Source: Candidatus Latescibacterota bacterium
GTDB lineage: Bacteria; Latescibacterota; UBA2968; UBA8231
NCBI GenBank assembly: GCA_964291625.2
Contig: OZ220089.1
Coordinates: forward strand, 3,104,001 to 3,168,000
DNA length: 64,000 nucleotides
Reading direction: 5' to 3'
In this document: positions 1 through 64,000 of the stretch, piece by piece
Numbering within the stretch: position 1 is the first letter of the stretch
Layout of the letters: every line of letters begins with the position of its first letter
Made by a program: the position numbers and the translations under genes
The notes under the pieces: generated by a model
Databases searched by the model: none
Told to the model about the DNA's origin: nothing
Seen by the model: only the letters and a program-made list of their open reading frames with translations

Positions 1-351
1 CAGGCCGCGGGCGAAGGCGAGGACGAAGGCCATGATGTGGGCCGAGATGTGGTCGTTGTAGATGCCGCGCTGGTTGGTGACCGTCACGTCGCTGTCGACC
101 AGCTCCGGGAAGTAGAACCCCGGGCTCGGCCCCGCCGCCGGCGCGCACAGCCAGGTCAGCTCCCGGGCGGCGGCCAGCAGCTCCGGGTCGAGGGTGCCGA
201 AGGCGCCGCGGACCTCGCCGATCCGCTCCAGGGCCTCCTCCCGCGAGCCCGGCAGCAGGATCTCGATCTCCGGCACTTCCTCGCCGAGGGCTTCCGCCCA
301 GCGGCGCAGGCGGTCGTTCACGGGCGGCAGGAACATGAAGCTGCAGGACAT
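1..351 (-). CDS. D-2-hydroxyacid dehydrogenase family protein (N-terminal part, runs off window)
   Basis: Own translation from ATG 351: MSCSFMFLPP...VTVTNQRGIYNDHISAHIMAFVLAFARGL, typical of the 2-hydroxyacid DH substrate-binding domain. Confidence 0.75.
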   Translation of the reverse strand, partial: MSCSFMFLPPVNDRLRRWAEALGEEVPEIEILLPGSREEALERIGEVRGAFGTLDPELLAAARELTWLCAPAAGPSPGFYFPELVDSDVTVTNQRGIYNDHISAHIMAFVLAFARGL

Positions 352-416
352 GGCGCTCTCTCGGGAATGTGGTTCCAGGTGCGTGGGCAGGGCCGCGGCG
401 CCGGGGGGCGCCGCCC

Positions 417-992
417 CTATGGTCTCCGCTCTTTCAGGGCGCCCCAAGAGGCCGGCGCCACGTTCGTCTGCTCCGGATCGAGGTACAACCTCGCGCCGAT
501 GTAGTAGCTGTTGCCCTGGATCTCGATGGGGGCGGCGTAGCTCACCTTGGGGGACTCGTCGGGTCCATCGATGGCCGGGTTGTCGAAGAGGTAGTGCACC
601 CACCCTCCCCCGGCCTGGGCCGCCTTGACCAGCTCCTGCACGATCCGGACCCCGTTGGCGTCCTCCTGCTCGTAGTTGTTGGTCCCCTCCCGGGCGGGGT
701 TGGCGCCGTGGAAGAAGCTGGTGCCGTCGAAGCTGGTGATGAAGATGTAGATCGCCCCCTCCCTCCAGCGCTCGGTGCGGAGGTCGGCCAGGACGGCCTG
801 CAGCTCCTCGTCGGTCCCGGTGGCGTCGAGCAGGCCCTTGGCCCCGAGGACGAACTCCTTCAGCGTCTCCCGGTCGACCACGTCGGCCGCGGCCAGGACA
901 TGGCTGTCCGCGAGAGCCGGGTGCAGGGCGGTGGACAGGTGGCCGGCCGCCAGGGCGAGGGCCAGCGAGAGGGTCAGTGAAGCGCGGGTCAT
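417..992 (-). CDS. Secreted single Cache-domain protein with C-terminal SWGALK tail
   Basis: Signal peptide; YIFI...HGANP...DANGVRIVQELVKAAQAGGGWVHY...PKVSY Cache pattern. Confidence 0.75.
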   Translation of the reverse strand: MTRASLTLSLALALAAGHLSTALHPALADSHVLAAADVVDRETLKEFVLGAKGLLDATGTDEELQAVLADLRTERWREGAIYIFITSFDGTSFFHGANPAREGTNNYEQEDANGVRIVQELVKAAQAGGGWVHYLFDNPAIDGPDESPKVSYAAPIEIQGNSYYIGARLYLDPEQTNVAPASWGALKERRP

Positions 993-1094
993 TGGGTCTC
1001 CTCCGTGGTTTCCTTGAATGCTCCAGCGAATATCCCGGAAGCATCCGGAATCCGCAACGCGCTCAGCCCGTGGCTGGCCACCCGTGAGCCGCCA

Positions 1095-1961
1095 TCAACG
1101 CCCTTGACGGGCACCCCCGCCGTCGCGCGCCCTCGCCCACGCCTCATGGAAAGCAGCCATCGTGGGGAACCGCTCCGCCGGCTGCTCGCGGCAGGCGCGT
1201 TCCACGACCTCGCGGACTTCGCCGGGGACCCCGGTCGGCTCGAAGAAGACGGCCGCCGCCCGCCCCATGGTGAAGACGGTGGTGCGCTCGTCGATGCGGG
1301 CTCCCCGGGTGAACTCCTCGGGGGCCATGAACCGCGTCGAGCCGAACAGGCGCCCCATCTCGTTGACGAAGGGCCCGCGCCGGTAGTTGTCCAGGTCGAC
1401 GATGTGAGGAACGCCGCGGTCGAAGTCGTAGATCACGCAGCCGTCGTAGAAGTCGCAGGCGATCCAGCCGCGCGCCGCCAGCCGGCGGTGGACGTCGTAG
1501 ATCTCGTCCAGAACCCGCAGGATCGTCCCCCCCGGCAGATGCACGAACCGGTAGAAGGAGGAGCCCGGGCGGGTCCGCTCCGCGGCGGGGACCCGCAGCA
1601 GCAGGCCCTCGACCCAGTCGTAGACCAGCAGCGGGCCGTCGGGCGCTTCGACGACGCGGTGGAGGGTTGGCAGGGCCCGGTGGGTCAGGGAACGTGCGAG
1701 GACGGCGGCGTTTCTCAGGAGATCGCCCCGGGCGCGGTGATCGGCCCAGGCGGTGGAGAACCCGACCTCGCCGGGGGTCTTGACGAAGAACCTGCGGCCG
1801 TCGACGTCCACGCCGTAGGAGATGTTGCCGGAGTCCTGCGTCTCTTCACCGAAGCGGGCGAAGATCTCGCCGCAGGCGCGCAGGAACTCGGTCGCCGGCA
1901 GCGGGGTCTCGCGCTCCGTCAGCAGCCGTGTCGAGGGGAGTTGCGGGTGTTCGGGGCTCAC
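1095..1961 (-). CDS. Ser/Thr protein kinase-like protein
   Basis: FFVK, GWIACDFYDG (HRD-like), IVDLD, GSTRFMAPEE; GTG start uncertain. Confidence 0.7.
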   Translation of the reverse strand: MSPEHPQLPSTRLLTERETPLPATEFLRACGEIFARFGEETQDSGNISYGVDVDGRRFFVKTPGEVGFSTAWADHRARGDLLRNAAVLARSLTHRALPTLHRVVEAPDGPLLVYDWVEGLLLRVPAAERTRPGSSFYRFVHLPGGTILRVLDEIYDVHRRLAARGWIACDFYDGCVIYDFDRGVPHIVDLDNYRRGPFVNEMGRLFGSTRFMAPEEFTRGARIDERTTVFTMGRAAAVFFEPTGVPGEVREVVERACREQPAERFPTMAAFHEAWARARDGGGARQGR

Positions 1962-2121
1962 GCGCCGGCTCGCCGCGAAGGGCGCCTCGGCCGCCGAAGG
2001 CGCTCGGGCGCTGGCGCGCATCCGGGGGGTTGCTCCTCGGGCCGGCGTCTGGCGGCCGTCGGGTCCTCACTCGCCGCCCCAGGCAGGCGCCGCCAGCCGC
2101 CGACGGGCTCGCGGCCGGCGC

Positions 2122-2865
2122 TCATTCGCCGCCTCCCGGGAGGTGCCTCGGGGATGGAATCACGGGAGCCGCGGGGGTCCCGGGCCCTCTCCGGCCGGGG
2201 GGCCGGTCGGCGGCGAATCGTGCCAGCTCCTCCAGGTCCTTCTCCACCCGCAGGCGCCAGGCCTCCTGGAGATGGAGCGAGAAGCCGAAGGAGGTGGCGC
2301 GGTCGAACTCCAGGTTCAGCTTCCCCGTCTCGGCGAGGGCGCGCTCCAGGGCGTTCTGGATGCGCTGCCGGGCGAGGGTGATCACCGAGTCGGGCGACGC
2401 CGACTCGACGGAGGCCGAGGTGAGCATCCGCGGCACGTCGCGGTTCAGCTTGCGCGCCGCCACCTCGGAGAGGGCGAAGTGGATCTGCTCGTGCTCGAGG
2501 ACATACATGGGCGAGAGGCCGTGCTCCCGGTTCCACCACGAGCAGGAGCGCGAGAACAGGCCGCGGAAGTCGAGATTCTCGACGCGGGGACGGTAGGGGC
2601 CCTCGCCCCCCGGGCGGATCGGCTCGGCGAAGACCCGGGCCCGGGGGTCGGGGGCCACGTAGGCGCAGGAGACGGCCACCGGCCGCGGCATGTGGATGCC
2701 CAGAAAGGCCTTGGGCGGGTGCTTGGCGAGGAAGTCGCCGCGCTTGAGGGCGCGGTAGGTGATCACGTCGCTGGTGTCGAGCCGGACCGGGGGGGCCTGG
2801 CCGGCGGCGGGGACCGCCATCAGGGCTGAAGCCGCGAGCGGAACCAGGAGGCCGAGGGCGCTCAT
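2122..2865 (-). CDS. Secreted DUF922-like putative Zn-dependent protease
   Basis: Signal peptide; SWW...VLEHEQIHFALSE motif. Confidence 0.6.
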   Translation of the reverse strand: MSALGLLVPLAASALMAVPAAGQAPPVRLDTSDVITYRALKRGDFLAKHPPKAFLGIHMPRPVAVSCAYVAPDPRARVFAEPIRPGGEGPYRPRVENLDFRGLFSRSCSWWNREHGLSPMYVLEHEQIHFALSEVAARKLNRDVPRMLTSASVESASPDSVITLARQRIQNALERALAETGKLNLEFDRATSFGFSLHLQEAWRLRVEKDLEELARFAADRPPGRRGPGTPAAPVIPSPRHLPGGGE

Positions 2866-2944
2866 GGCCGCCGAATCTCAGTTGCCGCCCCCGGGGGGGC
2901 AAGCTCTCGACAGGGCTGCCGCCGGGCGATAGCTTGCGCCCGCC

Positions 2945-3922
2945 ATGGACGGAAAGATGAGATCGGCCAGACTGGTGGCGCCCCGGCGCTGGGAGCTGCT
3001 GGAGCAGGAGATCCCGGAGCCGCGGGAGGGGACGATGCTGGTGCACCTGCGGCGCACGGCGATCTGCGGCACCGACAAGCCCTGCTGGGTCGGCCTCGCC
3101 GACGACTACCCCCTGCCGCCGGGGACCAGCGGCCACGAGGCCATGGGCACGGTGGCGGCCTGTCCCTCGGGCCGCTACGCCGAGGGGGAGCAGGTCCTGC
3201 TCTACGGCTTCGACCGGCCCCTCTACCAGGAGTACTGCCTGGCCACCGACGACGGCGGCTGCATCCGCCTGCCGGCCGATGCCGAGCCGGAAGTGGTGCT
3301 CATGAGCCAGCTCTTCGGCACCGTGCTGCACGCCTTCTACAAGCTCGGAAACCTCATCGGCCAGGACGTGGTGGTCATCGGCCAGGGGCCGGTGGGCCAG
3401 CTATTCAACGCCGCCCTGCGCAACCTCGGCGCCCGCCGCATCATCGCCGTCGATCCCCTGGACCACCGCCGCGAGCTGGCCCCGACGATGGGAGCCACCC
3501 ACGCCCTGGCCCCGGGCGACGACCTGCGCGACCGGGTGCTGGCGATCACCGGCGGCGAGCTGCCCCACATGGCGGTCGAGGCGGTGGGCCTGGAGTCCAC
3601 CTTCCACCTGGCCGCCGACCTCGTGCGCCACCGGGGCACCATCCTCTACTTCGGCGTCCCCAACAAGGAAGAGGGCCGGGGGGTGATGTCGCTGAACTTC
3701 CTGAGGATGTTCGGCAACGAGACCCGCATCGTCACCACCGTGGGACCGGACCCCCACGCCGACTACGCCACCGCCCTCCAGTGGATCACCGAAGGCCGCA
3801 TCGACGTGCGCCCCATGATCACCCACGTCCTCCCCTTCGAGCGCATCCAGCAGGCCTTCGAGATCGCCTTCGAGGAGCCCGCCGCCCACGGGGCGGTGAA
3901 GGTGGTGCTCAGCTTCGAGTAG
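2945..3922 (+). CDS. Zinc-binding alcohol dehydrogenase (MDR family)
   Basis: ICGTD, GHE, GQGPVG Rossmann motif, KVVLSF end. Confidence 0.9.
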   Translation: MDGKMRSARLVAPRRWELLEQEIPEPREGTMLVHLRRTAICGTDKPCWVGLADDYPLPPGTSGHEAMGTVAACPSGRYAEGEQVLLYGFDRPLYQEYCLATDDGGCIRLPADAEPEVVLMSQLFGTVLHAFYKLGNLIGQDVVVIGQGPVGQLFNAALRNLGARRIIAVDPLDHRRELAPTMGATHALAPGDDLRDRVLAITGGELPHMAVEAVGLESTFHLAADLVRHRGTILYFGVPNKEEGRGVMSLNFLRMFGNETRIVTTVGPDPHADYATALQWITEGRIDVRPMITHVLPFERIQQAFEIAFEEPAAHGAVKVVLSFE

Positions 3923-3941
3923 GGGGTGTCCGGCCGGCTCT

Positions 3942-4463
3942 CTACAGAAACTCGTCCAGGCCGGCACTGAAGCCGGAGAGCGTCGGCGAGGACATGGTCT
4001 GACCCTGGCCGTAGATGCCCACCACTTCGAAGTCGCCGGCTCCCAGCCCCAGCACCGTCACCGTCCGAGCGTCCGGATCGACCAGCCAGTACTCCTTCAC
4101 GCCGTGTCGGGCGTACAGGGCCCGCTTGAGCGTGCGGTCCCGGCCGGCGGTGGCGGGCGACAGGATCTCGACGACCAGGTCCGGCGCCCCGAGGACGTTG
4201 TCGCCGCCGAGCAGCAGGTGGGCCCGCTCGTCGGACACGAACAGCAGGTCAGGCTGCACCACGTCGGTCTTCGACAGCACCACGTCGCAGGGGGCGGGAT
4301 AGACCTCGCCCAGGCCTTCCTGCTGCACGAATGCATGGAGCAGCGCTCCCAGCCTGATGCCGATCCTCTGGTGCCTCAGGTTGGGTACGGGGGCCGGGAT
4401 CAGCTCTCCGTCCAACAGCTCGAAGCGCTGGTCCTCCTTGACGGCGGGGTTGGGGGGGATCAT
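3942..4463 (-). CDS. Uma2 family endonuclease
   Basis: ELLDGEL, HQ, VQPDLLFV, APDLVVEILSP, KRALYARHGVKEYWLVDP. Confidence 0.9.
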   Translation of the reverse strand: MIPPNPAVKEDQRFELLDGELIPAPVPNLRHQRIGIRLGALLHAFVQQEGLGEVYPAPCDVVLSKTDVVQPDLLFVSDERAHLLLGGDNVLGAPDLVVEILSPATAGRDRTLKRALYARHGVKEYWLVDPDARTVTVLGLGAGDFEVVGIYGQGQTMSSPTLSGFSAGLDEFL

Positions 4464-4599
4464 GGCCTTCTCCTCTCGTCAATCGCTGCAAAGCGATAGC
4501 GGGCCAAGTTCAAGGGGCCTCGATGAGGGATGGCCTGCCAAGGTGGTGCAGATGAGGCGCTCGAGGCCCCGTTCGGAGGTGTCGGTGGGCCCCGTGAGC

Positions 4600-5013
4600 C
4601 TACTGCTCTGCGAACGGGTTTATGACCCGGAGGCCATCGTAGTCCTGTTCCGAACTGAGGTCTTCGGAGTAGACCGCATCGCAGCCCAGGGCGCGTGCCG
4701 CCGCAAGAATGGCAGCGTCCCAGTAGGACAGCCGGAAGCGTTGGCTGATGGCTACCGCATCCCGAAAGAGGCTGAGCGTGACATCTTGGACCGGATTCAT
4801 CATGACCGGCCCCAGGAACTCCCAGGCATCGTCGTGAGTGAGCCGGCCGGGGCGAGTCGAGCGCGTTGCCTGGTGATAGAACTCCTGCAGGACTTGCACC
4901 GATACGGCAAGGTCTGAACCCGCGAGAAGCTCACGGGCGCGGTCCCGTTTGGCGGCCTCCTCAGGCAACCGGCTCGCCGCGTACAGCAGCACGTTGGTGT
5001 CGACGAGGCGCAC
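4600..5013 (-). CDS. PIN-domain (VapC-like) toxin
   Basis: LVDTNVLLY, QVLQEF, LSYWDAAI, SEDL, INPF. Confidence 0.9.
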   Translation of the reverse strand: MRLVDTNVLLYAASRLPEEAAKRDRARELLAGSDLAVSVQVLQEFYHQATRSTRPGRLTHDDAWEFLGPVMMNPVQDVTLSLFRDAVAISQRFRLSYWDAAILAAARALGCDAVYSEDLSSEQDYDGLRVINPFAEQ

Positions 5014-5018
5014 CGCAG

Positions 5019-5324
5019 CTACCCGGTTGGCCGACGACGGCGTTCACGCTCCGCCTCTGTCCGCGCGCGGTTCCGGTCGTACAGCTCTTCGCGGGTGAGA
5101 TTGTCGGACATCCTCAGGCCGACGCCACGGGCATCGAAGTCCTGGAAGACTTGCCGCATCAGTTCGCGGCGACGCTCGGCCTCTTTCTCCGCGCTCTTGC
5201 TGCCGGACGCAAGGCTCTTCAGGAAGTCCCGCACCAAGGCAGAAACGGAGGTGTCCAACTCCGCTGCCCGGATGCGGGCGAGCCGATGGGTCTGTTCGTC
5301 GACGGACACGGTGATGTTCTTCAT
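5019..5324 (-). CDS. Ribbon-helix-helix antitoxin
   Basis: MKNITVSVDE...ARIRAAELDTSVSALVRDFL, TREELYDR; directly upstream of PIN gene. Confidence 0.8.
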   Translation of the reverse strand: MKNITVSVDEQTHRLARIRAAELDTSVSALVRDFLKSLASGSKSAEKEAERRRELMRQVFQDFDARGVGLRMSDNLTREELYDRNRARTEAERERRRRPTG

Positions 5325-5327
5325 GAG

Positions 5328-5350
5328 TCACAGCCTCACAGTTTCTGTAA
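5328..5350. promoter_or_regulatory. Probable TA autoregulatory operator
   Basis: TCACAG direct repeat (5328, 5336) plus near-inverted CTGTAA just upstream of the antitoxin start. Confidence 0.4.
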
Positions 5351-5490
5351 AGCACAAAAGTAGGTGCCCATGACCGATGGGCAACACCTGGGGGCGGTGG
5401 GGAGTTTTCTGGGATCGGCGCGTGGAGGTCCGGCGCTTCCTCGGCGTCTGGCGCTCTTGGTCCAACCGAGACGTTTGGCCTACGAGTCCC

Positions 5491-6435
5491 TTACGGCCTC
5501 TGCGCCCCGTTGGTCTCGACGTACACAGAGAACAGCGACTGCGAGCAGGTGATGAACAGCCGGTTCCTTTTCGCGCCGCCGAAGCAGAGGTTGGCGCAGG
5601 GCGCCGGCAGGTGGATCTGGCCGATCAGGGTGCCGTCGGGGGCAAAGCAGTGGATGCCGTCGTAGCCCTCGCCTCCCCAGCAGGCCCCCGACCACAGGTT
5701 GCCGTCCACATCGGTGCGGACCCCGTCCGACGAGCCGGGCTCCATGTCGGCGAAGACGCGCCCGTTGGCGAGGCGGTCGCCGTGGACGTCGAAGACGCGG
5801 ATGTGGGTGGGGTGTTCGGGCCCGTCGGAGCGACCGGTGTCGACGATGTAGAGGAGCGACTCGTCCGGGCTGAAGCAGAGGCCGTTGGGGCGCTGGAAGT
5901 CCCCGGCCACCACCGTCGCTTCGCCCGTATCCGGGTCGAGGCGGTACACGTTGGCGGCATTCTCGAACTCGTCCCGATGGCCCTCGTAGTCCATCAGGAT
6001 GCCGTACCCGGGGTCGGTGAACCAGATCGACCCATCGGACTTCACCACGATGTCGTTGGGGGCGTTCAGCGGCCGGCCCTCGAACCGGTCCATCAGCACG
6101 GTGATCGAACCGTCGTACTCGGTCCGCGTGACCCGGCGCGTGTCGTGCTCGCACGACAGCAATCGCCCCTGGAGATCGCGCGTGTTGCCGTTGGTGTTGT
6201 TGGATGGCTTGCGGAAGACCGAGACCTCCCCGGTCTCTTCCTCCCACTTGAGGATGCGGTTGTTGGGTATGTCGCTGAAGAGCAGGTAGCGGCCGTCGCC
6301 GAACCACACGGGGCCTTCGAGCCAGCGTCCGCCGGTCCAGAGCATCTCGAGGGCGGCGTTGGCCAGCTTGTAGCGCGCGAAGCGCTCGTCGAGCACCTCG
6401 ATGCGGCTGTCGGGATACCTCACGAGTTCCATCAT
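5491..6435 (-). CDS. SMP-30/gluconolactonase family protein
   Basis: EGPVW, FSDIPN, NAPND, FTDP, PNGLCFSPDE, DGVRTDVDG; ATGA overlap with upstream gene. Confidence 0.9.
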   Translation of the reverse strand: MMELVRYPDSRIEVLDERFARYKLANAALEMLWTGGRWLEGPVWFGDGRYLLFSDIPNNRILKWEEETGEVSVFRKPSNNTNGNTRDLQGRLLSCEHDTRRVTRTEYDGSITVLMDRFEGRPLNAPNDIVVKSDGSIWFTDPGYGILMDYEGHRDEFENAANVYRLDPDTGEATVVAGDFQRPNGLCFSPDESLLYIVDTGRSDGPEHPTHIRVFDVHGDRLANGRVFADMEPGSSDGVRTDVDGNLWSGACWGGEGYDGIHCFAPDGTLIGQIHLPAPCANLCFGGAKRNRLFITCSQSLFSVYVETNGAQRP

Positions 6436-7280
6436 TTGCGGCGGAACTTCTGCACCCGGTCGTGAAGGGTGGCGACTTCGCCGATGTAGAGGGAGCCTTC
6501 GTCGTCGACCCAGATGCTGTGGGGGGAGTCGGCGAACTGACCCGGGGCCGGGCCGTCCTCGCCCCAGCGGGCCAGCAGCCGCCCCTCCATGTCGAAGATG
6601 CTGATGCGGGAGTGGGCCTCCACTATGTAGACCGTATCGTCCGGGGTGATGAAGAGGTCCATCGGCATCACCAGGTCCGTCCACTCGTCCAGGTAGCGGC
6701 CCTCCGAGTCGAAGCGCTGGATGCGGTTGTTCTCGCGGTCGACGGCCCAGACGCGCTCGCCGCGGTCGACCCACAAGCTGTGGGGCAGGGCGAACTGGCC
6801 CGGACCGGTGCCCTCGGACCCCCATGAATGGAGCAGCTCTCCCGCCTCCGAGATGCGGTGGATGCGGTGCTGGCCGTAGCCGTCGGAGACGTACAGGTCC
6901 CCGGAAGGGCCGCGCATCGCCTTGGTGGGCTGGTTGAAGGGCTGGTCGGGCGCGCCCGGCACGCCCGGCGTGCCCCACGTGCGGACCACTTCCCCCCGCG
7001 GGCTGAAGCAGCGGATGGTGTGGTCGTCGGTGTCGGCCGCGTAGACCCGGTCCTCGCCGTCGACCCACAGGAGGTGGGGATTCCCCAGCAGGCCGGCTCC
7101 CCAGGTGTCGAGATAGGCCCCGTCACGGTCGTAGACCAGCAGGGCGGGGGGGTGACGGCGGCCGACGAAGACCCGGCCCCGGCTGTCGGCGGCCACTCCG
7201 GGCACGACGCCGCCCATGGAGCGGCCCCGGGGGCCAAGGCCCCAGTGTTCGACGACTTCGTACTCATGGGTAGAGCTCAT
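6432..7280 (-). CDS. NHL-repeat beta-propeller (PAL-like) protein
   Basis: FNQPT, YVSDGYGQHRI, GTGPGQFALPH, DRENNRIQRF. Confidence 0.85.
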   Translation of the reverse strand: MSSTHEYEVVEHWGLGPRGRSMGGVVPGVAADSRGRVFVGRRHPPALLVYDRDGAYLDTWGAGLLGNPHLLWVDGEDRVYAADTDDHTIRCFSPRGEVVRTWGTPGVPGAPDQPFNQPTKAMRGPSGDLYVSDGYGQHRIHRISEAGELLHSWGSEGTGPGQFALPHSLWVDRGERVWAVDRENNRIQRFDSEGRYLDEWTDLVMPMDLFITPDDTVYIVEAHSRISIFDMEGRLLARWGEDGPAPGQFADSPHSIWVDDEGSLYIGEVATLHDRVQKFRRK

Positions 7281-7360
7281 GGGATTCCTTTGGGTGAGGG
7301 GGCGAGTGGCGGGCTATCTTGGTGATGCGGACAGCGGCCTGCAACAGGTGAGGAGAGAGC

Positions 7361-8167
7361 ATGAGACTGACAGATGATCATTTCCGGACGTTTCTGGAAC
7401 AGGGCTTCGTGGTGGTGGAGGACTTCTATCCGGAGGAACGCCGGGCCGAGATCGCCGAGGGCATCCGCCGGACCCTCCCTCCCTGGGAGGCGCTGGCCGA
7501 CGATCCGCCCGCAAATCGGATCCTGACGGACGACTTCCCCTACGCCGACATGCTCTTCAACGAGTTCATCATCGACTGGGACCTCATCGAGTTCGTGCAG
7601 CGGGCCCTCGACACCGAGGAGATCTTCTTCCGCTACGCCCACAACTGGGCGCGCTACCCCGACCCCGGGGCCGAGCAGCGGGGCCTGCACATCGACAATG
7701 GCAACAACTCGCTCCTGCCGCCCACGTCCGACCGGCGCTACGCGCAGATCAGCACCTGGTACTTCCCCGAAGCGGTGGACGAGAACCAGGCCCCCATGCG
7801 GATCGTGCCCAAGGCCCATGGAAAGGACCTGAGCAAGCGGGTCCTGCTGACCGTGCCGGCGGGTACCCTCATGATCTTCCACACCCACCTCTGGCACTCG
7901 GCGACCGTCTTCAGGGGCAGCGAAGGGCAGCGCTATTCGGTCACGCGGATCTACGGCCGCGCCGACCACTACTGGGAGGGGGTGAGCAGCTTCACCAACC
8001 TGGGGATGAACGAGCACTTCCGGGCCTTCATCGGCCGGCTCCCGGCGCGCGAGCGGGAGCTGTTCCGCTTTCCGCCCCCCGGCCACGAGTACTACACCCG
8101 GGAGACGCTGGCCCGCCTCGAGGAGCAGTATCCGGGCTGGAATGCGCGGGGCGAGTACGACTCGTGA
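7361..8167 (+). CDS. Phytanoyl-CoA dioxygenase (PhyH) family Fe/2OG enzyme
   Basis: FLEQGFVVVEDF, LHID, IVPKAH, AGTLMIFHTHLWH. Confidence 0.85.
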   Translation: MRLTDDHFRTFLEQGFVVVEDFYPEERRAEIAEGIRRTLPPWEALADDPPANRILTDDFPYADMLFNEFIIDWDLIEFVQRALDTEEIFFRYAHNWARYPDPGAEQRGLHIDNGNNSLLPPTSDRRYAQISTWYFPEAVDENQAPMRIVPKAHGKDLSKRVLLTVPAGTLMIFHTHLWHSATVFRGSEGQRYSVTRIYGRADHYWEGVSSFTNLGMNEHFRAFIGRLPARERELFRFPPPGHEYYTRETLARLEEQYPGWNARGEYDS

Positions 8168-8182
8168 GAGCCCACGGCCCCG

Positions 8183-8584
8183 TCACTCCTCCACGTGGCT
8201 CAGCACGAGGTCCCGCAGGGTCACCATGCCGAGGGGGGCGCGCTCGGCATCGATGACCACGGCGCGGGAGAGCTCGAAGCGCACGAGCATGCGCACCGCG
8301 TAGCGGGCGAGCATGCCCGCCGGCAGGGTGAGGACCGGCTTCGACATGATCTCGTAGACGTTGACCCGCTCGGGGGCGCGGTTCCTGGCGATCACCTCGC
8401 GGGCGATGTCCGCCACCACCAGCAGGCCGTACTCGTCGTCGTCGTCGCGCCGGTCGACGGCCAGCGAGCTGACCTCGTGACGCTTCATGAGGTCCATGGC
8501 GTCGGCCACGGTGGCCAGCCTGTCTATGGTGTAGAGCGTGGAGCCCATCAGGTCTCCAACCCGGATGATGCGGTTCTCGCTCAT
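8183..8584 (-). CDS. CBS-domain pair protein
   Basis: MSENRIIRVGDLM...TVADAMDLM...IMSKPV...GMVTLRDL. Confidence 0.85.
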   Translation of the reverse strand: MSENRIIRVGDLMGSTLYTIDRLATVADAMDLMKRHEVSSLAVDRRDDDDEYGLLVVADIAREVIARNRAPERVNVYEIMSKPVLTLPAGMLARYAVRMLVRFELSRAVVIDAERAPLGMVTLRDLVLSHVEE

Positions 8585-8586
8585 GG

Positions 8587-8931
8587 CTAGTCCTCCACTT
8601 CTTCGAGGATCGTGGGGAGTTGGGTGGTGAGGCCGACGGCGTCCTCGATCGGGACCTGGAACGCAATGCCGGCGCCGGGCTCCTCCTCGAAGCGGCCGGC
8701 ATCGCGGATGCGCTCCAGAATGTCGCGCGCCCGCGTCTCGACCACCAGGAAGAGGACGACGTCGCGACGGGCCGCAAGGTCGAGACCGAAGAAGGTCTTC
8801 TGCGGCTTCAACCCTTCGCCGCGCACGCCGGTGAAGATCGTGGCGCCCGTCGCCCCGCCGGTGCGGGCGGCATCGACCACGGTATCGGTCTTTTCGTCGC
8901 TCACCAGGGCGACGATCAGCTTCAGTTGCAT
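8587..8931 (-). CDS. P-II-like signal transduction protein
   Basis: KLIVALV, GATGATI, RGEG, PGAGIAFQVPIEDAVG. Confidence 0.85.
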   Translation of the reverse strand: MQLKLIVALVSDEKTDTVVDAARTGGATGATIFTGVRGEGLKPQKTFFGLDLAARRDVVLFLVVETRARDILERIRDAGRFEEEPGAGIAFQVPIEDAVGLTTQLPTILEEVED

Positions 8932-8934
8932 GGC

Positions 8935-9720
8935 TCAACTCTCCTCGGAAGGGTTGGCGTCTCGCCCGCGGCCCACCCGGGCCACGACCATGGCATAGCC
9001 CAGCACGGACATGATGGGAAAGACGCTGGCGAAGGCGATGAGGCCGAAGCCGTCGATGAGCGGGCTGCGCCCGGGAACGGTGGCGGCGAGCCCCAGACCC
9101 AGCGCCGCGACGACCGGCACGGTGACGGTCGACGTGGTGACGCCGCCGCTGTCGTAGGCGAGGGGCACGATGGTCCGGCTGGAGCGAAAGGTCTGGGCGA
9201 TCACGACGACATAGGCGGCGATGATGTACCAGGGCAGGGGAGTGCCGGTGACGATGCGAAAGCAGCCCAGGGCCACCCCCGCGGCCACGCCGAAGGCCAC
9301 GGCGATCCTCAGGCCCCAGGCGTGGATGGCGCCGCCGGAGATCTCCTCGGCCTTGAGGGCGACGGCGATAAGGGAGGGCTCGGCCACGGTCGTGGCGAAG
9401 CCGATCGCCGCGGCGAAGGCGTAGACCAGCAGGTAGTCGTACCAGTCGACCCCGTCGGCCAGATTCTCCGTCCCGATCGTCTCGGGGGCGGTGAGCTGGC
9501 GGGCCATGGTCTCGCCGATGGGGAAGAGGGCCTCCTCCAGGCCGATCAGGAACAGCGTGAGACCCAGCAGGACGAAGACGAACCCGGCCGCGATCCGCCG
9601 CAGGTTCGGCAGGCTGCGGCGCAGGACCGCCACCTGGAACAGGACGAGGACGACGACGATGGGCGCCACGTCGAGGGCGGTGGACCCCGCGGTGGCCACG
9701 ATGGTGTGCAGGAACTCCAC
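8935..9720 (-). CDS. DUF1538 membrane protein
   Basis: [33 protein letters not shown]. Confidence 0.85.
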   Translation of the reverse strand: MEFLHTIVATAGSTALDVAPIVVVLVLFQVAVLRRSLPNLRRIAAGFVFVLLGLTLFLIGLEEALFPIGETMARQLTAPETIGTENLADGVDWYDYLLVYAFAAAIGFATTVAEPSLIAVALKAEEISGGAIHAWGLRIAVAFGVAAGVALGCFRIVTGTPLPWYIIAAYVVVIAQTFRSSRTIVPLAYDSGGVTTSTVTVPVVAALGLGLAATVPGRSPLIDGFGLIAFASVFPIMSVLGYAMVVARVGRGRDANPSEES

Positions 9721-10505
9721 TAGACGATCATGCCGTAGGCGAGGACGAAGATCATCGGCGTCAGGCTGGCGAAGGCGATGAGGCCGAAGCCGTCGACCAT
9801 CGGGTTGCGCCCCCGGATGGAGGTGGCGAGGCCGACGCCCAGGGCGGTGACGAGAGGCACCGTGATCGTGCTGGTGGTGACGCCGCCGGAGTCGTAGGCC
9901 ACGCCGATGATCTCCGGCGGCGCGAAGGCGGTCATGGCGGTGACCAGCACGTAGCCGCCGATGATCAGCCGGTGGATCGGCCAGCCCTTGAGGATGCGCA
10001 GCACGCCGAGGACGATCGCCGCGCCCACCGAGAAGGCGACCACCATGCGCAGGTTGAAGGCGTACGAGGCGCGCGCCTCGTCGTCGCCGGCGATGGCGCC
10101 GGCTTCGGCGGCGACCTCGGCCGCTTCCGCGGCCACGGCGATCAGGGCGGGCTCGGCGACGGTGGTGCCGAAGCCCAGGCAGAAGGCGAAGGCCAGGAGC
10201 GCGGCGGCGCTGCCCTTGCGGGCGAAGGCCTGGGCGATCGCCTCGCCGAGGGGGAAGAGACCGCTCTCGAGCCCCTGGATGAACAGGGTCAGGCCGGCGA
10301 TCACGCAGACCAGGCCGAGGGCGACGCGCCCGAGGTTCGGAAAGGGCTGCTGCAGCACCACGATCTGGAAGAAGGCGATGACGAGGATGATCGGCGCCAG
10401 ATCGCGGAGGGCGTCGACGATCCGCCGCAGGATGCCGCCCAGGGCCCGGGTCAAGGCCGTCCCCCGGGGGCCGCGGAGAGGACTGGAGCTTCCCGGCCCC
10501 GCCAT
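9720..10505 (-). CDS. DUF1538 membrane protein (paralog)
   Basis: [33 protein letters not shown]. Confidence 0.85.
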
Positions 10506-10622
10506 ACGGGAATCCCGCCGATCGGTCCGGCGGTGGTCTGGCGAGGGCAGGACATGGGCAGGATTAACGGGATTGTGGCTGATTCCGAAAAGGGTTGCAT
10601 GCGGTCGGGAAGGGGTTGCCTG

Positions 10623-13496
10623 TCAGTCCCGATGGCCGGGGGAGTCCCGGGTATAGCCGCACTCAGGCCAGTTGGAGCACCCGAGGAAGCGGCCGTGCCG
10701 GCCCATCCGGGTCTGGAGCCAGCCACCGCAGGCGGGGCAGGCCTCGATCGGCTGGCGGCAGTCCCTGCAGCGGAACCCCCCGTTCGCCGCCACTGGCAGT
10801 CCCTGGCCGCAGGCAGGACAGGCCGGCTGCCTGTGGCGGCAGTACGGCCAGTTCGAGCAGCCGTGGAAGACGCTCCTGTCCCGCGCCCTCTCGCGGTGCA
10901 CCAGGCGTCCTTCGACGCACCGGGGACAGGGCGCCTCCTCCTCCGGCGAGCGCCCGAAGACGGCGACGCCGCCCCCCTCGATCAGCTCCTGGACGAATGG
11001 GGAAGGGGGGCCGCCGTCGGCGAGGAGGTAGACCTGGCGCCGGGCCCGGGTCATGGCGACGTAGAGAAGGCGCCGCTCCTCGGCGTTCGGATGTTCGTCC
11101 GGCGCCGAGAGAACGAGATCGAGAAGGGGGTCGTCGGCGATCTCTGACGGGAACCCGTGTCTCCCGGAGCACAGGCCGAGGACCACCGCATAGTCGGCTT
11201 CGAGTCCCTTGGAGCCGTGGACGGTCATGAAGGACAGCCGCAGGCGTGGGTACTGCCTGGCCAGGCTCGGCAGGTCGGGCGGCTGCAGATGCCGGTAGCG
11301 TCCCAGCAACAGCACGCTCGATACCTCCTGGCGCGCCTCGGCGTCGGCCGCGATCCTGTCGAGGGCTTCGCTCAACAGGGAGAGACCCTTCTCCCCGGCC
11401 AGGCCGACGTGCACGCACGGTCCGTCCACCTGGCGCGTCGAACGCACCTTCTTGCGGATCTGGGAGGGGTTGGCGAGAACGAACCGGGTGGCGGCCTCGG
11501 CGATCGCCTCCGGACACCGGAAGGTCGTCTCCAGGTCGATCCGCTCGCTGGCGCCGAAGTGCTTCCCGAAGTCGCGCATGACGGCGGTGTCGGATCCGGC
11601 GAAGCGGAATATCGACTGCCAGTCGTCGCCGACGGCGAACAACCGGGAGGTGGGGGACTGGTCGAGCAGTGCCTTCAGCAGCCTCGCCCGTGCGGGGGAG
11701 ATGTCCTGGAACTCGTCGACCAGGATGTAGCCGAAGGGGCTCCGGTAGCGTCCCGCCTCCACGTGTTCCGTCGCCTTGTCGATCATGTCGTGGAAGTCGA
11801 TCTCTCCCTTACCGGAGAGGGTTTCCTGGTAGCGCTCGAAGACCGGGTTGAAGACCGCCAGGAACGCCTCCGCCCGCAGCGGGTCGCCGGCTCCCGCGGC
11901 CCGGCGGGAGAGTTCCTCGAGGGAGAGCTGGGCCCCCTTGAAATGGTGGAGGAAGGTGGCCAGCAGGCGCAGGAACGGATCGATGCGGCCCTGCCGCTGG
12001 AGGACGGCGAAGACCTCGGCCTGGGGGATCGGAGAGAGGGCGACGCCGTGCGCGGCCAGCTTCTCCCTCAGATTGCGGATCAAGGCGCCGGCGGCCCGTT
12101 CCCGGCTGAAGGTCTCGATGAGGACGGTGCCCTTCTCCTCATGGAGCCGGCGCTTCCACTCCATCTCCTGGCGGTACTTCTTCTCATCGACGAACGGCGC
12201 GGTCCGGCCCTCGGCATCGACCCCGAAGTGCTCGATGTAGATCCCCGCCTCCGGGAGATGGAAGTCGGGGCGGTACTGAACCTTCTCCGGAGTCGCCGTG
12301 TCGTGCTCGTAGGGCGCTTCGTACTCGTAGGGCACGCTGTTCAGGTAGAGGAAGTTGGCGATCTCGCACTCCTCCATGCTCCTCACCCTCTCCCCCTTGA
12401 GGGAGCGGATGTCGAAGCGGCGGAGGTAGTCCCAGTACTCCCCCCAGTTGCTGAACTCCTGGTGGCTGCGGCAGGGCGCGAACTGGCCCATGAACCACCG
12501 GAGCACGGCATCCGACACCTTCCTGGCGGCGAGCAGGCCGGCGAGGATCTCCTTCAGCAGGTCGATCAGCGCCCTGTCGTCCTGCGCCGCCCTGGCCAGT
12601 GACGGGCGCCGGCCTTCGGCCCGGCCGATGATCGACATTCCAAGGCTGTGGAAGGTCCGCACCGTCGCGCCGCCGGCCGCCTCGTCCCCGAGACGGCCGC
12701 GGATGCGTTCGTCGAGCTCGTCCCGGGCGTCCCTTGCGAAGGCGAGCAGGAGCAGTTCCGACGGGCGCCGGAAGCCTCTCAGGACGAGCCAGCCGGCCTT
12801 GGCGACGATCACCGAGGTCTTGCCGCTGCCGGCCGCGGCGACCACGAGGTTGCGGTCTTCGTCGACGACGACCGCCCGGCGTTGCTCGTCCGTGAGGGGC
12901 CGCGCCTCCACCCGGTCGAAGAACGCCCGGCAACGCTCCAGCTCCCTGTCGACGTAGGTCTCGTTGGCCCTCGCCCTGAGCGCATCTGGGTTGTCCAGGA
13001 ACTCCCGGACCGCCGCCAGCATCCCGGCTTCCGGAGCGTCGGAGAGGGTGTCCGGCCATCGGCCGGGAAAGTGGCCGGCCACTTCCCGCGCGCCCCCCTC
13101 GAGATCGCGGCAGAGGCTGCGGCCCACGTATCCCGGTGGGTCGTCGAACTGTGCCAGGCGCTCGTGGACCGAGCGGAGGGCCTCGCTCCGGGCCGCGAGC
13201 TCCCGGCGCCACCAACCGGCCCGGGCCGCTTCCAGCGCCTCGGCGAGCGCCTCCGCGTCGGCCCGGGCCAGCCCGGAGACGGCCGCGGTCCCCGAGGCAT
13301 GACGGACCTTCACCCGGCCCCAGCGCCATCCTGCCTTCAGTTCCGCGGAATCGATGTCGCCGAGAGGGATCTCCCCGGGGCCGGACGCACAGATCAGCCT
13401 CAAGGCCTCGGCCTCGACGGTGGCCGCGCGGGCGTCCCGGCTGCGGAAGATCCGGAACAGGACCGACGCGAGCCCGGGCGCCCGGGAGAAGGTCAC
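10623..13496 (-). CDS. helD: DNA helicase IV-like UvrD helicase with C-terminal topoisomerase-type Zn ribbons
   Basis: AAAGSGKT, VDEFQD, VGDDWQSIFRF, TVHGSKGLE, EERRLLYVAMTRAR, GCSNWPxC repeats; GTG start overlaps upstream stop. Confidence 0.8.
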   Translation of the reverse strand: MTFSRAPGLASVLFRIFRSRDARAATVEAEALRLICASGPGEIPLGDIDSAELKAGWRWGRVKVRHASGTAAVSGLARADAEALAEALEAARAGWWRRELAARSEALRSVHERLAQFDDPPGYVGRSLCRDLEGGAREVAGHFPGRWPDTLSDAPEAGMLAAVREFLDNPDALRARANETYVDRELERCRAFFDRVEARPLTDEQRRAVVVDEDRNLVVAAAGSGKTSVIVAKAGWLVLRGFRRPSELLLLAFARDARDELDERIRGRLGDEAAGGATVRTFHSLGMSIIGRAEGRRPSLARAAQDDRALIDLLKEILAGLLAARKVSDAVLRWFMGQFAPCRSHQEFSNWGEYWDYLRRFDIRSLKGERVRSMEECEIANFLYLNSVPYEYEAPYEHDTATPEKVQYRPDFHLPEAGIYIEHFGVDAEGRTAPFVDEKKYRQEMEWKRRLHEEKGTVLIETFSRERAAGALIRNLREKLAAHGVALSPIPQAEVFAVLQRQGRIDPFLRLLATFLHHFKGAQLSLEELSRRAAGAGDPLRAEAFLAVFNPVFERYQETLSGKGEIDFHDMIDKATEHVEAGRYRSPFGYILVDEFQDISPARARLLKALLDQSPTSRLFAVGDDWQSIFRFAGSDTAVMRDFGKHFGASERIDLETTFRCPEAIAEAATRFVLANPSQIRKKVRSTRQVDGPCVHVGLAGEKGLSLLSEALDRIAADAEARQEVSSVLLLGRYRHLQPPDLPSLARQYPRLRLSFMTVHGSKGLEADYAVVLGLCSGRHGFPSEIADDPLLDLVLSAPDEHPNAEERRLLYVAMTRARRQVYLLADGGPPSPFVQELIEGGGVAVFGRSPEEEAPCPRCVEGRLVHRERARDRSVFHGCSNWPYCRHRQPACPACGQGLPVAANGGFRCRDCRQPIEACPACGGWLQTRMGRHGRFLGCSNWPECGYTRDSPGHRD

Positions 13497-14656
13497 GGAG
13501 CCGGGTTGTCGAGGGGGTCCGGCGTCCACCGGGTCGCCGCCACGTGGGTCACGCTGTCGCCGAGGGTCATGTAGTACACGGTGAACAGCGAGCCGTCCGG
13601 GAGCTGGACGGTCCGCGGATACCCCAGGTCGTCGGGTGTGCCCTTGCCGGCCACGGTGCCGTCGGTGGTGAGGCCGTCGCCCCGCAGCACGATCTCGTCG
13701 GCGGTCTCCCAGGTCTCGCAGCCGTCGCGGGAGAGGCAGGCCCGCACGCCGAAGGGAGCCCGCCGGTACCCGTAGCTGCACAGGACCTCGCCGTTGCCGA
13801 GCAGCAACAGGTGCGGAGGGTATCCCCACATGCCGGTCCTGCTGGCCGGGCTCCAGGTCTTCCCGCCGTCGTCCGAGTGCGTCTGGAAGAGGTACTTCTG
13901 CTCCTGCGGAATGCGTTTGCTGCCGCTCGCGATGCGCACCAGCGCCACGACGCGTCCCCCCGGCAGCGCCAGGAGGCTGCTCTCGTTGAAGGGATGGTCG
14001 CCGCCGTCGTACGCCATCGTCACCATCTCCCAGGTGTCGCCCCCATCCTCCGAGCGCAGCACCCACGCCCGGAAGGGATCGCCGGCCGCGGCGCTGCCGT
14101 AGACCTGGTGCAGGATCGTGTCGTCGGCGAGGACACAGCTCTTCAGGTCGGACCCGTTGCGGACCAGGGCGAAGAACGGCAGCTCCTCGCCGCTCCGGAG
14201 CAGACGGTGTTCCCAGTCTTCTCCCGGGCGCTTGCGCGACATCCGCAGGCTGTGCTCCACGTGGATGCGCTCGGGGAACTCCTCCACCGCAAAGCCGCGC
14301 CGCGCGAACTCCTCCCGGCGACCGGGCGGGTACGAGTTCACGGGCCGGGAGATCCGGATCTGGGTGCCGTCGCTCAGCACCGCGCTCCTCAGCGCCTCCG
14401 GGCACTCGCGGTAGCCGTCGTCCTTCCCCTCCTCGAACCAGCTCTCCCCGCCGTTTGGGGAGAACAGTTCCACGTGGCCCGTCGCACCTCCCGCCAGTCC
14501 ACCGGAATGAGAGTGAGCGGCGCCCTCGACACCGCGCGCCAGCGGCGTGTGGGCGTTCCAGTTGAAGCCGACCCAGAGCTCGTGGCGGTCTCCCCGGACC
14601 ACGTTGGGGAAGCTGGAGTACCGCTCCGGGTGCCAGTACAATACCGAGTGATTCAT
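13493..14656 (-). CDS. Sialidase-like/BNR (Asp-box) repeat protein
   Basis: SxDGGxTW Asp boxes (SEDGGDTW, SDDGGKTW, SRDGCETW), DLGYP; start MNHSVLYW. Confidence 0.8.
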   Translation of the reverse strand: MNHSVLYWHPERYSSFPNVVRGDRHELWVGFNWNAHTPLARGVEGAAHSHSGGLAGGATGHVELFSPNGGESWFEEGKDDGYRECPEALRSAVLSDGTQIRISRPVNSYPPGRREEFARRGFAVEEFPERIHVEHSLRMSRKRPGEDWEHRLLRSGEELPFFALVRNGSDLKSCVLADDTILHQVYGSAAAGDPFRAWVLRSEDGGDTWEMVTMAYDGGDHPFNESSLLALPGGRVVALVRIASGSKRIPQEQKYLFQTHSDDGGKTWSPASRTGMWGYPPHLLLLGNGEVLCSYGYRRAPFGVRACLSRDGCETWETADEIVLRGDGLTTDGTVAGKGTPDDLGYPRTVQLPDGSLFTVYYMTLGDSVTHVAATRWTPDPLDNPAP

Positions 14657-14711
14657 GGGCGTCCGATCACAGCCGTCGAAGATAGCCAGGGCCTGGGAGG
14701 GCGCGAACCGC

Positions 14712-16253
14712 ATGGATATCGGATCGAGGAAGCAGCTCTTCGTCGACGATCGCTTCATCGCCGCCGGCCGCGGGGTGGAGCTGGTGATGAATCCGCCCCA
14801 CCAGGCCCCGGAGCCGGTGGTGACCGCCGGCGCCCCGTGGGAGGACCCGTCCGACACCAGCCTTGGCATCTACAGCAGCGTGCTTGGGGAGGATGGTCGC
14901 GTCCGGCTGTGGTACCACGTGCGCAGGGCCAGGGAGGATTCCGAGCGCAGCCTGGATCAGGCCTGCGTCGGTTATGCCGAATCGACGGACGGCATCCACT
15001 TCGACAAGCCGGAGCTGAACCTGATCGAAGAGGGCGGATCGACGGCGAACAACGTCGTCATCCCCGGCAAGATCGGCGGCAGCTCGGTCTGGATCGATCC
15101 GAATGCTCCACCCGGGGAGCGCTACAAGAACCAGTCGAAGGTCTACAATCCCGAAGTGGCGATGCAGTTCCACATGCACGGCTCGCCCGACGGTGTGCAC
15201 TGGAAGTTCCTCCGCCGCCTGCAGCTCCCTCACCGGGGCGGCTGGGACACGCAGAGCATCATCTTCTGGGATCCCGCCATCGGGCGCTACGTCCTCTACA
15301 CCCGCCGCTGGGTCGCCAAACGCCACACCACCGCCCAAGGGAACGAGAACTACCGGACCGTCAGACGGCTCGAGTCGGACGATCTGATCGACTGGGACAA
15401 CCAGAAGACGGTCATGTGGCCGGACGAGGAAGACCTGGCGACGTACGAGACCGGGGCGCCGCTGGATCCGACGGCGCCGGAGAAGCCCTACGGCCGGACG
15501 CCGATGGACTACTACGGCGCCACCGTGTTCAAGTACCCGGACCCGGACGGCGTGTACGTCATGCTCGCCAACGCCAACTGGTACTGGTTCAACCGCGAGC
15601 CGCTGGTGACCACGGTCCGCGACGACATGGATGTCCTGCGCACCGAGACGCAGCAGATCTACGGGCCCAGCCGCTTCGACGCGCGCCTGTCGGTGAGCCG
15701 CGACGGCGTGAACTTCCAGCGTTGCGGCGGCCGACGGCCCTTCCTGAGCCCGGGGCCCGAGGGCAGCTACTCCTCCCGCATGGTCTGGGCCATGCCCCGG
15801 CCGGTGCGGATGGGTGACGAGATCTGGCTCTACTACAGCGGCACCAACAGGGACCACGACGGCCTCGTCGACCCCGCGGCCCAGGGCCTGCTTTCCGGCA
15901 TCGGCCGCGCGGTGCTGCGGCTGGACGGGTTCGTGTCGGCCGATGCCGGCTACGGCGGCGGCGAGATCGTCACGCCCGTCGTCCGCTTCGAGGGGGAGCG
16001 ACTGGAGCTGAACGTCGACACCGGCGGCGGCGGCGCGGTGCGCGTGGAGCTTCAGGATGGGGAGGGCCGGCCGATCAGCGGCTACACCGAGGGCGACGCC
16101 GCCTGGATCTGCGGCAACTCGGTGCGCATGCCGGTGCGCTGGGGGAACAGCGGCGATGTCGGCCCTCTTGCCGGCCAACCGGTCCGGATCCGTTTCGTCA
16201 TGCGCGACTGCAAGCTCTACGCCTTTCAGTTCGTCGGATCGACGGCCTCGTGA
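14712..16253 (+). CDS. Putative five-bladed beta-propeller glycoside hydrolase-like protein
   Basis: QLFVDD, YAESTDGIHF, SRDGVNF, IWLYYSG, LRLDGFVS, KLYAFQF. Confidence 0.6.
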   Translation: MDIGSRKQLFVDDRFIAAGRGVELVMNPPHQAPEPVVTAGAPWEDPSDTSLGIYSSVLGEDGRVRLWYHVRRAREDSERSLDQACVGYAESTDGIHFDKPELNLIEEGGSTANNVVIPGKIGGSSVWIDPNAPPGERYKNQSKVYNPEVAMQFHMHGSPDGVHWKFLRRLQLPHRGGWDTQSIIFWDPAIGRYVLYTRRWVAKRHTTAQGNENYRTVRRLESDDLIDWDNQKTVMWPDEEDLATYETGAPLDPTAPEKPYGRTPMDYYGATVFKYPDPDGVYVMLANANWYWFNREPLVTTVRDDMDVLRTETQQIYGPSRFDARLSVSRDGVNFQRCGGRRPFLSPGPEGSYSSRMVWAMPRPVRMGDEIWLYYSGTNRDHDGLVDPAAQGLLSGIGRAVLRLDGFVSADAGYGGGEIVTPVVRFEGERLELNVDTGGGGAVRVELQDGEGRPISGYTEGDAAWICGNSVRMPVRWGNSGDVGPLAGQPVRIRFVMRDCKLYAFQFVGSTAS

Positions 16254-16339
16254 CGGGTCCTCGGGCTCTCGACGCCCGGGGCACGAGCAGGCCGGGGGGG
16301 TACCGTATATTTGGTGCAATCATGGATGCGATGTCCCCC

Positions 16340-17872
16340 ATGAGAGTGGAACCCTGGCGTGCCTGCCGCGGCTGGTTCCTGGCGCCGGTCGCCGTTGCCT
16401 GTTGCATCTCCGCTTGCTCCCTCGCCCCGAAGCAGACCCCCCCGACTCTCGAAGCGGTCGAGGAGTTGCCGGCCGGGTTTGCCGGCAGCGAGGCCGCCGG
16501 CCCGCACGAGCCGCTGCAGTGGTGGAAGAGCTTCGCGGACCCGGCCCTCGACCGCGTGATCGCGGCGGCCCTCGCCTCGAACTTCGACCTGGCCGAGGCG
16601 GTCGCCCGGGTCGATCAGGCCCGGGAGCGGGAACGCATCGCCAAAGCCTCGGCCTTCCCCTTCCTTCAGCCCTCCGTCGCCGTCAGCGACTCCGACACAC
16701 CTACCAACGCCGGCATCGGCGCCCAGTTCGACGAGCTGGGGCTGGGGATCGTCCTCCCCGACCGGCTCGGCCTGACCACCTACACCGCCGCCGCGGAAGT
16801 CGCCTACGAGCTCGACTTCTGGGGGCGCAACCGCAACGACGCCCGCGCCGCCGGAGCGCAGCGGCTGGCTTCGGAGTCGGACTACCTCACGGCCCGCATG
16901 GGGGTGCTGGCCGAGACCGTGCGGACCTGGCTGGAGATCGTCAACCTGCGCCGCCAGCGGCAGCTGGCAGGCGGGATCGTGGAGCTCCTGCAGGACCGGG
17001 AGTCGCTGGCCGAGTCGCGCTATGACCGCGGGCTGACCGACGACAGCGGCCCCCGTGCGGCTCGGCAGAGCCTGCGCAATGCCCAGGCCGAGCTGCCGCA
17101 GATCGAGGCCCTGCTGGCGGAGGCGGAGGGGCGGCTCTGGGTGCTTCTGGGGGGATACCGCGCCGAGCTGGCCGGGATACTGCCCGATTCACCGACCCCC
17201 GCCGCGGCGCTGGAACCGGTACCGGCGGGCATTCCGGCGGATCTCCTGGTGCAGCGGCCCGACGTCAGGGCGGCACGACAGCGGGTGGAAGCGGCCCGGT
17301 ACGCCGTCGGCGCCCGCCGCGCGGAGCTGCTGCCGAGACTGTCGCTGCACGGTTCCATCGGCGTGCAGAGCGCCGAGGCCGGTGAGTGGTTCGATCCGGA
17401 CCAGTGGTTCCGCAACCTGACTGTGAACCTCCTCGGCCCCGTCTTCCAGGGTTCCCGGCTGCGCGGCAATGTCGCCCTGGCCGAGGCCAGGCTGAGGGAA
17501 GCGGCCGCCGCCTACGGGCGGACCGTGGTGACCGCGGTCAACGAGGTCGAGGCCGCCCTCGCGGGGCTGGAGGCCGGCCGCCGCCGCCACTCGCTGCTGG
17601 TCTCCCTGACGGAGGAAGCCGGGGCCGAAGCCGACCTGCAGGAGCGGCGGTACCTCTCCGGAGTGGGCGAGTACGAGACCTGGCTGGCAGCGGCGCAGGT
17701 TCACCTGGGCGCGCAGTCGGTGCAGGCGGCGGCGGAGCGCGATCTGGGTTCCTTCCGTCTCGCGCTGCACCGGGCCCTGGGAGGGGCGTGGACCGCCGAC
17801 GACGGGGAGGCTGTCCAACAGAGTGACGCCGCGGTCGCCTCACCGCCTCTTCCCGCGACTTCCACGGAGTAA
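16340..17872 (+). CDS. Efflux outer-membrane lipoprotein (TolC/NodT/OprM family)
   Basis: Lipobox ISAC, WWKSFADPAL, YELDFWG, QRPDVRAA, LHRALGGAW; start uncertain (16322/16340). Confidence 0.9.
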   Translation: MRVEPWRACRGWFLAPVAVACCISACSLAPKQTPPTLEAVEELPAGFAGSEAAGPHEPLQWWKSFADPALDRVIAAALASNFDLAEAVARVDQARERERIAKASAFPFLQPSVAVSDSDTPTNAGIGAQFDELGLGIVLPDRLGLTTYTAAAEVAYELDFWGRNRNDARAAGAQRLASESDYLTARMGVLAETVRTWLEIVNLRRQRQLAGGIVELLQDRESLAESRYDRGLTDDSGPRAARQSLRNAQAELPQIEALLAEAEGRLWVLLGGYRAELAGILPDSPTPAAALEPVPAGIPADLLVQRPDVRAARQRVEAARYAVGARRAELLPRLSLHGSIGVQSAEAGEWFDPDQWFRNLTVNLLGPVFQGSRLRGNVALAEARLREAAAAYGRTVVTAVNEVEAALAGLEAGRRRHSLLVSLTEEAGAEADLQERRYLSGVGEYETWLAAAQVHLGAQSVQAAAERDLGSFRLALHRALGGAWTADDGEAVQQSDAAVASPPLPATSTE

Positions 17873-17879
17873 AACCGCC

Positions 17880-19078
17880 ATGTCCCGCATTGGCCGTGTC
17901 GTTTCCCGCATTCGCAGCTTCCTGATAGCCGGAGTCATCCTGGCTGCCTCCGTGGGTCTGGCCGCACTCCTGGTCTCACTGGCCCCCGAGCCGGCCCGCA
18001 CCGAGTCGCCGCCGCAGATCCCCTTCGCGCAGACGGCGCCGGTCAAGGCCGAGTCCGGCGCCATACCCGTGTACGGGGGCGGTACGGTGCGGCCGAGCGC
18101 CGAGATCGATGTGGCGCCGCAGGTGGGCGGACGAGTCGCCTGGGTGGACCGGGTTTCCAGAGCGGCGGCCGCGTGAAGGCGGGCCAGACGCTCTTCCGCC
18201 TCGAGGAGGCGGACTATCTCTACCGGGTGCAGGAGGCCAGGGCCAGTCTCGCCGCCCGCCGCGTGGCCCTGCTCCAGGAAGAGGAACAGGCGGCGATCGC
18301 CCGCGCCCAGTACGAGCTCTACTCCGAGCGGCAGGGGGCCGCGACTTCGCAGTCGGCCGCCAATCCCCTCACCCTGAGGGAGCCCCAGTTGGAGGCTGCC
18401 CGTGCCGCCCTCGGCCGCGACGAGGCCCTCGTGGCCGCCGCTGAACTCGCCCTCTCCAGGACCCGGGTGAACGCCCCCTTCGACGGCTTTGTCCGCGAGG
18501 AGTCCGTCGACGTGGGACAGATCGTCGCCCCCGGCCAGCCCGTGGGGCGGCTCTTCGCCGCCGACGCGGTGGAGGTGGTGGTGCCCGTGACCAATGCCGA
18601 GGCGGCCCTGATCCCGGGGCTGTGGGAGCTCAGGCCGGGCGACGGGGACCGGCGGGTGGGGGCCCGGGTGGTCGCCCGGTACGGCGGCGGCACCCACGCC
18701 CGGACAGGCTACGTCGACCGGGGCGAGACATCCGTCGACGAGCGGACCCGCACCGTCGACGTGATCGTGCGGGTTCCGGACCCGTTCGCCGGCAGCAACC
18801 CGTTGCTGGTGGGTGCCTTCGTGGAGGTGGAGATCGAGGGCCTCCGGCTGGACCGCTACTACAAGGTGCCACGAGCCGCGCTGCGGCCGGGGAACGAGGT
18901 CTGGCTGGCCGGGGAAGGCGGCCTCGTGAGCATCGTCCCCGTGCAGGTCCTGCAGCGCGGCGATGACGAGGTCTTCGTGACCGGCGGCCTGGAGAGCGGC
19001 GGCACCGTGGTCACCGGGGGGATCCGGTTCGCCACCGAGGGCATGCGCGTCCTGACGGGAGCCGCCCCGGCGCCATGA
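17880..19078 (+). pseudogene. RND periplasmic adaptor (MFP), split by a 1-nt deletion at ~18150 (frameshift or sequencing error)
   Basis: EIDVAPQVGGRVAWVD in one frame continues as GFQSGGRVKAGQTLFRL...APFDG in another. Confidence 0.8.
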
Positions 19079-22000
19079 GTCCCGCCAACGGCAACCACGA
19101 GGAACGGCCCGGACCGCTCGCCTACATGGCGGGCAACGGAGTGGCCGCCAATCTGCTGATGTGGGCCATCATCGCCGCCGGGCTGGTGTCGCTCACCGGC
19201 ATCGAGCGGGAAGCCTGGCCGACCACCCCCTTCTACCATATCGAAGTCTCCATGGCCTATCCCGGCGCCACGCCGGAGGAGATCGAGGAGTCGATCGTCG
19301 TCAAGATCGAGGACCAGGTCAGCGGGCTGGATGACGTGAAGGCGGTCAAGTCCGTAGCGGCCCCGGGCATGGCCTCCGTGCGCGTCCAGATGGACTTCGA
19401 CACGGACATGGCCCGGGCCCAGGACGATATCGAGTCCGCGGTCAATCGCATACAGTCCTTCCCGGCCGGCGCCGAACGTCCCCGGTTCCGGGAGATGAAC
19501 AACCGCATGAGCATGATGCGGCTCATCGTCCACGGCGATGTCTCCGAGCGCTCGCTGAAGGAACTGGCGCACCAGATCGAGGACGACCTCACCACGCTGC
19601 CCTCCGTCTCCCAGGTGGAAGTCAGCGGCGTCCGGAGCTACGAGATCTCCATCGAGGTGCCCCTTGCCCGCCTGAGGGCCCTCGGGCTCACGCTCGACGA
19701 CATCGCCGGCACGATCCGCCGCAGTTCCCTGGACCTGTCGGCCGGCAGCATCGATACCCGCGAGTCCCAGGTGCGGGTCCGCACCCTCGGCCAGAACTAC
19801 GACCAGCAGGACTTCGAGGAGATCGTCCTTCTCAGCGGCCGTGACGGCACGGTCCTGCGTCTCGGCGACATCGCCGAGGTCCGCGACGGTTTTCAGCAGA
19901 CCGACCTGATCGTCCGGCACCAGGACCGGCCGGCCGTGTTCGTGGAGGTCTTCCGGGCCGACGGCGAGCAGGTGATGGATGTGGCCACGAGCGTCCGGGA
20001 GCACCTGGCGAACGAGGTGGTCCCGGCCCTGCCCGACGGGGTGGGAGTCACCATCTGGAACGACGAATCCCAGGCGTATGAGGAACGGGCCGATCTGCTC
20101 CTCAAGAACGGTGTCCTCGGCCTGTTGCTGGTGCTGATCGCGCTCAGCCTGTTCCTCGAAGTCCGCCTCGCCCTGTGGGTCTCCGTGGGCCTCGTCGTCT
20201 CGGGCATGGGCGCCCTCGCCGTCATGATGGCATTCGACGTGGCGATCAACACCATCAGCCTGTTCTCCTTCGTCCTCGCCATAGGGATCGTCGTCGACGA
20301 TGCCATCGTCGTGGCCGAGCACATTCGATACGAACGCAAGCGGGGAACACCCGGGGTGGCGGCCGCGATCCGGGGTGTGCGGCGGATCAAGGTGCCCTTG
20401 ACCTTCGCCGTCCTCACTTCGGTGGTGGCCTTCGTCCCGCTGCTGTTCATCCCGGGCGGCGTCGGTGACGTGTGGCGGGCCCTGCCGATCATCCTCATCG
20501 CCATGCTGCTGGTCTCCCTCGTGGAATCGCTGCTGGTGCTGCCCAACCACCTGTCCCATCTGCACGGCCCGGAATGGGTGCCGGGCAATCCCTTCGACCG
20601 GTTCTTCGCCGGGCTCCAGGGCCGTGTCGACTCGCTGCTGAACCGGTTCGTGCAAGGGCCCCTGGACCGGGCCCTGCGGTTCGCCACGGACCAGCCCGGG
20701 GTGACGATGGCGGGGGCCGTGGGAATGCTCGTGCTGAGCATCTCCCTGCTGCCGGCGGGGATCGTCCCTACCACGCTGGCGGCGGACGTGGAGGGGGACA
20801 TCGCGACGGCCGTCCTGGAGATGCCCGACGGCGCGACCGCTTCGAGGACCTACGAAGTGGCGCAGGAACTCGAGGCCGCGGGCCACCGGGTCATCGAGCG
20901 GCTCTCGCGCGGCCGGCCCGGGGACGCGCCGCCGCTGCTGACCGGGGTCACGTTGACCGTGGGCCTGGGCTCGAGACTCGAGGGCGGGCTCAACCCGGAG
21001 CCAACCCTGAATCCGCAAGCCAATATCGCCACCATCGAGTTCAAGCTCCTGGGAGCCCAACAGAGGGAGATCTCCACCGGGGAGGTGGTGCAGGCGTGGC
21101 GGGAGGAGGTGGGTGTCCTGCCCTACGTTCGCGGCCTCACCTTCACCAGCGAGATCTTCACCCTGGGCAACCCGGTGGAGGCGGTGCTGTCCCATCCGGA
21201 CCCGGAGCGCCTCGCCCAGATCGCCGACACGGTGGTCGAGGGCCTCCGGGGAGTGGGAGGCGTCTACGACATCCGGTCGGACCACACTCCCGGCATCCCG
21301 GAATTCCAACTGGAGTTGCGGCCGGAAGCGCGGACCCTCGGTCTCACGGTGCAGGAGCTGGCGGGGCAGGCGCGCGCCGCCTTCTTCGGCGCCGAGGCCG
21401 TCCGGGTGCAGCGCGGCCGGGAAGAGGTGCGGGTCTACGTGCGTCTGCCCGGGGAAGAGCGGAACTCCATCACCGATGTCGAAGGCTACCTGGTGCGCAC
21501 GCCGGGGGGGGCCGAGGTCCCGGTCATCAGCGTCGCCTCCGTGAACCCGGGGGTGTCGCCCACGGCGGTCCGGCGCAGGGATGGCCAGCGCGTCGTCACG
21601 GTCACCGCCGACGTGGACCCTTCGGTGATCTCCGGCGACGAAGCCAACGAGATCCTGGCCAGTTCGATCCTCGCGGACCTGACCGCCGTGTACCCGGCCC
21701 TGACATACACGTTCGGTGGGGAACAGCAGCAGCAGCTGGAGTCCCTGGACGCGCTCTACCGCGGCTTTGCCGTCGCCCTGATCATGATCTTCGCGCTCCT
21801 CGCCATCCCCCTCCGCTCGTATACCAAGCCGTTCATCATCATGGCCGTGATCCCCTTCGGCTTCATCGGCGTGATCCTGGGCCACTGGATCCTGGGAGTC
21901 GCCCTGAGCGCCGTCTCCTTCATGGGGATCTTCGGTCTGAGCGGGGTGGTGGTGAACGATTCCCTGGTCATGATCGATTTCATCGATCAGAAACTCGGGG

Positions 22001-22269
22001 AAGGCTCCCCGGCCAGAGCTGCGATCGTGGAGGGCGCCAAGGGGCGCTTCCGTCCGATCATGCTCACTTCGGTGACGACCTTCCTCGGCTTCACGCCCCT
22101 CATCCTGGAACGCGCCATCCAGGCCCAGTTCCTGGTCCCCTTTGCGGCGTCGCTCGGTTGCGGCATTCTCTTCACCACGGCCATACTCATGATGGTCGTT
22201 CCCGCGCTGTGCACCATACATCTGCGTCTGATGGCCTGGCGGCGCCCCTCCGCCGCCACTACCGCGTGA
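19075..22269 (+). CDS. RND efflux permease (AcrB/AcrD/AcrF family)
   Basis: 1064 aa; GIVVDDAIVVAE, SGVVVNDS, RFRPIMLTSVTT. Confidence 0.92.
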   Translation: MSPANGNHEERPGPLAYMAGNGVAANLLMWAIIAAGLVSLTGIEREAWPTTPFYHIEVSMAYPGATPEEIEESIVVKIEDQVSGLDDVKAVKSVAAPGMASVRVQMDFDTDMARAQDDIESAVNRIQSFPAGAERPRFREMNNRMSMMRLIVHGDVSERSLKELAHQIEDDLTTLPSVSQVEVSGVRSYEISIEVPLARLRALGLTLDDIAGTIRRSSLDLSAGSIDTRESQVRVRTLGQNYDQQDFEEIVLLSGRDGTVLRLGDIAEVRDGFQQTDLIVRHQDRPAVFVEVFRADGEQVMDVATSVREHLANEVVPALPDGVGVTIWNDESQAYEERADLLLKNGVLGLLLVLIALSLFLEVRLALWVSVGLVVSGMGALAVMMAFDVAINTISLFSFVLAIGIVVDDAIVVAEHIRYERKRGTPGVAAAIRGVRRIKVPLTFAVLTSVVAFVPLLFIPGGVGDVWRALPIILIAMLLVSLVESLLVLPNHLSHLHGPEWVPGNPFDRFFAGLQGRVDSLLNRFVQGPLDRALRFATDQPGVTMAGAVGMLVLSISLLPAGIVPTTLAADVEGDIATAVLEMPDGATASRTYEVAQELEAAGHRVIERLSRGRPGDAPPLLTGVTLTVGLGSRLEGGLNPEPTLNPQANIATIEFKLLGAQQREISTGEVVQAWREEVGVLPYVRGLTFTSEIFTLGNPVEAVLSHPDPERLAQIADTVVEGLRGVGGVYDIRSDHTPGIPEFQLELRPEARTLGLTVQELAGQARAAFFGAEAVRVQRGREEVRVYVRLPGEERNSITDVEGYLVRTPGGAEVPVISVASVNPGVSPTAVRRRDGQRVVTVTADVDPSVISGDEANEILASSILADLTAVYPALTYTFGGEQQQQLESLDALYRGFAVALIMIFALLAIPLRSYTKPFIIMAVIPFGFIGVILGHWILGVALSAVSFMGIFGLSGVVVNDSLVMIDFIDQKLGEGSPARAAIVEGAKGRFRPIMLTSVTTFLGFTPLILERAIQAQFLVPFAASLGCGILFTTAILMMVVPALCTIHLRLMAWRRPSAATTA

Positions 22270-22299
22270 TGCGCGTCAGATGCGGGGAGGCGAGAGACG

Positions 22300-24333
22300 A
22301 TGGCTGACTCGACCGAGGGTTTGACGACCCAACCGCTGACTCTGACTCAGGAACTCATCCTCATGCTCCTCAGCGAGGAGACCGGCTACTTTCACCAGGT
22401 ACCCGGATGGCATCTGCACTGCGCCGTCATCGGCGCCGTGCTCGCGGAGCTTTCACTCCAATCTCGCATCGACACCGACATGGAGTCCCTGTTCCTCGTG
22501 GACGAGTCGGAGACGGGCAACCCGGCCCTGGACCCCATTCTGAAGGAGATTGCAGCCGAGTCCGTTCAACGGAACGCCCAGTACTGGATCGAACGGCTCG
22601 CTCCCCGGGCGGAGTCGATCATCGATTCGGTCCTGGACCGCCTGGTGGACCTGAAGATCCTGGAGTACCACGATGGGGAATTCTGGACACTGGCTCCCAC
22701 CGTCTGGCATGGGGAACTGCCCGACCAGTCGGAAGAGGGCAATGCAGGCCAGTTCATAAAGACGCGGATCAGCAGGGTCATCTTCACCGACGAGATTCCC
22801 GATCCGAGAGATGTGATCATCATCTGCCTCGTCAATACCTGCGACATCTTTCGTTTCATATTCCAGCTCGACGAGGAGGCGGAGGAGCGCATCGAGTTCA
22901 TCTGCAGGATGGACCTGATCGGCCGCTCCCTGGCCGCCGCGGTCTCTCAGAACCTCGCCGTCCCGTCCCTTCAAAGTTCTGCCCTCCACAGGAAGATTCC
23001 GACGGTCTCCCTGACCAGGCTGCTGCGCAACCCCCATGCTCGAGACGGCAACCTGAACGCGCTCTTCGGGAACCTGGCGGAGGAGTACGGCCCGGTCTTC
23101 CAGATCCGCCCTCCTCTCTCGAAGCCCATGATTTTCCTGGCCGGACCCGAAACGAACCGCTGGGTGCACAAGCGCGGGCGCATGTACCTGAGAGCCAGGG
23201 ACTACTTCAGCGACTTCGAGAAGGTCTACGGCGCCTCCGGCGTCCTGCCCGCCCTGGACGGGGCCGATCACTTCCGGCTTCGCAAGTCCTTGTCGCCGGC
23301 CTATTCCGGCGGCAGGCTGGGAGGGCAGCTGGACCAGCTCTACAACCTGGGGCGCAAGTACCTGGCGAGCCTGACGGTCGGGGACTCCTACCGCGCCACG
23401 TCCATGTGCCGGGAGATGGTGAACGCCCAGCTCTCGCCACTCTTCATCGGCGTCGACACCCAGGACCTCATGGACGACCTGATGGCCTACAAAATGCGGG
23501 CCCTCAGCGTACACGTGGCCAAGGTCCTGCCCAAGTTCACGCTCAACACCCCGGGCATGAAACGCCGGGCGAAAGCCCTGGACACACTGATGGAGCGGGT
23601 CCAGGGCGTCCATACCCCCGCCCAACGGGCGGACTCCCCGCGGGACCTGGTGGACGATTACCTCAGCCTCCACGCGAGCGACCCCCAGTTCCTCCCGGAG
23701 TCCAACCTGCGGTTCGCCTTCTCGGCGGCCCTGATTGCCAGCGTGTACCTCGGCGACACGTTCAGCCTCGTAGTCTACGCCATGGCGTCGCAGCCCGACC
23801 TCTACGCCAGGATCCAGGCCGAAGCCGATGCCCTCTTCGCCAAGGGCGACCCCGGGAGAGAGGAGTTCACCCCCGCCAACATCGACGTGACGCACCGGTT
23901 CCTCATGGAATGCCTGCGCATGTACCCCATCGTCTCCATGTCCATTCGGAACGTGATGAACACGTGCGTGGTCGAGGACTACGAGCTGCCCGTGGGGGAA
24001 CGGCTCCACATCGCCATGACCGCCACACACTACATGAGCGACATCTTTCCCGACCCCGGCAAGTTCGACATCGACCGCTACCTGCCGCCGCGCCAGGAGC
24101 ATCGCAGCCCCGGGTACGCCCCGTACGGGCTGGGCACGCACAAGTGTCTCGGCACCCGGTGGATGGAGCTGCACCTGGCGGCGAACCTGCTGATGCTGGC
24201 GCACTACTTCACGATCGAGGTGACGCCGGAGAAGTTCAAGTCCAGGCTCCGTTTCAGTCCGTTCCCGTCGCTGAAGCCGAGCAAGAAGCTGAGGTTCCGC
24301 ATCTCCGGGCAGAGGCGCGAGCTGCCCGCCTGA
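22300..24333 (+). CDS. Cytochrome P450 with N-terminal GPP34/GOLPH3-like domain
   Basis: N-term LTLTQELILMLLSEETG...GAVLAELSLQSRI (GPP34 pattern); C-term ECLR (ExxR), FDIDRY, YGLGTHKCLG heme-Cys. Confidence 0.85.
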   Translation: MADSTEGLTTQPLTLTQELILMLLSEETGYFHQVPGWHLHCAVIGAVLAELSLQSRIDTDMESLFLVDESETGNPALDPILKEIAAESVQRNAQYWIERLAPRAESIIDSVLDRLVDLKILEYHDGEFWTLAPTVWHGELPDQSEEGNAGQFIKTRISRVIFTDEIPDPRDVIIICLVNTCDIFRFIFQLDEEAEERIEFICRMDLIGRSLAAAVSQNLAVPSLQSSALHRKIPTVSLTRLLRNPHARDGNLNALFGNLAEEYGPVFQIRPPLSKPMIFLAGPETNRWVHKRGRMYLRARDYFSDFEKVYGASGVLPALDGADHFRLRKSLSPAYSGGRLGGQLDQLYNLGRKYLASLTVGDSYRATSMCREMVNAQLSPLFIGVDTQDLMDDLMAYKMRALSVHVAKVLPKFTLNTPGMKRRAKALDTLMERVQGVHTPAQRADSPRDLVDDYLSLHASDPQFLPESNLRFAFSAALIASVYLGDTFSLVVYAMASQPDLYARIQAEADALFAKGDPGREEFTPANIDVTHRFLMECLRMYPIVSMSIRNVMNTCVVEDYELPVGERLHIAMTATHYMSDIFPDPGKFDIDRYLPPRQEHRSPGYAPYGLGTHKCLGTRWMELHLAANLLMLAHYFTIEVTPEKFKSRLRFSPFPSLKPSKKLRFRISGQRRELPA

Positions 24334-24344
24334 GGGCCCACGGA

Positions 24345-25379
24345 ATGGGGCTGGCGAAACTGTCGAGAGGGCTGAGAGACGCGTACCGGGGATCGGGCGT
24401 CGCGGCTCGAGTCCGGCACTTCCACGGCTGGCTCGACAGGGCGGCGCCGGAGGCTGGCGGCGCGGGCGGGTACGACCACACGGAGACGGTCAAGGACTAC
24501 TACGACCTCTGCAGCGGCTTCATGGTGTGGGGCTGGGGCGAGTCCCTGCACTTCGCGCCCCTCGCGCCTCATGAGAGTCTGGAGGAGTCCAAGGTCCGCC
24601 ACCAGCGGATGATGATCTCCGAGTTGGAGCTGCAACCGGGTATGACGGTGGTCGACGTGGGTTGTGGAGTCGGCGGCCCCATGCGCCGCGTCGTCCGCGA
24701 GGCCGGGGTCAGGGTCGTGGGTGTCAACATCAACGAGATCCAGTTGCAGGAGGCGAAGAGGTTGACCGCCGAGGCGGGGCTCGATCACATGGTCGACTTC
24801 GAGACGTGCAGCTTCATGGACATGAGCGCCATCGAGGACGACACCTTCGACCGGGGGTATGCCATCGAGTCAACGTGCCATGCGCCGGACAAGCAGCGCT
24901 CTTTCGCGGAGATACTGCGCGTGCTGAAACCGGGCGGCCTGCTCTGGGGGCAGGAGATGTGTCTGACGGACCGGTTCGATCCCAAGGACGACCGGCACCG
25001 GGCCATCAGGCAGGATCTCATGCACGGCATTGCGCTGAAGGAGATCGCCACCTTCGGGGAAGTGAATCAGGCGCTCGAAGCGGCGGGATTCCAACTCGTG
25101 CAAGGGATGGACCGGGGCGTCCAGGAGGGACCCTCCACGCCCTGGTACCAGCCCATGGTGGGTCGCCACGGGACGTTGGGGAACGCTCTTCGCAGGCTTC
25201 CGTGGGGCCGCAAAGGGGCCATCGCAGGATCGAAGCTGGCTGAAGTACTGCGGATTTTTCCGAAGGGCTCGGCGGAGGTCGTCCGGCTTCTCGATCGCAC
25301 CGCGGAGGCTTACATCGCGGGCGGCAAGGCGGGCATCTTCACGCCCCTGTACTGTTTCCTGGCTCGCAAGCCGCTGTAG
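24345..25379 (+). CDS. Sterol C-24-methyltransferase (SMT/Erg6-like)
   Basis: YYD...WGWGESLHFAP, VDVGCGVGGPMR, YAIESTCHAP, LKPGG, C-terminal GIFTPLYCFLARKP. Confidence 0.85.
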   Translation: MGLAKLSRGLRDAYRGSGVAARVRHFHGWLDRAAPEAGGAGGYDHTETVKDYYDLCSGFMVWGWGESLHFAPLAPHESLEESKVRHQRMMISELELQPGMTVVDVGCGVGGPMRRVVREAGVRVVGVNINEIQLQEAKRLTAEAGLDHMVDFETCSFMDMSAIEDDTFDRGYAIESTCHAPDKQRSFAEILRVLKPGGLLWGQEMCLTDRFDPKDDRHRAIRQDLMHGIALKEIATFGEVNQALEAAGFQLVQGMDRGVQEGPSTPWYQPMVGRHGTLGNALRRLPWGRKGAIAGSKLAEVLRIFPKGSAEVVRLLDRTAEAYIAGGKAGIFTPLYCFLARKPL

Positions 25380-25404
25380 CAGGATCTTCCGGGACCTGAC
25401 GAGC

Positions 25405-26775
25405 GTGGCCGGACCGCGGCGGATCGCCATCGTCGGCGGAGGCGTTTCGGGACTCGGGGCCGCCTGGGCCCTGCAACGCCACCCCGACCGGTTCGACTTC
25501 CGCCTCTTCGAGGCCGGGGACCGGGTCGGCGGGAACGCGGTCACCGCCGACATGCCGCAGGACCACGGCCCCCCCATTCCCTTCGACATTTCGGTGACCG
25601 CCTGCATTCCGTCGGTCTACCGGCACATCCTCCTGTTGATGGAACAGTTCGGCATCGAGCTGGTCGATACCCGGTTCAGCTACAGCGTGAGGTACCGGGG
25701 CCGCGTCTACGCCCACGACTTCGAGTCCGAGATCAGGGATGAGCTGCGGGTCGAGATCGCCCGGTTCCAGCGGCTCCTGGGGCGCCTGCGCCGGATCGGC
25801 TGGCTGACCCGGTCCCGGTCGAGGTTCCTGAACGCTCTCAATCCCTTCAACTACATCAGCATGGGGACGGTCCTGAACCTGGGCGGCTTCTCCGGGGACT
25901 TCAGGTACAAGATCCTGAAGCCGATGTTCGTCAACTTCCTGATGGCGACCAACGTCTTCGACATGCCCGCGGCCCTCTTTGCGAGGTACCTCGAGTTCTT
26001 CGACATCGAGACCGCCACCCCCATGCAGACGTGGGACCGGGGAACGCGGCGGATCTACGAGCACCTGTGCGCCGGCTTCCGGGACAGGATCTACCTGGGC
26101 CGGCCGGTCCGCAAGGTCTGGCGCGAGTCGTCCCGCGTCGTGGTGGAGGACGAGGACGGGGAGCGGGAGGTTTTCGACGGGGTGATCTTCGCCTGCAACG
26201 CCAACCAGACGCTGATGATCCTCGACCGGCCGACGTTGATGGAGAGGCACCTGCTATCGTCGATACGCTACGAGAGCGAGCTCCACAACCACACGGTCGT
26301 CCACTGCGACGCCTCGGTACTTCCGGATGACGAGGCCAAGCCCCTGACGACGCGCAGCAATCACATCGAGCAGTACGGCGCCCGGCCGGACAACTACGAG
26401 ATCACCTACATCATGCACAACCAGCAGCCCTGGGCCAGGCAGTCGGACAGGCCCTGTCTGGTGACCTACAACCCGGTGAGCCCCATCGATGCGGAGAAGG
26501 TCATCGGAAGGTGGTGGTTCCAGCACATCGTCCATGACGTGCGCCACGTGGCCCTCCTCGTCCCCCTGTTCCGCTTCATCCAGGGGAAGAGGCGGACCTG
26601 GCACTGCGGCGCCCATACGCTGGTCAACAGCCAGGAGACCTGCTTCGTCAGCGGCCTGGCCGCGGCCCGGCAGATCGGCGCCGACTATCCCTTCGACGAC
26701 CCCGAGGCGAGACGGTCCTTCAACCACTACGGGAGCATCATGTACGGCTGGCGGTTCCGCAAAGCGAAGGGCTGA
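25405..26775 (+). CDS. FAD-dependent oxidoreductase (amine-oxidase/COG2907-like)
   Basis: IAIVGGGVSGLGAAW, FEAGDRVGG, QGKRRTWHCGA, SGLAAARQIG. Confidence 0.8.
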   Translation: MAGPRRIAIVGGGVSGLGAAWALQRHPDRFDFRLFEAGDRVGGNAVTADMPQDHGPPIPFDISVTACIPSVYRHILLLMEQFGIELVDTRFSYSVRYRGRVYAHDFESEIRDELRVEIARFQRLLGRLRRIGWLTRSRSRFLNALNPFNYISMGTVLNLGGFSGDFRYKILKPMFVNFLMATNVFDMPAALFARYLEFFDIETATPMQTWDRGTRRIYEHLCAGFRDRIYLGRPVRKVWRESSRVVVEDEDGEREVFDGVIFACNANQTLMILDRPTLMERHLLSSIRYESELHNHTVVHCDASVLPDDEAKPLTTRSNHIEQYGARPDNYEITYIMHNQQPWARQSDRPCLVTYNPVSPIDAEKVIGRWWFQHIVHDVRHVALLVPLFRFIQGKRRTWHCGAHTLVNSQETCFVSGLAAARQIGADYPFDDPEARRSFNHYGSIMYGWRFRKAKG

Positions 26776-26800
26776 CGGCCGGAGTGGAAGCGCTCCCGGT

Positions 26801-27853
26801 CTATCCCTCCGGACCGGGGTAGAACTGGCGGCAGTAGCGGCGGTACGCGCCGATGGGGCCGTCGGCGCGGCAGAGGCGGGGGGGCGTCCGGTAGCGTTTG
26901 CGTTCCCAGATCACCACGTCCTGGAGCACATCCCGCTTCTGCTGGGAGAGCAGGATCTGATTCATCAACCTCCTGCGCAGTTTCCCTGGCAGGAAACCGA
27001 GGCCGGAGATGAATCGCCGGGGTTTGCGGATCTCGCGCAGTTGGCTGACCAGGACAAGATCGAGGAGTGATCCATCGACAGGTGTGGGGAGTACCCACAG
27101 CCGCGCATGCATGTCGATCGTCTTCTCGTGGATCTCGACGAAGGAGTAGCCCAGGCCGTGGAGGTGGGTGACGGCCGAGACTTCGTACGCCTGGTCCTTT
27201 ACACCCAGTATCCGGCGAACCCGCTTGAAGTCGAAGCAACTCCGCAGGTAGGCGCCGTCGACCGTCAGTGAGCCGACGGGATTCACATTGTCGTAGCCGT
27301 GGACGTAGCGCAGGTGGCCCAGGTCCACGGAGTTCTCCGCCGTTTCCTGGGGATGGGCGCGGAACCGGAGGGTGCGGAATCCGAGGGGGCCCCACTCCTG
27401 GCCGGTGGCCGGGTCCTCCGGGAGGTGCCAGTGCGCGGGACGGCCGCCGCTCCCGAACCAGGCGAAGACCAGGCCGAGGACCTCCCGGGTCTCGTACACC
27501 TTCAGCCTGGCGGCTCTCGGGGCCGGGGCGTTGGGAGTGGCAACGCACTGGCCGGCGGCGTCGAACTCGAAGCCGTGAAAGGGACAGACGAGGCGGCCGT
27601 TGCACACCTTGCCGCCCACGCCGGGGCCCAGGGACGAGCCCAGGTGCGGGCACAGGGAGTCGGCCACGCATACACGGCCTTCGTCGTCGCACCAGACGAC
27701 GATCTCCTCGCCCAGCCAGGTCTTCTCGATCAGTCTCTCCCGCAGAATCGACTCACGGCTGGCGACGAAGTACCACCCCTCGGGGAAGGGGGGCAGGTCA
27801 CGATCGCCATCCGCGGCTGCGGTCCGCGGGGCCTCGGGTCCCGACGAAGACAT
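26801..27853 (-). CDS. Rieske non-heme iron oxygenase/desaturase (Neverland/KshA-like)
   Basis: PPFPEGWY, CPHLG...CPFHG Rieske motif, ENSVDLGHLRYVH Fe motif, QDVVIWERK. Confidence 0.8.
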   Translation of the reverse strand: MSSSGPEAPRTAAADGDRDLPPFPEGWYFVASRESILRERLIEKTWLGEEIVVWCDDEGRVCVADSLCPHLGSSLGPGVGGKVCNGRLVCPFHGFEFDAAGQCVATPNAPAPRAARLKVYETREVLGLVFAWFGSGGRPAHWHLPEDPATGQEWGPLGFRTLRFRAHPQETAENSVDLGHLRYVHGYDNVNPVGSLTVDGAYLRSCFDFKRVRRILGVKDQAYEVSAVTHLHGLGYSFVEIHEKTIDMHARLWVLPTPVDGSLLDLVLVSQLREIRKPRRFISGLGFLPGKLRRRLMNQILLSQQKRDVLQDVVIWERKRYRTPPRLCRADGPIGAYRRYCRQFYPGPEG

Positions 27854-27893
27854 GAATCCAATGTACGAAAGGTCCGGCCAGTATATTGGGGTC

Positions 27894-28301
27894 ATGACCT
27901 TCGAGAAGGCCGCGGCGTCGGACGTGGAGGAGCTGGCCGAGCTCAACCGGCAGCTCATCGAGGACGAGCGCCATCCCAACCCCATGGACCGCCCCCAGTT
28001 GGCCGAGCGCATGGCCGGCTGGCTGCGGGAAGGGTACACCTGCTACCTGGCGAGAGAGAGCGGGACGACCGTCGCCTACTGCCTCTACCGCGACGACGGC
28101 GACCACTACTACCTGCGCCAGCTCTTCGTCGCCCGGACCCATCGCCGGCGGGGCATCGCCACGGCGGTGATGGACTGGATGTACGCCAACATCTGGACCG
28201 ACAGGCGGGTCCGCCTCGACGTTCTCGCCCACAACGAGGAGGCCGCCGCCTTCTACCGGGCCTACGGGTTCCGGGTCGCCGTCCTGCGCATGGAGAAGTG
28301 A
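27894..28301 (+). CDS. GNAT family N-acetyltransferase
   Basis: LFVARTHRRRGIAT, NEEAAAFYRAYGF. Confidence 0.85.
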   Translation: MTFEKAAASDVEELAELNRQLIEDERHPNPMDRPQLAERMAGWLREGYTCYLARESGTTVAYCLYRDDGDHYYLRQLFVARTHRRRGIATAVMDWMYANIWTDRRVRLDVLAHNEEAAAFYRAYGFRVAVLRMEK

Positions 28302-28309
28302 CGGTCCGG

Positions 28310-29255
28310 ATGCCGGCGGTCGAACCGTACGAGCACGGCATGCTCGCCGTCGGCGACGGCCACCGCGTCTACTGGGAGAGCTGCGGCCACCCGCAGGGCA
28401 AGCCGGCCGTCGTCGTGCACGGCGGCCCCGGCTCCCGGCTGCACGCCCTGGCAACGGGGGCTCTTCGACCCGGCCGCCTGGCGCGTCGTGCTCTTCGACC
28501 AGAGGGGCTGCGGCCGCAGCACGCCCCACGCCAGCGCGCCCGGCGCCGACCTGGCGTGCAACACCACCTGGAAGCTCGTCGACGACATGGAGGCCCTGCG
28601 CCGGCACCTGGCCATCGACCGCTGGATGGTGCTCGGCGGCTCGTGGGGCAGCACCCTGGCCCTGACCTGGGCCGAGCGTTTCCCGGAGCGCGTCACGGAG
28701 ATGGTCCTCTTCGGCGTCACCACGGGCCGGCGGGCGGAGTTCGACTGGCTCTTCCGCGGCGGCGTGGCCGCCTTCTTCCCGGAGCAGTGGGAACGGCTGT
28801 GGCGCGCGGCTCCACTCGCCGACGACGACCGCGACATCGTCGACGCCTGCCACCGGCTCCTCTTCGATCCCGACCCGGAGGTCCGCCGGCGGACCGCCTT
28901 CGAGTGGTGCCTGTGGGAGTCGGCCACGCCCGAGTGGCCGCCCAAGGCCGGGCTCGCGCCCCGGTTCGAGGACCCCGCCTTCGCCCTGGCCTTCGCGCGC
29001 CTGGTGACCCACTACGTCCGTCACGACGCCTGGCTGGAGGACGGCTGTCTGCTGAGCGGCGCGGGAGCCCTGGCCGGCATCCCCGGAGCCCTCGTTAACG
29101 GCCGCTACGACTTCCAGGCGCCGATCGCCAACGCCTGGGAGCTGAAGGAGGTCTGGCCTCGCGCCGAGCTGGTGATCGTCGACGACGCCGGGCACGCCGG
29201 CGACGGGATCCGCCGGGAGCTGAGGCGGGCCGTGGATCGCCTCTCCCCGGGATAG
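28310..29255 (+). pseudogene. pip: Prolyl aminopeptidase, split by a 1-nt insertion at ~28435 (frameshift or sequencing error)
   Basis: VGDGHRVYWE...HGGPGS, then other frame GCTPWQ...FDQRGCGRS, GGSWGS, GRYD, AGH. Confidence 0.8.
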
Positions 29256-29273
29256 GGCGCGTCACGGCAGATT

Positions 29274-31970
29274 CTACTTGAGCAGCAGCAGCTTGCGCGT
29301 GTCGACCCGGGTCCTGGCCCGCAGCCTGTAGAGATACACGCCGCTGGCGAGCTCCCGCCCGAGGTCGTCGCGGCCGTCCCACGTGACCGAGTGCCTCCCC
29401 GGATCCAGGACCGTGCCCAGCAGACTGCGGGTTTTCTGTCCGGCGAGATTGTAGATCGCGAGCTCGGCATCGCCCCGCACGTGGACCGAGAACTCGATCA
29501 CGGTCTCCGGGTTGAAGGGGTTGGGATGGTTCTGCTCCAGCCGGAACTCGTGGGGCCGGGAGGCCGGCTGCGTCACGGCGGTGAGCGCCGTCAGCTCGGT
29601 CAACGCCTGCAGCACCTGGATCCGCGCCTCGTCCGCCAGCGTGCGGTCGATCCGGCTGAGCCAGTGGGTCTCCAAACCCGCGGCGTCCAGGACGCCGGCG
29701 GGCAGCTCCTCCAGCAGGCGCCGCGCCTCCTCCACCTCCGGCCCGGCCACCCCCTGCTCCGCCGCCTTGCGGATCTCCCCGTCCAGCATGGCGAAGTACT
29801 CGTAGTCCTCCACCCCTTCGCGCACCGCCTCGAGCTGCTTGCCGGCCGTCACCGAGCCCTCGTCGAGAAAGAGCGGCGCGTACGAGTCCTTCGAGGCCGG
29901 ATACTCGTTCCACGATGATCCCCCGCCCGTGTCGCCGAAGGACCAGAAGTGCATCCCCGTCGCACCGTAGCGCCAGCAGGTCCACGCCGTCAGGCGGCCG
30001 GCGTACGGATCGAAGAGGCGCGTCGCCCACGCCGAGTAGAACTCCAGGGCGATCCCCTGGTCGCGCTTTCTCGCGTAGTAGTCGCGGTAGTCCTGGCCCG
30101 CTTCCAGGAAGATCTGGCGGTGGGGGGACAGGACGTGGCAGGCGTCGATCATCGCCTCCTTCGCCTGGCTCATGTCGCGGTGGTTGGGGTTCTCCCAGAT
30201 GCGGACCCCCGTCTCCGCCTCGCGGATCGCCCGCGCCCACGCCAGGATGCGCTCGTCATGTCGCGGCTCCCGCGGCTCGTCCACGAGGAGCAGCGCCAGC
30301 TGCTCAGGCTCCAACCCCTTCGCCTGCATGTGTCCCGCCCAGAACGTCACCCACTCCCTCACCGCCGTCGCGAACTCCGGCGTGCCCATCTCCCACGAGA
30401 GGAAGTGGGTGCCCACCTTCGCGAAGACGAGGTACCGGGCCGCGCCCGGCCACAACTCGAGCCATGCATCGAAGTGGTCCGTGTCGGGAGGCGCCGTCAT
30501 CGCCCCCTGCGCATCGTGGGTGCCCCGCGGCAGCGCCCAAGGCAGTCCCCATGGCGAGTCGACGAGGCGCTCGCGCAGGTGCCGGATCAGCGCCGGCCGG
30601 TTCCGCTCCGTCACCAGGCGGTGATGGCCGACCTGGTCCGTGTAGTCCCAGCCACCCAGGTGAAGGGACTGCTCCTGGGGGAAGTCGAGGGGATAGAGGT
30701 GCATGCGCAACGGTAAGCGAGGGCCGCCGGACTCCACGACGACCTCGCCCTCGTACGCGCCCGGCGCCACGTCCACGGGATGGAAGGTGAGCCACACCTG
30801 GCGGGTCATGCCCGAGGGTACGGAGACCGCGTACCGTTCATTCTCGGCAGAGATCTCCGGCAGGGCCGCCGCCACCGGCACCCCGGTGCGCGTGTCCGTC
30901 CAGGCCACCTCGTGGACGGTCACGTACGCCGGGTTGTCGCCCCCGGGCAGGCCGCTCAGCCGGAAGGGGACCTGCACCGGCTCGTCGCTGCTGTTGCTCA
31001 CGTTGAAGGCGGCGGCGCGGTATTCCCCGCGCATCAGGTGGACCTCGACGGCCGGTTCCGCCGTCGTGTCCGGGTTGCCGATGAGGGGCAGGGGATCCCA
31101 CAGGTTCGAGCGCCAGAAGGTGAGCGGCTCCAGCCCCCGGGCGCGCCAGAGCCGCGCCTGGGCGCGCAGCACGCGCTCGTGCCACGGATTGAGGGGCAGC
31201 ACCGCCCGGAAGTCGTCCCCGAAGGCCGCGCCGGCCTGGGCCAGCTCCTCCTCCACGGCTGCCAGCCCGTCAAGCACCTCGCCCCGCGTCTGCGCCGGGA
31301 CCCCCTCTTCCTCGGCCGCCCTCCTCAGGGCCTGCATGTCCCGCGAGAGGCGGGTCCGGATCCCCGCCTGGATGGCGAGCCGGCCCGCGTACGCCCTGAG
31401 GTCCGCGATCCCCGGCCCCGGCAGCGGCTCGTCGACCCACTCGGGGTCGCCCGCGTAGACCTCGATCTCGTCGACGAAGGTGAAGGGCTCGTTCCACACG
31501 ACCAAGCTCACATGGCGGCCGTGGGTGCGCAGCTCATCCGTCCAGTAGCGGTGCGTCCCGTACCCCGAGGCGGAAGGGGAGCCGTGTTCCGCGCCCAGCT
31601 CCACCAGGTCCCCGATCTCGTGGAAGAGCCCGTCCTCGCCGGCCGTGAAGATCCCGATCGCCAGGGGCCACCTCACGTCCGCCGATCCCCCCGCCGTGCT
31701 GAAGGAGACCCCCCGTATGGGCCTCACCGCGCCCAGGTCGATCGTCACGATGACGGGCTTCTTCTCCTGCCAGCCCACGGTCGACAGCTGGGTCCAGAAG
31801 TAGCCCTCCGTGTAGACACCGTCCGTCAGCTGCACGCCGTCGCCGTCGTCCGTGCTGTGCGCGTAGTTCGGCGCCGGGTCGAGGGTGTAGCTCGCCCCGA
31901 GGGCCACGTTCTGCTGGGCCCACGCGGGTCCCGCCACCAACCACGCCGCCGCTGCCAGGGCCCGGTTCAT
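29274..31970 (-). CDS. Secreted DUF4091/GH123-like protein with discoidin-like N-terminus and FlgD-Ig/T9SS-like C-terminal domain
   Basis: Signal peptide, LTDG...IDLG, DEP, EAVREGVEDYEY, QNHPNPFNPET...WDGRD...ASGVYLYRL. Confidence 0.7.
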   Translation of the reverse strand: MNRALAAAAWLVAGPAWAQQNVALGASYTLDPAPNYAHSTDDGDGVQLTDGVYTEGYFWTQLSTVGWQEKKPVIVTIDLGAVRPIRGVSFSTAGGSADVRWPLAIGIFTAGEDGLFHEIGDLVELGAEHGSPSASGYGTHRYWTDELRTHGRHVSLVVWNEPFTFVDEIEVYAGDPEWVDEPLPGPGIADLRAYAGRLAIQAGIRTRLSRDMQALRRAAEEEGVPAQTRGEVLDGLAAVEEELAQAGAAFGDDFRAVLPLNPWHERVLRAQARLWRARGLEPLTFWRSNLWDPLPLIGNPDTTAEPAVEVHLMRGEYRAAAFNVSNSSDEPVQVPFRLSGLPGGDNPAYVTVHEVAWTDTRTGVPVAAALPEISAENERYAVSVPSGMTRQVWLTFHPVDVAPGAYEGEVVVESGGPRLPLRMHLYPLDFPQEQSLHLGGWDYTDQVGHHRLVTERNRPALIRHLRERLVDSPWGLPWALPRGTHDAQGAMTAPPDTDHFDAWLELWPGAARYLVFAKVGTHFLSWEMGTPEFATAVREWVTFWAGHMQAKGLEPEQLALLLVDEPREPRHDERILAWARAIREAETGVRIWENPNHRDMSQAKEAMIDACHVLSPHRQIFLEAGQDYRDYYARKRDQGIALEFYSAWATRLFDPYAGRLTAWTCWRYGATGMHFWSFGDTGGGSSWNEYPASKDSYAPLFLDEGSVTAGKQLEAVREGVEDYEYFAMLDGEIRKAAEQGVAGPEVEEARRLLEELPAGVLDAAGLETHWLSRIDRTLADEARIQVLQALTELTALTAVTQPASRPHEFRLEQNHPNPFNPETVIEFSVHVRGDAELAIYNLAGQKTRSLLGTVLDPGRHSVTWDGRDDLGRELASGVYLYRLRARTRVDTRKLLLLK

Positions 31971-31986
31971 GGCTCGCCGCCGGACC

Positions 31987-32721
31987 TCAGTCGATCTGGT
32001 AGACCACGATGACGGTCACGGTGACGGTGAGCTCTCCCGGGAGCACGGGGGTGGAGGTGCGGGCGGCGTCGGCGAAGGCTTCCTCCTGGAAGGGGCTCGG
32101 CGGTCCCTGGAAGAAGGTGCTCTCCGTGATGGAGAGCGGTTCCCCCAGGGTGGTGCCGCTCGTCTCCGCCAGGGTCCGCGCCTTCGCCTCGGCATCCTGG
32201 ACCGCCAGCTTGCGGGCCTGGGTCTGCAGGGGCGTCGTGTCATCGATCATGAACTGGATGGAGTTGATGACGATGCGGTCCCCTCCTGCGTCGGCGGCGT
32301 CGTCGATGACCTCGCCGAGGGTTTCCAGTCTCCGCACCTTCACCCGGACCGTGTTGTTCACCACGTAGCCGCGAAGGGTGCGTTGCCCCTCGCCATAGTC
32401 GTACTGAGGATGGATTCCCAGATTCCTGGTCTGGATGTCCTCTTCGGCGACGTTGTTTCCCCGCAGGGAGCTGAGTACCGCGGCCATCGCCGTGGCAGCG
32501 GCTTCACGGGCCTCTGCAACGCTCTCCGCCTCGACGGCGACGCCCAGATCGAGCGTGGCCAGATCGGGTTCGCCGGCCACCGCACCGCTCCCGGTCACCT
32601 GGATGGTCCTCTCCCCGGTCTCGGCCGACATCACCTCCGAGCCGATGTTCACGTCACAGGCGGCAAGCGCCAGGATCAGCAACGGGCCGAGCACCCGGAG
32701 AGGGTCAATGCGTGTGTTCAT
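31987..32721 (-). CDS. SIMPL domain (DUF541) lipoprotein
   Basis: Lipobox LAAC; IQVTGSGAVAGEPDLATLDLGV, IQT, PQY, AVQDAEAKA, PGE. Confidence 0.88.
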   Translation of the reverse strand: MNTRIDPLRVLGPLLILALAACDVNIGSEVMSAETGERTIQVTGSGAVAGEPDLATLDLGVAVEAESVAEAREAAATAMAAVLSSLRGNNVAEEDIQTRNLGIHPQYDYGEGQRTLRGYVVNNTVRVKVRRLETLGEVIDDAADAGGDRIVINSIQFMIDDTTPLQTQARKLAVQDAEAKARTLAETSGTTLGEPLSITESTFFQGPPSPFQEEAFADAARTSTPVLPGELTVTVTVIVVYQID

Positions 32722-32775
32722 CGGTTCCTCCTGTTCGAGAGTGGATTCTCGGGGTCGGCGCCGTCGGTGGAGCGC

Positions 32776-34812
32776 TCACAGGCTGTTCTCGATCGCCGCC
32801 ATGATTCCGTCCGTATCTCGTACTCCGGACAGACGCTCCACGATCAACCCCCGCGAGTCCACCAAGTAGTAGGAAGGTATGGACCTCACCTGGTACGACT
32901 CGGCCACTTCCGCATCCCAGCCGCTTGCGCGCACGTGGACGCCCTTGATCTGGTGTTCGGCGATCGCCTCCCGCCACGCGGCCTCGTCCCGGTCGATCGA
33001 CAGGTTGAGGAAGACGACCGGCAGATCAGCCGCCTCCTTCTTGAGTCTGCGGAGATCGGGCAGGGCGCTGTAGCACGGCCCGCACCAGCTGGCCCAGAAA
33101 TCGAGCAGGACCACCTGCCCCTTGAACTGGCTCAGCGATACGGGCTGGCCGTGGAGGTCGTCAAGGGTGAACTCGGGCGCGGGTTGCCCGGGTTGCAGCT
33201 TCAGGGCCTTGTCCACGGCCGCCTGGACGGCCTCGACCAGTTCCGGGTAGGGATTGGCCGCCTGGAACTCCTCCCACTTTCTGTGAGCGAACGCAAACGC
33301 CTGGCCGCCCTCGAACCGATCGATCAACTCGCCGGCCAGGTACCAGTAGAGCACTCGCCCTTCCAGCTTCTCTCCGGCCAGATCGTATGTCCTCCAGGGC
33401 TGCAGCCAGGTCCGCGATCCCAAGTCGGCATAGAGCGAGTCGAGCCGTGCCCGGGCCGCCGCCGACAACCCCAGGCTCGGCAGGTCGATCTTCGCGGACA
33501 GCGCCAGCCGTTCGCGATGTTCGTACAGGGAATCGAGTTGGCCCCGGGCGACCCCTGACAGCGCCAAGGGGGACAGGTCCATCTTCTCGGAGAGCCTGGG
33601 CGGCTCCTTCCTCAGGGAGTCCAGTGGTACCTCGGGAGGCATGTGAAACATGATCCTTCCTCCCGTCGTATCCACTCTCGGTGCCTCTACGTCACTCGAG
33701 GAGGAGAAGGAGAATCCACGATTCTTGAAGAGCGAGTCGAGGCGCGCCCGGGCTGCGTCCGAGAGCTCCAGGATGGACAGATCATACATCTCGGAGAGCT
33801 CCAGGTATCGGCCTTCGGCATCGTACAGGGAGTCGAGGCGGGTCTGCAACGAAGCCGGGAGCCTGAGGCTCGACAAGTCGACCATTCTCGACAGAGCAAG
33901 TCGCCGCCCGTCTTTCCTGTACAAGGAGTCGAGCCGGGTCTGAATCGAGTCTGAAAGACCCATCGCGGCCAGGTCGTACATATCGGAGAGCCGGGGGTGC
34001 TTCGCTCTGAAACCCTCGTTCGACTCCCAGTACAGCGTGCGATCGAGGAACCTGCGATAGTCACGCACCCCCAGGGCCTTTTCATCGACCAGGGGGACTT
34101 CCTGGAGAAAGTCGAAGTAGTCCGGGGGGATGTCCTCGTTGTAGCGTCCGTTGACAGCCTCGTAGATCTCGGGATAGGAGATCATCTTCTCGGCCCACTC
34201 GTAGTTGACGTAGGCTCTCGCAAAGTCGACGAAACCCGGAGAGAGCGAGTACTCCTCTCTCCTCTCGTCGAAGAAGTCGAGCTGGTCCTGCCGCCGCTGG
34301 TCCATCCGGCGCCTGAAGTCCTCCACCTCGAGGTCCTCGTAGTCGAGGCGGAAGCCGTAGAATCTCGGGAACCACTCGGCGATGAACCGGCTGTTGTCCG
34401 CGTTGGGCCCGCTGAAGGCGATGGAAGGGCTGAAGACTCCCTCATCCACGGTCACGTGCAGACTGTCGCCGGGCTCGACGAAGAAAGCCAGGGGATCGTG
34501 ATCGAAGAGGACGGCTCCCAGCCACTGGACCCACTTCCATCTCGGCTCGCCGCCCACGTAACGCCCGCTGACCACCGTGCCACGGACGACGGGCACCTCG
34601 AAGGCGAAGCGGTCCAGACTGTCGAGCGTCACATCCTGGTCGAACTCCTCCAACGCGGAGGGCAGGTTGTAGGTGAAGACGAGTTCCCGGGAGACCGGGT
34701 TCCGGATCTCGCCGGTGACGATGGCGACTTGAGGCGGGCTCGGGCCTTCGCCAGCTGATGCACTGGATGCCATGAGCATGAGGATCAGGGAAATGCCGCA
34801 GGTCCGGGTCAT
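32776..34812 (-). CDS. Secreted TlpA/redoxin-family protein with internal helical repeats
   Basis: [31 protein letters not shown]. Confidence 0.8.
33430..33990 (-). repeat. Five 31-32-aa intragenic repeats (LSxxxDLxxLxLsxxxxxRLDSLY)
   Basis: Visible in the translation of 32776..34812. Confidence 0.85.
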
Positions 34813-34835
34813 GAGCTGGTCCTTTTGATGCCGCC

Positions 34836-36968
34836 TCAGCGCAGCAGCGTCATCTTCCTCGTGATGGCACTCTCGGGTGTGGTGAGACGGGACAGGTAGA
34901 GACCACTGGCCAGGGGCTTCCCCTCATTGCTGGACGGATGCCAGGGGACTCTGTAGGAACCGGCTGCCTGTAATCCGTCTACCAGGGTCTGCACCGGCTG
35001 TCCCAGGGCGTTGTAGATGACGAGCGAGACCTGCCCCGGCTGGGACAGGGTATAGCGGATCTCCGTGACGCTGTTGAAGGGGTTCGGATAGTTGGGATGC
35101 AGGGCCGTGGCAACGGGCGCCGAAGTCAGGGAGGAGAGAGACGTCTCCCTGTCGGAAGGGAGGATCAGGACTGCGCGCTCCACGTCCAGGAAGAAGGGGA
35201 AGTCCCACTCATACAGCCAGCCTTCCTCCCTGAGGTCGGGCCAGGCGGGACCTCGGATCTCCTCCAAACCCGTCCCATCCTTGTTCGAGAGCTGCAGGGT
35301 AAAGTAATACTTCCCCCAATGGCCAGCCTGGCGGGTCAAGTAGACCTTGTCATCGATCACATCAACGGTCTGGCCTCCACTCACCCTGTACAACCAGGTG
35401 GTGTCACCGGTGTCCACGTTGATTCTGTACAGCTTCTCGCTGTCCAGCACGTACAGGGATCCTTCCCGGCTGTCGATGTACATGTCCCTCGGTGGTCTGT
35501 GACGGTGCTTGAGAAGGAGACGGGGATCAGGCTTGGACAAGCTGTCCCGGTAGAAGTTCTCGTTGCCATCAGTGTAATAGACCCTCCCCTTGAGTGGATC
35601 GATCACCATTCTCTTGGGGCTACTGGCCCTCAGGAATTCTCTGACATTGGATCCGTCTCGATCGGCGCGCCAGAGCAGTTTGCTGAAGCGTTCCGACCAA
35701 TAGATCTTGTCGTCTGCAACAACGAGATCTTCGCAGTAGCGCACATTGGACACAAGGAGCTCGGGATCCGAGCCGTCCAGATTGGCCTGGAACATTCTGT
35801 CTGCATTGTTGTCCGCCCACAGGATCTTGCCACCCGGCTTGTCGACGAAGAGGCAACCGGGGCTCCTGAGCAACGGAGCAAAGACCTCCTCCCGGTCGGA
35901 GCCATCGAGGTTGCTGCGTTCGATGTTACCTCTGCGGTCTATCCAGTAGACAGTTCCCCTGCTGACGATGAAGTTCTCTATGGACCGCTCGGTTTCGAAA
36001 AGTCGATCAACTACGCGTTCCCCATCGGAATCGTCGATATCGGTTCCGTACACTCTTCTTCCATACGACCAATAGAGCCTCCGAGTCTCGAGATCAAGAG
36101 CGAGCTGGTCCGCGCTCCATTTCAGGAACAAGGAATACTCCTTGCTGCCGTCGTCCAGGAAACGCAACCTCCAGATGAGGCCGCGGGTATTCTTCATCTC
36201 CTCACTCTTTGCCTCGTGAGGATGGTCATTGATCCAGTACAAGGATTGCCCTACAGGATCAAAGACAGGCTCCGTCGCTCGACCGATCTGCTCAGGGCTG
36301 GCGATCCGGGTATGACGGGTGCGAAGCGTTGAGGGGTCATAGGGGTAGACAAGGCCTGAGTCGAAGACCAGGGCGCTGTCCACATCTACCATGTGGAGTC
36401 CGGTTATGTGGTCCGTGTAGAAGAGTCTGTGTTCCCGGCGGTCCAAGGTGAGACCGGTGGGATAGCCGCCGATGATCTCATCGTAGTTCATGTCCTTGAC
36501 CAGGGGGAAGACGCCTTCTCTCGGCCTGGTCCACTTGTCGAGGTGGAGTCCGAAGACCACGCGGGACGCCCAATGCTCGACGTTGCCGCGACTCTGGAGG
36601 AAGAGAGCAACGAACATGATGCGCCGGGCCGAGTCTATGGCAATGTGTGACCGCACGATTTCACGGTCGTAGGTCTGCGGGATCAGATCACCGCTGAACT
36701 CCTCCAGGCCGGAGCCATCCAGGTTGGAGCGATAGATCTTGGTTCCGCTGATCCTTCCATGGGTCCAGTACAGCTTCCCTTCCACCTCATCGACGGCGAG
36801 GCTGAAGGGCCATCTCTGGTCGGACTCGACGAGCTTCTCGACGCCGGTGCCGTCGAGATTGGCCCGGTGTATGCCCGACAGATTGGACCAGTAGATCTGA
36901 CCGTCGGGCTGGGAGAGGACGACATGAGCGCTGGAGAAGAGGATCAGCAGTATGGCCCGGGTCAGCAT
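34836..36968 (-). CDS. Secreted YWTD/LDL-receptor-class-B-like beta-propeller with FlgD-Ig/T9SS-like C-terminal domain
   Basis: Start MLTRAILL; repeated IYWS/LYWT and RxNLDG[ST]; NYPNPFN...SGLYLSRL tail. Confidence 0.8.
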   Translation of the reverse strand: MLTRAILLILFSSAHVVLSQPDGQIYWSNLSGIHRANLDGTGVEKLVESDQRWPFSLAVDEVEGKLYWTHGRISGTKIYRSNLDGSGLEEFSGDLIPQTYDREIVRSHIAIDSARRIMFVALFLQSRGNVEHWASRVVFGLHLDKWTRPREGVFPLVKDMNYDEIIGGYPTGLTLDRREHRLFYTDHITGLHMVDVDSALVFDSGLVYPYDPSTLRTRHTRIASPEQIGRATEPVFDPVGQSLYWINDHPHEAKSEEMKNTRGLIWRLRFLDDGSKEYSLFLKWSADQLALDLETRRLYWSYGRRVYGTDIDDSDGERVVDRLFETERSIENFIVSRGTVYWIDRRGNIERSNLDGSDREEVFAPLLRSPGCLFVDKPGGKILWADNNADRMFQANLDGSDPELLVSNVRYCEDLVVADDKIYWSERFSKLLWRADRDGSNVREFLRASSPKRMVIDPLKGRVYYTDGNENFYRDSLSKPDPRLLLKHRHRPPRDMYIDSREGSLYVLDSEKLYRINVDTGDTTWLYRVSGGQTVDVIDDKVYLTRQAGHWGKYYFTLQLSNKDGTGLEEIRGPAWPDLREEGWLYEWDFPFFLDVERAVLILPSDRETSLSSLTSAPVATALHPNYPNPFNSVTEIRYTLSQPGQVSLVIYNALGQPVQTLVDGLQAAGSYRVPWHPSSNEGKPLASGLYLSRLTTPESAITRKMTLLR

Positions 36969-37012
36969 GGAGAGACTCCCTTCCTCCCGGAGGACCGGAG
37001 CATGGGGAACCC

Positions 37013-38302
37013 TCAGTCCTCCACCGCCGGCTGCCGCCCCCCACTGTACGCGTCCCCCCGCGCCGAGTCGCCCGGCCAGAACACGCTCGACGGGTCCTCC
37101 TGCCAGAGGCGGCCGCACATGTTGGAGATGACCCGCCACTCGGGGGCGCCCATCTCCGGGTCCGGGTGGAACAGGAAGCGGCGGGCGCCGGCGCGCTCGC
37201 TGGCGGCGAGGATGCCGTGCAGGTCTCGGGCCCCCATGGAGTCGCCGGCGTGGGGGCTGCGCCCGGTGGAGACCCAGAAGATCGTCTTGTCGGGATCGCC
37301 CACGGCGGCCAGGGCGCGCTCGCTCTCGGCGAAGACCAGCTCGTCGAAGAACTCCTGGGGGAAGCCCAGCTCCATGTCGAGGAGGCTGTCCACCCGGGGC
37401 AGGTCGATGCCGAAGAGGGAGCGCACCACGAGCAAGGCGTCGGACTCGGTGAGGGAGGGATTCCAGCGGCACAGGCGCTGCACCCAGCGGGCCACGGTGC
37501 CGTAGAGGCCGTCGAAGCCCCGGTGCCAGTAGTAGTGCTTGGGGAAGACGATGTCGAAGTAGGAGGCCATTTGCTGGTAGTCCTGGCCCGTGAGGGAGGA
37601 GAAGGCGGCGGTCCGGGGGATGCCGCCCAGCTCGACCTTGCGGTCCACGGCGTCGATGTTGTCGCGCGCCTGGGCCCATGCGAGGCGCGACGACTCGCGC
37701 CGGGCGCGCAGCCAGTGGAGGGTGTCCTCGTCGATGTCGAAGAGGGCCAGGCCGGCCAGGGTGCCCGCCGGGGCCAGGTAGCGGACCCGGTCCGGCGTCA
37801 GCTCGTGCAGGCGCTGGCGCATGGAGGCGATGCCGCGGTGGACGCGGTCCAGGTCGGCGCCGACCTCGTTGAAGCGGGCCTCCTCGCCGGGGCGCACCTC
37901 GAGCAGCTCGCCGCCGTGGTGGAAGGCCAGCTCGTAGTGGTTCTCGCCGGGGCCGTCGATGATGAAGCCGGACACCTGGGGAAAGGCGTTGGCCAGGTCC
38001 TGAAGGGAGCCCTTGGAGGTGCTGGCGCCGAAGATGAAGACGGGCCAGCCGCGGCCGGCGGCATCGTCGAGCATGGCGTGGAATTGGCGCTCCTTCTCGG
38101 CGTCGACGTCGGGCGGGTCGGGCGGGCTCTCGCCGAAGCGCTCGTAGACCCGGGGGTCCGGCGTCCAGCAGGCGGCGCCGTCGAACTGCATGCGGCCCAC
38201 CACGAGGCCGCGCACGCCGCCGTCGTGCCAGGCGTCGAAGCGCTCCTTGAATCCCTCCATCCAGTACTCGAACGGGTTGTGTGCGAAGATCCAGCAGTTC
38301 AT
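37013..38302 (-). CDS. Conserved hypothetical protein (possible TIM barrel)
   Basis: MNCWIFAHNPF..., host-like codon usage, ATGA overlap with polB stop. Confidence 0.7.
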   Translation of the reverse strand: MNCWIFAHNPFEYWMEGFKERFDAWHDGGVRGLVVGRMQFDGAACWTPDPRVYERFGESPPDPPDVDAEKERQFHAMLDDAAGRGWPVFIFGASTSKGSLQDLANAFPQVSGFIIDGPGENHYELAFHHGGELLEVRPGEEARFNEVGADLDRVHRGIASMRQRLHELTPDRVRYLAPAGTLAGLALFDIDEDTLHWLRARRESSRLAWAQARDNIDAVDRKVELGGIPRTAAFSSLTGQDYQQMASYFDIVFPKHYYWHRGFDGLYGTVARWVQRLCRWNPSLTESDALLVVRSLFGIDLPRVDSLLDMELGFPQEFFDELVFAESERALAAVGDPDKTIFWVSTGRSPHAGDSMGARDLHGILAASERAGARRFLFHPDPEMGAPEWRVISNMCGRLWQEDPSSVFWPGDSARGDAYSGGRQPAVED

Positions 38303-40734
38303 GGCTTGCCTCCGGCGTTGCGGAAGAGGTCGGGTGTGCCGCCCAGGGCCACCTCCACGTCCAGGTCGCAGACCTGGCCGATGGTGCGGACGATGGGGCG
38401 GATCTGCTTCTCGATATAGTGGTCGTAGTCGATGGGCGCGCTCAAGCGGCCGGCGGGCTGCGGCCCGTCGCGGGTGACGAGGTAGCGGATCGTGCCCCGC
38501 GGCTCCGGCAGCAGGCGCGCCGCGGCCACGTGGGCGGGAACGGTGCGGGTGTAGCCCTCCACCGACTTGCGCAAGGCCTTGCGGTAGACGAGGTCCTCGT
38601 CCCGTTCCCCCCGGCGCACCTCGTCCACCCAGACCAGCACCCGCTCCTCCAGGTCGGCGGCGGGGGCGTCGTGGAAGACCCGCTCCAGCAGGTCGCGCTG
38701 CACCTCGTGGGCCAGGTCGGTCCAGTCGCGGCGCACCGCCTCCATGCCGATGATCTCCACCTCCTCGGACCCGCCGGCGGCGACTTTGAGGCCGGCGTAG
38801 CCCTTGGCGCGCCCGCGCTCGGCGTCGCCGCGCATCGGCGGCAGGAAGAAGCGGGCGTAGTACTTCTCGAACTCCAGGTCGAGGTAGGAGGGCAGGTCGA
38901 AGCGCTCGCGCACGTGGTCGGCCAGCCGCTCGTTGAGCCAGCCGCACAGGCCGCGTCCCTGCTCGTGGGCATCGGCGGCAGTGAGGTCCTCGGGCAGGTG
39001 GGGGTCGACGAAGAGGGAGTCGGTGTCGCCGTAGAGCACGGTCCCGCGGCCGCTCTCCTCGAGCAGGGCCTTGGTCCAGCGCAGCAGGTAGTGGCCGAAG
39101 CCGGTGATGGCGCCGGCCAGGGCGCCCTCGGCGAAGCGGCACGAGCCGGTGGCCAGGACCCCGTAGAAGGAGTTCATCACGATCTTGCAGGTGAAGGCGG
39201 CCAGCTCGTCGCCGGCGGCCCGGGCCCGGGCGCGCTCCTCGAAGAAGCCGGCCAGCATCTCGGGCAGGATCCCCGGGCGGCGGGTGAAGAGGGCGCCGTT
39301 CGGGGCGCGCAGCAGCTCTCCCGTCACCCCGGGACCGTCCTGAGAGCCCCCGGCCCCGGGGCTGGAGCCGCGAGCCTCCAGGTGGGTCAGGGGGTCGATG
39401 TTGAAGGTGCGGATGATCGAGGGGTACAGGCTCTTGAAGTCGAAGACGAAGACGTGCCGGTAGAGCCCCGCGCGGCTGGCCATGACCAAGCCCCCCGGCG
39501 AGCCCTCCTGGTTCACGCGGTCGACGCCGGTGGTGGGGGCAACCATGCGGCGCTCCCGCAGGCCGGTGAGGTAGAGGAAATCGAAGGCGGCCACCGAGCC
39601 CCAGGCGCGCTCCAGGGGCAGGCCGGTGAGGCAGGCCCGCCGCAGGCTGAGGCGCACGAGGTCCTGGCGCAGCAGGATGTCGCGCACCAGCCGCGAGTCC
39701 TCGAGGCAGTACCCGGCGAAGGCGGCGCGGTCTTCGCGGAAGGCGGCCAGGATCCGGTCGGGCATGGAGTCGCCCTCGCCGGCCTCGAAGGTCTTGCCCC
39801 GGCCGAGGAGGGCGAGGGCCACCGTGTGCAGGCGGTTGTCCTCGAAGCGCTGCAGGGTGGCCCGCACGAGGTGCATGGCGTCGAGGACCTGGCGCCCGTA
39901 CACGACGACGCGGCTGCCGCCCCAGACGTCGCCCTCCTGGTACCACGACTCGTCGGTGGAGCGGCCCAGGTTGAAGGGCACGCCGTGGGTCCGGCACAGC
40001 GTCTGGAGCACCGTGAGGTCGAAGTCGACGAGGTTCCAGCCGGTGAGCACGTCCGGGTCCAGCTCGCGGACCCTCGCCAGCAGTCCGGTGAGCAAGTCGG
40101 CCTCGGTGGCGTGGCAGCGCACCTCGGCGGGGTCCCCGGCGGCGGGCTCCCCGGCCAGGTGGATCTCCTCCACCTCCTCGCCGCCGCCGCCCCAGGCCAC
40201 GAGGGAGCAGGCCAGCAGGCGGCCGGCGTCGGGGGTGGTCTCGATGTCGAGGGCCAGCAATCTGAGATCTGGCTCCCAGTCGCCGGGCCCCACCTCTGGA
40301 TCGACGTAGACCCGGTCGACACCGTTGCCGGGACGCCAGGACCCGCCGATGCGCAGGGGGCCGCGCACCCCGCGGGCCACGAGCCACTGCCGCGGGAAGG
40401 AGACGTCGGCCTCGTAGGTGCGCAGCTTGTGCTCGTGGAGCCCCTCGGCCAGCCGGCGCAGCTGCCGGGGCTGGCGCAGGCCGACGCGCACCACGGACTC
40501 GCCGTCCATGGTGGTCAGACCCGTGCCGGCGTTCAGCTCGGCGCCGACGCCGAGGCAGAAGGGCCGCGCCTTGGACAGCTCGGACTGGCGCAGGTAGAAG
40601 GAGGGCAGGAGGCGGCTGTCGGCGAAGGCGAAGGTCGGTCCCGACTCCAGGCGGCCCACCCCGAACAGGACGGGCCGGCCGTTCTGCTGGCGGTGGAAGA
40701 GGTGCAGGAGGAAGCCGCTCTCGGGACCGCTCAT
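38299..40734 (-). CDS. polB: DNA polymerase II (family B)
   Basis: Exo LDIET, GWNLVDFD, YCLED; Pol DFKSLYPS, KIVMNSFYG, YGDTDS. Confidence 0.92.
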   Translation of the reverse strand: MSGPESGFLLHLFHRQQNGRPVLFGVGRLESGPTFAFADSRLLPSFYLRQSELSKARPFCLGVGAELNAGTGLTTMDGESVVRVGLRQPRQLRRLAEGLHEHKLRTYEADVSFPRQWLVARGVRGPLRIGGSWRPGNGVDRVYVDPEVGPGDWEPDLRLLALDIETTPDAGRLLACSLVAWGGGGEEVEEIHLAGEPAAGDPAEVRCHATEADLLTGLLARVRELDPDVLTGWNLVDFDLTVLQTLCRTHGVPFNLGRSTDESWYQEGDVWGGSRVVVYGRQVLDAMHLVRATLQRFEDNRLHTVALALLGRGKTFEAGEGDSMPDRILAAFREDRAAFAGYCLEDSRLVRDILLRQDLVRLSLRRACLTGLPLERAWGSVAAFDFLYLTGLRERRMVAPTTGVDRVNQEGSPGGLVMASRAGLYRHVFVFDFKSLYPSIIRTFNIDPLTHLEARGSSPGAGGSQDGPGVTGELLRAPNGALFTRRPGILPEMLAGFFEERARARAAGDELAAFTCKIVMNSFYGVLATGSCRFAEGALAGAITGFGHYLLRWTKALLEESGRGTVLYGDTDSLFVDPHLPEDLTAADAHEQGRGLCGWLNERLADHVRERFDLPSYLDLEFEKYYARFFLPPMRGDAERGRAKGYAGLKVAAGGSEEVEIIGMEAVRRDWTDLAHEVQRDLLERVFHDAPAADLEERVLVWVDEVRRGERDEDLVYRKALRKSVEGYTRTVPAHVAAARLLPEPRGTIRYLVTRDGPQPAGRLSAPIDYDHYIEKQIRPIVRTIGQVCDLDVEVALGGTPDLFRNAGGKP

Positions 40735-40873
40735 CGTCCCTATTGTAGCCGGGACCCCTGAGCCGCGGCAATCGGCGGGCCCCGCATTTGCCCGCCCCGA
40801 GGCCGGGGCGCTAAGATGCCCGCCCGCCGCCCCCCGGCGGCCTCACCCGCAATTCCCGAGGAGGCCTGGACCC

Positions 40874-41707
40874 GTGATCATCGACTGCCACACCCACGCC
40901 TGGGAGCACTGGCCCTACGAGCCGCAGGTGCCCAACCCGGAGAGCCACGGCCGGGTGGAGAAGCTGCTGTGGGAGATGGACCGCAACGGCGTCGACCACG
41001 CCGTGCTGGTCTGCGCCAACCTCGACCACAACCCCCGCAACAACGAGTACGGCGCCGAGTCGGCGAAACGCTACCCCGACCGCATCACCAGCTTCGCCGA
41101 CGTCGACTGCTCCTGGTCGCCCACCTACCACACCCCGGGCGCCGCCGCCCGCCTAGCCGAGACCGCGGACCGCCTCGAGCTCAAGGGCTTCACCCACTAC
41201 CTCACGGACGACTACGACTGGCTCGAGTCCGACGAGGGCCTGGCCTTCTTCGCCACCGCCGCCGAACGCGGCCTCATCGCCAGCCTCGCCTTCGGCGCCC
41301 CCTGGCACCCCCACGTGCGCAAGCTCGCCCGCCGCTTCCCGGAGTTGGTCATCCTCGGCCACCACATGGCCGGCACCCGGGCCTCGGAGAAGCCCCCCTA
41401 TCAAGACTTCGAGGAAGTCCTCAAGTCGGCGGAGGTGCCGAACATCCACCTCAAGCTGTCCGGCTTCGCCTACGTCTCCCAGGTCGACTGGGAGTACCCC
41501 TACTCCGACACGATGTGGATGGTCCGCAAGCTCTACGAGCGCTACGGCCCGGAGCGCCTGTGCTGGGCCTCCGACTACCCGCCGGTTTTGTGGTACATGA
41601 CCTACCAGCAGTCGCTGGAGGCGGTGCGGACGCACTGCGACTTCATCCCGGAGGGGGATCAGGAGCTGATCCTGGGTGGGAATATGGAGGGGCTGCTGGG
41701 GTTGTGA
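40874..41707 (+). CDS. Amidohydrolase_2 family protein
   Basis: IIDCHTH, HHM, KLSG, WASDYP, ILGGN. Confidence 0.88.
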   Translation: MIIDCHTHAWEHWPYEPQVPNPESHGRVEKLLWEMDRNGVDHAVLVCANLDHNPRNNEYGAESAKRYPDRITSFADVDCSWSPTYHTPGAAARLAETADRLELKGFTHYLTDDYDWLESDEGLAFFATAAERGLIASLAFGAPWHPHVRKLARRFPELVILGHHMAGTRASEKPPYQDFEEVLKSAEVPNIHLKLSGFAYVSQVDWEYPYSDTMWMVRKLYERYGPERLCWASDYPPVLWYMTYQQSLEAVRTHCDFIPEGDQELILGGNMEGLLGL

Positions 41708-41787
41708 GGGGACTTCGGAATACTGTTCTGCTGGGGCTATGGCGAACTCTCTCGCGGAGCCTCAGCGCCACATGACAGGGTCAACCG

Positions 41788-42429
41788 CTAGTTGCCTGCC
41801 TCTTCCTCGCTCCAGTCGGTTGGAGGCCACGCCTCGATCTCCTGGCCCATGGCACGCACCAAGACCCCGAAGGAACCGGTCAGCTTCCGAAAGGATCGGC
41901 TCCGGCGGTAGGCATCCGGCAACGAGAACCTGGCACTGAAGGCCGGCTGATCCGTGCGCTCCAAGTAGCTGGAGCCAGCCTGCATCCAGCCTTCCAGCTG
42001 CTCCTTTGCGCCAAGAGGACCTTCGGGATCCGGATGAGGTCGTGCGTCATCCCTGATCCCGCGATGTCCGCGTAACGACTCGAGGGCGGCCAGGAACCAG
42101 GCTTCGTATTCCCGATGGGCGAGGACGACACCACAGGGTATGCCGCCGGCTGCAGAAGCTGCCCAGGCTTGCACGGCCGGGCCCAGCTCGGCGGGGCAGT
42201 CCGAGTTGCCGTCGAACAGAATCAGGACCGCGCCACAGTCCGGTTGCAGCAGTGCCAGCCTTACCGCTCGCATCACTTCGGTTTCTCGCACAAGCTCATT
42301 GCGGCGTCGCCGGATCGGCCTTCCGATGCCGACATTCCAGGCTTGAGCCTCGTCGACCAGCCGGCGCAGCAGTACCGGAAAGGCCTCCACGTCTCCGTGA
42401 CCCTCCACGATAGGCTGAATCATCGCCAT
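41788..42429 (-). CDS. DUF4276 family protein (TOPRIM-like)
   Basis: IVEGHGD, DGNSDCP, EYEAWFLA, SRSFRK. Confidence 0.8.
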   Translation of the reverse strand: MAMIQPIVEGHGDVEAFPVLLRRLVDEAQAWNVGIGRPIRRRRNELVRETEVMRAVRLALLQPDCGAVLILFDGNSDCPAELGPAVQAWAASAAGGIPCGVVLAHREYEAWFLAALESLRGHRGIRDDARPHPDPEGPLGAKEQLEGWMQAGSSYLERTDQPAFSARFSLPDAYRRSRSFRKLTGSFGVLVRAMGQEIEAWPPTDWSEEEAGN

Positions 42430-43643
42430 GGCAGTTCTTCCTCGAACAGCCGGTACTGGCCCGGATCCTGATCGGAAAGCGTGGCGGGGGTCAGGGCGTT
42501 CGAGCGGAGCAACTCCCCCGCTCCCATCAGATGTTCCCCAAGGGCCGCCCGAGTTGCCGGGGAGACCTGGCTGACCCTGGTCGCCCCCTGCTGGCAGGTG
42601 GCGATCCGGAGGTGGTAGTCCTCGATCCAGTCTGCATCGAGGATATCCGGGCTGTGTGTTGTAACCACCACCTGCATGGAACGTCCCGCGTGGCGTAGCA
42701 GATCGAGGACCGCTCCGAGAGCACCTGGATGTATGGTGGCCTCCGGTTCTTCAATCACGAGGAGCGAGGGCGTGGGCTGCTGGAAGACTGCGGCGAGCAA
42801 CCCCACCACACGGAGGGTGCCGTCGGACATGTTGTAGGCCTCGAACTTCACTGGCTCCGACTGCTCCCAGTCCTGGGCGAACTCCAACGTCAGCTTGCTG
42901 CCCAGTTTCTTGGTCTGGAGGCCCACGGTCCCGGGGACGATGCTTGCCAGGAGCTCCAGGATTCGCGGCCAATCATCAGGAGATAGTCGCTGGATCTCGC
43001 GCAGCACACTGGCGGCGTTGCTGCCATCCGCACGCAGGCGAGCTCCGCTGTCCGGATCCTGCAGGTCTCGGAGCATCGCCGGCTCGATCTGGTACACCTG
43101 CATTCCTACCAGGAATCGCCACACCGCCTGGAACCGGGCGTCGCCCGCCACCAGGGGTAGCGCCAAGGCGCCAGGTTCCATGACCGGCTCCAGGGAGTCT
43201 GCAGTGCTCGTCCAGTCTATTGAAGTGCGCTTCGGGGACGTGGAGCGATCGAACCAATCTGTCGATCCATCCGACTTCTTCACGACACACTGCTCGCGCA
43301 CTACCTCGAAGCGGTGGCCCTTCAGGGCGCGCAGCTCGAACCCGTATCGTGCCCGGGAGGTATCGGGGTCTGGGTTCTTCAACTGAACGGCCAGACCCAG
43401 ATTCGATGGGCGTCCTCTCGCGGAACTTCGATGGGCAACCGTGGCCAATCCGCCGCGATGCTCGAGGACGGCCTGCAAGGGCGAAACCATGGCCTCCACG
43501 AGGAAGGCGAAGGCGTCGGCGAAGTTGCTCTTTCCGGAGCCGTTCTGACCGACGAGGAAGGTCGGGTTGGCGAATTCCACCTGCTCCGACCGGAGGCTGC
43601 GGAAACGCTGCAATACCAACCGGCTCAGGACGGGTTCGGGCAT
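42420..43643 (-). CDS. AAA_21/ABC-type (SMC-like) ATPase
   Basis: GQNGSGKSN Walker A, MSDGT signature, IEEPE..IHP Walker B, TTHSP. Confidence 0.9.
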   Translation of the reverse strand: MPEPVLSRLVLQRFRSLRSEQVEFANPTFLVGQNGSGKSNFADAFAFLVEAMVSPLQAVLEHRGGLATVAHRSSARGRPSNLGLAVQLKNPDPDTSRARYGFELRALKGHRFEVVREQCVVKKSDGSTDWFDRSTSPKRTSIDWTSTADSLEPVMEPGALALPLVAGDARFQAVWRFLVGMQVYQIEPAMLRDLQDPDSGARLRADGSNAASVLREIQRLSPDDWPRILELLASIVPGTVGLQTKKLGSKLTLEFAQDWEQSEPVKFEAYNMSDGTLRVVGLLAAVFQQPTPSLLVIEEPEATIHPGALGAVLDLLRHAGRSMQVVVTTHSPDILDADWIEDYHLRIATCQQGATRVSQVSPATRAALGEHLMGAGELLRSNALTPATLSDQDPGQYRLFEEELPWR

Positions 43644-43652
43644 GGCCTCCGC

Positions 43653-43785
43653 CTACTCTGGACTGAGCGACTTCCCGGAGTTCACGACTCCAGCCGCGCC
43701 GCCCTTCCTGGTCACGCAGACAGGATCACACTGGGCAGCCTTCAGCAGTCGGACGAATCGGTCGCGGGCTTCCCAGGCGGGATGA
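43653..43785 (-). pseudogene. Degenerate Phd/YefM antitoxin remnant
   Basis: Reads AWEARDRFVRLLKAAQCDPVCVTRKG vs AREAKNRFGRLLDAAQSGPVCVTKKG in 44747..44998; no valid start, early stop. Confidence 0.75.
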
Positions 43786-43814
43786 CTCTACTCGCTAACA
43801 GAACTTACGGTCTC

Positions 43815-44327
43815 TCAAGCCCCCGCGAACCCCTCCACGTCCACGTCGATGACCAGTCCCCGCTCGTCGTCGAAGTCGACCTCGACGGAGTGGGTCTGGT
43901 AGTCCTGGTCGCCGCGGGCCGTGTGGTAGACCTCGGTCCCCTCCAGGCAGATGGGCATGGTGTGCCACACCTCCAGCCCCAGGCAGACGCCGAGTCGGCC
44001 GTCGGAGTGGAAGGCGCGCAGGTCCTCGGGGTTCAGGCTCGGGCCGGGCGCGGCCACGAGAAAGACGGTGGGACAGTGCCGCGTAGGGTAGAAGGACTGG
44101 CCGGCGTCGTCGTGGCAGGCGAAGTGGGCGCGCAGCCGGCCCTCGGACAGGGAGAGCTTCTCCGGCGGCGGGTCCGAGACATCCGCGGTCACCGTGTAGT
44201 GGTTCTCCGTGAGGCCGCCGATCCGCACTTCCGGCCGGGTCTCGTCGAAGGTCCTGATGACGCTCCCGAAGGGCGCGAAGGCCTCGGGCGTGAGGGGCTC
44301 GACGGGGACCTTGTGGATCTTCAGCAT
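43815..44327 (-). CDS. Ureidoglycolate lyase-like cupin
   Basis: EPLTPEAFAPFG, H...QSF.P, LRAF, VWH. Confidence 0.7.
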   Translation of the reverse strand: MLKIHKVPVEPLTPEAFAPFGSVIRTFDETRPEVRIGGLTENHYTVTADVSDPPPEKLSLSEGRLRAHFACHDDAGQSFYPTRHCPTVFLVAAPGPSLNPEDLRAFHSDGRLGVCLGLEVWHTMPICLEGTEVYHTARGDQDYQTHSVEVDFDDERGLVIDVDVEGFAGA

Positions 44328-44339
44328 GGGTAGACTCTC
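44292..44339. repeat. Direct repeat copy A (5' end of ureidoglycolate-lyase gene)
   Basis: gaggggctcgacggggaccttgtggatcttcagcatgggtagactctc, matches 45038..45083. Confidence 0.85.
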
Positions 44340-44757
44340 ATCGAGGTATCGATCCCAGGAAGTCGGTTGGACTCAGGATCGGAATGTCCTGAAAGGGGGA
44401 CATGACCCGGAGATCCTGATCTCCCGTGACGATGCAGTCCGCCTCTCCCATGATCGCGGTTTCGAGCAGCTTGTCGTCTTCGGGGTCTCGGCATCCGAGC
44501 TTGGTGCCCATGATCGGCACCCACTCCGAGACGGCTTCGAGCTGGGCCAGGTAGACGGATCTGGCGGGCCGACCGACATAGGGGTCGAACTTCGGAGACC
44601 GGAGCCGCGTTCGCAGTTCGTGGAAGGTCTCGTCGGAGAAGAGCAGCACCCCGTTCCGCGCTCGCATCGCATCCACTACCTGGCGTGGCGAACCGCTCGG
44701 TCGAAGTGCAGCGCTGATGAGGACGTTCGTATCGAGAACGACGCGCTCAGCTCTCAT
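44338..44757 (-). CDS. PIN-family TA toxin
   Basis: VVLDTNVLISA, CRDPEDDKLLE, VTGDQDL. Confidence 0.9.
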   Translation of the reverse strand: MRAERVVLDTNVLISAALRPSGSPRQVVDAMRARNGVLLFSDETFHELRTRLRSPKFDPYVGRPARSVYLAQLEAVSEWVPIMGTKLGCRDPEDDKLLETAIMGEADCIVTGDQDLRVMSPFQDIPILSPTDFLGSIPR

Positions 44758-44998
44758 CAGCGAGGAGTGCTTCGAGCCCGGCGTCGGTCAATCCGCGGGC
44801 GCCCGCTTCGGCTCCCAGGCTGTCCATGGTCGCCGTCAAGCGCTCCCACGCGGCTCCGCGCAACCGCTCGTACTGCTCCATGGACATCATCACGCTGACC
44901 GCGCGGCCTTTCTTGGTCACGCAGACAGGGCCGCTCTGGGCGGCGTCGAGGAGACGGCCGAATCGGTTCTTGGCTTCTCTTGCAGCGATCTCTTTCAT
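44747..44998 (-). CDS. Phd/YefM family antitoxin
   Basis: AREAKNRFGRLLDAAQ.GPV.VTKKGR; overlaps toxin start. Confidence 0.9.
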   Translation of the reverse strand: MKEIAAREAKNRFGRLLDAAQSGPVCVTKKGRAVSVMMSMEQYERLRGAAWERLTATMDSLGAEAGARGLTDAGLEALLADES

Positions 44999-45015
44999 AT
45001 AGCCATAGTAGCTAT
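44999..45015. promoter_or_regulatory. Probable Phd operator palindrome
   Basis: ATAGC-catagta-GCTAT directly upstream of the antitoxin ATG. Confidence 0.45.
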
Positions 45016-45037
45016 TTCAGCTTGCCCGGCCAAGGCA

Positions 45038-45083
45038 GAGGGGCTCGACGGGGACCTTGAAGATCTCCAGCATGGGGACTCTC
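45038..45083. repeat. Direct repeat copy B (abortive duplicate gene start MLEIFKVPVEPL...stop)
   Basis: gaggggctcgacggggaccttgaagatctccagcatggggactctc; first 22 bp identical to copy A. Confidence 0.85.
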
Positions 45084-45133
45084 GGTCGGGGGGATGTCGC
45101 TGCGACGCGCTTGCGGCGGGCGTCTGCCGGGGC

Positions 45134-45844
45134 TCAGCGGCCCCGGTTCCGCCGCCACTCCTCGAACTCGCGTTGCCCCTCCTCGTCGAGGGGGTACGTC
45201 CCGTGGAGGGGGGCGCCGGCGCGGATCCTCTCGGTGATGAACTCCTCCTTCAGCTCCTGCGCCTCGGCCTCGGCGGCCACCTCCTCGGCCAGGTGGGCGG
45301 GGATCGCCACCACGCCTTCGCCGTCGCCGATGATCACGTCGCCGGGGAAGACGGCCACCCCTCCGCAGGCCACGGGCACCTGGATCTCGCTCGGGTAGTG
45401 GATGGTCTTGTTCGTGTGGGCGTTCATGGCGCGGGCGTAGGCCGGGAAGCCGCTGGCGGCGATGGCGGGGCTGTCGCGGTAGGCGCCGTCGGTGACCACC
45501 CCCGCGGCGCCGAGGCGGGCCATCCTCGCGGCCAGGATCGATCCCATGGTGCCGGCCCGGGTGTCGCCGCGGGCGTCGATGACGAGCACGTCCGCCGGCT
45601 GCATCTGCTCGATGCCGACCCGCTGCTTGTCGGTGAGGTTGTCCATGGGCACGTCCACGAGGTCCTCCCGCGCCGGGATGTAGCGCAGGGTGAAGGCGGG
45701 ACCCGCCATGCTCGTGTCGGGCCGCAGGGGCGCCACCTCGTGGAGGAAGGTGTTGCCGAGGCCGTGGCCCTTCAGCACCGAGGTCAGGGTCGCCGTGCTC
45801 GGGACCCGCAGGCGGTCGAGGGTCTGTTGCGTGACCTGCGCCAT
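45134..45844 (-). CDS. RraA/HMG aldolase family protein
   Basis: MAGPAFTLRYIPARED, VVTDGAYRD, VFPGDVIIGDGEGVVAIP. Confidence 0.85.
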   Translation of the reverse strand: MAQVTQQTLDRLRVPSTATLTSVLKGHGLGNTFLHEVAPLRPDTSMAGPAFTLRYIPAREDLVDVPMDNLTDKQRVGIEQMQPADVLVIDARGDTRAGTMGSILAARMARLGAAGVVTDGAYRDSPAIAASGFPAYARAMNAHTNKTIHYPSEIQVPVACGGVAVFPGDVIIGDGEGVVAIPAHLAEEVAAEAEAQELKEEFITERIRAGAPLHGTYPLDEEGQREFEEWRRNRGR

Positions 45845-46899
45845 CAGCGGATGCGGCCCCGGGCCTCGACGGGCCACACGGCTTCCACCCGGTCGCCGCG
45901 CACGGCGGCGATCTCGTCGTGCTCGTTGAAGGTCGGGCACGGGTGGACGGGGATGATCTCCAGGCGCTCGCCGATCCGGGGCTTCGGGTCGCATCGGGAG
46001 ACGTCCAGGTGGCCGTGCTCCTCGGAGGCGCCCGACAGCCGCGCCTCGGGGTACTCGACGACATGGCCCAGGAGGCCGCCGCGCTCGTCGTGGTGCACGG
46101 CCAGGCTCAGGGACTTGCCGCCGGCGTCGAGGATGGCGCGGTCGGCGCCGGGCCGGCTGACCACGGTGGTGAGCACCCGTCCGGCGCACTGCTCCACCGT
46201 GTGGGTGCCCACCTGCAGGTGCTTCATGCCTCCCACGGGATACTCGCCGGCGCGGTGCTCGGTCAGCTCCGGGACCTCGTGGGCCGTCCACATGCAGGGG
46301 GAGGCGCCGCCGCTGACGATGGGGTGGGGCAGGCCCCGGGCGTCGAGGCCGCTGAGCACCGCCTGCAGCAGGGGCCGGCAGGACGGCGGCGACGGCATGA
46401 TCATGATGCCGCGCAGGTCCAGGCCCGGCAGGGAATCGATGAGGGCCGCCATGTCGGCGATGGCGGCGGGGGTCCCCACCCCGGTGCGTCCCTGGTCCAC
46501 CTCGACGACGACGCCCACGCGGGTCCCGGAAGCGGTCATCGCCTCGGACAGCCCCCGCGCGGTGTACTCCGAGTCGGCGGCCACCGTCAGCCGCGTCCGC
46601 GGCGCCAGGGCGGCGAGCCGCTCCAGCTTGATCCTCCCCACGATGTTGTAGGGGATGAGGACGTCGCGGTCGACGCCGCCGTCGACCATGACCTCGGCCT
46701 CGCCGAGCTTCTGGCAGACGATGCCCATGGCGCCGCGGTCCATCTGCATGCGCGAGATGGCCAGGCACTTGTGGGTCTTGATGTGGGGCCGCAGGCCGAC
46801 ATGGTGCTCGTCGCAGTAGGCCTGGGCGCGGTCGAGGTTCTCCTCCAGGGCGTCGAGGTGGACGAGCAGGAAGGGGGTGTCGAGGTCGTCGATGTGCAT
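45844..46899 (-). CDS. D-threonine aldolase/DSD1-family PLP enzyme
   Basis: LDTP, LRPHIKTHK, LDAGGK, SEEHG, PVHPCPT. Confidence 0.88.
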   Translation of the reverse strand: MHIDDLDTPFLLVHLDALEENLDRAQAYCDEHHVGLRPHIKTHKCLAISRMQMDRGAMGIVCQKLGEAEVMVDGGVDRDVLIPYNIVGRIKLERLAALAPRTRLTVAADSEYTARGLSEAMTASGTRVGVVVEVDQGRTGVGTPAAIADMAALIDSLPGLDLRGIMIMPSPPSCRPLLQAVLSGLDARGLPHPIVSGGASPCMWTAHEVPELTEHRAGEYPVGGMKHLQVGTHTVEQCAGRVLTTVVSRPGADRAILDAGGKSLSLAVHHDERGGLLGHVVEYPEARLSGASEEHGHLDVSRCDPKPRIGERLEIIPVHPCPTFNEHDEIAAVRGDRVEAVWPVEARGRIR

Positions 46900-46999
46900 G
46901 GGCTCTCCGGCTGAAAGGGGCGCTCACGATAGACCGGCCCGGCTCGAACCGTCAAGGCGGCTCTTGCCGGCGGCGGACCCGTCCCCCTAGCATGGCGCC

Positions 47000-47572
47000 A
47001 TGCCCATGGACCTGAAGCCTGGCGAGCCCGCCGCCTTCCTCTGCGCCGTCATGGCCCGCGGCGCCGAGGCCGTGAACGAGGCCGTGGCCGCCCTGGCCAT
47101 GCGCTTCGGAGCGGTCCGGGCCCGCAGCCCGGTCTGGGCCTTCGACATGAGCGGCTACTACGAGGCCGAGATGGGGCCGGGGCTGGCGAAGGGCCTCGTG
47201 TGGCTCGGCGATCCCGTCGACCCGGAGCGACTCGCCGGGCGCAAGCGGCAGACTCTAACCTTCGAGCGGGAGCGCGCCGTGGAGGGCGCCGGGGGCGACC
47301 TGCGGCGCACGGTGAACGTCGACCCGGGACTGCTCTCGGAGGAGAGCCTGGTGCTGGCCACCACCAAGGCCAGCGGCCACCGCGTGGCCATCGGGACGGG
47401 CCTGTGGGCCGAGGTGACCCTGCGCTTTGAGCGGGGCGAGTACCGGCCGCTGCCGTGGACCTACCCGGACTACCGACAACCGGAGGTGGGGGAGTTCCTG
47501 CTGGGGGTGCGGCGGCGGCTGCGGGAGCTGCGCCGGGCGCGCGGCGCGGGCGCTACGGGTGGGGCGCCATGA
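47000..47572 (+). CDS. DUF4416 family protein
   Basis: YYEAEMG, RTVNVDPG, LATTK...HR, PWTYPDY. Confidence 0.85.
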   Translation: MPMDLKPGEPAAFLCAVMARGAEAVNEAVAALAMRFGAVRARSPVWAFDMSGYYEAEMGPGLAKGLVWLGDPVDPERLAGRKRQTLTFERERAVEGAGGDLRRTVNVDPGLLSEESLVLATTKASGHRVAIGTGLWAEVTLRFERGEYRPLPWTYPDYRQPEVGEFLLGVRRRLRELRRARGAGATGGAP

Positions 47573-47870
47573 AGACGAGGACCACGAGGCGGCCGCCGCT
47601 GGTGTTGGCGACGCCGTGGTCCTCGCCCGGCGGGCAGAGGACCGCCCAGCCGGCGTCGAGCTCGCGGGACTCGCCGCCCACGGTGAAGGTGCCGCGGCCC
47701 TCGAGGACGCAGTAGATCTTGTCGTTGTCGTCGTGGCTGTGGAGGGCCTGCTCCTGGCCCGGCTCGAAGCAGTAGATGTCGCAGAACATCCTCTCCGACT
47801 CGAAGAGGTTCACCTTCTGGAACTTCTCCCCGGAGAAGCTCCGTTCCTCCTGCCAGCGCTTGGCGTTCAT
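47553..47870 (-). CDS. Cupin domain protein
   Basis: MNAKRW...YCFEPGQEQALHSH...DKIY.VLEGRG...HGV.N. Confidence 0.8.
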   Translation of the reverse strand: MNAKRWQEERSFSGEKFQKVNLFESERMFCDIYCFEPGQEQALHSHDDNDKIYCVLEGRGTFTVGGESRELDAGWAVLCPPGEDHGVANTSGGRLVVLVFMAPHP

Positions 47871-47878
47871 CCTCGGCC

Positions 47879-49009
47879 TCAGCGGTCCGCCAGGGGCCGG
47901 AAGGCCCTCTCCTCGGGACCGGTGTAGATGTGGTTCGGGCGGATCAGGCGGTTGTCCTCCTGCTGCTCGACGACGTGGGCGGCCCAGCCGGCGACCCGGC
48001 TGGCCACGAAGATCGGCGTGTAGAGGGGGATCGGCAGCCCCATGGTGTAGAAGGTCCAGGCCGCGGGGAAGTCGACGTTGGGGAAGATCCCCTTCTCGGA
48101 GAGCATCGTCTCCTCCACGGCGTCGGCGATGCGCAGCCAGCGGCTCTCTCCCGTGGCCTCCACCACCCGGCGCCCCTCCTCGGTGACGGCGGGCACCCGC
48201 GAGTCCCCGCTCTTGTACTCGCGGTGGCCGAAGCCCATGATCTTGCGCTTCTGCGCCAGGGCCTCCAGCACCCACGGGCGCGCCCGCTCGGTCTCGCCGA
48301 TGTCCAGCATCATCTCCATGGCCGCCTCGTTGGCGCCGCCGTGGAGGGGGCCCATGAGGGCGGCGATGCCCGCCGTGACCGCCGCGTGCAGGTCGGCCAG
48401 GGTCGAGGCCGCCACCCTGGCGGCGAAGGAGGAGGCGTTGAAGCCGTGCTCGGAGTAGAGCATGAGGGCCACGTCCAGGGCGCGCACGGCGTGCTCCGCG
48501 GGCCGGCGGCCGTGCACCATGTAGAGGAGGTTGGCGGCGTGGCCAAGCTCCGGGTCGGGGGGGACCGGCTCCAGGCCGTTGGCGCAGCGGTGGGCGGCGG
48601 CGAGGATCGTGGGGACCTTGGCCAGCAGCCGCTCCGCCTTGCGCAGGGTGGCCTCGCGGCTGATGTCGCGGGCCTCGGGGTCGGTCAACCCGAGGGCGGA
48701 GACCGCCGAGCGCAGGACCGCCATCGACTGCGCTTCCGCCGGGGTCCGGCGCAGCAGCTCCTCCACCGCCGGCGGCAGGCCGCGCTCGGCGCCCAGGCGG
48801 TCCTGGAACTCGCCGAGCTGCGCGGCCGTGGGCAGCTCTCCGTAGAGCAGCAGCCAGGCGACCTCCTCGAAGACGGCCTGCCGGGTGATCTCCACCAGGT
48901 CGTAGCCCCGGACGATCAGCCGGTTGGCCTCGAAGTCGATCCGGGAGATCGCCGACTCGCCGGCGATGACCCCGGCCAGCCCGGGGCTGTACTCGGGGCG
49001 CTCAGCCAT
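47879..49009 (-). CDS. prpC: 2-methylcitrate/citrate synthase
   Basis: EHGFNASSF, GPLHGGANE, MGFGHR, PNVDF; adjacent to prpB. Confidence 0.8.
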   Translation of the reverse strand: MAERPEYSPGLAGVIAGESAISRIDFEANRLIVRGYDLVEITRQAVFEEVAWLLLYGELPTAAQLGEFQDRLGAERGLPPAVEELLRRTPAEAQSMAVLRSAVSALGLTDPEARDISREATLRKAERLLAKVPTILAAAHRCANGLEPVPPDPELGHAANLLYMVHGRRPAEHAVRALDVALMLYSEHGFNASSFAARVAASTLADLHAAVTAGIAALMGPLHGGANEAAMEMMLDIGETERARPWVLEALAQKRKIMGFGHREYKSGDSRVPAVTEEGRRVVEATGESRWLRIADAVEETMLSEKGIFPNVDFPAAWTFYTMGLPIPLYTPIFVASRVAGWAAHVVEQQEDNRLIRPNHIYTGPEERAFRPLADR

Positions 49010-49901
49010 CGCCGCCCTTTCCCGCCAGCCGGCGGTCCATCGCCTCGTACTCGGGGTAGCGGAGCAGCTCGTAGAGCTCCTCCCGCGTCTGCATGCGGTC
49101 GAGCCAGGCCGCCGGCGAGCCGTGGTCGCGGATCTCGGCGAGGACGCCCTCGACGGCTTTCATCATGACCCGGAAGGTCGTCATGGGGAAGATCACCATG
49201 GCGTAGCCGAGGTCGGTGAACTGTTGGGCCGTGAGGGGCGGGGTCTTGCCGAACTCGGTCATGTTGGCCAGCAGCGGACCCTGCACCCGCTCGGCGTAGC
49301 GGCCGAACTCGTCCTCGGTCCGCAGGGCCTCGATGAAGATGGCGTCGGCGCCGGCCTCCAGGTAGCGGCGGCCGCGCTCGACGCTGGCGTCGAACCCCTC
49401 CACGGCGCGCGCGTCGGTGCGCGCCACCAGCAGGAAGTCGGGGTTCTCCCGGGCCTCCGCCGCGGCGGCGAGCTTGCTCTCCATCTCGGCCGCGGGGACC
49501 AGCCCTTTGCCGTCGAGGTGGCCGCAGCGCTTGGGCATGACCTGGTCCTCGAGGTGGATGCCGGCCACGCCGGCGGCCTCGAAGGCGCGCACCGTGCGCA
49601 TCACCTGCAGGGCTTCGCCGAAGCCGGTGTCGGCGTCGCACAGGGCCGGCACCTCCACGGCGTCGGCGATGGTCCCCGCGGCGCCGGCGACCTGCTCCAT
49701 GCCGAGGAGGGCGATGTCGGGGTACCCGGCGCTGTTGATCAGCCCCGCCCCCGAGATGTAGACCGCCTCGAAGCCCAGCTTCTGGGCGAGCATGGCCACC
49801 GGCGCGTTGAAGCACCCCGGCATCACCACCGTGCCGGCGGCGATCGCCCGTCGCAGGGCGGCGGCCTTGTCCGCCGGCGGGGTGCGCTGGGAGAGGAGCA
49901 T
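49002..49901 (-). CDS. prpB: Methylisocitrate lyase
   Basis: DADTGFG, EDQVMPKRCGHL, ARTDA, ANMTEFGKTP. Confidence 0.9.
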   Translation of the reverse strand: MLLSQRTPPADKAAALRRAIAAGTVVMPGCFNAPVAMLAQKLGFEAVYISGAGLINSAGYPDIALLGMEQVAGAAGTIADAVEVPALCDADTGFGEALQVMRTVRAFEAAGVAGIHLEDQVMPKRCGHLDGKGLVPAAEMESKLAAAAEARENPDFLLVARTDARAVEGFDASVERGRRYLEAGADAIFIEALRTEDEFGRYAERVQGPLLANMTEFGKTPPLTAQQFTDLGYAMVIFPMTTFRVMMKAVEGVLAEIRDHGSPAAWLDRMQTREELYELLRYPEYEAMDRRLAGKGGDG

Positions 49902-49909
49902 TGGGAGCC

Positions 49910-51187
49910 TCAGAGGCGGATGGTGGCGTCGCGGTCGGGGCCCACGGAGATCAGGCTCACCGGGGTGCCGCTCAGCTCCTCGATGCGGCGCACGTAGGCG
50001 CGGGCGCCCGTGGGCAGGTCGGCGAAGGCGCGGGCTCCGGTGGTCGGCGCGCACCAGCCGTCGACCTCCTCGTACACGGGCTCGCATTTGTCGAGGATCC
50101 GCGGGTCGGCGGGGAACTCCTCCAGCAGCTGGTCGCCGTGGCGGTAGGCGGTGCACAGCTTGAGGCGCTCCACCGGATCGAGGATGTCCAGCCGGGTGAG
50201 GGCCAGGCCGGTGAGGCCGTTGACCCGCGCCGCCATGCGGGCGATGGTGGCGTCGAACCAGCCGCAGCGCCGGGCGCGGCCCGTGGTGGCGCCGTACTCC
50301 TGGCCCAGCTCGCGGATGCGCTCCCCCTCGTCGTCGAGCAGCTCCGTCGGGAAGGGTCCGTTGCCGACGCGGGTCATGTAGGCCTTGGTGACGCCGATGA
50401 TCTCGTCGATCCGCGTCGGCCCCACCCCGCTCCCGGTGCAGGCGCCGCCGGCGGTGGTGTTGGAGGAGGTCACGTACGGATAGGTGCCGTGATCGATGTC
50501 GAGGAGGGTGCCCTGGGCGCCCTCGAAGAGCACCCGGCGGCCGTCGTCGAGGGCCTTGTTGAGGTAGACGGAGGTGTCGTCCACGTACGGGCGCAGCCGC
50601 TCGGAGAACCCCTGGGCCTGGCGCACCACCTCCTCCACGTCGATCGGCGGCGCCTCGTAGATGCGGGTGAGCACGTCGTTGGCGGCCCGGACGGCGGAGC
50701 GCAGCCGGTCGCGCAGGTCGGCGTCGAGCAGGTCCATCACCCGCAGAGCGTGGCTGCGGGCGACCTTGTCCCGGTAGGCGGGGCCGATGCCGCGGGCCGT
50801 GGTGCCGATGGCGCCGGAGCCGAGGCTCGCTTCGGAGGCGCGGTCGAGGGCCTTGTGGTAGGGCAGCACCACGTGGGCGCAGCCGCTGACCCGCAGGCGC
50901 TCGGGAGGCACGGGGATGCCCCGTCCCGCCAGCTCGTCCAGCTCGGAGAACAGGGACTCCGGGTCGAGGACCACCCCGTTGCCGACGACGCATACGGCGT
51001 GGTCGTTGAGGACCCCCACGGGCAGGGTGTGGAAGATCCAGGTCTCGCCCCCCACCTCGACGGTGTGGCCGGCGTTGGCTCCCCCCTGGAAGCGCACCAC
51101 CACGTCGGCTCCGGCGGCGAGGTAGTCGACGATCTTGGCCTTGCCCTCATCGCCCCACTGGGCTCCCAGGACGACGGTCGCTGCCAT
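49910..51187 (-). CDS. purA: Adenylosuccinate synthetase
   Basis: GAQWGDEGKAK, GGANAGHT, EGAQG, GTYPYVTSS. Confidence 0.97.
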   Translation of the reverse strand: MAATVVLGAQWGDEGKAKIVDYLAAGADVVVRFQGGANAGHTVEVGGETWIFHTLPVGVLNDHAVCVVGNGVVLDPESLFSELDELAGRGIPVPPERLRVSGCAHVVLPYHKALDRASEASLGSGAIGTTARGIGPAYRDKVARSHALRVMDLLDADLRDRLRSAVRAANDVLTRIYEAPPIDVEEVVRQAQGFSERLRPYVDDTSVYLNKALDDGRRVLFEGAQGTLLDIDHGTYPYVTSSNTTAGGACTGSGVGPTRIDEIIGVTKAYMTRVGNGPFPTELLDDEGERIRELGQEYGATTGRARRCGWFDATIARMAARVNGLTGLALTRLDILDPVERLKLCTAYRHGDQLLEEFPADPRILDKCEPVYEEVDGWCAPTTGARAFADLPTGARAYVRRIEELSGTPVSLISVGPDRDATIRL

Positions 51188-51207
51188 GTTCAGCTCTCCC
51201 TCTCGCG

Positions 51208-52800
51208 TCACAGGCTCACGAGGCGAGCCCAGGTGATGTGGGGGTCGGTGAGGATCTCCTCGATCACGGCTTCGGGCACCGGGCTGTCGACGTTCAGCAC
51301 CGTCAGGGCCCGGCCTCCCACGTGATGCCGGCCGCAGGCCATGCGCGCGATGTTGATCTGGCGCCGGCCCATGGTGCTGCCGATGCGGCCGATGATCCCC
51401 GGCACGTCGTCGTTGAAGTAGAACAGCATATGTCCCTCGGGGACGGCGTCCAGGTCGTACTCGTCGACGCGCACGATGCGCGGGTCCTGGTGTCCGAAGA
51501 GGGTGCCCGACAGCACCCGCCGGCCGCCGCCGTCGAACTCGAGGGCCACCGTCAGCAGGCTGGCGTAGTCCTCGGCGTCGCTGCTCGTCAGCTCGTCGAT
51601 GCGGATGCCGCGCTCCTGGGCGACCATGCGGGCGTTGACGAGGTTCACCGTGCCCTCCTCGGCGAAGCTCTCCATCAGCCCCAGGAGGACCGCCGGGGTC
51701 AGGGACGACGTGGAGGAGGAGGTGACCTCGCCCCGGTACTCCACGGTGACGCGCCGCAGCGGCTCCCCCTCCGAGAGCTGGCCGTGGATGCGGCCGAGGC
51801 GTTCGCCCAGCTCCAGGTGGGGCCGCAGCTTCTCGTAGGCCTCGGGATCGAGGCTGGGCACGTTCACGGCGTTGTGGATCGCCCCGCCGGTCAGCACGTC
51901 CCGAACCTGGGCGGCCACCTGCAGGGCGACGCTGCTCTGCGCTTCCCGCGTCGCCGCCGCCAGGTGGGGGGTGCAGATCACCCGCTCGTGGGCCACCAGC
52001 CGCGACCCCGCTTCCGGCGGCTCGCTCTCGAAGACGTCCAGGGCGGCGCCGGCCACCTTGCCCGAGTCGAGGGCCGCCAGGAGGGCCTCTTCGTCGACGA
52101 TGCCGCCGCGGGCGCAGTTGACGACACGCACGCCGTCGCGGCAGCGGGCCAGTTCCCCCTCCGACAGCCGGTGTCGGGTCTGCGCCGTCAGGGGCACGTG
52201 GAAGGTCAGGAAGTCGGCTTCCTGCCAGATCTGCTCCTCCGGGGCCAGCTGGGCTCCGTACGACTGGGCCACCTCCTCCGTCACCGGGGGGTCGCAGGCG
52301 AGGACGCGCAGGCCGAGGGCGGCGGCCCTCTGGGCGACTTCGCGCCCCACCTGGCCGAGGCCGAAGACGCCGATCGTCTTGCCCGCCAGCTCGACGCCGG
52401 TGAGGGTGCCGGGCTCCCAGCGGCCGGCCTTCATCGAGGCCGTCCCCTGGGGGACGTTGCGCGCCAGGGAGAGGACCATGGCCACCGTGTGCTCCGCCGT
52501 GCTCACCGAGTTGCCCCCGGGGGTGTTCATCACCACGATGCCGCGGCGGGTGGCCTCGTCCACGTCGATGTTGTCCACCCCGGCGCCGGCCCGGCCGATG
52601 GCGCGCATGCGCCGCGCCCGGCGGATGACCTCGCCGGTGACGCGGGTGGCGCTGCGCACGATGAGCCCGTCGTAGGCGTCGATGCGCTCGAGCAGGTCGG
52701 CGGGCGACAGGCCGGTGCTCAGGTCGGCCTCGATGCGGCCGCCGGACTGCAGCACGTCGACGCAGCCGGGATCGACGCGGTCGCTGATCAGGACTCTCAT
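51208..52800 (-). CDS. serA: D-3-phosphoglycerate dehydrogenase
   Basis: GRAGAGVDNID, NCARGGIVDE, TPHL, C-terminal ASB/ACT domains. Confidence 0.93.
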   Translation of the reverse strand: MRVLISDRVDPGCVDVLQSGGRIEADLSTGLSPADLLERIDAYDGLIVRSATRVTGEVIRRARRMRAIGRAGAGVDNIDVDEATRRGIVVMNTPGGNSVSTAEHTVAMVLSLARNVPQGTASMKAGRWEPGTLTGVELAGKTIGVFGLGQVGREVAQRAAALGLRVLACDPPVTEEVAQSYGAQLAPEEQIWQEADFLTFHVPLTAQTRHRLSEGELARCRDGVRVVNCARGGIVDEEALLAALDSGKVAGAALDVFESEPPEAGSRLVAHERVICTPHLAAATREAQSSVALQVAAQVRDVLTGGAIHNAVNVPSLDPEAYEKLRPHLELGERLGRIHGQLSEGEPLRRVTVEYRGEVTSSSTSSLTPAVLLGLMESFAEEGTVNLVNARMVAQERGIRIDELTSSDAEDYASLLTVALEFDGGGRRVLSGTLFGHQDPRIVRVDEYDLDAVPEGHMLFYFNDDVPGIIGRIGSTMGRRQINIARMACGRHHVGGRALTVLNVDSPVPEAVIEEILTDPHITWARLVSL

Positions 52801-53399
52801 GGGGCCGGCGCGGCTTCCACCGCCGTCACCTCCCCGACCCACTGCAGCAGGTCGCCGCGGCCGAGGCCGGTCTCGGAGGAGAAGGGCAGGTAAGGCAGGT
52901 CGGCGAGCTGCCCCTCCTCCTCGAGCCGGGAGACCTGCCGGTCGAGCCTGCCGCGGGAGAGCTTGTCGGCCTTCGTGAGCACGAGGAGGAAGGGCCGTCC
53001 GCCGCTCTTCAGGGTGTCCACCATCTGCAGGTCCAGCTCCGTGGGGCCGTGGCGGGCGTCGATGAGCAGGACCACCGCCTGCAGGGCCTCGCGGTTGGCC
53101 AGGTAGGTCTCGATGAGCCGGCCCAGGTTGCGCCGCAGGTCGACGCCGCCGCGCACGTACCCGTAGCCGGGAAGGTCGACGAGGTAGAGCCGGTCGTTCA
53201 CCCGGTAGTAGTTGAGCTGCTGCGTGCGCCCGGGGGTGGAGCTGGTCTGCGCCAGACGCCGGCGCTGCACGAGGCGGTTGATCAGGCAGGACTTGCCGAC
53301 GTTGGAACGGCCGGCGAAGGCGACCTCGGGCAGGCCGTCGGTGGGCGAGCCCTTCTCCCCCACGGCGCCCACGACGAATTCCGCAGAGTGGATCCGCAC
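52797..53399 (-). CDS. engB: Ribosome biogenesis GTPase YihA/YsxC
   Basis: GRSNVGKS, PGRT, DLPGYG, TKADK. Confidence 0.93.
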   Translation of the reverse strand: MRIHSAEFVVGAVGEKGSPTDGLPEVAFAGRSNVGKSCLINRLVQRRRLAQTSSTPGRTQQLNYYRVNDRLYLVDLPGYGYVRGGVDLRRNLGRLIETYLANREALQAVVLLIDARHGPTELDLQMVDTLKSGGRPFLLVLTKADKLSRGRLDRQVSRLEEEGQLADLPYLPFSSETGLGRGDLLQWVGEVTAVEAAPAP

Positions 53400-53413
53400 G
53401 ACCCCGCAGGCCT

Positions 53414-54661
53414 TCAGGCGGACTTGCGGAGGAGCTCGTCGCCGTCGTCGTCGGAGGCGACCCCGAGGTCGATCATCTCGGCGGTGACGACCAGCTCCGT
53501 CACCTCCTCGTGGGACGGGGTGTCGTAGAACACGTCCATCAGGGCCTGCTCCAGGACGGAGCGCAACCCGCGGGCCCCGGTGCCCTTGCTGACGGTGAGT
53601 TCCACCACGCGCCGCAGGGCGCCGTCGGTGAACCGCAGGTTGACGCCGTCCATCTCGAAGAGGCGGCTCACCTGCCGGACGATGGCGTTCTTCGGCTCCG
53701 TGAGGATGCGGAAGAGGTCTTCCTCGGAGAGGGCGGCGAGGGTGGTCACCACCGGAATGCGGCCGACGAACTCGGGGATCAGGCCGAACTGCAGCAGGTC
53801 CTCGGGCTGCACCTCGGAGAGGACCTGCGCGGGGCTCTCGGTGTCCGCCTCTTCCGAGGCCGCCCCGAAACCCAGGGTGCGCCGGCCCACGCGGGAGGAG
53901 ATCACCTTCGCCAGGCCCTCGAAGGCGCCGCCGCAGATGAACAGCACGTTCTGCGTGTTGACCTGGATCATCGGCTGCTCGGGATGCTTGCGGCCGCCCT
54001 TGGGGGGGATGTTGGCCACCGTGCCCTCGAGGATCTTCAGCAGGGCCTGCTGCACGCCCTCGCCCGAGACGTCGCGGCTCACCGCCGGCGCCGCCGACTT
54101 GCGCGCCACCTTGTCGATCTCGTCGAGGTAGACGATCCCCTTCTCGGCGCGGGCCACGTCGTAGTCGGCCGCCTGCAGCAGGCCTACCAGGATGTTCTCC
54201 ACGTCCTCGCCCACGTACCCGGCCTCGGTGAGGATGGTGGCGTCGGCCATGCAGAAGGGCACCTGCAGGACCTTGGCGAGGGTCTGGGCCAGCAGGGTCT
54301 TGCCCGTGCCCGTGGGCCCCACGAGGAGGATGTTGCTCTTCTCGAGCTCGACGCCGTCGAGGGCGACGTTGGTACGGATGCGCTTGTAATGGTTGTACAC
54401 GGCCACGGAGAGGATCTTCTTGGCCTCCTCCTGGCCGATGACGTACTCGTCGAGGTAGGCCTTGATGTCGATGGGCTTGGGAGGGGTGCCGGTCTCCCAC
54501 GGCAGGGTCTGCTTCTTGTCCTCGGCGAGGACATCGTTGCAGAGCTTGACGCACTCGTTGCAGATGTGCACCGACGGCCCGGTGATGATGCGGTCCACCT
54601 GGCTGGCGCCGCGGGTGCAGAAGGAGCAGCGCGGCTCGGCCTTGGAAGTGCGGCGGCGCAT
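53414..54661 (-). CDS. clpX: Clp protease ATPase subunit ClpX
   Basis: CSFC...[35 protein letters not shown]. Confidence 0.97.
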
Positions 54662-54669
54662 GGGAGGAG

Positions 54670-55287
54670 CTAGCCCGCCGCCTCCGCCGGCTGCGACAGG
54701 GCCAGGGTGGAAGGGGTGATGATCTCGTCGACGATGCCGTACTCGCGGGCGTCCTCGGCGCTCATGAAGAAGTCCCGCTCGGTGTCGGCCTGGATGCGCT
54801 CGAGATCGCGCCCGGTGCGCTCGGCGAGGATGTCGTTGATCTGCCGGCGGATCTGGATGATCTCGCGGGCGTGGATCTCCACGTCGGCGGCCTGCCCTCC
54901 GATGCCGCCCATGGGCTGATGCAGCAGCACCCGGGCGTTGGGCAGGCACTGGCGCTTGCCGCGGGCCCCACCGGCGAGGAGCACGGCGCCCATGCTCGAG
55001 GCCTGGCCGATGCAGATGGTGGCCACGTCGGGCTGGACGTACTGCATGGTGTCGTAGATCGCCATGCCCGCGGTTACCGATCCGCCGGGGGTGTTGATGT
55101 AGAGGGAGATGTCCTTCTTCGGGTCCTCCGAAGCGAGGAACAGCATCTGGGCGATGACGAGATTGGCGATGCTGTCGCCCACCGGCGTGCCGATGAAGAC
55201 GATGCGCTCCCTGAGCAGCCGGGAGTAGATGTCGTAGGAGCGTTCGCCCCGTCCGGTCTGCTCGATGACCATCGGTATCAGCGACAT
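54670..55287 (-). CDS. clpP: Clp protease proteolytic subunit
   Basis: [27 protein letters not shown]. Confidence 0.97.
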
Positions 55288-55289
55288 GT

Positions 55290-56585
55290 TCAGACCGCCC
55301 TCTCTTCGACGATGGCGTGCTCTTCGAGGTACGCGAAGATCTTGTCCTCCTCCAGGTCGCGGCGCAGGTCGGCGGCCCGGGGCGACCGCTTCAGCTTGTC
55401 GAGCTGCAGGTTGAGCTGCCGCGACCGGTCGGCCAGGTAGCCCTCGAACTCCTCGTCCGTGACCTCGACGGGAACCTTCTTGCGCAGTCCCTCCATGATC
55501 AGGAAGGTCTTCAGGCGCTTGACCGCGTCTTCCCGCTCCTCCGCCGTCGGCTCCTCCGGCTCATGGTCGCGATCATGGGGATGGTCCTGGTGGTCGGGGC
55601 CGTGCTCCTGGCGCTCGCGCTCGCGGCGCATCGATTCGAGGTAGTTGTCCACCAGCGAATCGGAGAGCTCCACCTCGTTGGCCCGGTGGAGGCCCTCGAG
55701 GAGGTCGCTGCGCAGCTTCTGCCGGGCCAGGTAGTTCCAGCGTTCGTCCAGTTGGGAGCGCAGGTGGTCCCTGAGCTGCTCCAGGCCCTCGAAGCGGTCG
55801 CCCACCGCGCTGGCGAACTCGTCGTCGAGCTCGGGGAGGGTGCGCTCGCGGATCTCGCGGGCGGTGACGGCGAAGTGCGCCCGCGTGCCGGCGAGATCCT
55901 CGTTGGGCAGGTCCTCGCGGTACTGGAACCGCACCTTGCGCTCGGCCCCCGCCTCGATACCGAGGAGGGCCTCCTCGAACTCGGGGCTCGGCGCGTTGTC
56001 GTCGCCGATGAGGAAGTAGCGCTCCTCGTAGCGGTCGCCGATGATCGGCACGCCGCCCTCGTCGAGGCGCTGCAGGTCGGCGATGAGCACGTCGCCGCGG
56101 GCCAGGCCGCGCTCGACGGAGCGCTCCGACGCATGCTGGCGCTGCAGCTCCTGGAGCTGCTCCTCCACCTCCTCGTCGGAGACCCCGTGGGTGAGGCGCG
56201 TGGCCCTCAGGCCCTCGTGGCCCTGCACGTCGACCTCGGGCCAGATGTCGATGCTGGCGGTGAAGCTCAGTCCGCCGGCCTCGCTCTCGTCGAGCCGGGT
56301 GATTCGCGGAGTGCCCGCCGGCATCAGCCCCGTCTGCTGCGCCGCCTCGCGCATGAGCTCGGGCAGCAGGTCCTCGATGACGCCGCTGCGGATCGACGGG
56401 CCGAAGCGCTGCTGGATGAGCCGGAGGGGAACCTTGCCTTTGCGGAAGCCGGGGATCTCCAGGCGCTTCTGGTAGCCCCGCAGGGCGCTCTGCATCTCCC
56501 GGTCGATGCGCTCGGGCGGCACCTCGACATCGAGGTCTCGCGCCCAGCGGCCGGTCTCTTTTACGGTCGTTTCCAAGGTCGTCAT
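55290..56585 (-). CDS. tig: Trigger factor
   Basis: [19 protein letters not shown]; upstream of clpP. Confidence 0.92.
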
Positions 56586-56590
56586 ATCCG

Positions 56591-56674
56591 TGCGAAAGGG
56601 GGGACTCGAACCCCCAAGCCCCGAGGGGCACCAGATCCTAAATCTGGCGCGTATGCCAATTCCGCCACTTTCGC
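56591..56674 (-). tRNA. tRNA-Leu(TAG)
   Basis: GCGAAAGTGGCGGAATTGGCATACGCGCCAGATTTAGGATCTGG...GGTTCGAGTCCCCCCTTTCGCA; long variable arm; CCA not encoded. Confidence 0.95.
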
Positions 56675-56772
56675 AAAACCGTGCTCCGTCCAACAAAGGA
56701 AGCACCGGGTCCGCACACCGCCCGGTGCTTCGCTCCACAGCCGGGCGAATATACCCGTTCGCCGGACCAGAA

Positions 56773-58158
56773 TCAAGATTCCGGGTGCCTCCAAAGGTCC
56801 ATGCGGCGGCGGATCTCGGAGAGCAGATCGGAGCCGGGAACGCGGTCCTGCTCCATGGAGTCGCGCTCCCGGAGAGTGACCGTGCCGTCCTGGAGGGTGT
56901 CGGAGTCGACGGTGATGCAGAAGGGGGTGCCCACCTCGTCCATGCGCCGGTACCGGCGGCCGATGGCGCCCCCCTCGTCGTAGGCCACGCGCAGGTGGGG
57001 CCGCAACTCCGCCTCCAGGCGGCGGGCGATCTCGGGCATGCCGTCGCGCTTGACCAGGGGCAGGATGGCCGCCTTGAGGGGCGCGATGCGCGGGTGGAAG
57101 CGCATCACCGTGCGGCGGTCGCCCTTCACCTCTTCCTCGGCGTAGGCGTTGGTGAGCACCATCATCGTCTGGCGGCTGGCGCCGGCCGAGGTCTCGATGA
57201 CGGCGGGCAGGACCTTCTCGCGCGACTGGTCGTCGAAGTACTTGAGCTGCTTGCCCGAGTACTCCTCGTGGCGGCCGAGGTCGTACTGCCCGCGGTGGTG
57301 GATGCCCTCCATCTCGTCCCACCCGAAGGGGAACTCGAACTGGATGTCGAAGGCGGCGCGTGCGTAGTGAGCGAGCTCGCCGGCGCCGTGCTCGCGCCAG
57401 CGCAGCCGGCTCTCGGCGATGCCCAGGCCCTCGGTGATCCACGTCCAGCGCTGCTCTTTCCAGTAGTCGAGCCAGCGCTCCTCCTCGCCCGGCGCCACGA
57501 AGTACTGCATCTCCATCTGCTCGAACTCGCGGGTGCGGAAGAGGAAGTTCTTCGTGTTGATCTCGTTGCGGAAGGCCTTGCCGATCTGGGCGATGCCGAA
57601 GGGCAGCTTCTGGCGCATCGCCTGCTGCACGTTGAGGAAGTTGACGAAGATCCCCTGGGCCGTCTCGGGCCTCAGGAATACGACGCTCGCCGAGTCCTCC
57701 ACGGGGCCGACGTGGGTCTTGAACATCAGGTTGAAGTGGCGGGCCTCGCCCAACTCGTTGCCCTTCGGGCTCCGGAGGCCGACCTCGGCCATCTTCGCCG
57801 TCATCTCCTCCAGGCCCAGGCCGGTGCAGTCGACGCCCGCCTCCTCCAGCAGATGGTCGAGGCGGAACCTCTCGTTGGTCTTGCGATCCTCCACCATGGG
57901 ATCGGTGAAGCCCTCCACGTGGCCCGAGGCCTCCCAGGTGCGCGGGTGCATCAGGATCGCCGCGTCGAGGCCCTCCACGTCCTCGCGGTAGGTCATGGAC
58001 CGCCACCAGGCCTCCTTGACGTTGCGCAGCAGCTCGACGCCGAGGGGGCCGTAGTCCCAGCAGCCGTTGAGGCCGCCGTAGATCTCGGAGCTCTGGAAGA
58101 TGAACCCCTTGCGCTTGCACAGGGAGACGAGCTTTTCCATCACGTCGCCATCTGACAT
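56773..58158 (-). CDS. glyQS: Glycine--tRNA ligase (homodimeric type)
   Basis: SEIYGG, DYGPLG, LRPETAQGIF, FRNEI, FRTREFEQME. Confidence 0.95.
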   Translation of the reverse strand: MSDGDVMEKLVSLCKRKGFIFQSSEIYGGLNGCWDYGPLGVELLRNVKEAWWRSMTYREDVEGLDAAILMHPRTWEASGHVEGFTDPMVEDRKTNERFRLDHLLEEAGVDCTGLGLEEMTAKMAEVGLRSPKGNELGEARHFNLMFKTHVGPVEDSASVVFLRPETAQGIFVNFLNVQQAMRQKLPFGIAQIGKAFRNEINTKNFLFRTREFEQMEMQYFVAPGEEERWLDYWKEQRWTWITEGLGIAESRLRWREHGAGELAHYARAAFDIQFEFPFGWDEMEGIHHRGQYDLGRHEEYSGKQLKYFDDQSREKVLPAVIETSAGASRQTMMVLTNAYAEEEVKGDRRTVMRFHPRIAPLKAAILPLVKRDGMPEIARRLEAELRPHLRVAYDEGGAIGRRYRRMDEVGTPFCITVDSDTLQDGTVTLRERDSMEQDRVPGSDLLSEIRRRMDLWRHPES

Positions 58159-58970
58159 CAACCCCGTCCCTTCAGTGTGTCGAGGAACTCCAGGGACCGC
58201 AGACGGCCCCTCGTCCCCGCGTGGTACTCGAGAAAGCCGCGCAGCAGGCCGCGGATCTCGCCGGTGAGAGCCGCGGGCGCCGGCGGGATCGCCTCGCGCC
58301 TGTAGGCGCGCAGCCCCTGCAGCCCGGCCAGCAGCCGCATGCCATCGCCGGCGACCCGGCGGGCGCCGCCGAAGTCGCCGGGGGCCGCCCGGTCGGAGGC
58401 CGCCTCGGACCGGGCGCAGTCGCGGCACAGGCCGCCGCCGAGGGCGGGGCTGAACCAGCCGGGCCCACTCCCCGGCGGTGAGCCGCAGAGGACGCAGGCC
58501 TCCAGCTCGGGCCGGTATCCGAGGGCCTCGGCGACGCGCAGCTGGTAGTACCAGAACAGCGACTCCAGCTGCGGCTCCTCCACCTCCTCGAGGCCGCCGA
58601 GGACCCCCGTGAGACAGCGGAACAGGCGCCGGCTCGCCTCGTGCTCGATGGTCAGCCGGTCGACGATCTCGCAGGCGGCGGCGGCGTACGACAGGCGCCG
58701 CAGGTCGGCCACCAGGGCCGGGCGGGACCGGACCAGCTCGGCCTCGGAGAGGGTGTGCAGGTCGCGGTCGTCGCGCATGGAGCAGGCGATGTGCACCGAC
58801 CATCCGACCTCCAGGCAGCCGGCGAATCGGCTCTTCGGCCGCCGGGCGCCGTTGGCCATCACCCGGAGCTTGCCGTGGTCCTCGGTGAAGAGGGTGACGA
58901 GCTTGCCCGTCTCGCCCTGCCGCCGGGTGCGCAGAACCACCGCGTCGGTCCTGGCCTGGATGCGTGCCAA
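58158..58970 (-). CDS. recO: DNA repair protein RecO
   Basis: AVVLR...GET.KLVTLFT..HGK...GARRPKSRF, GYRPELEACVLC. Confidence 0.9.
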   Translation of the reverse strand: MARIQARTDAVVLRTRRQGETGKLVTLFTEDHGKLRVMANGARRPKSRFAGCLEVGWSVHIACSMRDDRDLHTLSEAELVRSRPALVADLRRLSYAAAACEIVDRLTIEHEASRRLFRCLTGVLGGLEEVEEPQLESLFWYYQLRVAEALGYRPELEACVLCGSPPGSGPGWFSPALGGGLCRDCARSEAASDRAAPGDFGGARRVAGDGMRLLAGLQGLRAYRREAIPPAPAALTGEIRGLLRGFLEYHAGTRGRLRSLEFLDTLKGRG

Positions 58971-58979
58971 GCGCCGCCG

Positions 58980-59336
58980 CTACTGGCCGCCGGGAGCTTC
59001 CTGTCCGCGGATGCGGTACAGCCGCTCTCCGGGCCTGGCCATGCCGAACTGCTCGCGGGCGACCTTCTCGAGGTACGCGGGGTCGCTCCGCAGCCGGTGG
59101 AGAATCTGCCGCATGCTGTCGTTCTGCGCCTCCAGGCGGGCCACTTCCGCCTCCAGCTCGGCCAGTCGCGCGCCGTGGTCCTGCAGCTCCACCCAGCCGC
59201 CCTCCTCGCCGAAGAACAGGTAGCCCCAGGCGGCGATCACGAGGAGGACGGCGGCCACCGTCCACAGCCGCACCCTCGGCGGCTCGGTGGCCAGGGGGTC
59301 GGTCGCCGGCGGGTCGTCGGGGGTCCGTCTGGCCAT
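58980..59336 (-). CDS. Septum formation initiator (FtsB/DivIC family)
   Basis: TM helix, coiled coil, YLEKVAREQFGMARPGE. Confidence 0.85.
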   Translation of the reverse strand: MARRTPDDPPATDPLATEPPRVRLWTVAAVLLVIAAWGYLFFGEEGGWVELQDHGARLAELEAEVARLEAQNDSMRQILHRLRSDPAYLEKVAREQFGMARPGERLYRIRGQEAPGGQ

Positions 59337-60439
59337 CAGGTGAGCACCAGGTCGTCGCGGTGGATCACTTCGAGGGGCGGCTGTCCGAGGATGCTGGCCA
59401 CCTCGGGCGAGCTGCGTCCGAGAATGCGGCCCACCTCCCCCGCGCCGTAGCGGCTCATGCCGCGGGCCACCTCGCGGCCCTGGTCGTCCTCCACGCGCAC
59501 CACGTCGCCGGCGCGGAAGGTTCCGGAGCAGGCGGTCACGCCCGCCGGCAGCAGGCTGCCGCCGCGCAGCTTGAGGGCGGCCACGGCGCCGGCGTCGACG
59601 GTGACGCTCCCCCGCGGCGGGGAGGCGAAGCCGATCCAGCGCTTGCGGCTGCCCATGCGCCGTCCCGCGGGCACGAAGAGCGTGCCCACCTCGCCGCCGT
59701 CGAGGATCTCGGCCAGGCTGTGCTTGCGGGCGTGGGCGATGACCGTCATCTCGCCGCACGCCATCAGCAGCCGCGCCGCCCTCACCTTGGTCGCCATGCC
59801 GCCGCGCCCCAGCCGGTTGGCGGCGCGGCTCACCGAGCGGCTGACGTCGTCTCCGAGGGAGACCTCGCGCAGCAACTCGTCTCCGCGGCCGTTGGCATAG
59901 CGGCGGTAGAGCCCCTCCACGTCGGAGAGGATGACCAGCAGCTCGGCATGGATCAGGTTGGCCACGTACGCGGCGAGCATGTCGTTGTCGCCCAGGGAGC
60001 GCTTCAGCTCGGCGACACCCACGGAGTCGTTCTCGTTGATCAGCGGCATCGCGCCGAGGGCGAACAGCTGCCGGAAGGTGTTGCGCAGGTTCACGTAGCG
60101 CTGCCGGTCCTCGAGTATGTCCCCCGCCGTCAGCAGGACCTGCCCCACGGGAACGCCGCGGCGGGCGAAGAGGCTCTCGTAGGTGGTGACCAGCAGGTTC
60201 TGGCCCACGGCGGCCACCGCCTGCAGATCGGCGATCGACCGGGGGCGCTCGCTCAGTCCCAGGCGGCCCATGCCCGCGGCCACCGCTCCCGAGGAGACGA
60301 CGGCCACCTCGAGGCCGCGCTCCCGGAGGGCGCAGACCTCGCCCACCAGCCGGCGCACGGTGGGTCGGTGCAGCTGGTTGGCCTCTCCGGCGACGCTCGT
60401 GGAGCCGATCTTGACGACCACCCGGCGCACGCCGGACAT
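59336..60439 (-). CDS. proB: Glutamate 5-kinase
   Basis: VVKIGS, VSSGAVAAG, INENDS, GDND, GGMATK, PUA domain. Confidence 0.95.
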   Translation of the reverse strand: MSGVRRVVVKIGSTSVAGEANQLHRPTVRRLVGEVCALRERGLEVAVVSSGAVAAGMGRLGLSERPRSIADLQAVAAVGQNLLVTTYESLFARRGVPVGQVLLTAGDILEDRQRYVNLRNTFRQLFALGAMPLINENDSVGVAELKRSLGDNDMLAAYVANLIHAELLVILSDVEGLYRRYANGRGDELLREVSLGDDVSRSVSRAANRLGRGGMATKVRAARLLMACGEMTVIAHARKHSLAEILDGGEVGTLFVPAGRRMGSRKRWIGFASPPRGSVTVDAGAVAALKLRGGSLLPAGVTACSGTFRAGDVVRVEDDQGREVARGMSRYGAGEVGRILGRSSPEVASILGQPPLEVIHRDDLVLT

Positions 60440-60474
60440 GCGCCGGGCCCGCGGCCGGGTCTCGGGTGCGTGGT

Positions 60475-61257
60475 TCACGTCTCGTAGTGGCGCACGGTGA
60501 CGCCGCGTTCGGCGAGGTACTCCTTCACCCGCGGAATGGTGTAGACCTCGAAGTGGAAGATCGACGCCGCCAGGGCGGCGCTCGCCTGCCCTTCGGTCAG
60601 GACCTCGTGGATGTGCTCCAGGGTGCCGGCGCCCCCGGAGGCGACGATGGGGACACCGACGCGTCCGGCCACCGCCCGGTTGAGGGCCAGGTCGTAGCCG
60701 TCTCTCGTGCCGTCGGCGTCGATGCTGTTGAGGACCAGCTCGCCGGCGCCCCGCTCGACCAGCTCCGTCACCCACTCCAGGGCGTCGATCCCCGTCGCCG
60801 TGCGCCCGCCGTCGACGTAGATCTCCCAACTCGGATCCTGGCCGTCGGCGGGAGGCCGCCGCAGGGCGTCGATGGCGCCGGCGATGCACTGGCTGCCAAA
60901 GCTCTCGGCGGAACGGTTGACGATCTCCGGGTCCCTCACGGCGGCGGAGTTGATGGAGACTTTGTCGGCGCCGCCCTTGAGAATGGTGCGCACGTCCTCG
61001 AAGGTACGGATTCCGCCGCCCACGGTGAGGGGGATGAAGACCTGCTCCGACACCTGGCGCACCAGGTCCATCACGATCGCCCGGCCGTCGGCGGAGGCGG
61101 TGATATCGTAGAACACCAGCTCGTCGGCGCCCTCGCGGTCGTAGCGCGAGGCCAGCTCCACCGGATCGCCGGCGTCGCGGTCGGCGGAGAAACGGACGCC
61201 GCGCACGTTGCGCCCGTCCTTCACGTCGAGGCAGGGGATGATGCGCTTGGCAAGCAT
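60475..61257 (-). CDS. hisF: Imidazole glycerol phosphate synthase cyclase subunit
   Basis: [32 protein letters not shown]. Confidence 0.97.
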
Positions 61258-61275
61258 GGCGCCGAGGCAGCCGAT

Positions 61276-61878
61276 CTATCGGAAAGCGGCGAAGTTGGCC
61301 AGCAGGCGCAGTCCCACCTTCTGGCTCTTCTCCGGATGGAACTGCACGCCGAAGAGGTTGCCGCGGGCGGCGATCGAGGTGTACTCGAGGCCGTACTCGG
61401 TGGTCGCCACCGACTCGCTGGCCTCCTCGGTTTCCACGTAGTAGGAGTGGACGAAGTAGAAGAAGCTGCCCTCCTCGACGCCCTCCAGCAGCGGGCACCG
61501 GCGCCGGATGGAGATCTGGTTCCAGCCGATCTGGGGCACCCGCTCCGACGCCGGGAATCGGCGGCAGCGGCCGGCGAACAACTCCAGTCCGGTGTGGCGC
61601 CCCATCTCCTCGCTGGCTGCGAACATCAGTTGCAGGCCGACGCAGATCCCGAGGAAGGGCCGGCCCTCCCGCAGGTGATCGGCGATCGCCTCGTCCCATC
61701 CGGAGGCGCGCAGGTTGCGCATGGCGTCGCCGAAGGCGGCGTCACCCGGAAGCACGAGATGCGTTGCATCCCGCGCCAGGGCCGGATCCTCGACGATGGC
61801 GGCCTCGTGGCCGAGGAACTGAAAGGCCTTCTCCACGCTGCGCAGGTTGCCCATGCCGTAGTCGGCGATGGCGATCAC
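61276..61878 (-). CDS. hisH: Imidazole glycerol phosphate synthase glutaminase subunit
   Basis: DYGMGNLRSV, LGICVGLQ, YFVHSY, QFHPEKS. Confidence 0.97.
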   Translation of the reverse strand: MIAIADYGMGNLRSVEKAFQFLGHEAAIVEDPALARDATHLVLPGDAAFGDAMRNLRASGWDEAIADHLREGRPFLGICVGLQLMFAASEEMGRHTGLELFAGRCRRFPASERVPQIGWNQISIRRRCPLLEGVEEGSFFYFVHSYYVETEEASESVATTEYGLEYTSIAARGNLFGVQFHPEKSQKVGLRLLANFAAFR

Positions 61879-61881
61879 GGC

Positions 61882-62712
61882 TCAGGTTCCCAGTTCCTTC
61901 GAGCGCCGCGTGGCGGCGGCCACGGCGGCTTGCAGGGCCTGGCGCAAGCCGCCTTCCTCCAGGGCCGTCAGTCCCGCGAGGGTGGTGCCGGCGGGGGAGG
62001 TCACCTGGTCCCGCAGCTCAGCCGGAGAGGCCACGCCTTCCTGGACCATGCGCGCCGCTCCGTTCACGGTTTGCGCCGCCAGGGCCATGGCCACCTCCGG
62101 CGCCAGCCCGGCCTCCACGCCTCCGTCGGCGAGCGCTTCGATAACGGTGTAGATGTAGGCGGGTCCGCTTCCCGACATTCCGGTGACGGCGTCCATCTGT
62201 GACTCGCGGACCTCCACCGTGGTACCCAGCCGGTCGAAGAGGGCTCGCACCGCGGCTACCGCCGCCGGGCCGGCGTGACGGCCGGCGCAGAGGGCGGTGG
62301 CGCCGGCGCGGAGGCGGATCAGGGTCTGGGGCATGACGCGCACCACGGCCCGGGAAGGCGGCAGGAGATCCTCGATGGTGGATGTGGTCACGCCGGCCAC
62401 GGCCGAAACGACGAGGTGCTCCCGGGACAGGTGGAGGGCGAGAGACCGCAGGACATGGCGGGCGACCTGCGGCTTGACGGCGAGGAAGGCGACATCGCTC
62501 GTGGAGACGGCGGAGATGTCGCTTGAGGTGCGCAGGCCGCGCTGAGCGAGGGGGGCGAGCAGGTCGTCGAGGAGATCCACCGCCGTCAGCCGATGGGCGG
62601 CGACACCGGAATCCAGCAGGCCCGAGATGAAGCAGCCGCCGAGATTGCCGGCGCCGATCACTGCGATGGTGGGCTCTGACGAGCTCGGCGTCACGGGGAC
62701 TCCATGTTCCAT
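61882..62712 (-). CDS. proC: Pyrroline-5-carboxylate reductase
   Basis: IGAGNLG, AVKPQ, SGSGPAY, VTSPAGTT; start uncertain (62712/62694). Confidence 0.92.
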   Translation of the reverse strand: MEHGVPVTPSSSEPTIAVIGAGNLGGCFISGLLDSGVAAHRLTAVDLLDDLLAPLAQRGLRTSSDISAVSTSDVAFLAVKPQVARHVLRSLALHLSREHLVVSAVAGVTTSTIEDLLPPSRAVVRVMPQTLIRLRAGATALCAGRHAGPAAVAAVRALFDRLGTTVEVRESQMDAVTGMSGSGPAYIYTVIEALADGGVEAGLAPEVAMALAAQTVNGAARMVQEGVASPAELRDQVTSPAGTTLAGLTALEEGGLRQALQAAVAAATRRSKELGT

Positions 62713-62823
62713 GTGGAGGATGGAATGGGGACTTGCAGAAAGTACCCATCCCACGACTCGCGCTGCAAGGGGAATCGCCCCGTACAGTCGGGTCATTCCC
62801 CTCTGTACGCATACCATTTCTGC

Positions 62824-62853
62824 TTGACGGACTCGAAGCGCTTTGGCTATCTT
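62824..62853 (+). promoter_or_regulatory. Putative sigma70 promoter for the H1/SWIB gene
   Basis: TTGACG-18 nt-TATCTT in the intergenic region. Confidence 0.4.
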
Positions 62854-62961
62854 TGCCCGAATTGTGATTTGTGCCTTTCCAGGAGTGGGGAAGTTCTTCC
62901 GACGGGCACAACGACAGGCGAGGCGGCAGAGCCGCTCCACGCGCACCTAAGGAGAGAGCAG

Positions 62962-63453
62962 ATGGCGAAGCGCAAGGCCACAAAGAAGAAAGCGGCCAAG
63001 AGGAAGGCCGCGCCGAAGAAGGCGGCGAAGAAGAAGGCCGCCAGGAAGAAGGCGGCCAGGAAGGCCGCGCCGAAGAAGGCGGCGAAGAAGAAGGCCGCCA
63101 AGAAGAAGGCGTCGAAGAAGAAAGCGTCGAAGAAGAAGGCCGCCAAGAAGAAGGCGTCGAAGAAGAGAGCAAAAAAAAAAGCCGCTAGGAAGAGGGCGAA
63201 GAGGAAGCCGAACCCCTCGTTCATGAGGCCCCTGACCCCCGATGCGGCGCTGGCCGCCGTGGTGGGCACCAAGCCCCTGCCTCGGACGGAGGTCGTCAAG
63301 AAGCTCTGGTCCTACATCAAGCGGAAAGACCTCCAGAACAAGCAGAACAAGCGGATGATCAATGCCGACGACAAGCTCAGCGATCTGTTCGGCGGCAAGA
63401 AGCAGGTCAGCATGTTCGAGATGACCAAGCTCGTGAGCCAGCATCTCAGCTGA
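62962..63453 (+). CDS. Histone H1-like Lys/Ala-rich protein fused to SWIB/MDM2 domain
   Basis: AAGGAG RBS; KKAA repeats then LAAVVG..PLPRTEVVKKLWSYIK..LQ...RMINAD..L. Confidence 0.9.
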   Translation: MAKRKATKKKAAKRKAAPKKAAKKKAARKKAARKAAPKKAAKKKAAKKKASKKKASKKKAAKKKASKKRAKKKAARKRAKRKPNPSFMRPLTPDAALAAVVGTKPLPRTEVVKKLWSYIKRKDLQNKQNKRMINADDKLSDLFGGKKQVSMFEMTKLVSQHLS

Positions 63454-63485
63454 CCCGGCGTCATCCGCAGGACAGCACTCGATCG

Positions 63486-63522
63486 AGAAGAGGAGCTCCC
63501 CGACCCCGGGAGCTCCTCTTCT
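63486..63522. terminator. Intrinsic terminator hairpin
   Basis: Perfect 15-bp stem agaagaggagctccc / gggagctcctcttct after the SWIB gene. Confidence 0.8.
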
Positions 63523-63548
63523 TGTTATATTGACACCCCATGGCTCGA

Positions 63549-64000
63549 ATGAACCCGCCTGCCCTGGTCGCTCTCGCCGACGGCACGACCTTCACCGGCA
63601 CCCACGTCGGCGCCGAGGGCGAGGTCTTCGGCGAGATGGTCTTCAACACGAGCATGACAGGGTACCAGGAGATCCTCACCGATCCCTCGTACGCCGGCCA
63701 GATGGTGTGCATGACCTACCCCCACATCGGCAACTACGGGGTCAACCCCGAGGATGACGAGTCCGAGAGGCCCCACGTGCGCGCCTTTTTGATGAAGGCG
63801 TGCTGCCGGCGGCCGTCCAACCACCGGGCTACATCGGGCCTGGTGGAATACCTGCAGGAGCATGGCGTCGTCGGCGTCGAGGGCACCGATACGCGGGAGT
63901 TGACCCGCCGGGTGCGGATCCACGGCGCCATGAACGCGGCGGTCAGCACGCGGGATCTCGACCCGAAGAGCCTCACCGCCAAGGCCAGGGACTGGGAGGG
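63549..64000 (+). CDS. carA: Carbamoyl-phosphate synthase small subunit (5' part)
   Basis: Own translation: ALADGTTF.G...GEMVFNTSMTGYQEILTDPSYAGQ...YPHIGNYG. Confidence 0.95.
   Translation, partial: MNPPALVALADGTTFTGTHVGAEGEVFGEMVFNTSMTGYQEILTDPSYAGQMVCMTYPHIGNYGVNPEDDESERPHVRAFLMKACCRRPSNHRATSGLVEYLQEHGVVGVEGTDTRELTRRVRIHGAMNAAVSTRDLDPKSLTAKARDWE

Follow-up and report, generated by a model that had tools for sequence, protein, structure and literature searches.

A gene cassette of sponge-associated bacteria that probably tailors and exports exogenous sterols

The window analysed here is a 64,000-nt stretch of contig OZ220089.1 from a Candidatus Latescibacterota bacterium, part of which is occupied by a cassette of seven genes (Table 1). 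Domain matches and coordinates bore out the original prediction of tightly packed, co-oriented genes closed by a convergent Rieske gene; the co-oriented genes are separated, in order, by 7 nt, a 4-nt overlap, 30, 11 and 25 nt, and the flavoprotein stop lies 25 nt from the stop of the Rieske gene. Apart from a frameshift in the adaptor gene, all seven reading frames are intact, and catalytic motifs are visible in the translations. The enzyme half of the cassette has a GC content of 65.3%, at the 9th percentile of a genome whose median is 70.1%. Contigs from RNA libraries covered parts of the region, and may represent DNA carry-over.

Table 1. Genes of the cassette at positions 16340-27853 of the window.
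Predicted product	Position	Strand	Domains or models matched
Outer-membrane factor lipoprotein (NodT/TolC family) of a tripartite RND pump	16340..17872	+	OEP, TIGR01845
Periplasmic adaptor (membrane-fusion protein), frameshifted in the assembly	17880..19078	+	HlyD_3, TIGR01730
RND inner-membrane pump, distant HAE-1 (AcrB/MdtB) type	19075..22269	+	ACR_tran
GPP34-cytochrome P450 fusion ("GPP34_L" architecture)	22300..24333	+	GPP34, p450
Putative sterol side-chain (C-24 type) methyltransferase, SMT	24345..25379	+	Sterol_MT_C
FAD-dependent oxidoreductase, amine-oxidase fold, LkcE-like	25405..26775	+	Amino_oxidase, NAD_binding_8
Rieske non-haem iron oxygenase, KshA-type C-terminal domain	26801..27853	-	Rieske, KshA_C

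The SMT matched Sterol_MT_C (PF08498) at 59.4 bits against a cut-off of 21.7, as well as Methyltransf_11 and CMAS; it is present as a single copy in the genome and is 72-89% identical to 80 homologues from metagenome-assembled genomes (MAGs), and PF08498 was matched in none of 14 control genomes. The fusion protein upstream of it combines a GPP34 domain (99.3 bits, residues 15-216) with a P450 domain (117.1 bits), whose ExxR motif and cysteine-ligand stretch were seen in the translation. As the only PF00067 match, it is the only P450 of the genome, and it is distant from sterol P450s, with 21% identity to a true CYP51 and a match to CYP51 (E about 1e-18) restricted to the C-terminal half. At E values up to 0.01, its GPP34 domain matched neither of the solved proteins GOLPH3 and Vps74. 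A stand-alone short GPP34 protein is also encoded in the genome, far from the cassette. The flavoprotein (Amino_oxidase 67.5 bits, NAD_binding_8 45 bits) is LkcE-like and also related to a fatty-acid double-bond isomerase, the solved relatives being LkcE over its full length (E 3.8e-29) and 2b9w (E 7e-12); the substrates of these closest solved relatives are a polyketide amide and fatty acids. The Rieske protein (Rieske 61.7 bits) is the single KshA_C protein of the genome, matching that model at 81.3 bits over positions 2-207 of 207. KshA is its nearest solved relative (E 4e-21, N-terminal half), it scored 36.6 bits to the SdmA model against a cut-off of 600, and in an Atlas search a match named "cholesterol 7-desaturase family" ranked 23rd.

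Upstream of the enzymes, the outer-membrane factor matched OEP at 136.8 bits and the outer_NodT model TIGR01845 at 263.7 bits (cut-off 210), and carries a lipobox-like ISAC behind its signal peptide, as read by eye. The adaptor matched HlyD_3 at 40.8 bits and TIGR01730 at 145.1 bits (cut-off 94.9), and its gene suffers a -1 frameshift directly behind position 18148 of the assembly. All 14 relatives that align at the break have one more base than the assembly, and short-read contigs of three runs (X1, X2 and X3) have an extra C behind 18148; one of these contigs is otherwise identical to the window over 17860-19130, with no other letter differing. Because relatives and short-read contigs alike carry the extra base, the break is most likely an assembly error. 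The pump matched ACR_tran at 523.7 bits (profile positions 10-1016 of 1021) and fell below every NCBIfam subfamily cut-off, the best score being 420.5 bits against 1250; its closest solved relatives are MdtB, AcrB and MexB (E 7e-69 and weaker).

Co-conservation, whose absence would have spoken against the original prediction, became evident in a neighbourhood survey of 80 SMT loci. The MAGs that hold these loci carry the labels of at least nine phyla; the SMT is present in 80 of 80 by construction, and the P450, the Rieske gene and RND transporters recur. The GPP34-P450 gene was found near the SMT in 76 loci, and in 61 of the 62 with full 10-kb flanks; the median gap between the two is 53.5 nt, and they lie within 2 kb of each other in 67 of the 76. 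The Rieske gene was present in 70/80 loci (56/62 with full flanks) and the flavoprotein gene in 35/80. By comparison, the genes that flank the cassette in the window were seen again in just one and two of the 80 loci; with the recurrence of the arrangement across phyla, this speaks for more than chance. Pump components were more variable: 40 loci have the AcrB-type pump at no less than 60% identity, 22 have the adaptor and 13 have the outer-membrane factor beside the SMT. Nevertheless, some RND-superfamily transporter lies near the SMT in 62/80 loci (55/62 with full flanks); 19 loci have an MMPL-type transporter with sterol-sensing-domain and Patched matches, which comes in two types (one seen in Dehalococcoidia loci), and an outer-membrane beta-barrel gene occurs in 15. 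The enzymes thus occur with transporters of three unrelated kinds, which argues that transport belongs to the predicted function of the cassette.

The tree of the SMT has short branches across nine labelled phyla, and an orthologue (at least 88% identity) was found in 5 of 40 relatives, among them two of nine genomes of the same genus. Pairwise identities of the SMT, P450 and Rieske proteins were moderately correlated (Spearman 0.41-0.60), and the P450 occurs as two subtypes, one at 60% identity or more (62 loci) and the other at about 41-46% (14 loci), so the cassette has not always been inherited as a single block. From these comparisons we infer that it is a conserved, transferable and horizontally exchanged accessory island. 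Its carriers are sponge-associated bacteria, some of them coral-associated by record title, and the sequencing runs that match the region include ones labelled as sponge metagenomes.

The original prediction that the window lacks squalene epoxidase and oxidosqualene cyclase held, and it extends to the whole 5.9-Mb genome, where PF13243 and PF08491 had no matches; at a completeness of 95% and a contamination of 6.6%, this absence is not absolute. Among 46 other cassette genomes, four have an OSC-type cyclase, seven have hopene-cyclase-like genes only and 35 have no full-length cyclase. An ERG4/ERG24-family reductase scored above cut-off in 28 of the 46, versus none of 14 control genomes; in the cyclase-less genome of the window it stands alone, 2.3 Mb from the cassette. 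The cassette of Nitrospirales borders directly on a canonical sterol cluster. In genome G023, a single stretch encodes two SMT-like proteins besides that of the cassette, together with an SdmB-like epimerase/3beta-HSD and an SdmA-like Rieske protein (410 bits to NF052579). It also has ERG24 (231.7 bits), a true CYP51, which matches solved CYP51 at E 1.5e-102, and a fusion of squalene epoxidase with oxidosqualene cyclase that scored 734 bits against TIGR03463; behind these come the flavoprotein, MMPL and outer-membrane barrel genes, the cassette Rieske gene, the SMT and the GPP34-P450. The cassette there thus already has enzymes of canonical demethylation as neighbours, and a true SdmA-like gene also lies near the cassette Rieske gene in G026 and G029. 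The epoxidase-cyclase fusion was found within 10 kb of the SMT in five of the 80 loci, or eight when fragments are counted, and Nitrospirales loci have two or three SMTs beside it.

We reasoned that the cassette is probably an island for tailoring and exporting exogenous sterols. The physical linkage to a sterol cluster in Nitrospirales supports sterol as the likely substrate and, together with the missing de novo genes, lends weight to the earlier proposal of a module acting on host or environmental sterols; with neither squalene epoxidase nor cyclase, the sterol would have to come from the host sponge or neighbouring microbes. By eye, none of the four enzymes has a signal peptide, so the sterol would have to reach the cytoplasmic face of the membrane; the cassette contains no sterol importer and no ferredoxin or reductase as redox partner. 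The SMT would alkylate the side-chain olefin at C-24, and the GPP34-P450 and Rieske protein, with or without the flavoprotein, would carry out oxidations, desaturations or double-bond shifts rather than the canonical C-14 and C-4 demethylations. As a guess, the P450 could desaturate or hydroxylate the side chain, the Rieske protein could do the same to the ring, and the flavoprotein might desaturate or isomerise at the position adjoining the newly added methyl branch. The P450 may be held on a membrane or lipid surface by its GPP34 domain, and the tripartite pump would take up the sterol or the product at the inner membrane or in the periplasm and expel it from the cell, the direction being presumed. 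Sterol-auxotrophic animals and ciliates likewise have a Rieske 7-desaturase (Neverland/DAF-36), the SMT-family protein STRM-1 and the P450 DAF-9, which act on sterols from outside in organisms that cannot cyclise squalene; the cassette has the same three enzyme classes, a likeness of class only, as the toolkit genes are eukaryotic and unlinked. If it does remodel sterols from the host, the cassette bears on who makes the unusual "sponge" sterols that are used as fossil biomarkers.

A possible, though rather unlikely, alternative is that another hydrophobic olefin is methylated, oxidised and pumped out, either to detoxify it or to secrete it as a metabolite; it could be the bacterium's own squalene or another triterpenoid, a hopanoid-type lipid, or a host terpenoid or defence compound. 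SMT-family squalene methyltransferases exist in an alga, AcrB-type pumps are generalists of broad specificity and the cassette pump lies under all subfamily cut-offs, the flavoprotein's solved relatives use non-sterol substrates, hopene-cyclase-like genes occur in 7 of the 46 cassette genomes, and the genome of the window keeps one squalene/phytoene-synthase (SQS_PSY) gene beside lytB. Weighing against these are the above-cut-off Sterol_MT_C match, the contiguity of the Nitrospirales cassette with ERG24, CYP51, SdmA/B-like and epoxidase-cyclase genes, the sterol-sensing-domain and Patched-matching transporters recruited in 19 loci, and the in vitro methylation of sterols by symbiont SMTs described in the available text of PMC10070321. 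Hopanoids cannot be the general substrate, given that 35 of 46 cassette genomes lack a full-length cyclase of any kind. We consider another fate, that of a decaying remnant inherited from a sterol-producing donor and non-functional in cyclase-less genomes, very improbable: the distribution within the genus is patchy, the flavoprotein gene is split in one locus (L038) and the adaptor gene is frameshifted in the assembly, but same-strain short-read contigs lack that frameshift, the frames are otherwise intact with their catalytic motifs, SMT identity is at least 71% across phyla, and most of the 42 genomes that lack an OSC-type cyclase carry an intact cassette.

It is improbable that the GPP34-P450 is instead a secreted effector, which would bind host phosphatidylinositol-4-phosphate (PI4P) and block phagosome maturation, its neighbours sharing a symbiosis island rather than a pathway. 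In its available text, PMC11706023 describes the fusion as a monophyletic group that is expressed and occurs in sponge symbionts only, and argues from eukaryotic GOLPH3-PI4P binding. The short GPP34 protein encoded elsewhere in the genome would also fit an effector, but the fusion gene keeps close company with the SMT across the loci, and its place in the window, 30 nt behind the pump gene and 11 nt ahead of the SMT, is operon-like. Further, a haem enzyme requires the redox partners of the cytoplasm, the fusion has no signal peptide discernible by eye, and its GPP34 domain does not match the solved GOLPH3 and Vps74 proteins. PMC11706023 looks at gene neighbours for the short form alone, and the words "sterol" and "methyltransferase" are absent from its available text. 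Sterol catabolism, in which a KshA-like Rieske protein and a P450 would open or oxidise host steroids for carbon as in actinobacterial cholesterol degradation, is highly unlikely. KshA is the Rieske protein's nearest solved relative and KshA_C is matched over its whole length, and in known pathways side-chain degradation is started by P450s; yet the most conserved member is an anabolic SMT (by construction of the survey), the genome has no second KshA_C gene or P450, further degradation genes are absent from the cassette and from the recurrent set of the 80 loci, and the Nitrospirales cassette sits with biosynthetic genes.

Sterol tailoring and export by a cassette of this kind was originally put forward as an undescribed pathway, which stands in part: its components have been published separately, and in the literature searched no paper was found that joins them or links symbiont SMTs or sterol clusters with the GPP34-P450. 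In the text available of Brown et al. 2023 (PMC10070321), sponge-symbiont SMTs, which may not include the clade of this SMT, methylated desmosterol and 24-methylenecholesterol in vitro, yielding up to 24-isopropyl products, and SMTs were clustered with sdmA/sdmB and erg homologues. Enzyme family and habitat are shared, and the Nitrospirales loci with their multiple SMTs beside the epoxidase-cyclase fusion fit those clusters; however, the main text stresses de novo synthesis and is without the words P450, Rieske and transport, whereas the cassette SMT is found with a GPP34-P450, a non-SdmA Rieske protein, a flavoprotein and a pump, mostly without an OSC-type cyclase, although figures of that paper may draw some such neighbours under different names. 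Kelly et al. 2022 (PMC9531527), in its available text, describes ERG24-CYP51-LSS steroid biosynthesis clusters in Ircinia symbionts, and an enrichment of horizontally transferred sterol genes, SMT included, in MAGs from sponges that span many phyla of bacteria. Exactly this core lies next to the cassette in G023, whereas the genome of the window has no CYP51, cyclase or clustered ERG24; the cassette's own genes are absent from that paper's sterol-cluster account as available.

The window's fusion has the architecture of GPP34_L, the GPP34 and P450 fusion of sponge symbionts described in Microbiome 2025 (PMC11706023), and both are confined to symbionts of many phyla. In the available portions of that paper GPP34_L is proposed as a secreted PI4P-binding effector and sterols and methyltransferases are not mentioned, whereas here the fusion is the SMT's operon partner in 76/80 loci. 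The sdmAB-bstABC operon of Methylococcus capsulatus, which acts in sterol C-4 demethylation and sterol transport (PMC10942540), likewise combines the gene of a Rieske sterol oxygenase with those of an outer-membrane component and a sterol transporter of the RND superfamily. M. capsulatus makes its own sterols; unlike its operon, the window has no SdmB, the cassette Rieske protein is not SdmA, and transport is assigned to a tripartite efflux system of AcrB type rather than to an MMPL protein. The MMPL-type transporter of 19 cassette loci, by contrast, is like M. capsulatus BstA.

The GC content of the window is about 70% and it therefore contains many spurious reading frames, from which the true genes were singled out by codon-position GC. 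Seven genes lay within the cassette, in the layout that the original prediction had described; from the coordinates, the successive gaps were confirmed as 7 nt, a 4-nt overlap, 30, 11 and 25 nt, with a further 25 nt before the convergent stop, and the operon interior yielded no promoter-like or terminator-like sites beyond chance level. Contigs from the RNA library of X3, one of the public sequencing runs whose contigs match the region, matched parts of all cassette genes, to which DNA carry-over may contribute. The flanking genes (a UvrD-type helicase, a 532-residue protein, a GNAT acetyltransferase and a large FlgD_ig-domain protein) were unrelated to the cassette; the 532-residue protein was kept, at 89%, in the closest relative (locus L017) alone.

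Genes of the cassette, and positions of other features in the window, in its genome (G000) and in other genomes
Feature	Position	Score or remark
Cassette	window 16340-27853	seven genes
OMF (outer-membrane factor), NodT family	gene 1	TIGR01845 263.7 bits (cut-off 210)
Periplasmic adaptor	gene 2	TIGR01730 145.1 bits (cut-off 94.9)
RND permease	gene 3	ACR_tran 523.7 bits
GPP34-P450 fusion, 677 residues	gene 4	GPP34 99.3 bits, residues 15-216; p450 117.1 bits, residues 414-648
SMT (sterol methyltransferase)	gene 5	Methyltransf_11 65.3 bits; Sterol_MT_C 59.4 bits (cut-off 21.7)
Flavoprotein, amine-oxidase fold	gene 6	
Rieske protein	gene 7, opposite strand	Rieske 61.7 bits; KshA_C 81.3 bits
UvrD-type helicase, large	window 10623-14405 (-)	helicase-IV-like N-terminal region; C-terminal topoisomerase-type zinc ribbons
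532-residue protein	window 14655-16253	coding-type codon bias; no Pfam family; outside cassette
ERG4/ERG24-family reductase homologue	G000:C1:828019-829149 (L084:7020-8225)	125.6 bits
Squalene/phytoene-synthase-family gene	G000:C1:2134548-2135420 (L086:5485-6609)	only one in G000; between MFS transporter gene and lytB
Short GPP34 protein	G000:C1:2118752-2119351 (L085:6708-7388)	161 bits; 40% identical to fused domain
Sterol supercluster of G023, ~30 kb	L083:8037-15586, L038:133-14169	cassette at its end
Beta-barrel gene (PF13505), example	L038:7914-8738	
Flavoprotein gene in two reading frames	L038:3597-4986	Nitrospirales; frameshift or assembly error
rve integrase gene	L083:82-1029	G023
KshA-like Rieske gene and ERG4/ERG24-family gene	G034:C1:4647289-4649494	~660 nt apart; away from L059

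In the window assembly, the adaptor gene consists of two frames which meet near 18148-18176. One more base was present at the break in 14 of 14 related loci that align there, and contigs of three of the four public runs aligned to the region carried an extra C behind 18148; one of these contigs was otherwise identical to the window over 17860-19130. As the additional C after 18148 is kept both by relatives and by same-strain short-read contigs, the frameshift probably reflects a homopolymer error in the assembly, and a true pseudogene was rejected on the same grounds.

An SMT scan of one genome per species yielded 550 relatives, from which the best 80 loci (72-89% identity) were kept and scored by tblastn for the presence of the window's proteins. 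Record titles of these best 80 loci named Latescibacterota, Gemmatimonadota, Chloroflexota, Nitrospirota, Nitrospinota, Acidobacteriota, Actinomycetota, Verrucomicrobiota and Rhodothermota. Co-conservation across MAGs was borne out, as the GPP34-P450, the Rieske protein and an RND-superfamily transporter each recurred at most of the best SMT loci; the P450 lay at a median distance of 53.5 nt from the SMT, and the Rieske gene at 497.5 nt. Flanking genes of the window were found again in 1 and 2 of the best 80 loci, these being the closest relatives, L017 and L024. At locus L059, of the Bryobacterales genome G034, the Rieske gene was absent; a KshA-like Rieske gene lies elsewhere in that genome.

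Presence of the window's proteins at the best 80 SMT loci and at the subset with full 10-kb flanks
Protein	Best 80 loci	Loci with full flanks (n=62)
GPP34-P450	76/80	61/62
Rieske	70/80	56/62
Flavoprotein	35/80	28/62
AcrB-type RND	40/80	36/62
MMPL-type RND	19/80	17/62
Any RND-superfamily transporter	62/80	55/62
Adaptor	22/80	22/62
OMF	13/80	13/62

The SMT has the composition of the ERG6/SMT1 family, a class I SAM core being joined to a Sterol_MT_C domain that spans profile positions 5-65 of 66; it is single-copy in the window's genome, and PF08498 matched none of 14 control genomes. According to the accessible text of a study of other symbiont SMTs, these methylate Delta24 sterols in vitro, some as far as the isopropyl stage (PMC10070321). 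The cassette enzyme most likely alkylates the sterol side chain at C-24.

The genomic setting in G023, a Nitrospirales genome, points in the same direction, as the cassette there forms the end of a longer sterol stretch. Two SMT-like genes (of three in the supercluster) are followed by an SdmB-like epimerase/3beta-HSD, an SdmA-like Rieske gene (410.6 bits to NF052579), ERG24 (231.7 bits), CYP51 (E 1.5e-102 to a solved CYP51) and a fusion of squalene epoxidase with an oxidosqualene-type cyclase, which scores 734 bits with TIGR03463. Next in line are the genes for the flavoprotein, for an MMPL transporter and for a beta-barrel protein, and after these the Rieske gene of the cassette, the SMT and the GPP34-P450. 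This stretch is of the CSG cluster type, as set out in the accessible text of PMC9531527, with the cassette attached, and since demethylation at C-14 and C-4 is already supplied in G023, the cassette would add other steps. The epoxidase-cyclase fusion lay within 5 of the best 80 loci, a number that rises to 8 when fragments at locus ends are included.

The original prediction had remarked that neither squalene epoxidase nor cyclase lies in the window, and on family search this extended to the whole 5.9-Mb genome (2 contigs, 95% complete, 6.6% contamination), in which the cyclase and squalene-epoxidase families gave 0 matches. Among 46 other cassette genomes, many of them single chromosomes, an oxidosqualene-cyclase-type gene was found in 4, always as the epoxidase-cyclase fusion; 7 had hopene-cyclase-like genes only, and 35 had no full-length cyclase. 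The adjacent ERG24-CYP51-LSS genes that define the CSG in the accessible text of PMC9531527 were likewise not found in the window's genome, which has neither a cyclase nor a second P450. The ERG4/ERG24-family reductase homologue of that genome stands alone, its neighbours being peptidase and beta-lactamase-fold genes; 28 of the 46 cassette genomes had a match above the family's cut-off, versus 0 of 14 control genomes. Runs labelled sponge metagenome, X2-X4 among them, were among the best matches to the window DNA. Contigs of X2-X4 were aligned to the region alongside those of X1, which has a coded organism label; runs with small word shares (X6-X20) do not enter the habitat evidence. We consider it somewhat probable that the substrates are sterols and that they are supplied exogenously, and the sterol interpretation of the original prediction was supported as far as sequence reaches.

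Identities of the oxygenases were considered by comparison with characterized families. In the Rieske protein a Rieske domain is present and KshA_C covers positions 2-207 of 207, as in KshA-type enzymes; CxH...CxxH and DxxHxxxxH stretches, which we take to be the cluster and iron ligand motifs, were visible in its translation. Its nearest solved relatives were KshA, SxtT and DdmC, solved KshA aligning (E 4e-21) over the N-terminal half only, and the window's genome has this one KshA_C gene without a second copy. Assignment as SdmA was rejected (NF052579 36.6 bits versus a cut-off of 600); in G023, G026 and G029 a separate SdmA-like gene of 407-413 bits lies close to the cassette, and the cassette Rieske protein scored 35 bits where its SdmA-like neighbour scored 410. 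Homologues listed for the protein were in-clade only and bore generic names, as did ten checked clusters among the 408 relatives that a representative search gave with E values of 1e-30 or below. An Atlas search with one homologue, P0092, gave generic Rieske clusters, the name 'cholesterol 7-desaturase family', a lead only, ranking 23rd.

The P450 of the fusion, the sole P450 of the window's genome, falls in the eukaryote-like section of its family, and its nearest solved relatives (CYP51, CYP120 and taxadiene hydroxylase) are all distant. Residues C616, G610, G612, H614, E537 and R540 were invariant in 31 aligned fusions, including the haem ligand region, as in functional P450s; we presume that they represent the Cys-ligand loop and ExxR motifs. 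CYP51 was rejected as its identity, since the best solved CYP51 (E 9e-19) aligned over residues 181-427 only, and with the true CYP51 of G023 the cassette P450 shares 21% identity. Two P450 subtypes occurred among the best 80 loci, with at least 60% identity in 62 and ~41-46% in 14.

The flavoprotein exhibited full-length similarity to LkcE and a weaker one to a fatty-acid double-bond isomerase. UfaM and UfaD form a methyltransferase and flavin desaturase pair in furan fatty acid synthesis, as the accessible part of PMC7380195 describes; by analogy, it is a reasonable guess that the flavoprotein would be a flavin desaturase acting beside the newly added methyl branch. The reaction steps of the individual cassette enzymes are guesses.

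OMF, adaptor and permease are encoded together, as in tripartite HAE-1 RND systems, and the window pump is AcrB/MdtB-like; the permease remained below the cut-offs of the named multidrug subfamilies (NF033617 420.5 versus 1250 bits, TIGR00915 304.3 versus 940 bits). It was also unlike the BstA/HpnN-type MMPL proteins, scoring 24.9 bits with MMPL (cut-off 20.5) versus 523.7 with ACR_tran. The MMPL transporters of 19 other cassette loci also matched sterol-sensing and Patched models, and one MMPL type was restricted to Dehalococcoidia loci. The enzyme core is thereby joined to three kinds of RND-superfamily transporter, and transport is therefore read as part of its function. In 15 of the best 80 loci an outer-membrane beta-barrel gene (PF13505) separated the Rieske gene from the MMPL transporter; its product may serve as the partner in the outer membrane to which sterols are transferred. 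AcrB-like pumps draw their substrates from the periplasm or outer leaflet and then expel them; we therefore infer that the cassette pump would export. The closest functional model is sdmAB-bstABC of M. capsulatus, in which a sterol Rieske oxygenase is combined with an RND-type sterol transporter (PMC10942540).

A tree of 81 SMT sequences was shallow and held 9 labelled phyla, whose labels clustered (13 changes versus 40.7 in shuffles), suggesting mostly within-lineage spread after a few jumps. SMT, P450 and Rieske protein were only moderately correlated in their pairwise identities (0.41-0.60). A full-length fusion orthologue at 88% identity or above was found in only 5 of 40 relatives of the window's genome: 2 of these come from the 9 congeneric genomes and 2 from another family of the class. 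In one single-contig genome of the window's genus only a short GPP34 was seen. At 65.3% GC versus a genome median of 70.1%, the enzyme half of the cassette lies at the 9th percentile of equal-sized windows. The cassette would appear to be a mobile tailoring-and-transport island, mostly of bacteria without sterol synthesis.

The claim that the combination is not a described pathway held in part. A full-text search, with supplements, figures and subscription journals outside its scope, found no paper linking an SMT, the GPP34-P450, a Rieske enzyme and a pump; SMTs, sterol clusters and the GPP34-P450 have each been published, symbiont SMTs and transferable sterol clusters being described in the accessible text of PMC10070321 and PMC9531527. 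Bacterial SMTs and the GPP34-P450, separately published as hallmarks of symbionts, adjoin here in one operon-like cassette that also encodes a Rieske oxygenase, a flavoprotein and a lipid pump. Related to known bacterial sterol systems, the cassette joins two published symbiosis markers, and three candidate new sterol-tailoring enzyme families can be named.

The N-terminal GPP34 and the P450 share one 677-residue frame and sponge-labelled runs match the region, which places the protein in the GPP34_L group of PMC11706023, as far as the accessible text defines it. That text assigns the GPP34-P450 fusion exclusively to sponge symbionts, reports GPP34-Rieske fusions from two genomes and proposes a secreted PI4P-binding effector as the role of GPP34-P450; in the same text, gene neighbours are examined for short GPP34 only, and sterols and methyltransferases are absent. 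The cassette provides a testable alternative to the PI4P-effector role. With E values up to 0.01 allowed, the GPP34 domain matched neither solved GOLPH3 nor solved Vps74.

A joint reading, which we regard as rather unlikely, is that alkylated or desaturated "sponge" sterols, including 24-isopropyl and 26-methyl sterols and their fossil steranes, are at least in part island products, made from host sterols by bacteria of many phyla unable to make sterols, and returned to the host through the pump. These products might serve as steroid-like signals to the host, and the 'Golgi-like' GPP34, instead of being a phagosome effector, would present lipids to sterol oxygenases or dock them at the membrane. 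Apart from the joint reading, the cassette itself bears directly on the safety of taking 24-isopropylcholestane and related steranes for animal fossils. Because most carriers appear unable to make sterols, the question of who alkylates sponge sterols becomes an experiment, in which host sterols are combined with four bacterial genes.

P0152, a 645-residue homologue whose cluster members are named Acidimicrobiia, is 41% identical to the cassette Rieske protein and carries a 295-residue N-terminal extension that has no Pfam assignment and, by eye, seems to span the membrane; it was rejected as a GPP34-Rieske fusion, its N-terminus having neither a GPP34 match nor similarity to the window's fusion. 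The second, short GPP34 protein of the window's genome is encoded in a row with an unknown 425-residue protein, a DAO-type FAD oxidoreductase and an M19 dipeptidase, and similar short copies were found in many relatives.

Follow-up and report, generated by a model that had tools for sequence, protein, structure and literature searches.

A GPP34–cytochrome P450 fusion of sponge-associated bacteria is encoded among efflux and small-molecule tailoring genes

Results

The fusion gene and its two domains

The window, a stretch of 64,000 nucleotides, contains at 22300..24333 (+ strand) one open reading frame with an ATG start, encoding a protein of 677 aa in which a GPP34 domain precedes a cytochrome P450. 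The GPP34 domain occupies residues 15–216 (22342..22947, +; PF05719, E 4.1e-28, profile positions 1–199 of 201 covered), and the translation has the GPP34 motif strings LTLTQELILMLLSEETG (residues 13–29), GAVLAELSLQSRI (residues 45–57) and LVDLKIL (residues 115–121). The P450 domain extends from residue ~229 to residue 677 (22984..24330, +; PF00067, E 1.1e-33). It is basic (pI 9.4), and ahead of it is a linker of ~15 residues (~217–232) that ends in the invariant Pro234. Both Pfam matches lie above the curated cut-offs (99.3 bits against 29.1 for PF05719 and 117.1 bits against 22.8 for PF00067), which bears out the sequence-only reading of a GPP34 domain in frame with a complete P450 in a single ORF. 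That reading had also counted about 215 extra N-terminal residues. This agrees with the CYP120A1 structure 2ve3, in which chain residue 40 pairs with query residue 260, so that the P450 fold should start near residue 220–230.

Codon bias is even across the whole frame, with GC3 of 0.78–0.96 in all 13 successive 150-nt blocks, and the frame is therefore unchanged at the domain junction. A 716-nt contig from an independent run spans 22876–23591 and thereby bridges the junction. Both Pfam domains are present in every one of the 120 best relatives listed (73–100% identity, 673–686 aa, many from Mb-sized contigs), and orthologs free of internal stops come from dozens of independent assemblies. The fusion might have been an artefact of assembly, an outcome that the earlier reading had named as refuting, or of gene calling; the fused relatives, the even codon bias and the bridging contig refute this, and an artefact is virtually out of the question. 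It is thus confirmed that 22300–24333 encodes a genuine GPP34–P450 fusion.

Ortholog-level matches (at least 53% identity) are found in 42 of the 168 genomes of the phylum by row count. A further circle of relatives comprises 373 representatives at E < 1e-30, dozens of which are full-length (650–690 aa) at 26–41% identity. Three of the four sequencing runs that contain pieces of the window are labelled sponge metagenome, and the pieces differ at 0–2 positions. Each run exists as a set of short contigs, so that depth, gaps and joints are uninformative on transcripts or deletions, and presence in an RNA library is no proof of transcription. A metagenome scan with one single-protein query returned zero loci. 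With another query it returned 80 loci, all matching in the P450 part only, from query residue 200, at 19–30% identity. Such hits are distant P450s that are not part of a fusion, and they have no context value for the fusions.

The architecture has been known since 2025, when GPP34 joined to P450 was described as GPP34_L (Ferreira et al., 2025, Microbiome; PMC11706023). According to the main text of that article, the 663 long GPP34 proteins from sponge symbionts include 656 with the fused form, and GPP34_L is confined to sponge symbionts, occurring in 92.6% of 54 sponge Gemmatimonadota. An expectation that the fused form is rare or undescribed does not survive these figures. The window protein has GPP34 and PF00067 in one polypeptide, as GPP34_L is defined, and is a member of this family of sponge-associated bacteria. 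What is added here is the gene-neighbourhood context.

The P450 domain

The heme-ligand motif is YGLGTHKCLG at residues 609–618, and the ExxR motif is ECLR at 537–540. C616, E537 and R540 are invariant in all 45 aligned fusions. For the acid–alcohol pair of the I helix, the threonine column holds T in 28 of the 45 and Y in 11, including the window protein, which has G-D-T two residues further along, in a part of the alignment that is ambiguous. Since the P450 retains all catalytic residues, heme and a redox partner would be needed. No redox partner gene was found within the operon. Among solved structures, the P450 part comes closest to CYP51 (E 1.8e-18) and CYP120 (E 6.7e-17). An identity as CYP51 (sterol 14-alpha-demethylase) was considered and rejected, the best match being restricted to residues 406–652 and the nearest unfused relatives carrying the name Cytochrome P450 120. 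From these motifs and matches, the P450 of the fusion is predicted to be an intact, heme-thiolate, CYP120/CYP51-like enzyme.

The GPP34 domain

A profile of 15 GPP34 domains matches GOLPH3 (3kn1, E 4.8e-10; 9qpq, E 9.7e-10) and Vps74 (2zii, E 6.3e-10), with 2zih and 4tu3 of Vps74 also matched (range E 5e-10 to 1e-9); a single GPP34 sequence reaches E 0.72 only against solved GOLPH3/Vps74. The PI4P pocket of GOLPH3, comprising W81, R90, R171 and R174 in a numbering that agrees with the 9qpq alignment, corresponds to P35, I44, E106 and I109 in the window protein, as read from a low-identity alignment in which shifts by a few residues are possible. The R90 column is basic in none of the 15 aligned domains, and the R174 column has Arg only in paralogs and in a stand-alone form. 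The GPP34 part (residues 1–228) has a pI of 4.3 and a net charge of −24, and all 15 GPP34 domains examined are negatively charged, with net values from −10 to −25. The sequence-only reading had proposed a lipid-binding membrane anchor by analogy with GOLPH3. Because none of the four pocket residues is kept and the domain is this strongly acidic, that role is not transferable, and the anchor idea is weakened further because an acidic GPP34 is unlike a binder of anionic bacterial membranes. Its location just ahead of the conserved, Pro-containing P450 start would permit a role in anchoring or positioning.

Apart from the fusion, the genome has a stand-alone GPP34 gene. A 424-aa neighbour was tried as the partner of this gene and rejected: it has no Pfam family and is kept beside the stand-alone GPP34 in none of 20 other genomes.

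In the main text of their article, Ferreira et al. (2025; PMC11706023) propose that GPP34 proteins of sponge symbionts, the long form included, are secreted effectors that attach to host PI4P on phagosomes and keep these from maturing, with the P450 assisting in some way. The domain is indeed a true GPP34 homologue of GOLPH3/Vps74. The reported restriction of GPP34_L to sponge symbionts and the sponge labels of the runs are consistent with the proposal, enrichment in symbionts also fitting a host-directed role. For the fusion we nevertheless consider it unlikely. The pocket residues are lost and the charge is negative throughout the domains; inspection of the N-terminal sequence of the fusion found no basic/hydrophobic or Sec/Tat-like pattern of a signal peptide; the P450 is catalytically complete by its residues and would have to be supplied with its cofactor and electrons; and the fusions are encoded in operons with exporters and tailoring enzymes.

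A second alternative is that GPP34 docks onto the P450 domain or regulates it, covering for example the redox-partner face or the substrate channel, without any membrane role. The joining of an acidic domain to a basic one through a short linker would suit this, as would the stand-alone GPP34 genes that have a P450 gene no more than five genes away in 8 of 13 and 17 of 19 actinobacterial genomes, as given in the main text of PMC11706023. The same text also describes fusions of GPP34 with Rieske and with ABC-ATPase domains, which argues for a broader role, and we think this alternative quite improbable.

The operon around the fusion

The genes are arranged in the order OEP, MFP, RND, fusion, SMT, FADox with gaps of at most 30 nt, and a Rieske gene follows on the opposite strand. 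The first recognisable gene of the operon (16250..17869, +) encodes a TolC-like outer-membrane efflux protein (OEP PF02321, E 9.5e-40) and ends 4 nt from the next ORF, which encodes a membrane-fusion (periplasmic adaptor) protein, MFP (17873..19075, +; HlyD_3, HlyD_D23; start at 17873 or 18173). An RND permease of the AcrB/AcrD/AcrF family (1064 aa; 19075..22269, +; ACR_tran, E 1.1e-156) completes the upstream part. A sterol-methyltransferase-family enzyme, SMT (344 aa; 24345..25379, +), starts 11 nt downstream of the fusion. Its Sterol_MT_C domain (PF08498, E 3.5e-16, 59.5 bits against a cut-off of 21.7, residues 283–343) lies behind a class-I methyltransferase domain and is the sole one in the genome; Sterol_MT_C is a marker of family, not of substrate. 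Next is an FAD amine-oxidase-like oxidoreductase, FADox (456 aa; 25405..26775, +; Amino_oxidase, E 1.8e-18), the best solved relative of which is LkcE (6f7l, E 3.8e-29), an enzyme of polyketide chemistry.

The Rieske non-heme-iron oxygenase (26801..28039, −) is of the KshA type, with Rieske and KshA_C (E 1.4e-22) domains. The start of its gene is probably over-called by ~60–80 codons. Its best solved relatives are KshA structures (4qdf, 4qdc and 2zyl; E 9e-21 to 3e-18). An assignment as the 4-beta-methylsterol monooxygenase SdmA was rejected at 36 bits against an equivalog cut-off of 600, leaving a KshA_C-type protein at family level only. NCBIfam gave sub-threshold names only for the five operon proteins searched.

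Neighbourhoods across the family

The setting is conserved among orthologs. In 15 ortholog loci the RND gene is always present (80–97% identity), MFP and Rieske genes are each found in 13, the SMT in 7 and FADox in 6; the two loci that lack the Rieske gene are both at contig ends. Around paralogous fusions, a sulfotransferase adjoins in 20 of 25 loci, a call that Pfam bears out for five proteins, which come from four of the loci. Acyl_transf_3 is present in 4 of the 25, two of which have a GT1-like gene too. In Chloroflexota, the fusion is followed by an ecdysteroid-kinase-like (EcKL-type) kinase and an MFS exporter in 8 of 8 loci with downstream DNA, and the same arrangement is seen in one Gemmatimonadota locus. 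In a tree of 52 sequences (mafft, FastTree), the type of neighbourhood tracks the clade. Exporters, the kinds of which include TRI12-type MFS, EamA and RND, are accompanied by small-molecule tailoring enzymes at 15/15 ortholog, 24/25 paralog and 8/8 Chloroflexota loci; because the loci come from related genomes, such counts are not numbers of independent events. Searches against solved structures gave an unnamed protein as best match for the sulfotransferase (E 6e-8) and E 2e-4 for the kinase, and are silent on the substrate in both cases.

Discussion

A possible link to sterols and the putative substrate of the module

The sequence-only reading had tied the P450 to sterols, and its context lends support to such a link. 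In addition to the Sterol_MT_C neighbour and the Rieske/KshA_C protein, the genome encodes elsewhere an ERG4/ERG24 homologue (E 3.5e-36). On one related contig (L037), genes for a squalene epoxidase and a cyclase are convergent with a 54%-identical P450; the contig measures 6 kb and belongs to a bin of 77% completeness, and the P450 is visible on it for its last 205 residues only. The EcKL-type kinase next to the Chloroflexota fusions and the CYP120 name of the nearest unfused P450s also count as pointers to steroids. Taken singly, each of these steroid pointers is weak.

Searches of the 95%-complete genome, which is in two contigs, gave no match to SQHop_cyclase_C, SQHop_cyclase_N or SE. The substrate is therefore probably acquired from host or environment rather than synthesised de novo. 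A full cyclase is present in only 3 of the 168 genomes of the phylum and in none of the 8 SMT-bearing genomes. At a bin completeness of 93–97%, a cyclase that is not seen is not proven to be absent.

The modules could instead be detoxification or biosynthetic cassettes for lipophiles other than steroids (terpenoids of the sponge, polyketides or retinoid-like isoprenoids, for example), with the sterol-like annotations a coincidence at the level of families. CYP120A1 is a retinoic-acid hydroxylase, and the nearest unfused P450s are CYP120-like; the FAD enzyme is LkcE-like, the TRI12-type MFS, EamA and RND exporters are generic, and the SMT is absent from 8 of the 15 ortholog loci. Set against this is the recurrence of several independent steroid-family neighbours (Sterol_MT_C, KshA_C, EcKL, the adjacency of squalene epoxidase and cyclase, and ERG4/ERG24). 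We regard non-steroid cassettes as rather unlikely.

A model for the fusion

From the architecture, the conservation, the neighbourhoods, the absence of a cyclase and the loss of pocket residues, we infer a substrate class, a cellular location and a role for GPP34. The fusion most likely acts within the bacterial cell, on the cytosolic side of the cytoplasmic membrane. Its P450 would oxidise a sterol-like lipid, and the small operon would tailor the product and then expel it through the TolC–MFP–RND pump. Further tailoring in this genome might be carried out by the sterol-type C-methyltransferase, the KshA-like Rieske oxygenase and the FAD oxidase. Elsewhere in the family, the second step would instead be sulfation, phosphorylation, acylation or glycosylation, and export would run through MFS or EamA proteins. 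GPP34 may be a non-catalytic module that positions the P450 at the membrane or at its lipid substrate, or that hands the substrate over, and it would do so without a PI4P pocket of the GOLPH3 type. On this model the fusion is the cytoplasmic oxidation step in modules that oxidise, conjugate and export host-derived sterol-like lipids, a proposal that we hold to be evenly poised between right and wrong.

Sulfated sterols occur in sponges. A wider and more tentative idea, which we would not expect to hold in full, is that GPP34–P450 is the entry step of horizontally mobile cassettes of this kind, with which sponge symbionts of several phyla remodel host sterols, by C-24 alkylation in bacteria that do not make sterols themselves and by hydroxylation followed by sulfation. 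GPP34 would then be a sterol-handling or membrane-docking module and no PI4P effector.

Through the neighbourhoods, the family gains a concrete biochemical setting that is open to testing and that the effector model in print leaves unaddressed. Should the enzymes have sterols as substrates, alkylation or sulfation of host sterols would be within reach of bacteria that lack a sterol pathway. Were this true, it would bear on the reading of side-chain-alkylated steranes as sponge biomarkers and would provide a first functional handle on bacterial GPP34 domains. The main text of PMC11706023 makes no mention of sterols, sulfotransferases or efflux. A literature search extending to main texts found no paper tying GPP34 to sterols or sulfotransferases.

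Comparison with known systems

The bacterial GPP34 domain is homologous to that of GOLPH3 and Vps74 by the Pfam model and by profile (E ~1e-9). It differs in being strongly acidic and fused to an enzyme, in the four unconserved PI4P-pocket residues, and in missing a 10-residue stretch that precedes R171 in GOLPH3. In microsomal eukaryotic P450s, the N-terminal membrane anchor is a transmembrane helix. The fusion resembles these in having a non-catalytic N-terminal module directly ahead of a Pro-containing P450 start, but the module is a globular domain of 215 residues without a transmembrane helix, and its membrane association is only putative.

For the P450 part, the best solved relatives, methanotroph CYP51 (7jj1, 6mi0 and 6mcw) and CYP120A1 (2ve3), are distant. 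One of them, 6mcw (551 aa), is a natural P450 fusion too; in contrast, the partner domain in the window protein has no redox cofactor motif. The neighbouring Rieske oxygenase shares the KshA_C domain with the 3-ketosteroid 9-alpha-hydroxylase KshA/KshB and has KshA as its nearest match among solved structures, although identity is low and the operon includes no KshB-type reductase.

The sterol methyltransferase clusters reported from bacteria (Brown et al., 2023; PMC10070321) and the steroid clusters of Ircinia symbionts (PMC9531527) likewise combine a Sterol_MT_C enzyme with a Rieske oxygenase in sponge-associated bacteria, and the cyclase adjacency on the one related contig adds to the likeness. 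In their cluster descriptions, where we found no mention of a GPP34 domain, these clusters are presented as making sterols de novo by way of an oxidosqualene cyclase, whereas the eight SMT-bearing genomes considered here are without a cyclase. The closest match is GPP34_L itself, with an N-terminal GPP34 followed by PF00067 in an architecture identical to that of the window protein, with Gemmatimonadota among the phyla listed in the main text (PMC11706023), and with sponge labels on three of the four runs that contain the window sequence. That text does not deal with the genes around the long form; the contexts described here suggest a part in small-molecule metabolism within the bacterial cell.

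Results

The GPP34-P450 fusion is real. It is encoded by one 677-codon ORF on the forward strand (22300-24333), in a single frame with even codon bias throughout, and it comprises a complete GPP34 domain at residues 15–216 (99.3 bits against a Pfam cut-off of 29.1) and a P450 domain (117.1 bits against 22.8), so that the sequence-only reading of GPP34 in frame with P450 was right in every detail. An assembly artefact is contradicted by the best 120 relatives in a collection of 5.8 billion proteins, all 673–686 aa long and all carrying both domains, and by one contig from an independent sequencing run that spans the domain junction. An ortholog-level match (53–100% identity) occurs in 42 of the 168 genomes of the phylum sample, three fragments at contig ends included. 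At 50% clustering, 373 representatives fall below E 1e-30, with dozens full-length at 26–41% identity, and named carriers are Gemmatimonadota (Candidatus Palauibacter), Caldilineaceae, Acidimicrobiaceae, Candidatus Poriferisodalis and Gammaproteobacteria. Sequencing runs containing this stretch are mostly labelled sponge metagenome. Three of four runs compared bear that label, with 0–2 differences on the fusion and over the fusion/methyltransferase boundary; one of the three is a metatranscriptome library, a weak sign of transcription, as an RNA library can contain DNA.

The P450 part has a heme-ligand motif at 609–618 and ExxR at 537–540, with C616, E537 and R540 invariant across 45 aligned full-length fusions; the linker from GPP34 to P450 spans about 15 residues and is closed by an invariant Pro234. 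In the I-helix (residues 480–487; 23737-23760), the protein and its clade have A-S-V-Y in place of the family's usual A-G-x-(D)-T. The column holds Tyr in 11 of the 45 fusions, among them this clade, and Thr in 28, and G-D-T lies two residues beyond. Either the alignment is shifted here or the clade would lack the usual oxygen-activating Thr.

The fusion occupies fourth place in a compact run of genes on one strand, with intergenic gaps of at most 30 nt: a TolC-like OEP (16250-17869), a membrane-fusion adaptor (to 19075), an RND permease (19075-22269), the fusion, a methyltransferase with a Sterol_MT_C domain (24345-25379) and an LkcE-like FAD oxidase (25405-26775), all on the forward strand. 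A Rieske oxygenase with a KshA_C domain, whose top matches among solved structures are three KshA entries, follows on the reverse strand (26801-28039). The RND gene adjoins the fusion in each of 15 orthologous loci taken from other genomes; the adaptor is present in 13 and the Rieske gene in 13 (both misses are contig ends); the FAD enzyme is found in six and the methyltransferase in seven, all within a subclade of at least 79% identity. From these counts, pump, fusion and Rieske oxygenase form the core, to which the methyltransferase was added later. The Rieske ORF overlaps a GNAT acetyltransferase ORF on the forward strand (27579-28301) by about 460 nt; its start is probably over-called, because orthologs align only from about residue 60–80. 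Abutting the OEP gene is a 532-aa protein outside any Pfam family (14655-16250, forward), for which none of the 15 ortholog loci has a match next to the operon. Two large reverse-strand proteins have FlgD Ig-like C-termini (29277-31970 and 34839-37679); an LDL-receptor class B repeat, DUF5050 and a weak hit to Por_Secre_tail are additional features of the second. Both are candidate secreted surface proteins with a eukaryote-like character.

The window's own genome, G000 (5.9 Mb, 2 contigs, 95% complete), gave no match to squalene/oxidosqualene cyclase (either half) or squalene epoxidase. The fusion is its only P450, and it has a single Sterol_MT_C gene. Away from the operon lies one ERG4/ERG24-family sterol reductase homologue (PF01222, E 3.5e-36; G000:C1:828019-829149, reverse strand; L073:8020-9156), a gene of G+C 0.627, below that of the genome, adjoining a DUF4411/M78-peptidase pair. 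A full-length cyclase occurs in only three of the 168 genomes and in none of the eight found to have the methyltransferase beside the fusion (G000, G160, G105, G087, G072, G107, G135 and G055; 93–97% complete). Contig L037 (6 kb) contains one of the three, with squalene epoxidase ahead of it and, in convergent orientation, a P450 of which the last 205 residues are present, 54% identical to the P450 of the window. The epoxidase reads as two overlapping ORFs (L037:2055-3436; FAD_binding_3 and SE parts), a frameshift or sequencing error.

Homology of the domain to GOLPH3 and Vps74 is secure, since a profile built from 15 GPP34 domains matches both at E about 1e-9. The residues that we take to form the PI4P pocket of GOLPH3 (W81, R90, R171 and R174) fall on P35, I44, E106 and I109 of the fusion in the profile alignment (numbering matches full-length chain 9qpq), and ten residues that precede R171 in GOLPH3 have no counterpart in the fusion. 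Each of the 15 domains has a strongly acidic composition, with pI 4.3–4.9 and a net charge between -10 and -25; for the P450 part the values are basic, at pI 9.4 and net charge +12. The fusion sequence has no signal-peptide-like N-terminus, and its only strongly hydrophobic 19-residue window (172–190) is a conserved core segment of the GPP34 domain. G000 also has a stand-alone GPP34 gene (219 aa; G000:C1:2118752-2119372, reverse strand; L001:1456-2112), 40% identical to the fused domain and kept at 65–84% identity in 20 of 20 other genomes (L074-L093). In 10 of 21 loci its neighbours include a SulP sulfate permease that carries a STAS domain; this may reflect nothing more than shared synteny.

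The phylum genomes hold 29 full-length paralogous fusions at 32–39% identity, of which 26 in 25 loci were surveyed for neighbours (omitting G079:C212, G144:C1:396740 and G129:C1:1306720). Because the organisms behind all surveyed loci are related, these numbers show a pattern and should not be read as independent events. In 20 loci the fusion has a PAPS-type sulfotransferase no more than about two genes away, frequently present as two or three copies (five proteins are Pfam-confirmed, and the others were assigned from 45–98% identity to these). Membrane acyltransferase genes occur in four loci, accompanied by a GT1-like glycosyltransferase in two and by a sulfotransferase in one. A kinase with an MFS exporter was seen at a single locus, and another single locus had no recognisable neighbour. 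At L043:3321-5000 (reverse strand), an Acyl_transf_3 membrane acyltransferase with ankyrin repeats lies between fusion and sulfotransferase. Neighbourhood type tracks clades in a maximum-likelihood tree of 52 fusions. G+C is 0.49–0.61 in 24 of the 25 loci, below the ortholog-type loci examined; the window's fusion gene, at 0.636, is in the lowest 8% of 2-kb windows (genome 0.696). Three paralogs have one in-frame stop each (G092:C1:2988103-2990079, TGA; G146:C13:3348739-3350739, TAG; G085:C1:3096012-3098021, TGA) and could reflect gene decay or faulty assembly.

The single protein query P0162 retrieved Chloroflexota MAGs in which an APH/ecdysteroid-kinase-like kinase and a TRI12-type MFS exporter come next after the fusion in all eight loci with downstream DNA; their fusions are 67–82% identical between Caldilineaceae and Dehalococcoidia/SAR202. 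The same cassette occurs in one Gemmatimonadota locus (L051; G091:C2), with fusion, kinase and exporter at 75%, 72% and 68% protein identity to Chloroflexota loci L062-L070. This suggests transfer of the whole three-gene cassette between phyla and looks like horizontal transfer among co-resident symbionts.

Discussion

The repeated occurrence of the fusions beside conjugating enzymes and exporters is our most useful finding, and we found no description of it in the literature searched. The sequence-only reading had proposed that GPP34 anchors the P450 at membrane sterols. The sterol link gains real support from context. Together, the gene content of G000, the methyltransferase genomes without cyclase and the adjacency on the 6-kb contig tie the ortholog clade, as we infer, to sterol chemistry, and suggest that most carriers act on sterol made elsewhere, absence of a cyclase from a bin being no proof. 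The anchor mechanism remains hypothetical.

The role of the GPP34 domain is the weakest part of our interpretation. The replaced pocket residues, the acidity of all 15 domains and the lack of a signal peptide argue against a GOLPH3-type PI4P anchor, which is disfavoured, and against a classical secreted protein. The position of GPP34 directly ahead of the P450 fold would be compatible with a module that positions the enzyme at a lipid substrate or passes substrate on. In a rival reading, the domain would be an intramolecular partner of the P450 part.

The architecture is not new, having been described as the long form GPP34_L (Ferreira et al., Microbiome 2025; PMC11706023). In that study, PF00067 accompanies GPP34 in 656 of the 663 long GPP34 proteins, GPP34_L is reported as confined to sponge symbionts, and 92.6% of 54 sponge Gemmatimonadota carry it. 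The terms sterol, sulfotransferase, sulfat- and efflux do not occur in the main text, supplements apart. The authors propose that the bacteria secrete GPP34 proteins, which would bind PI4P of the host and hold up the maturation of phagosomes. The domain is also reported fused to Rieske and ABC-ATPase proteins, and these fusions would be compatible with a positioning or hand-over module too.
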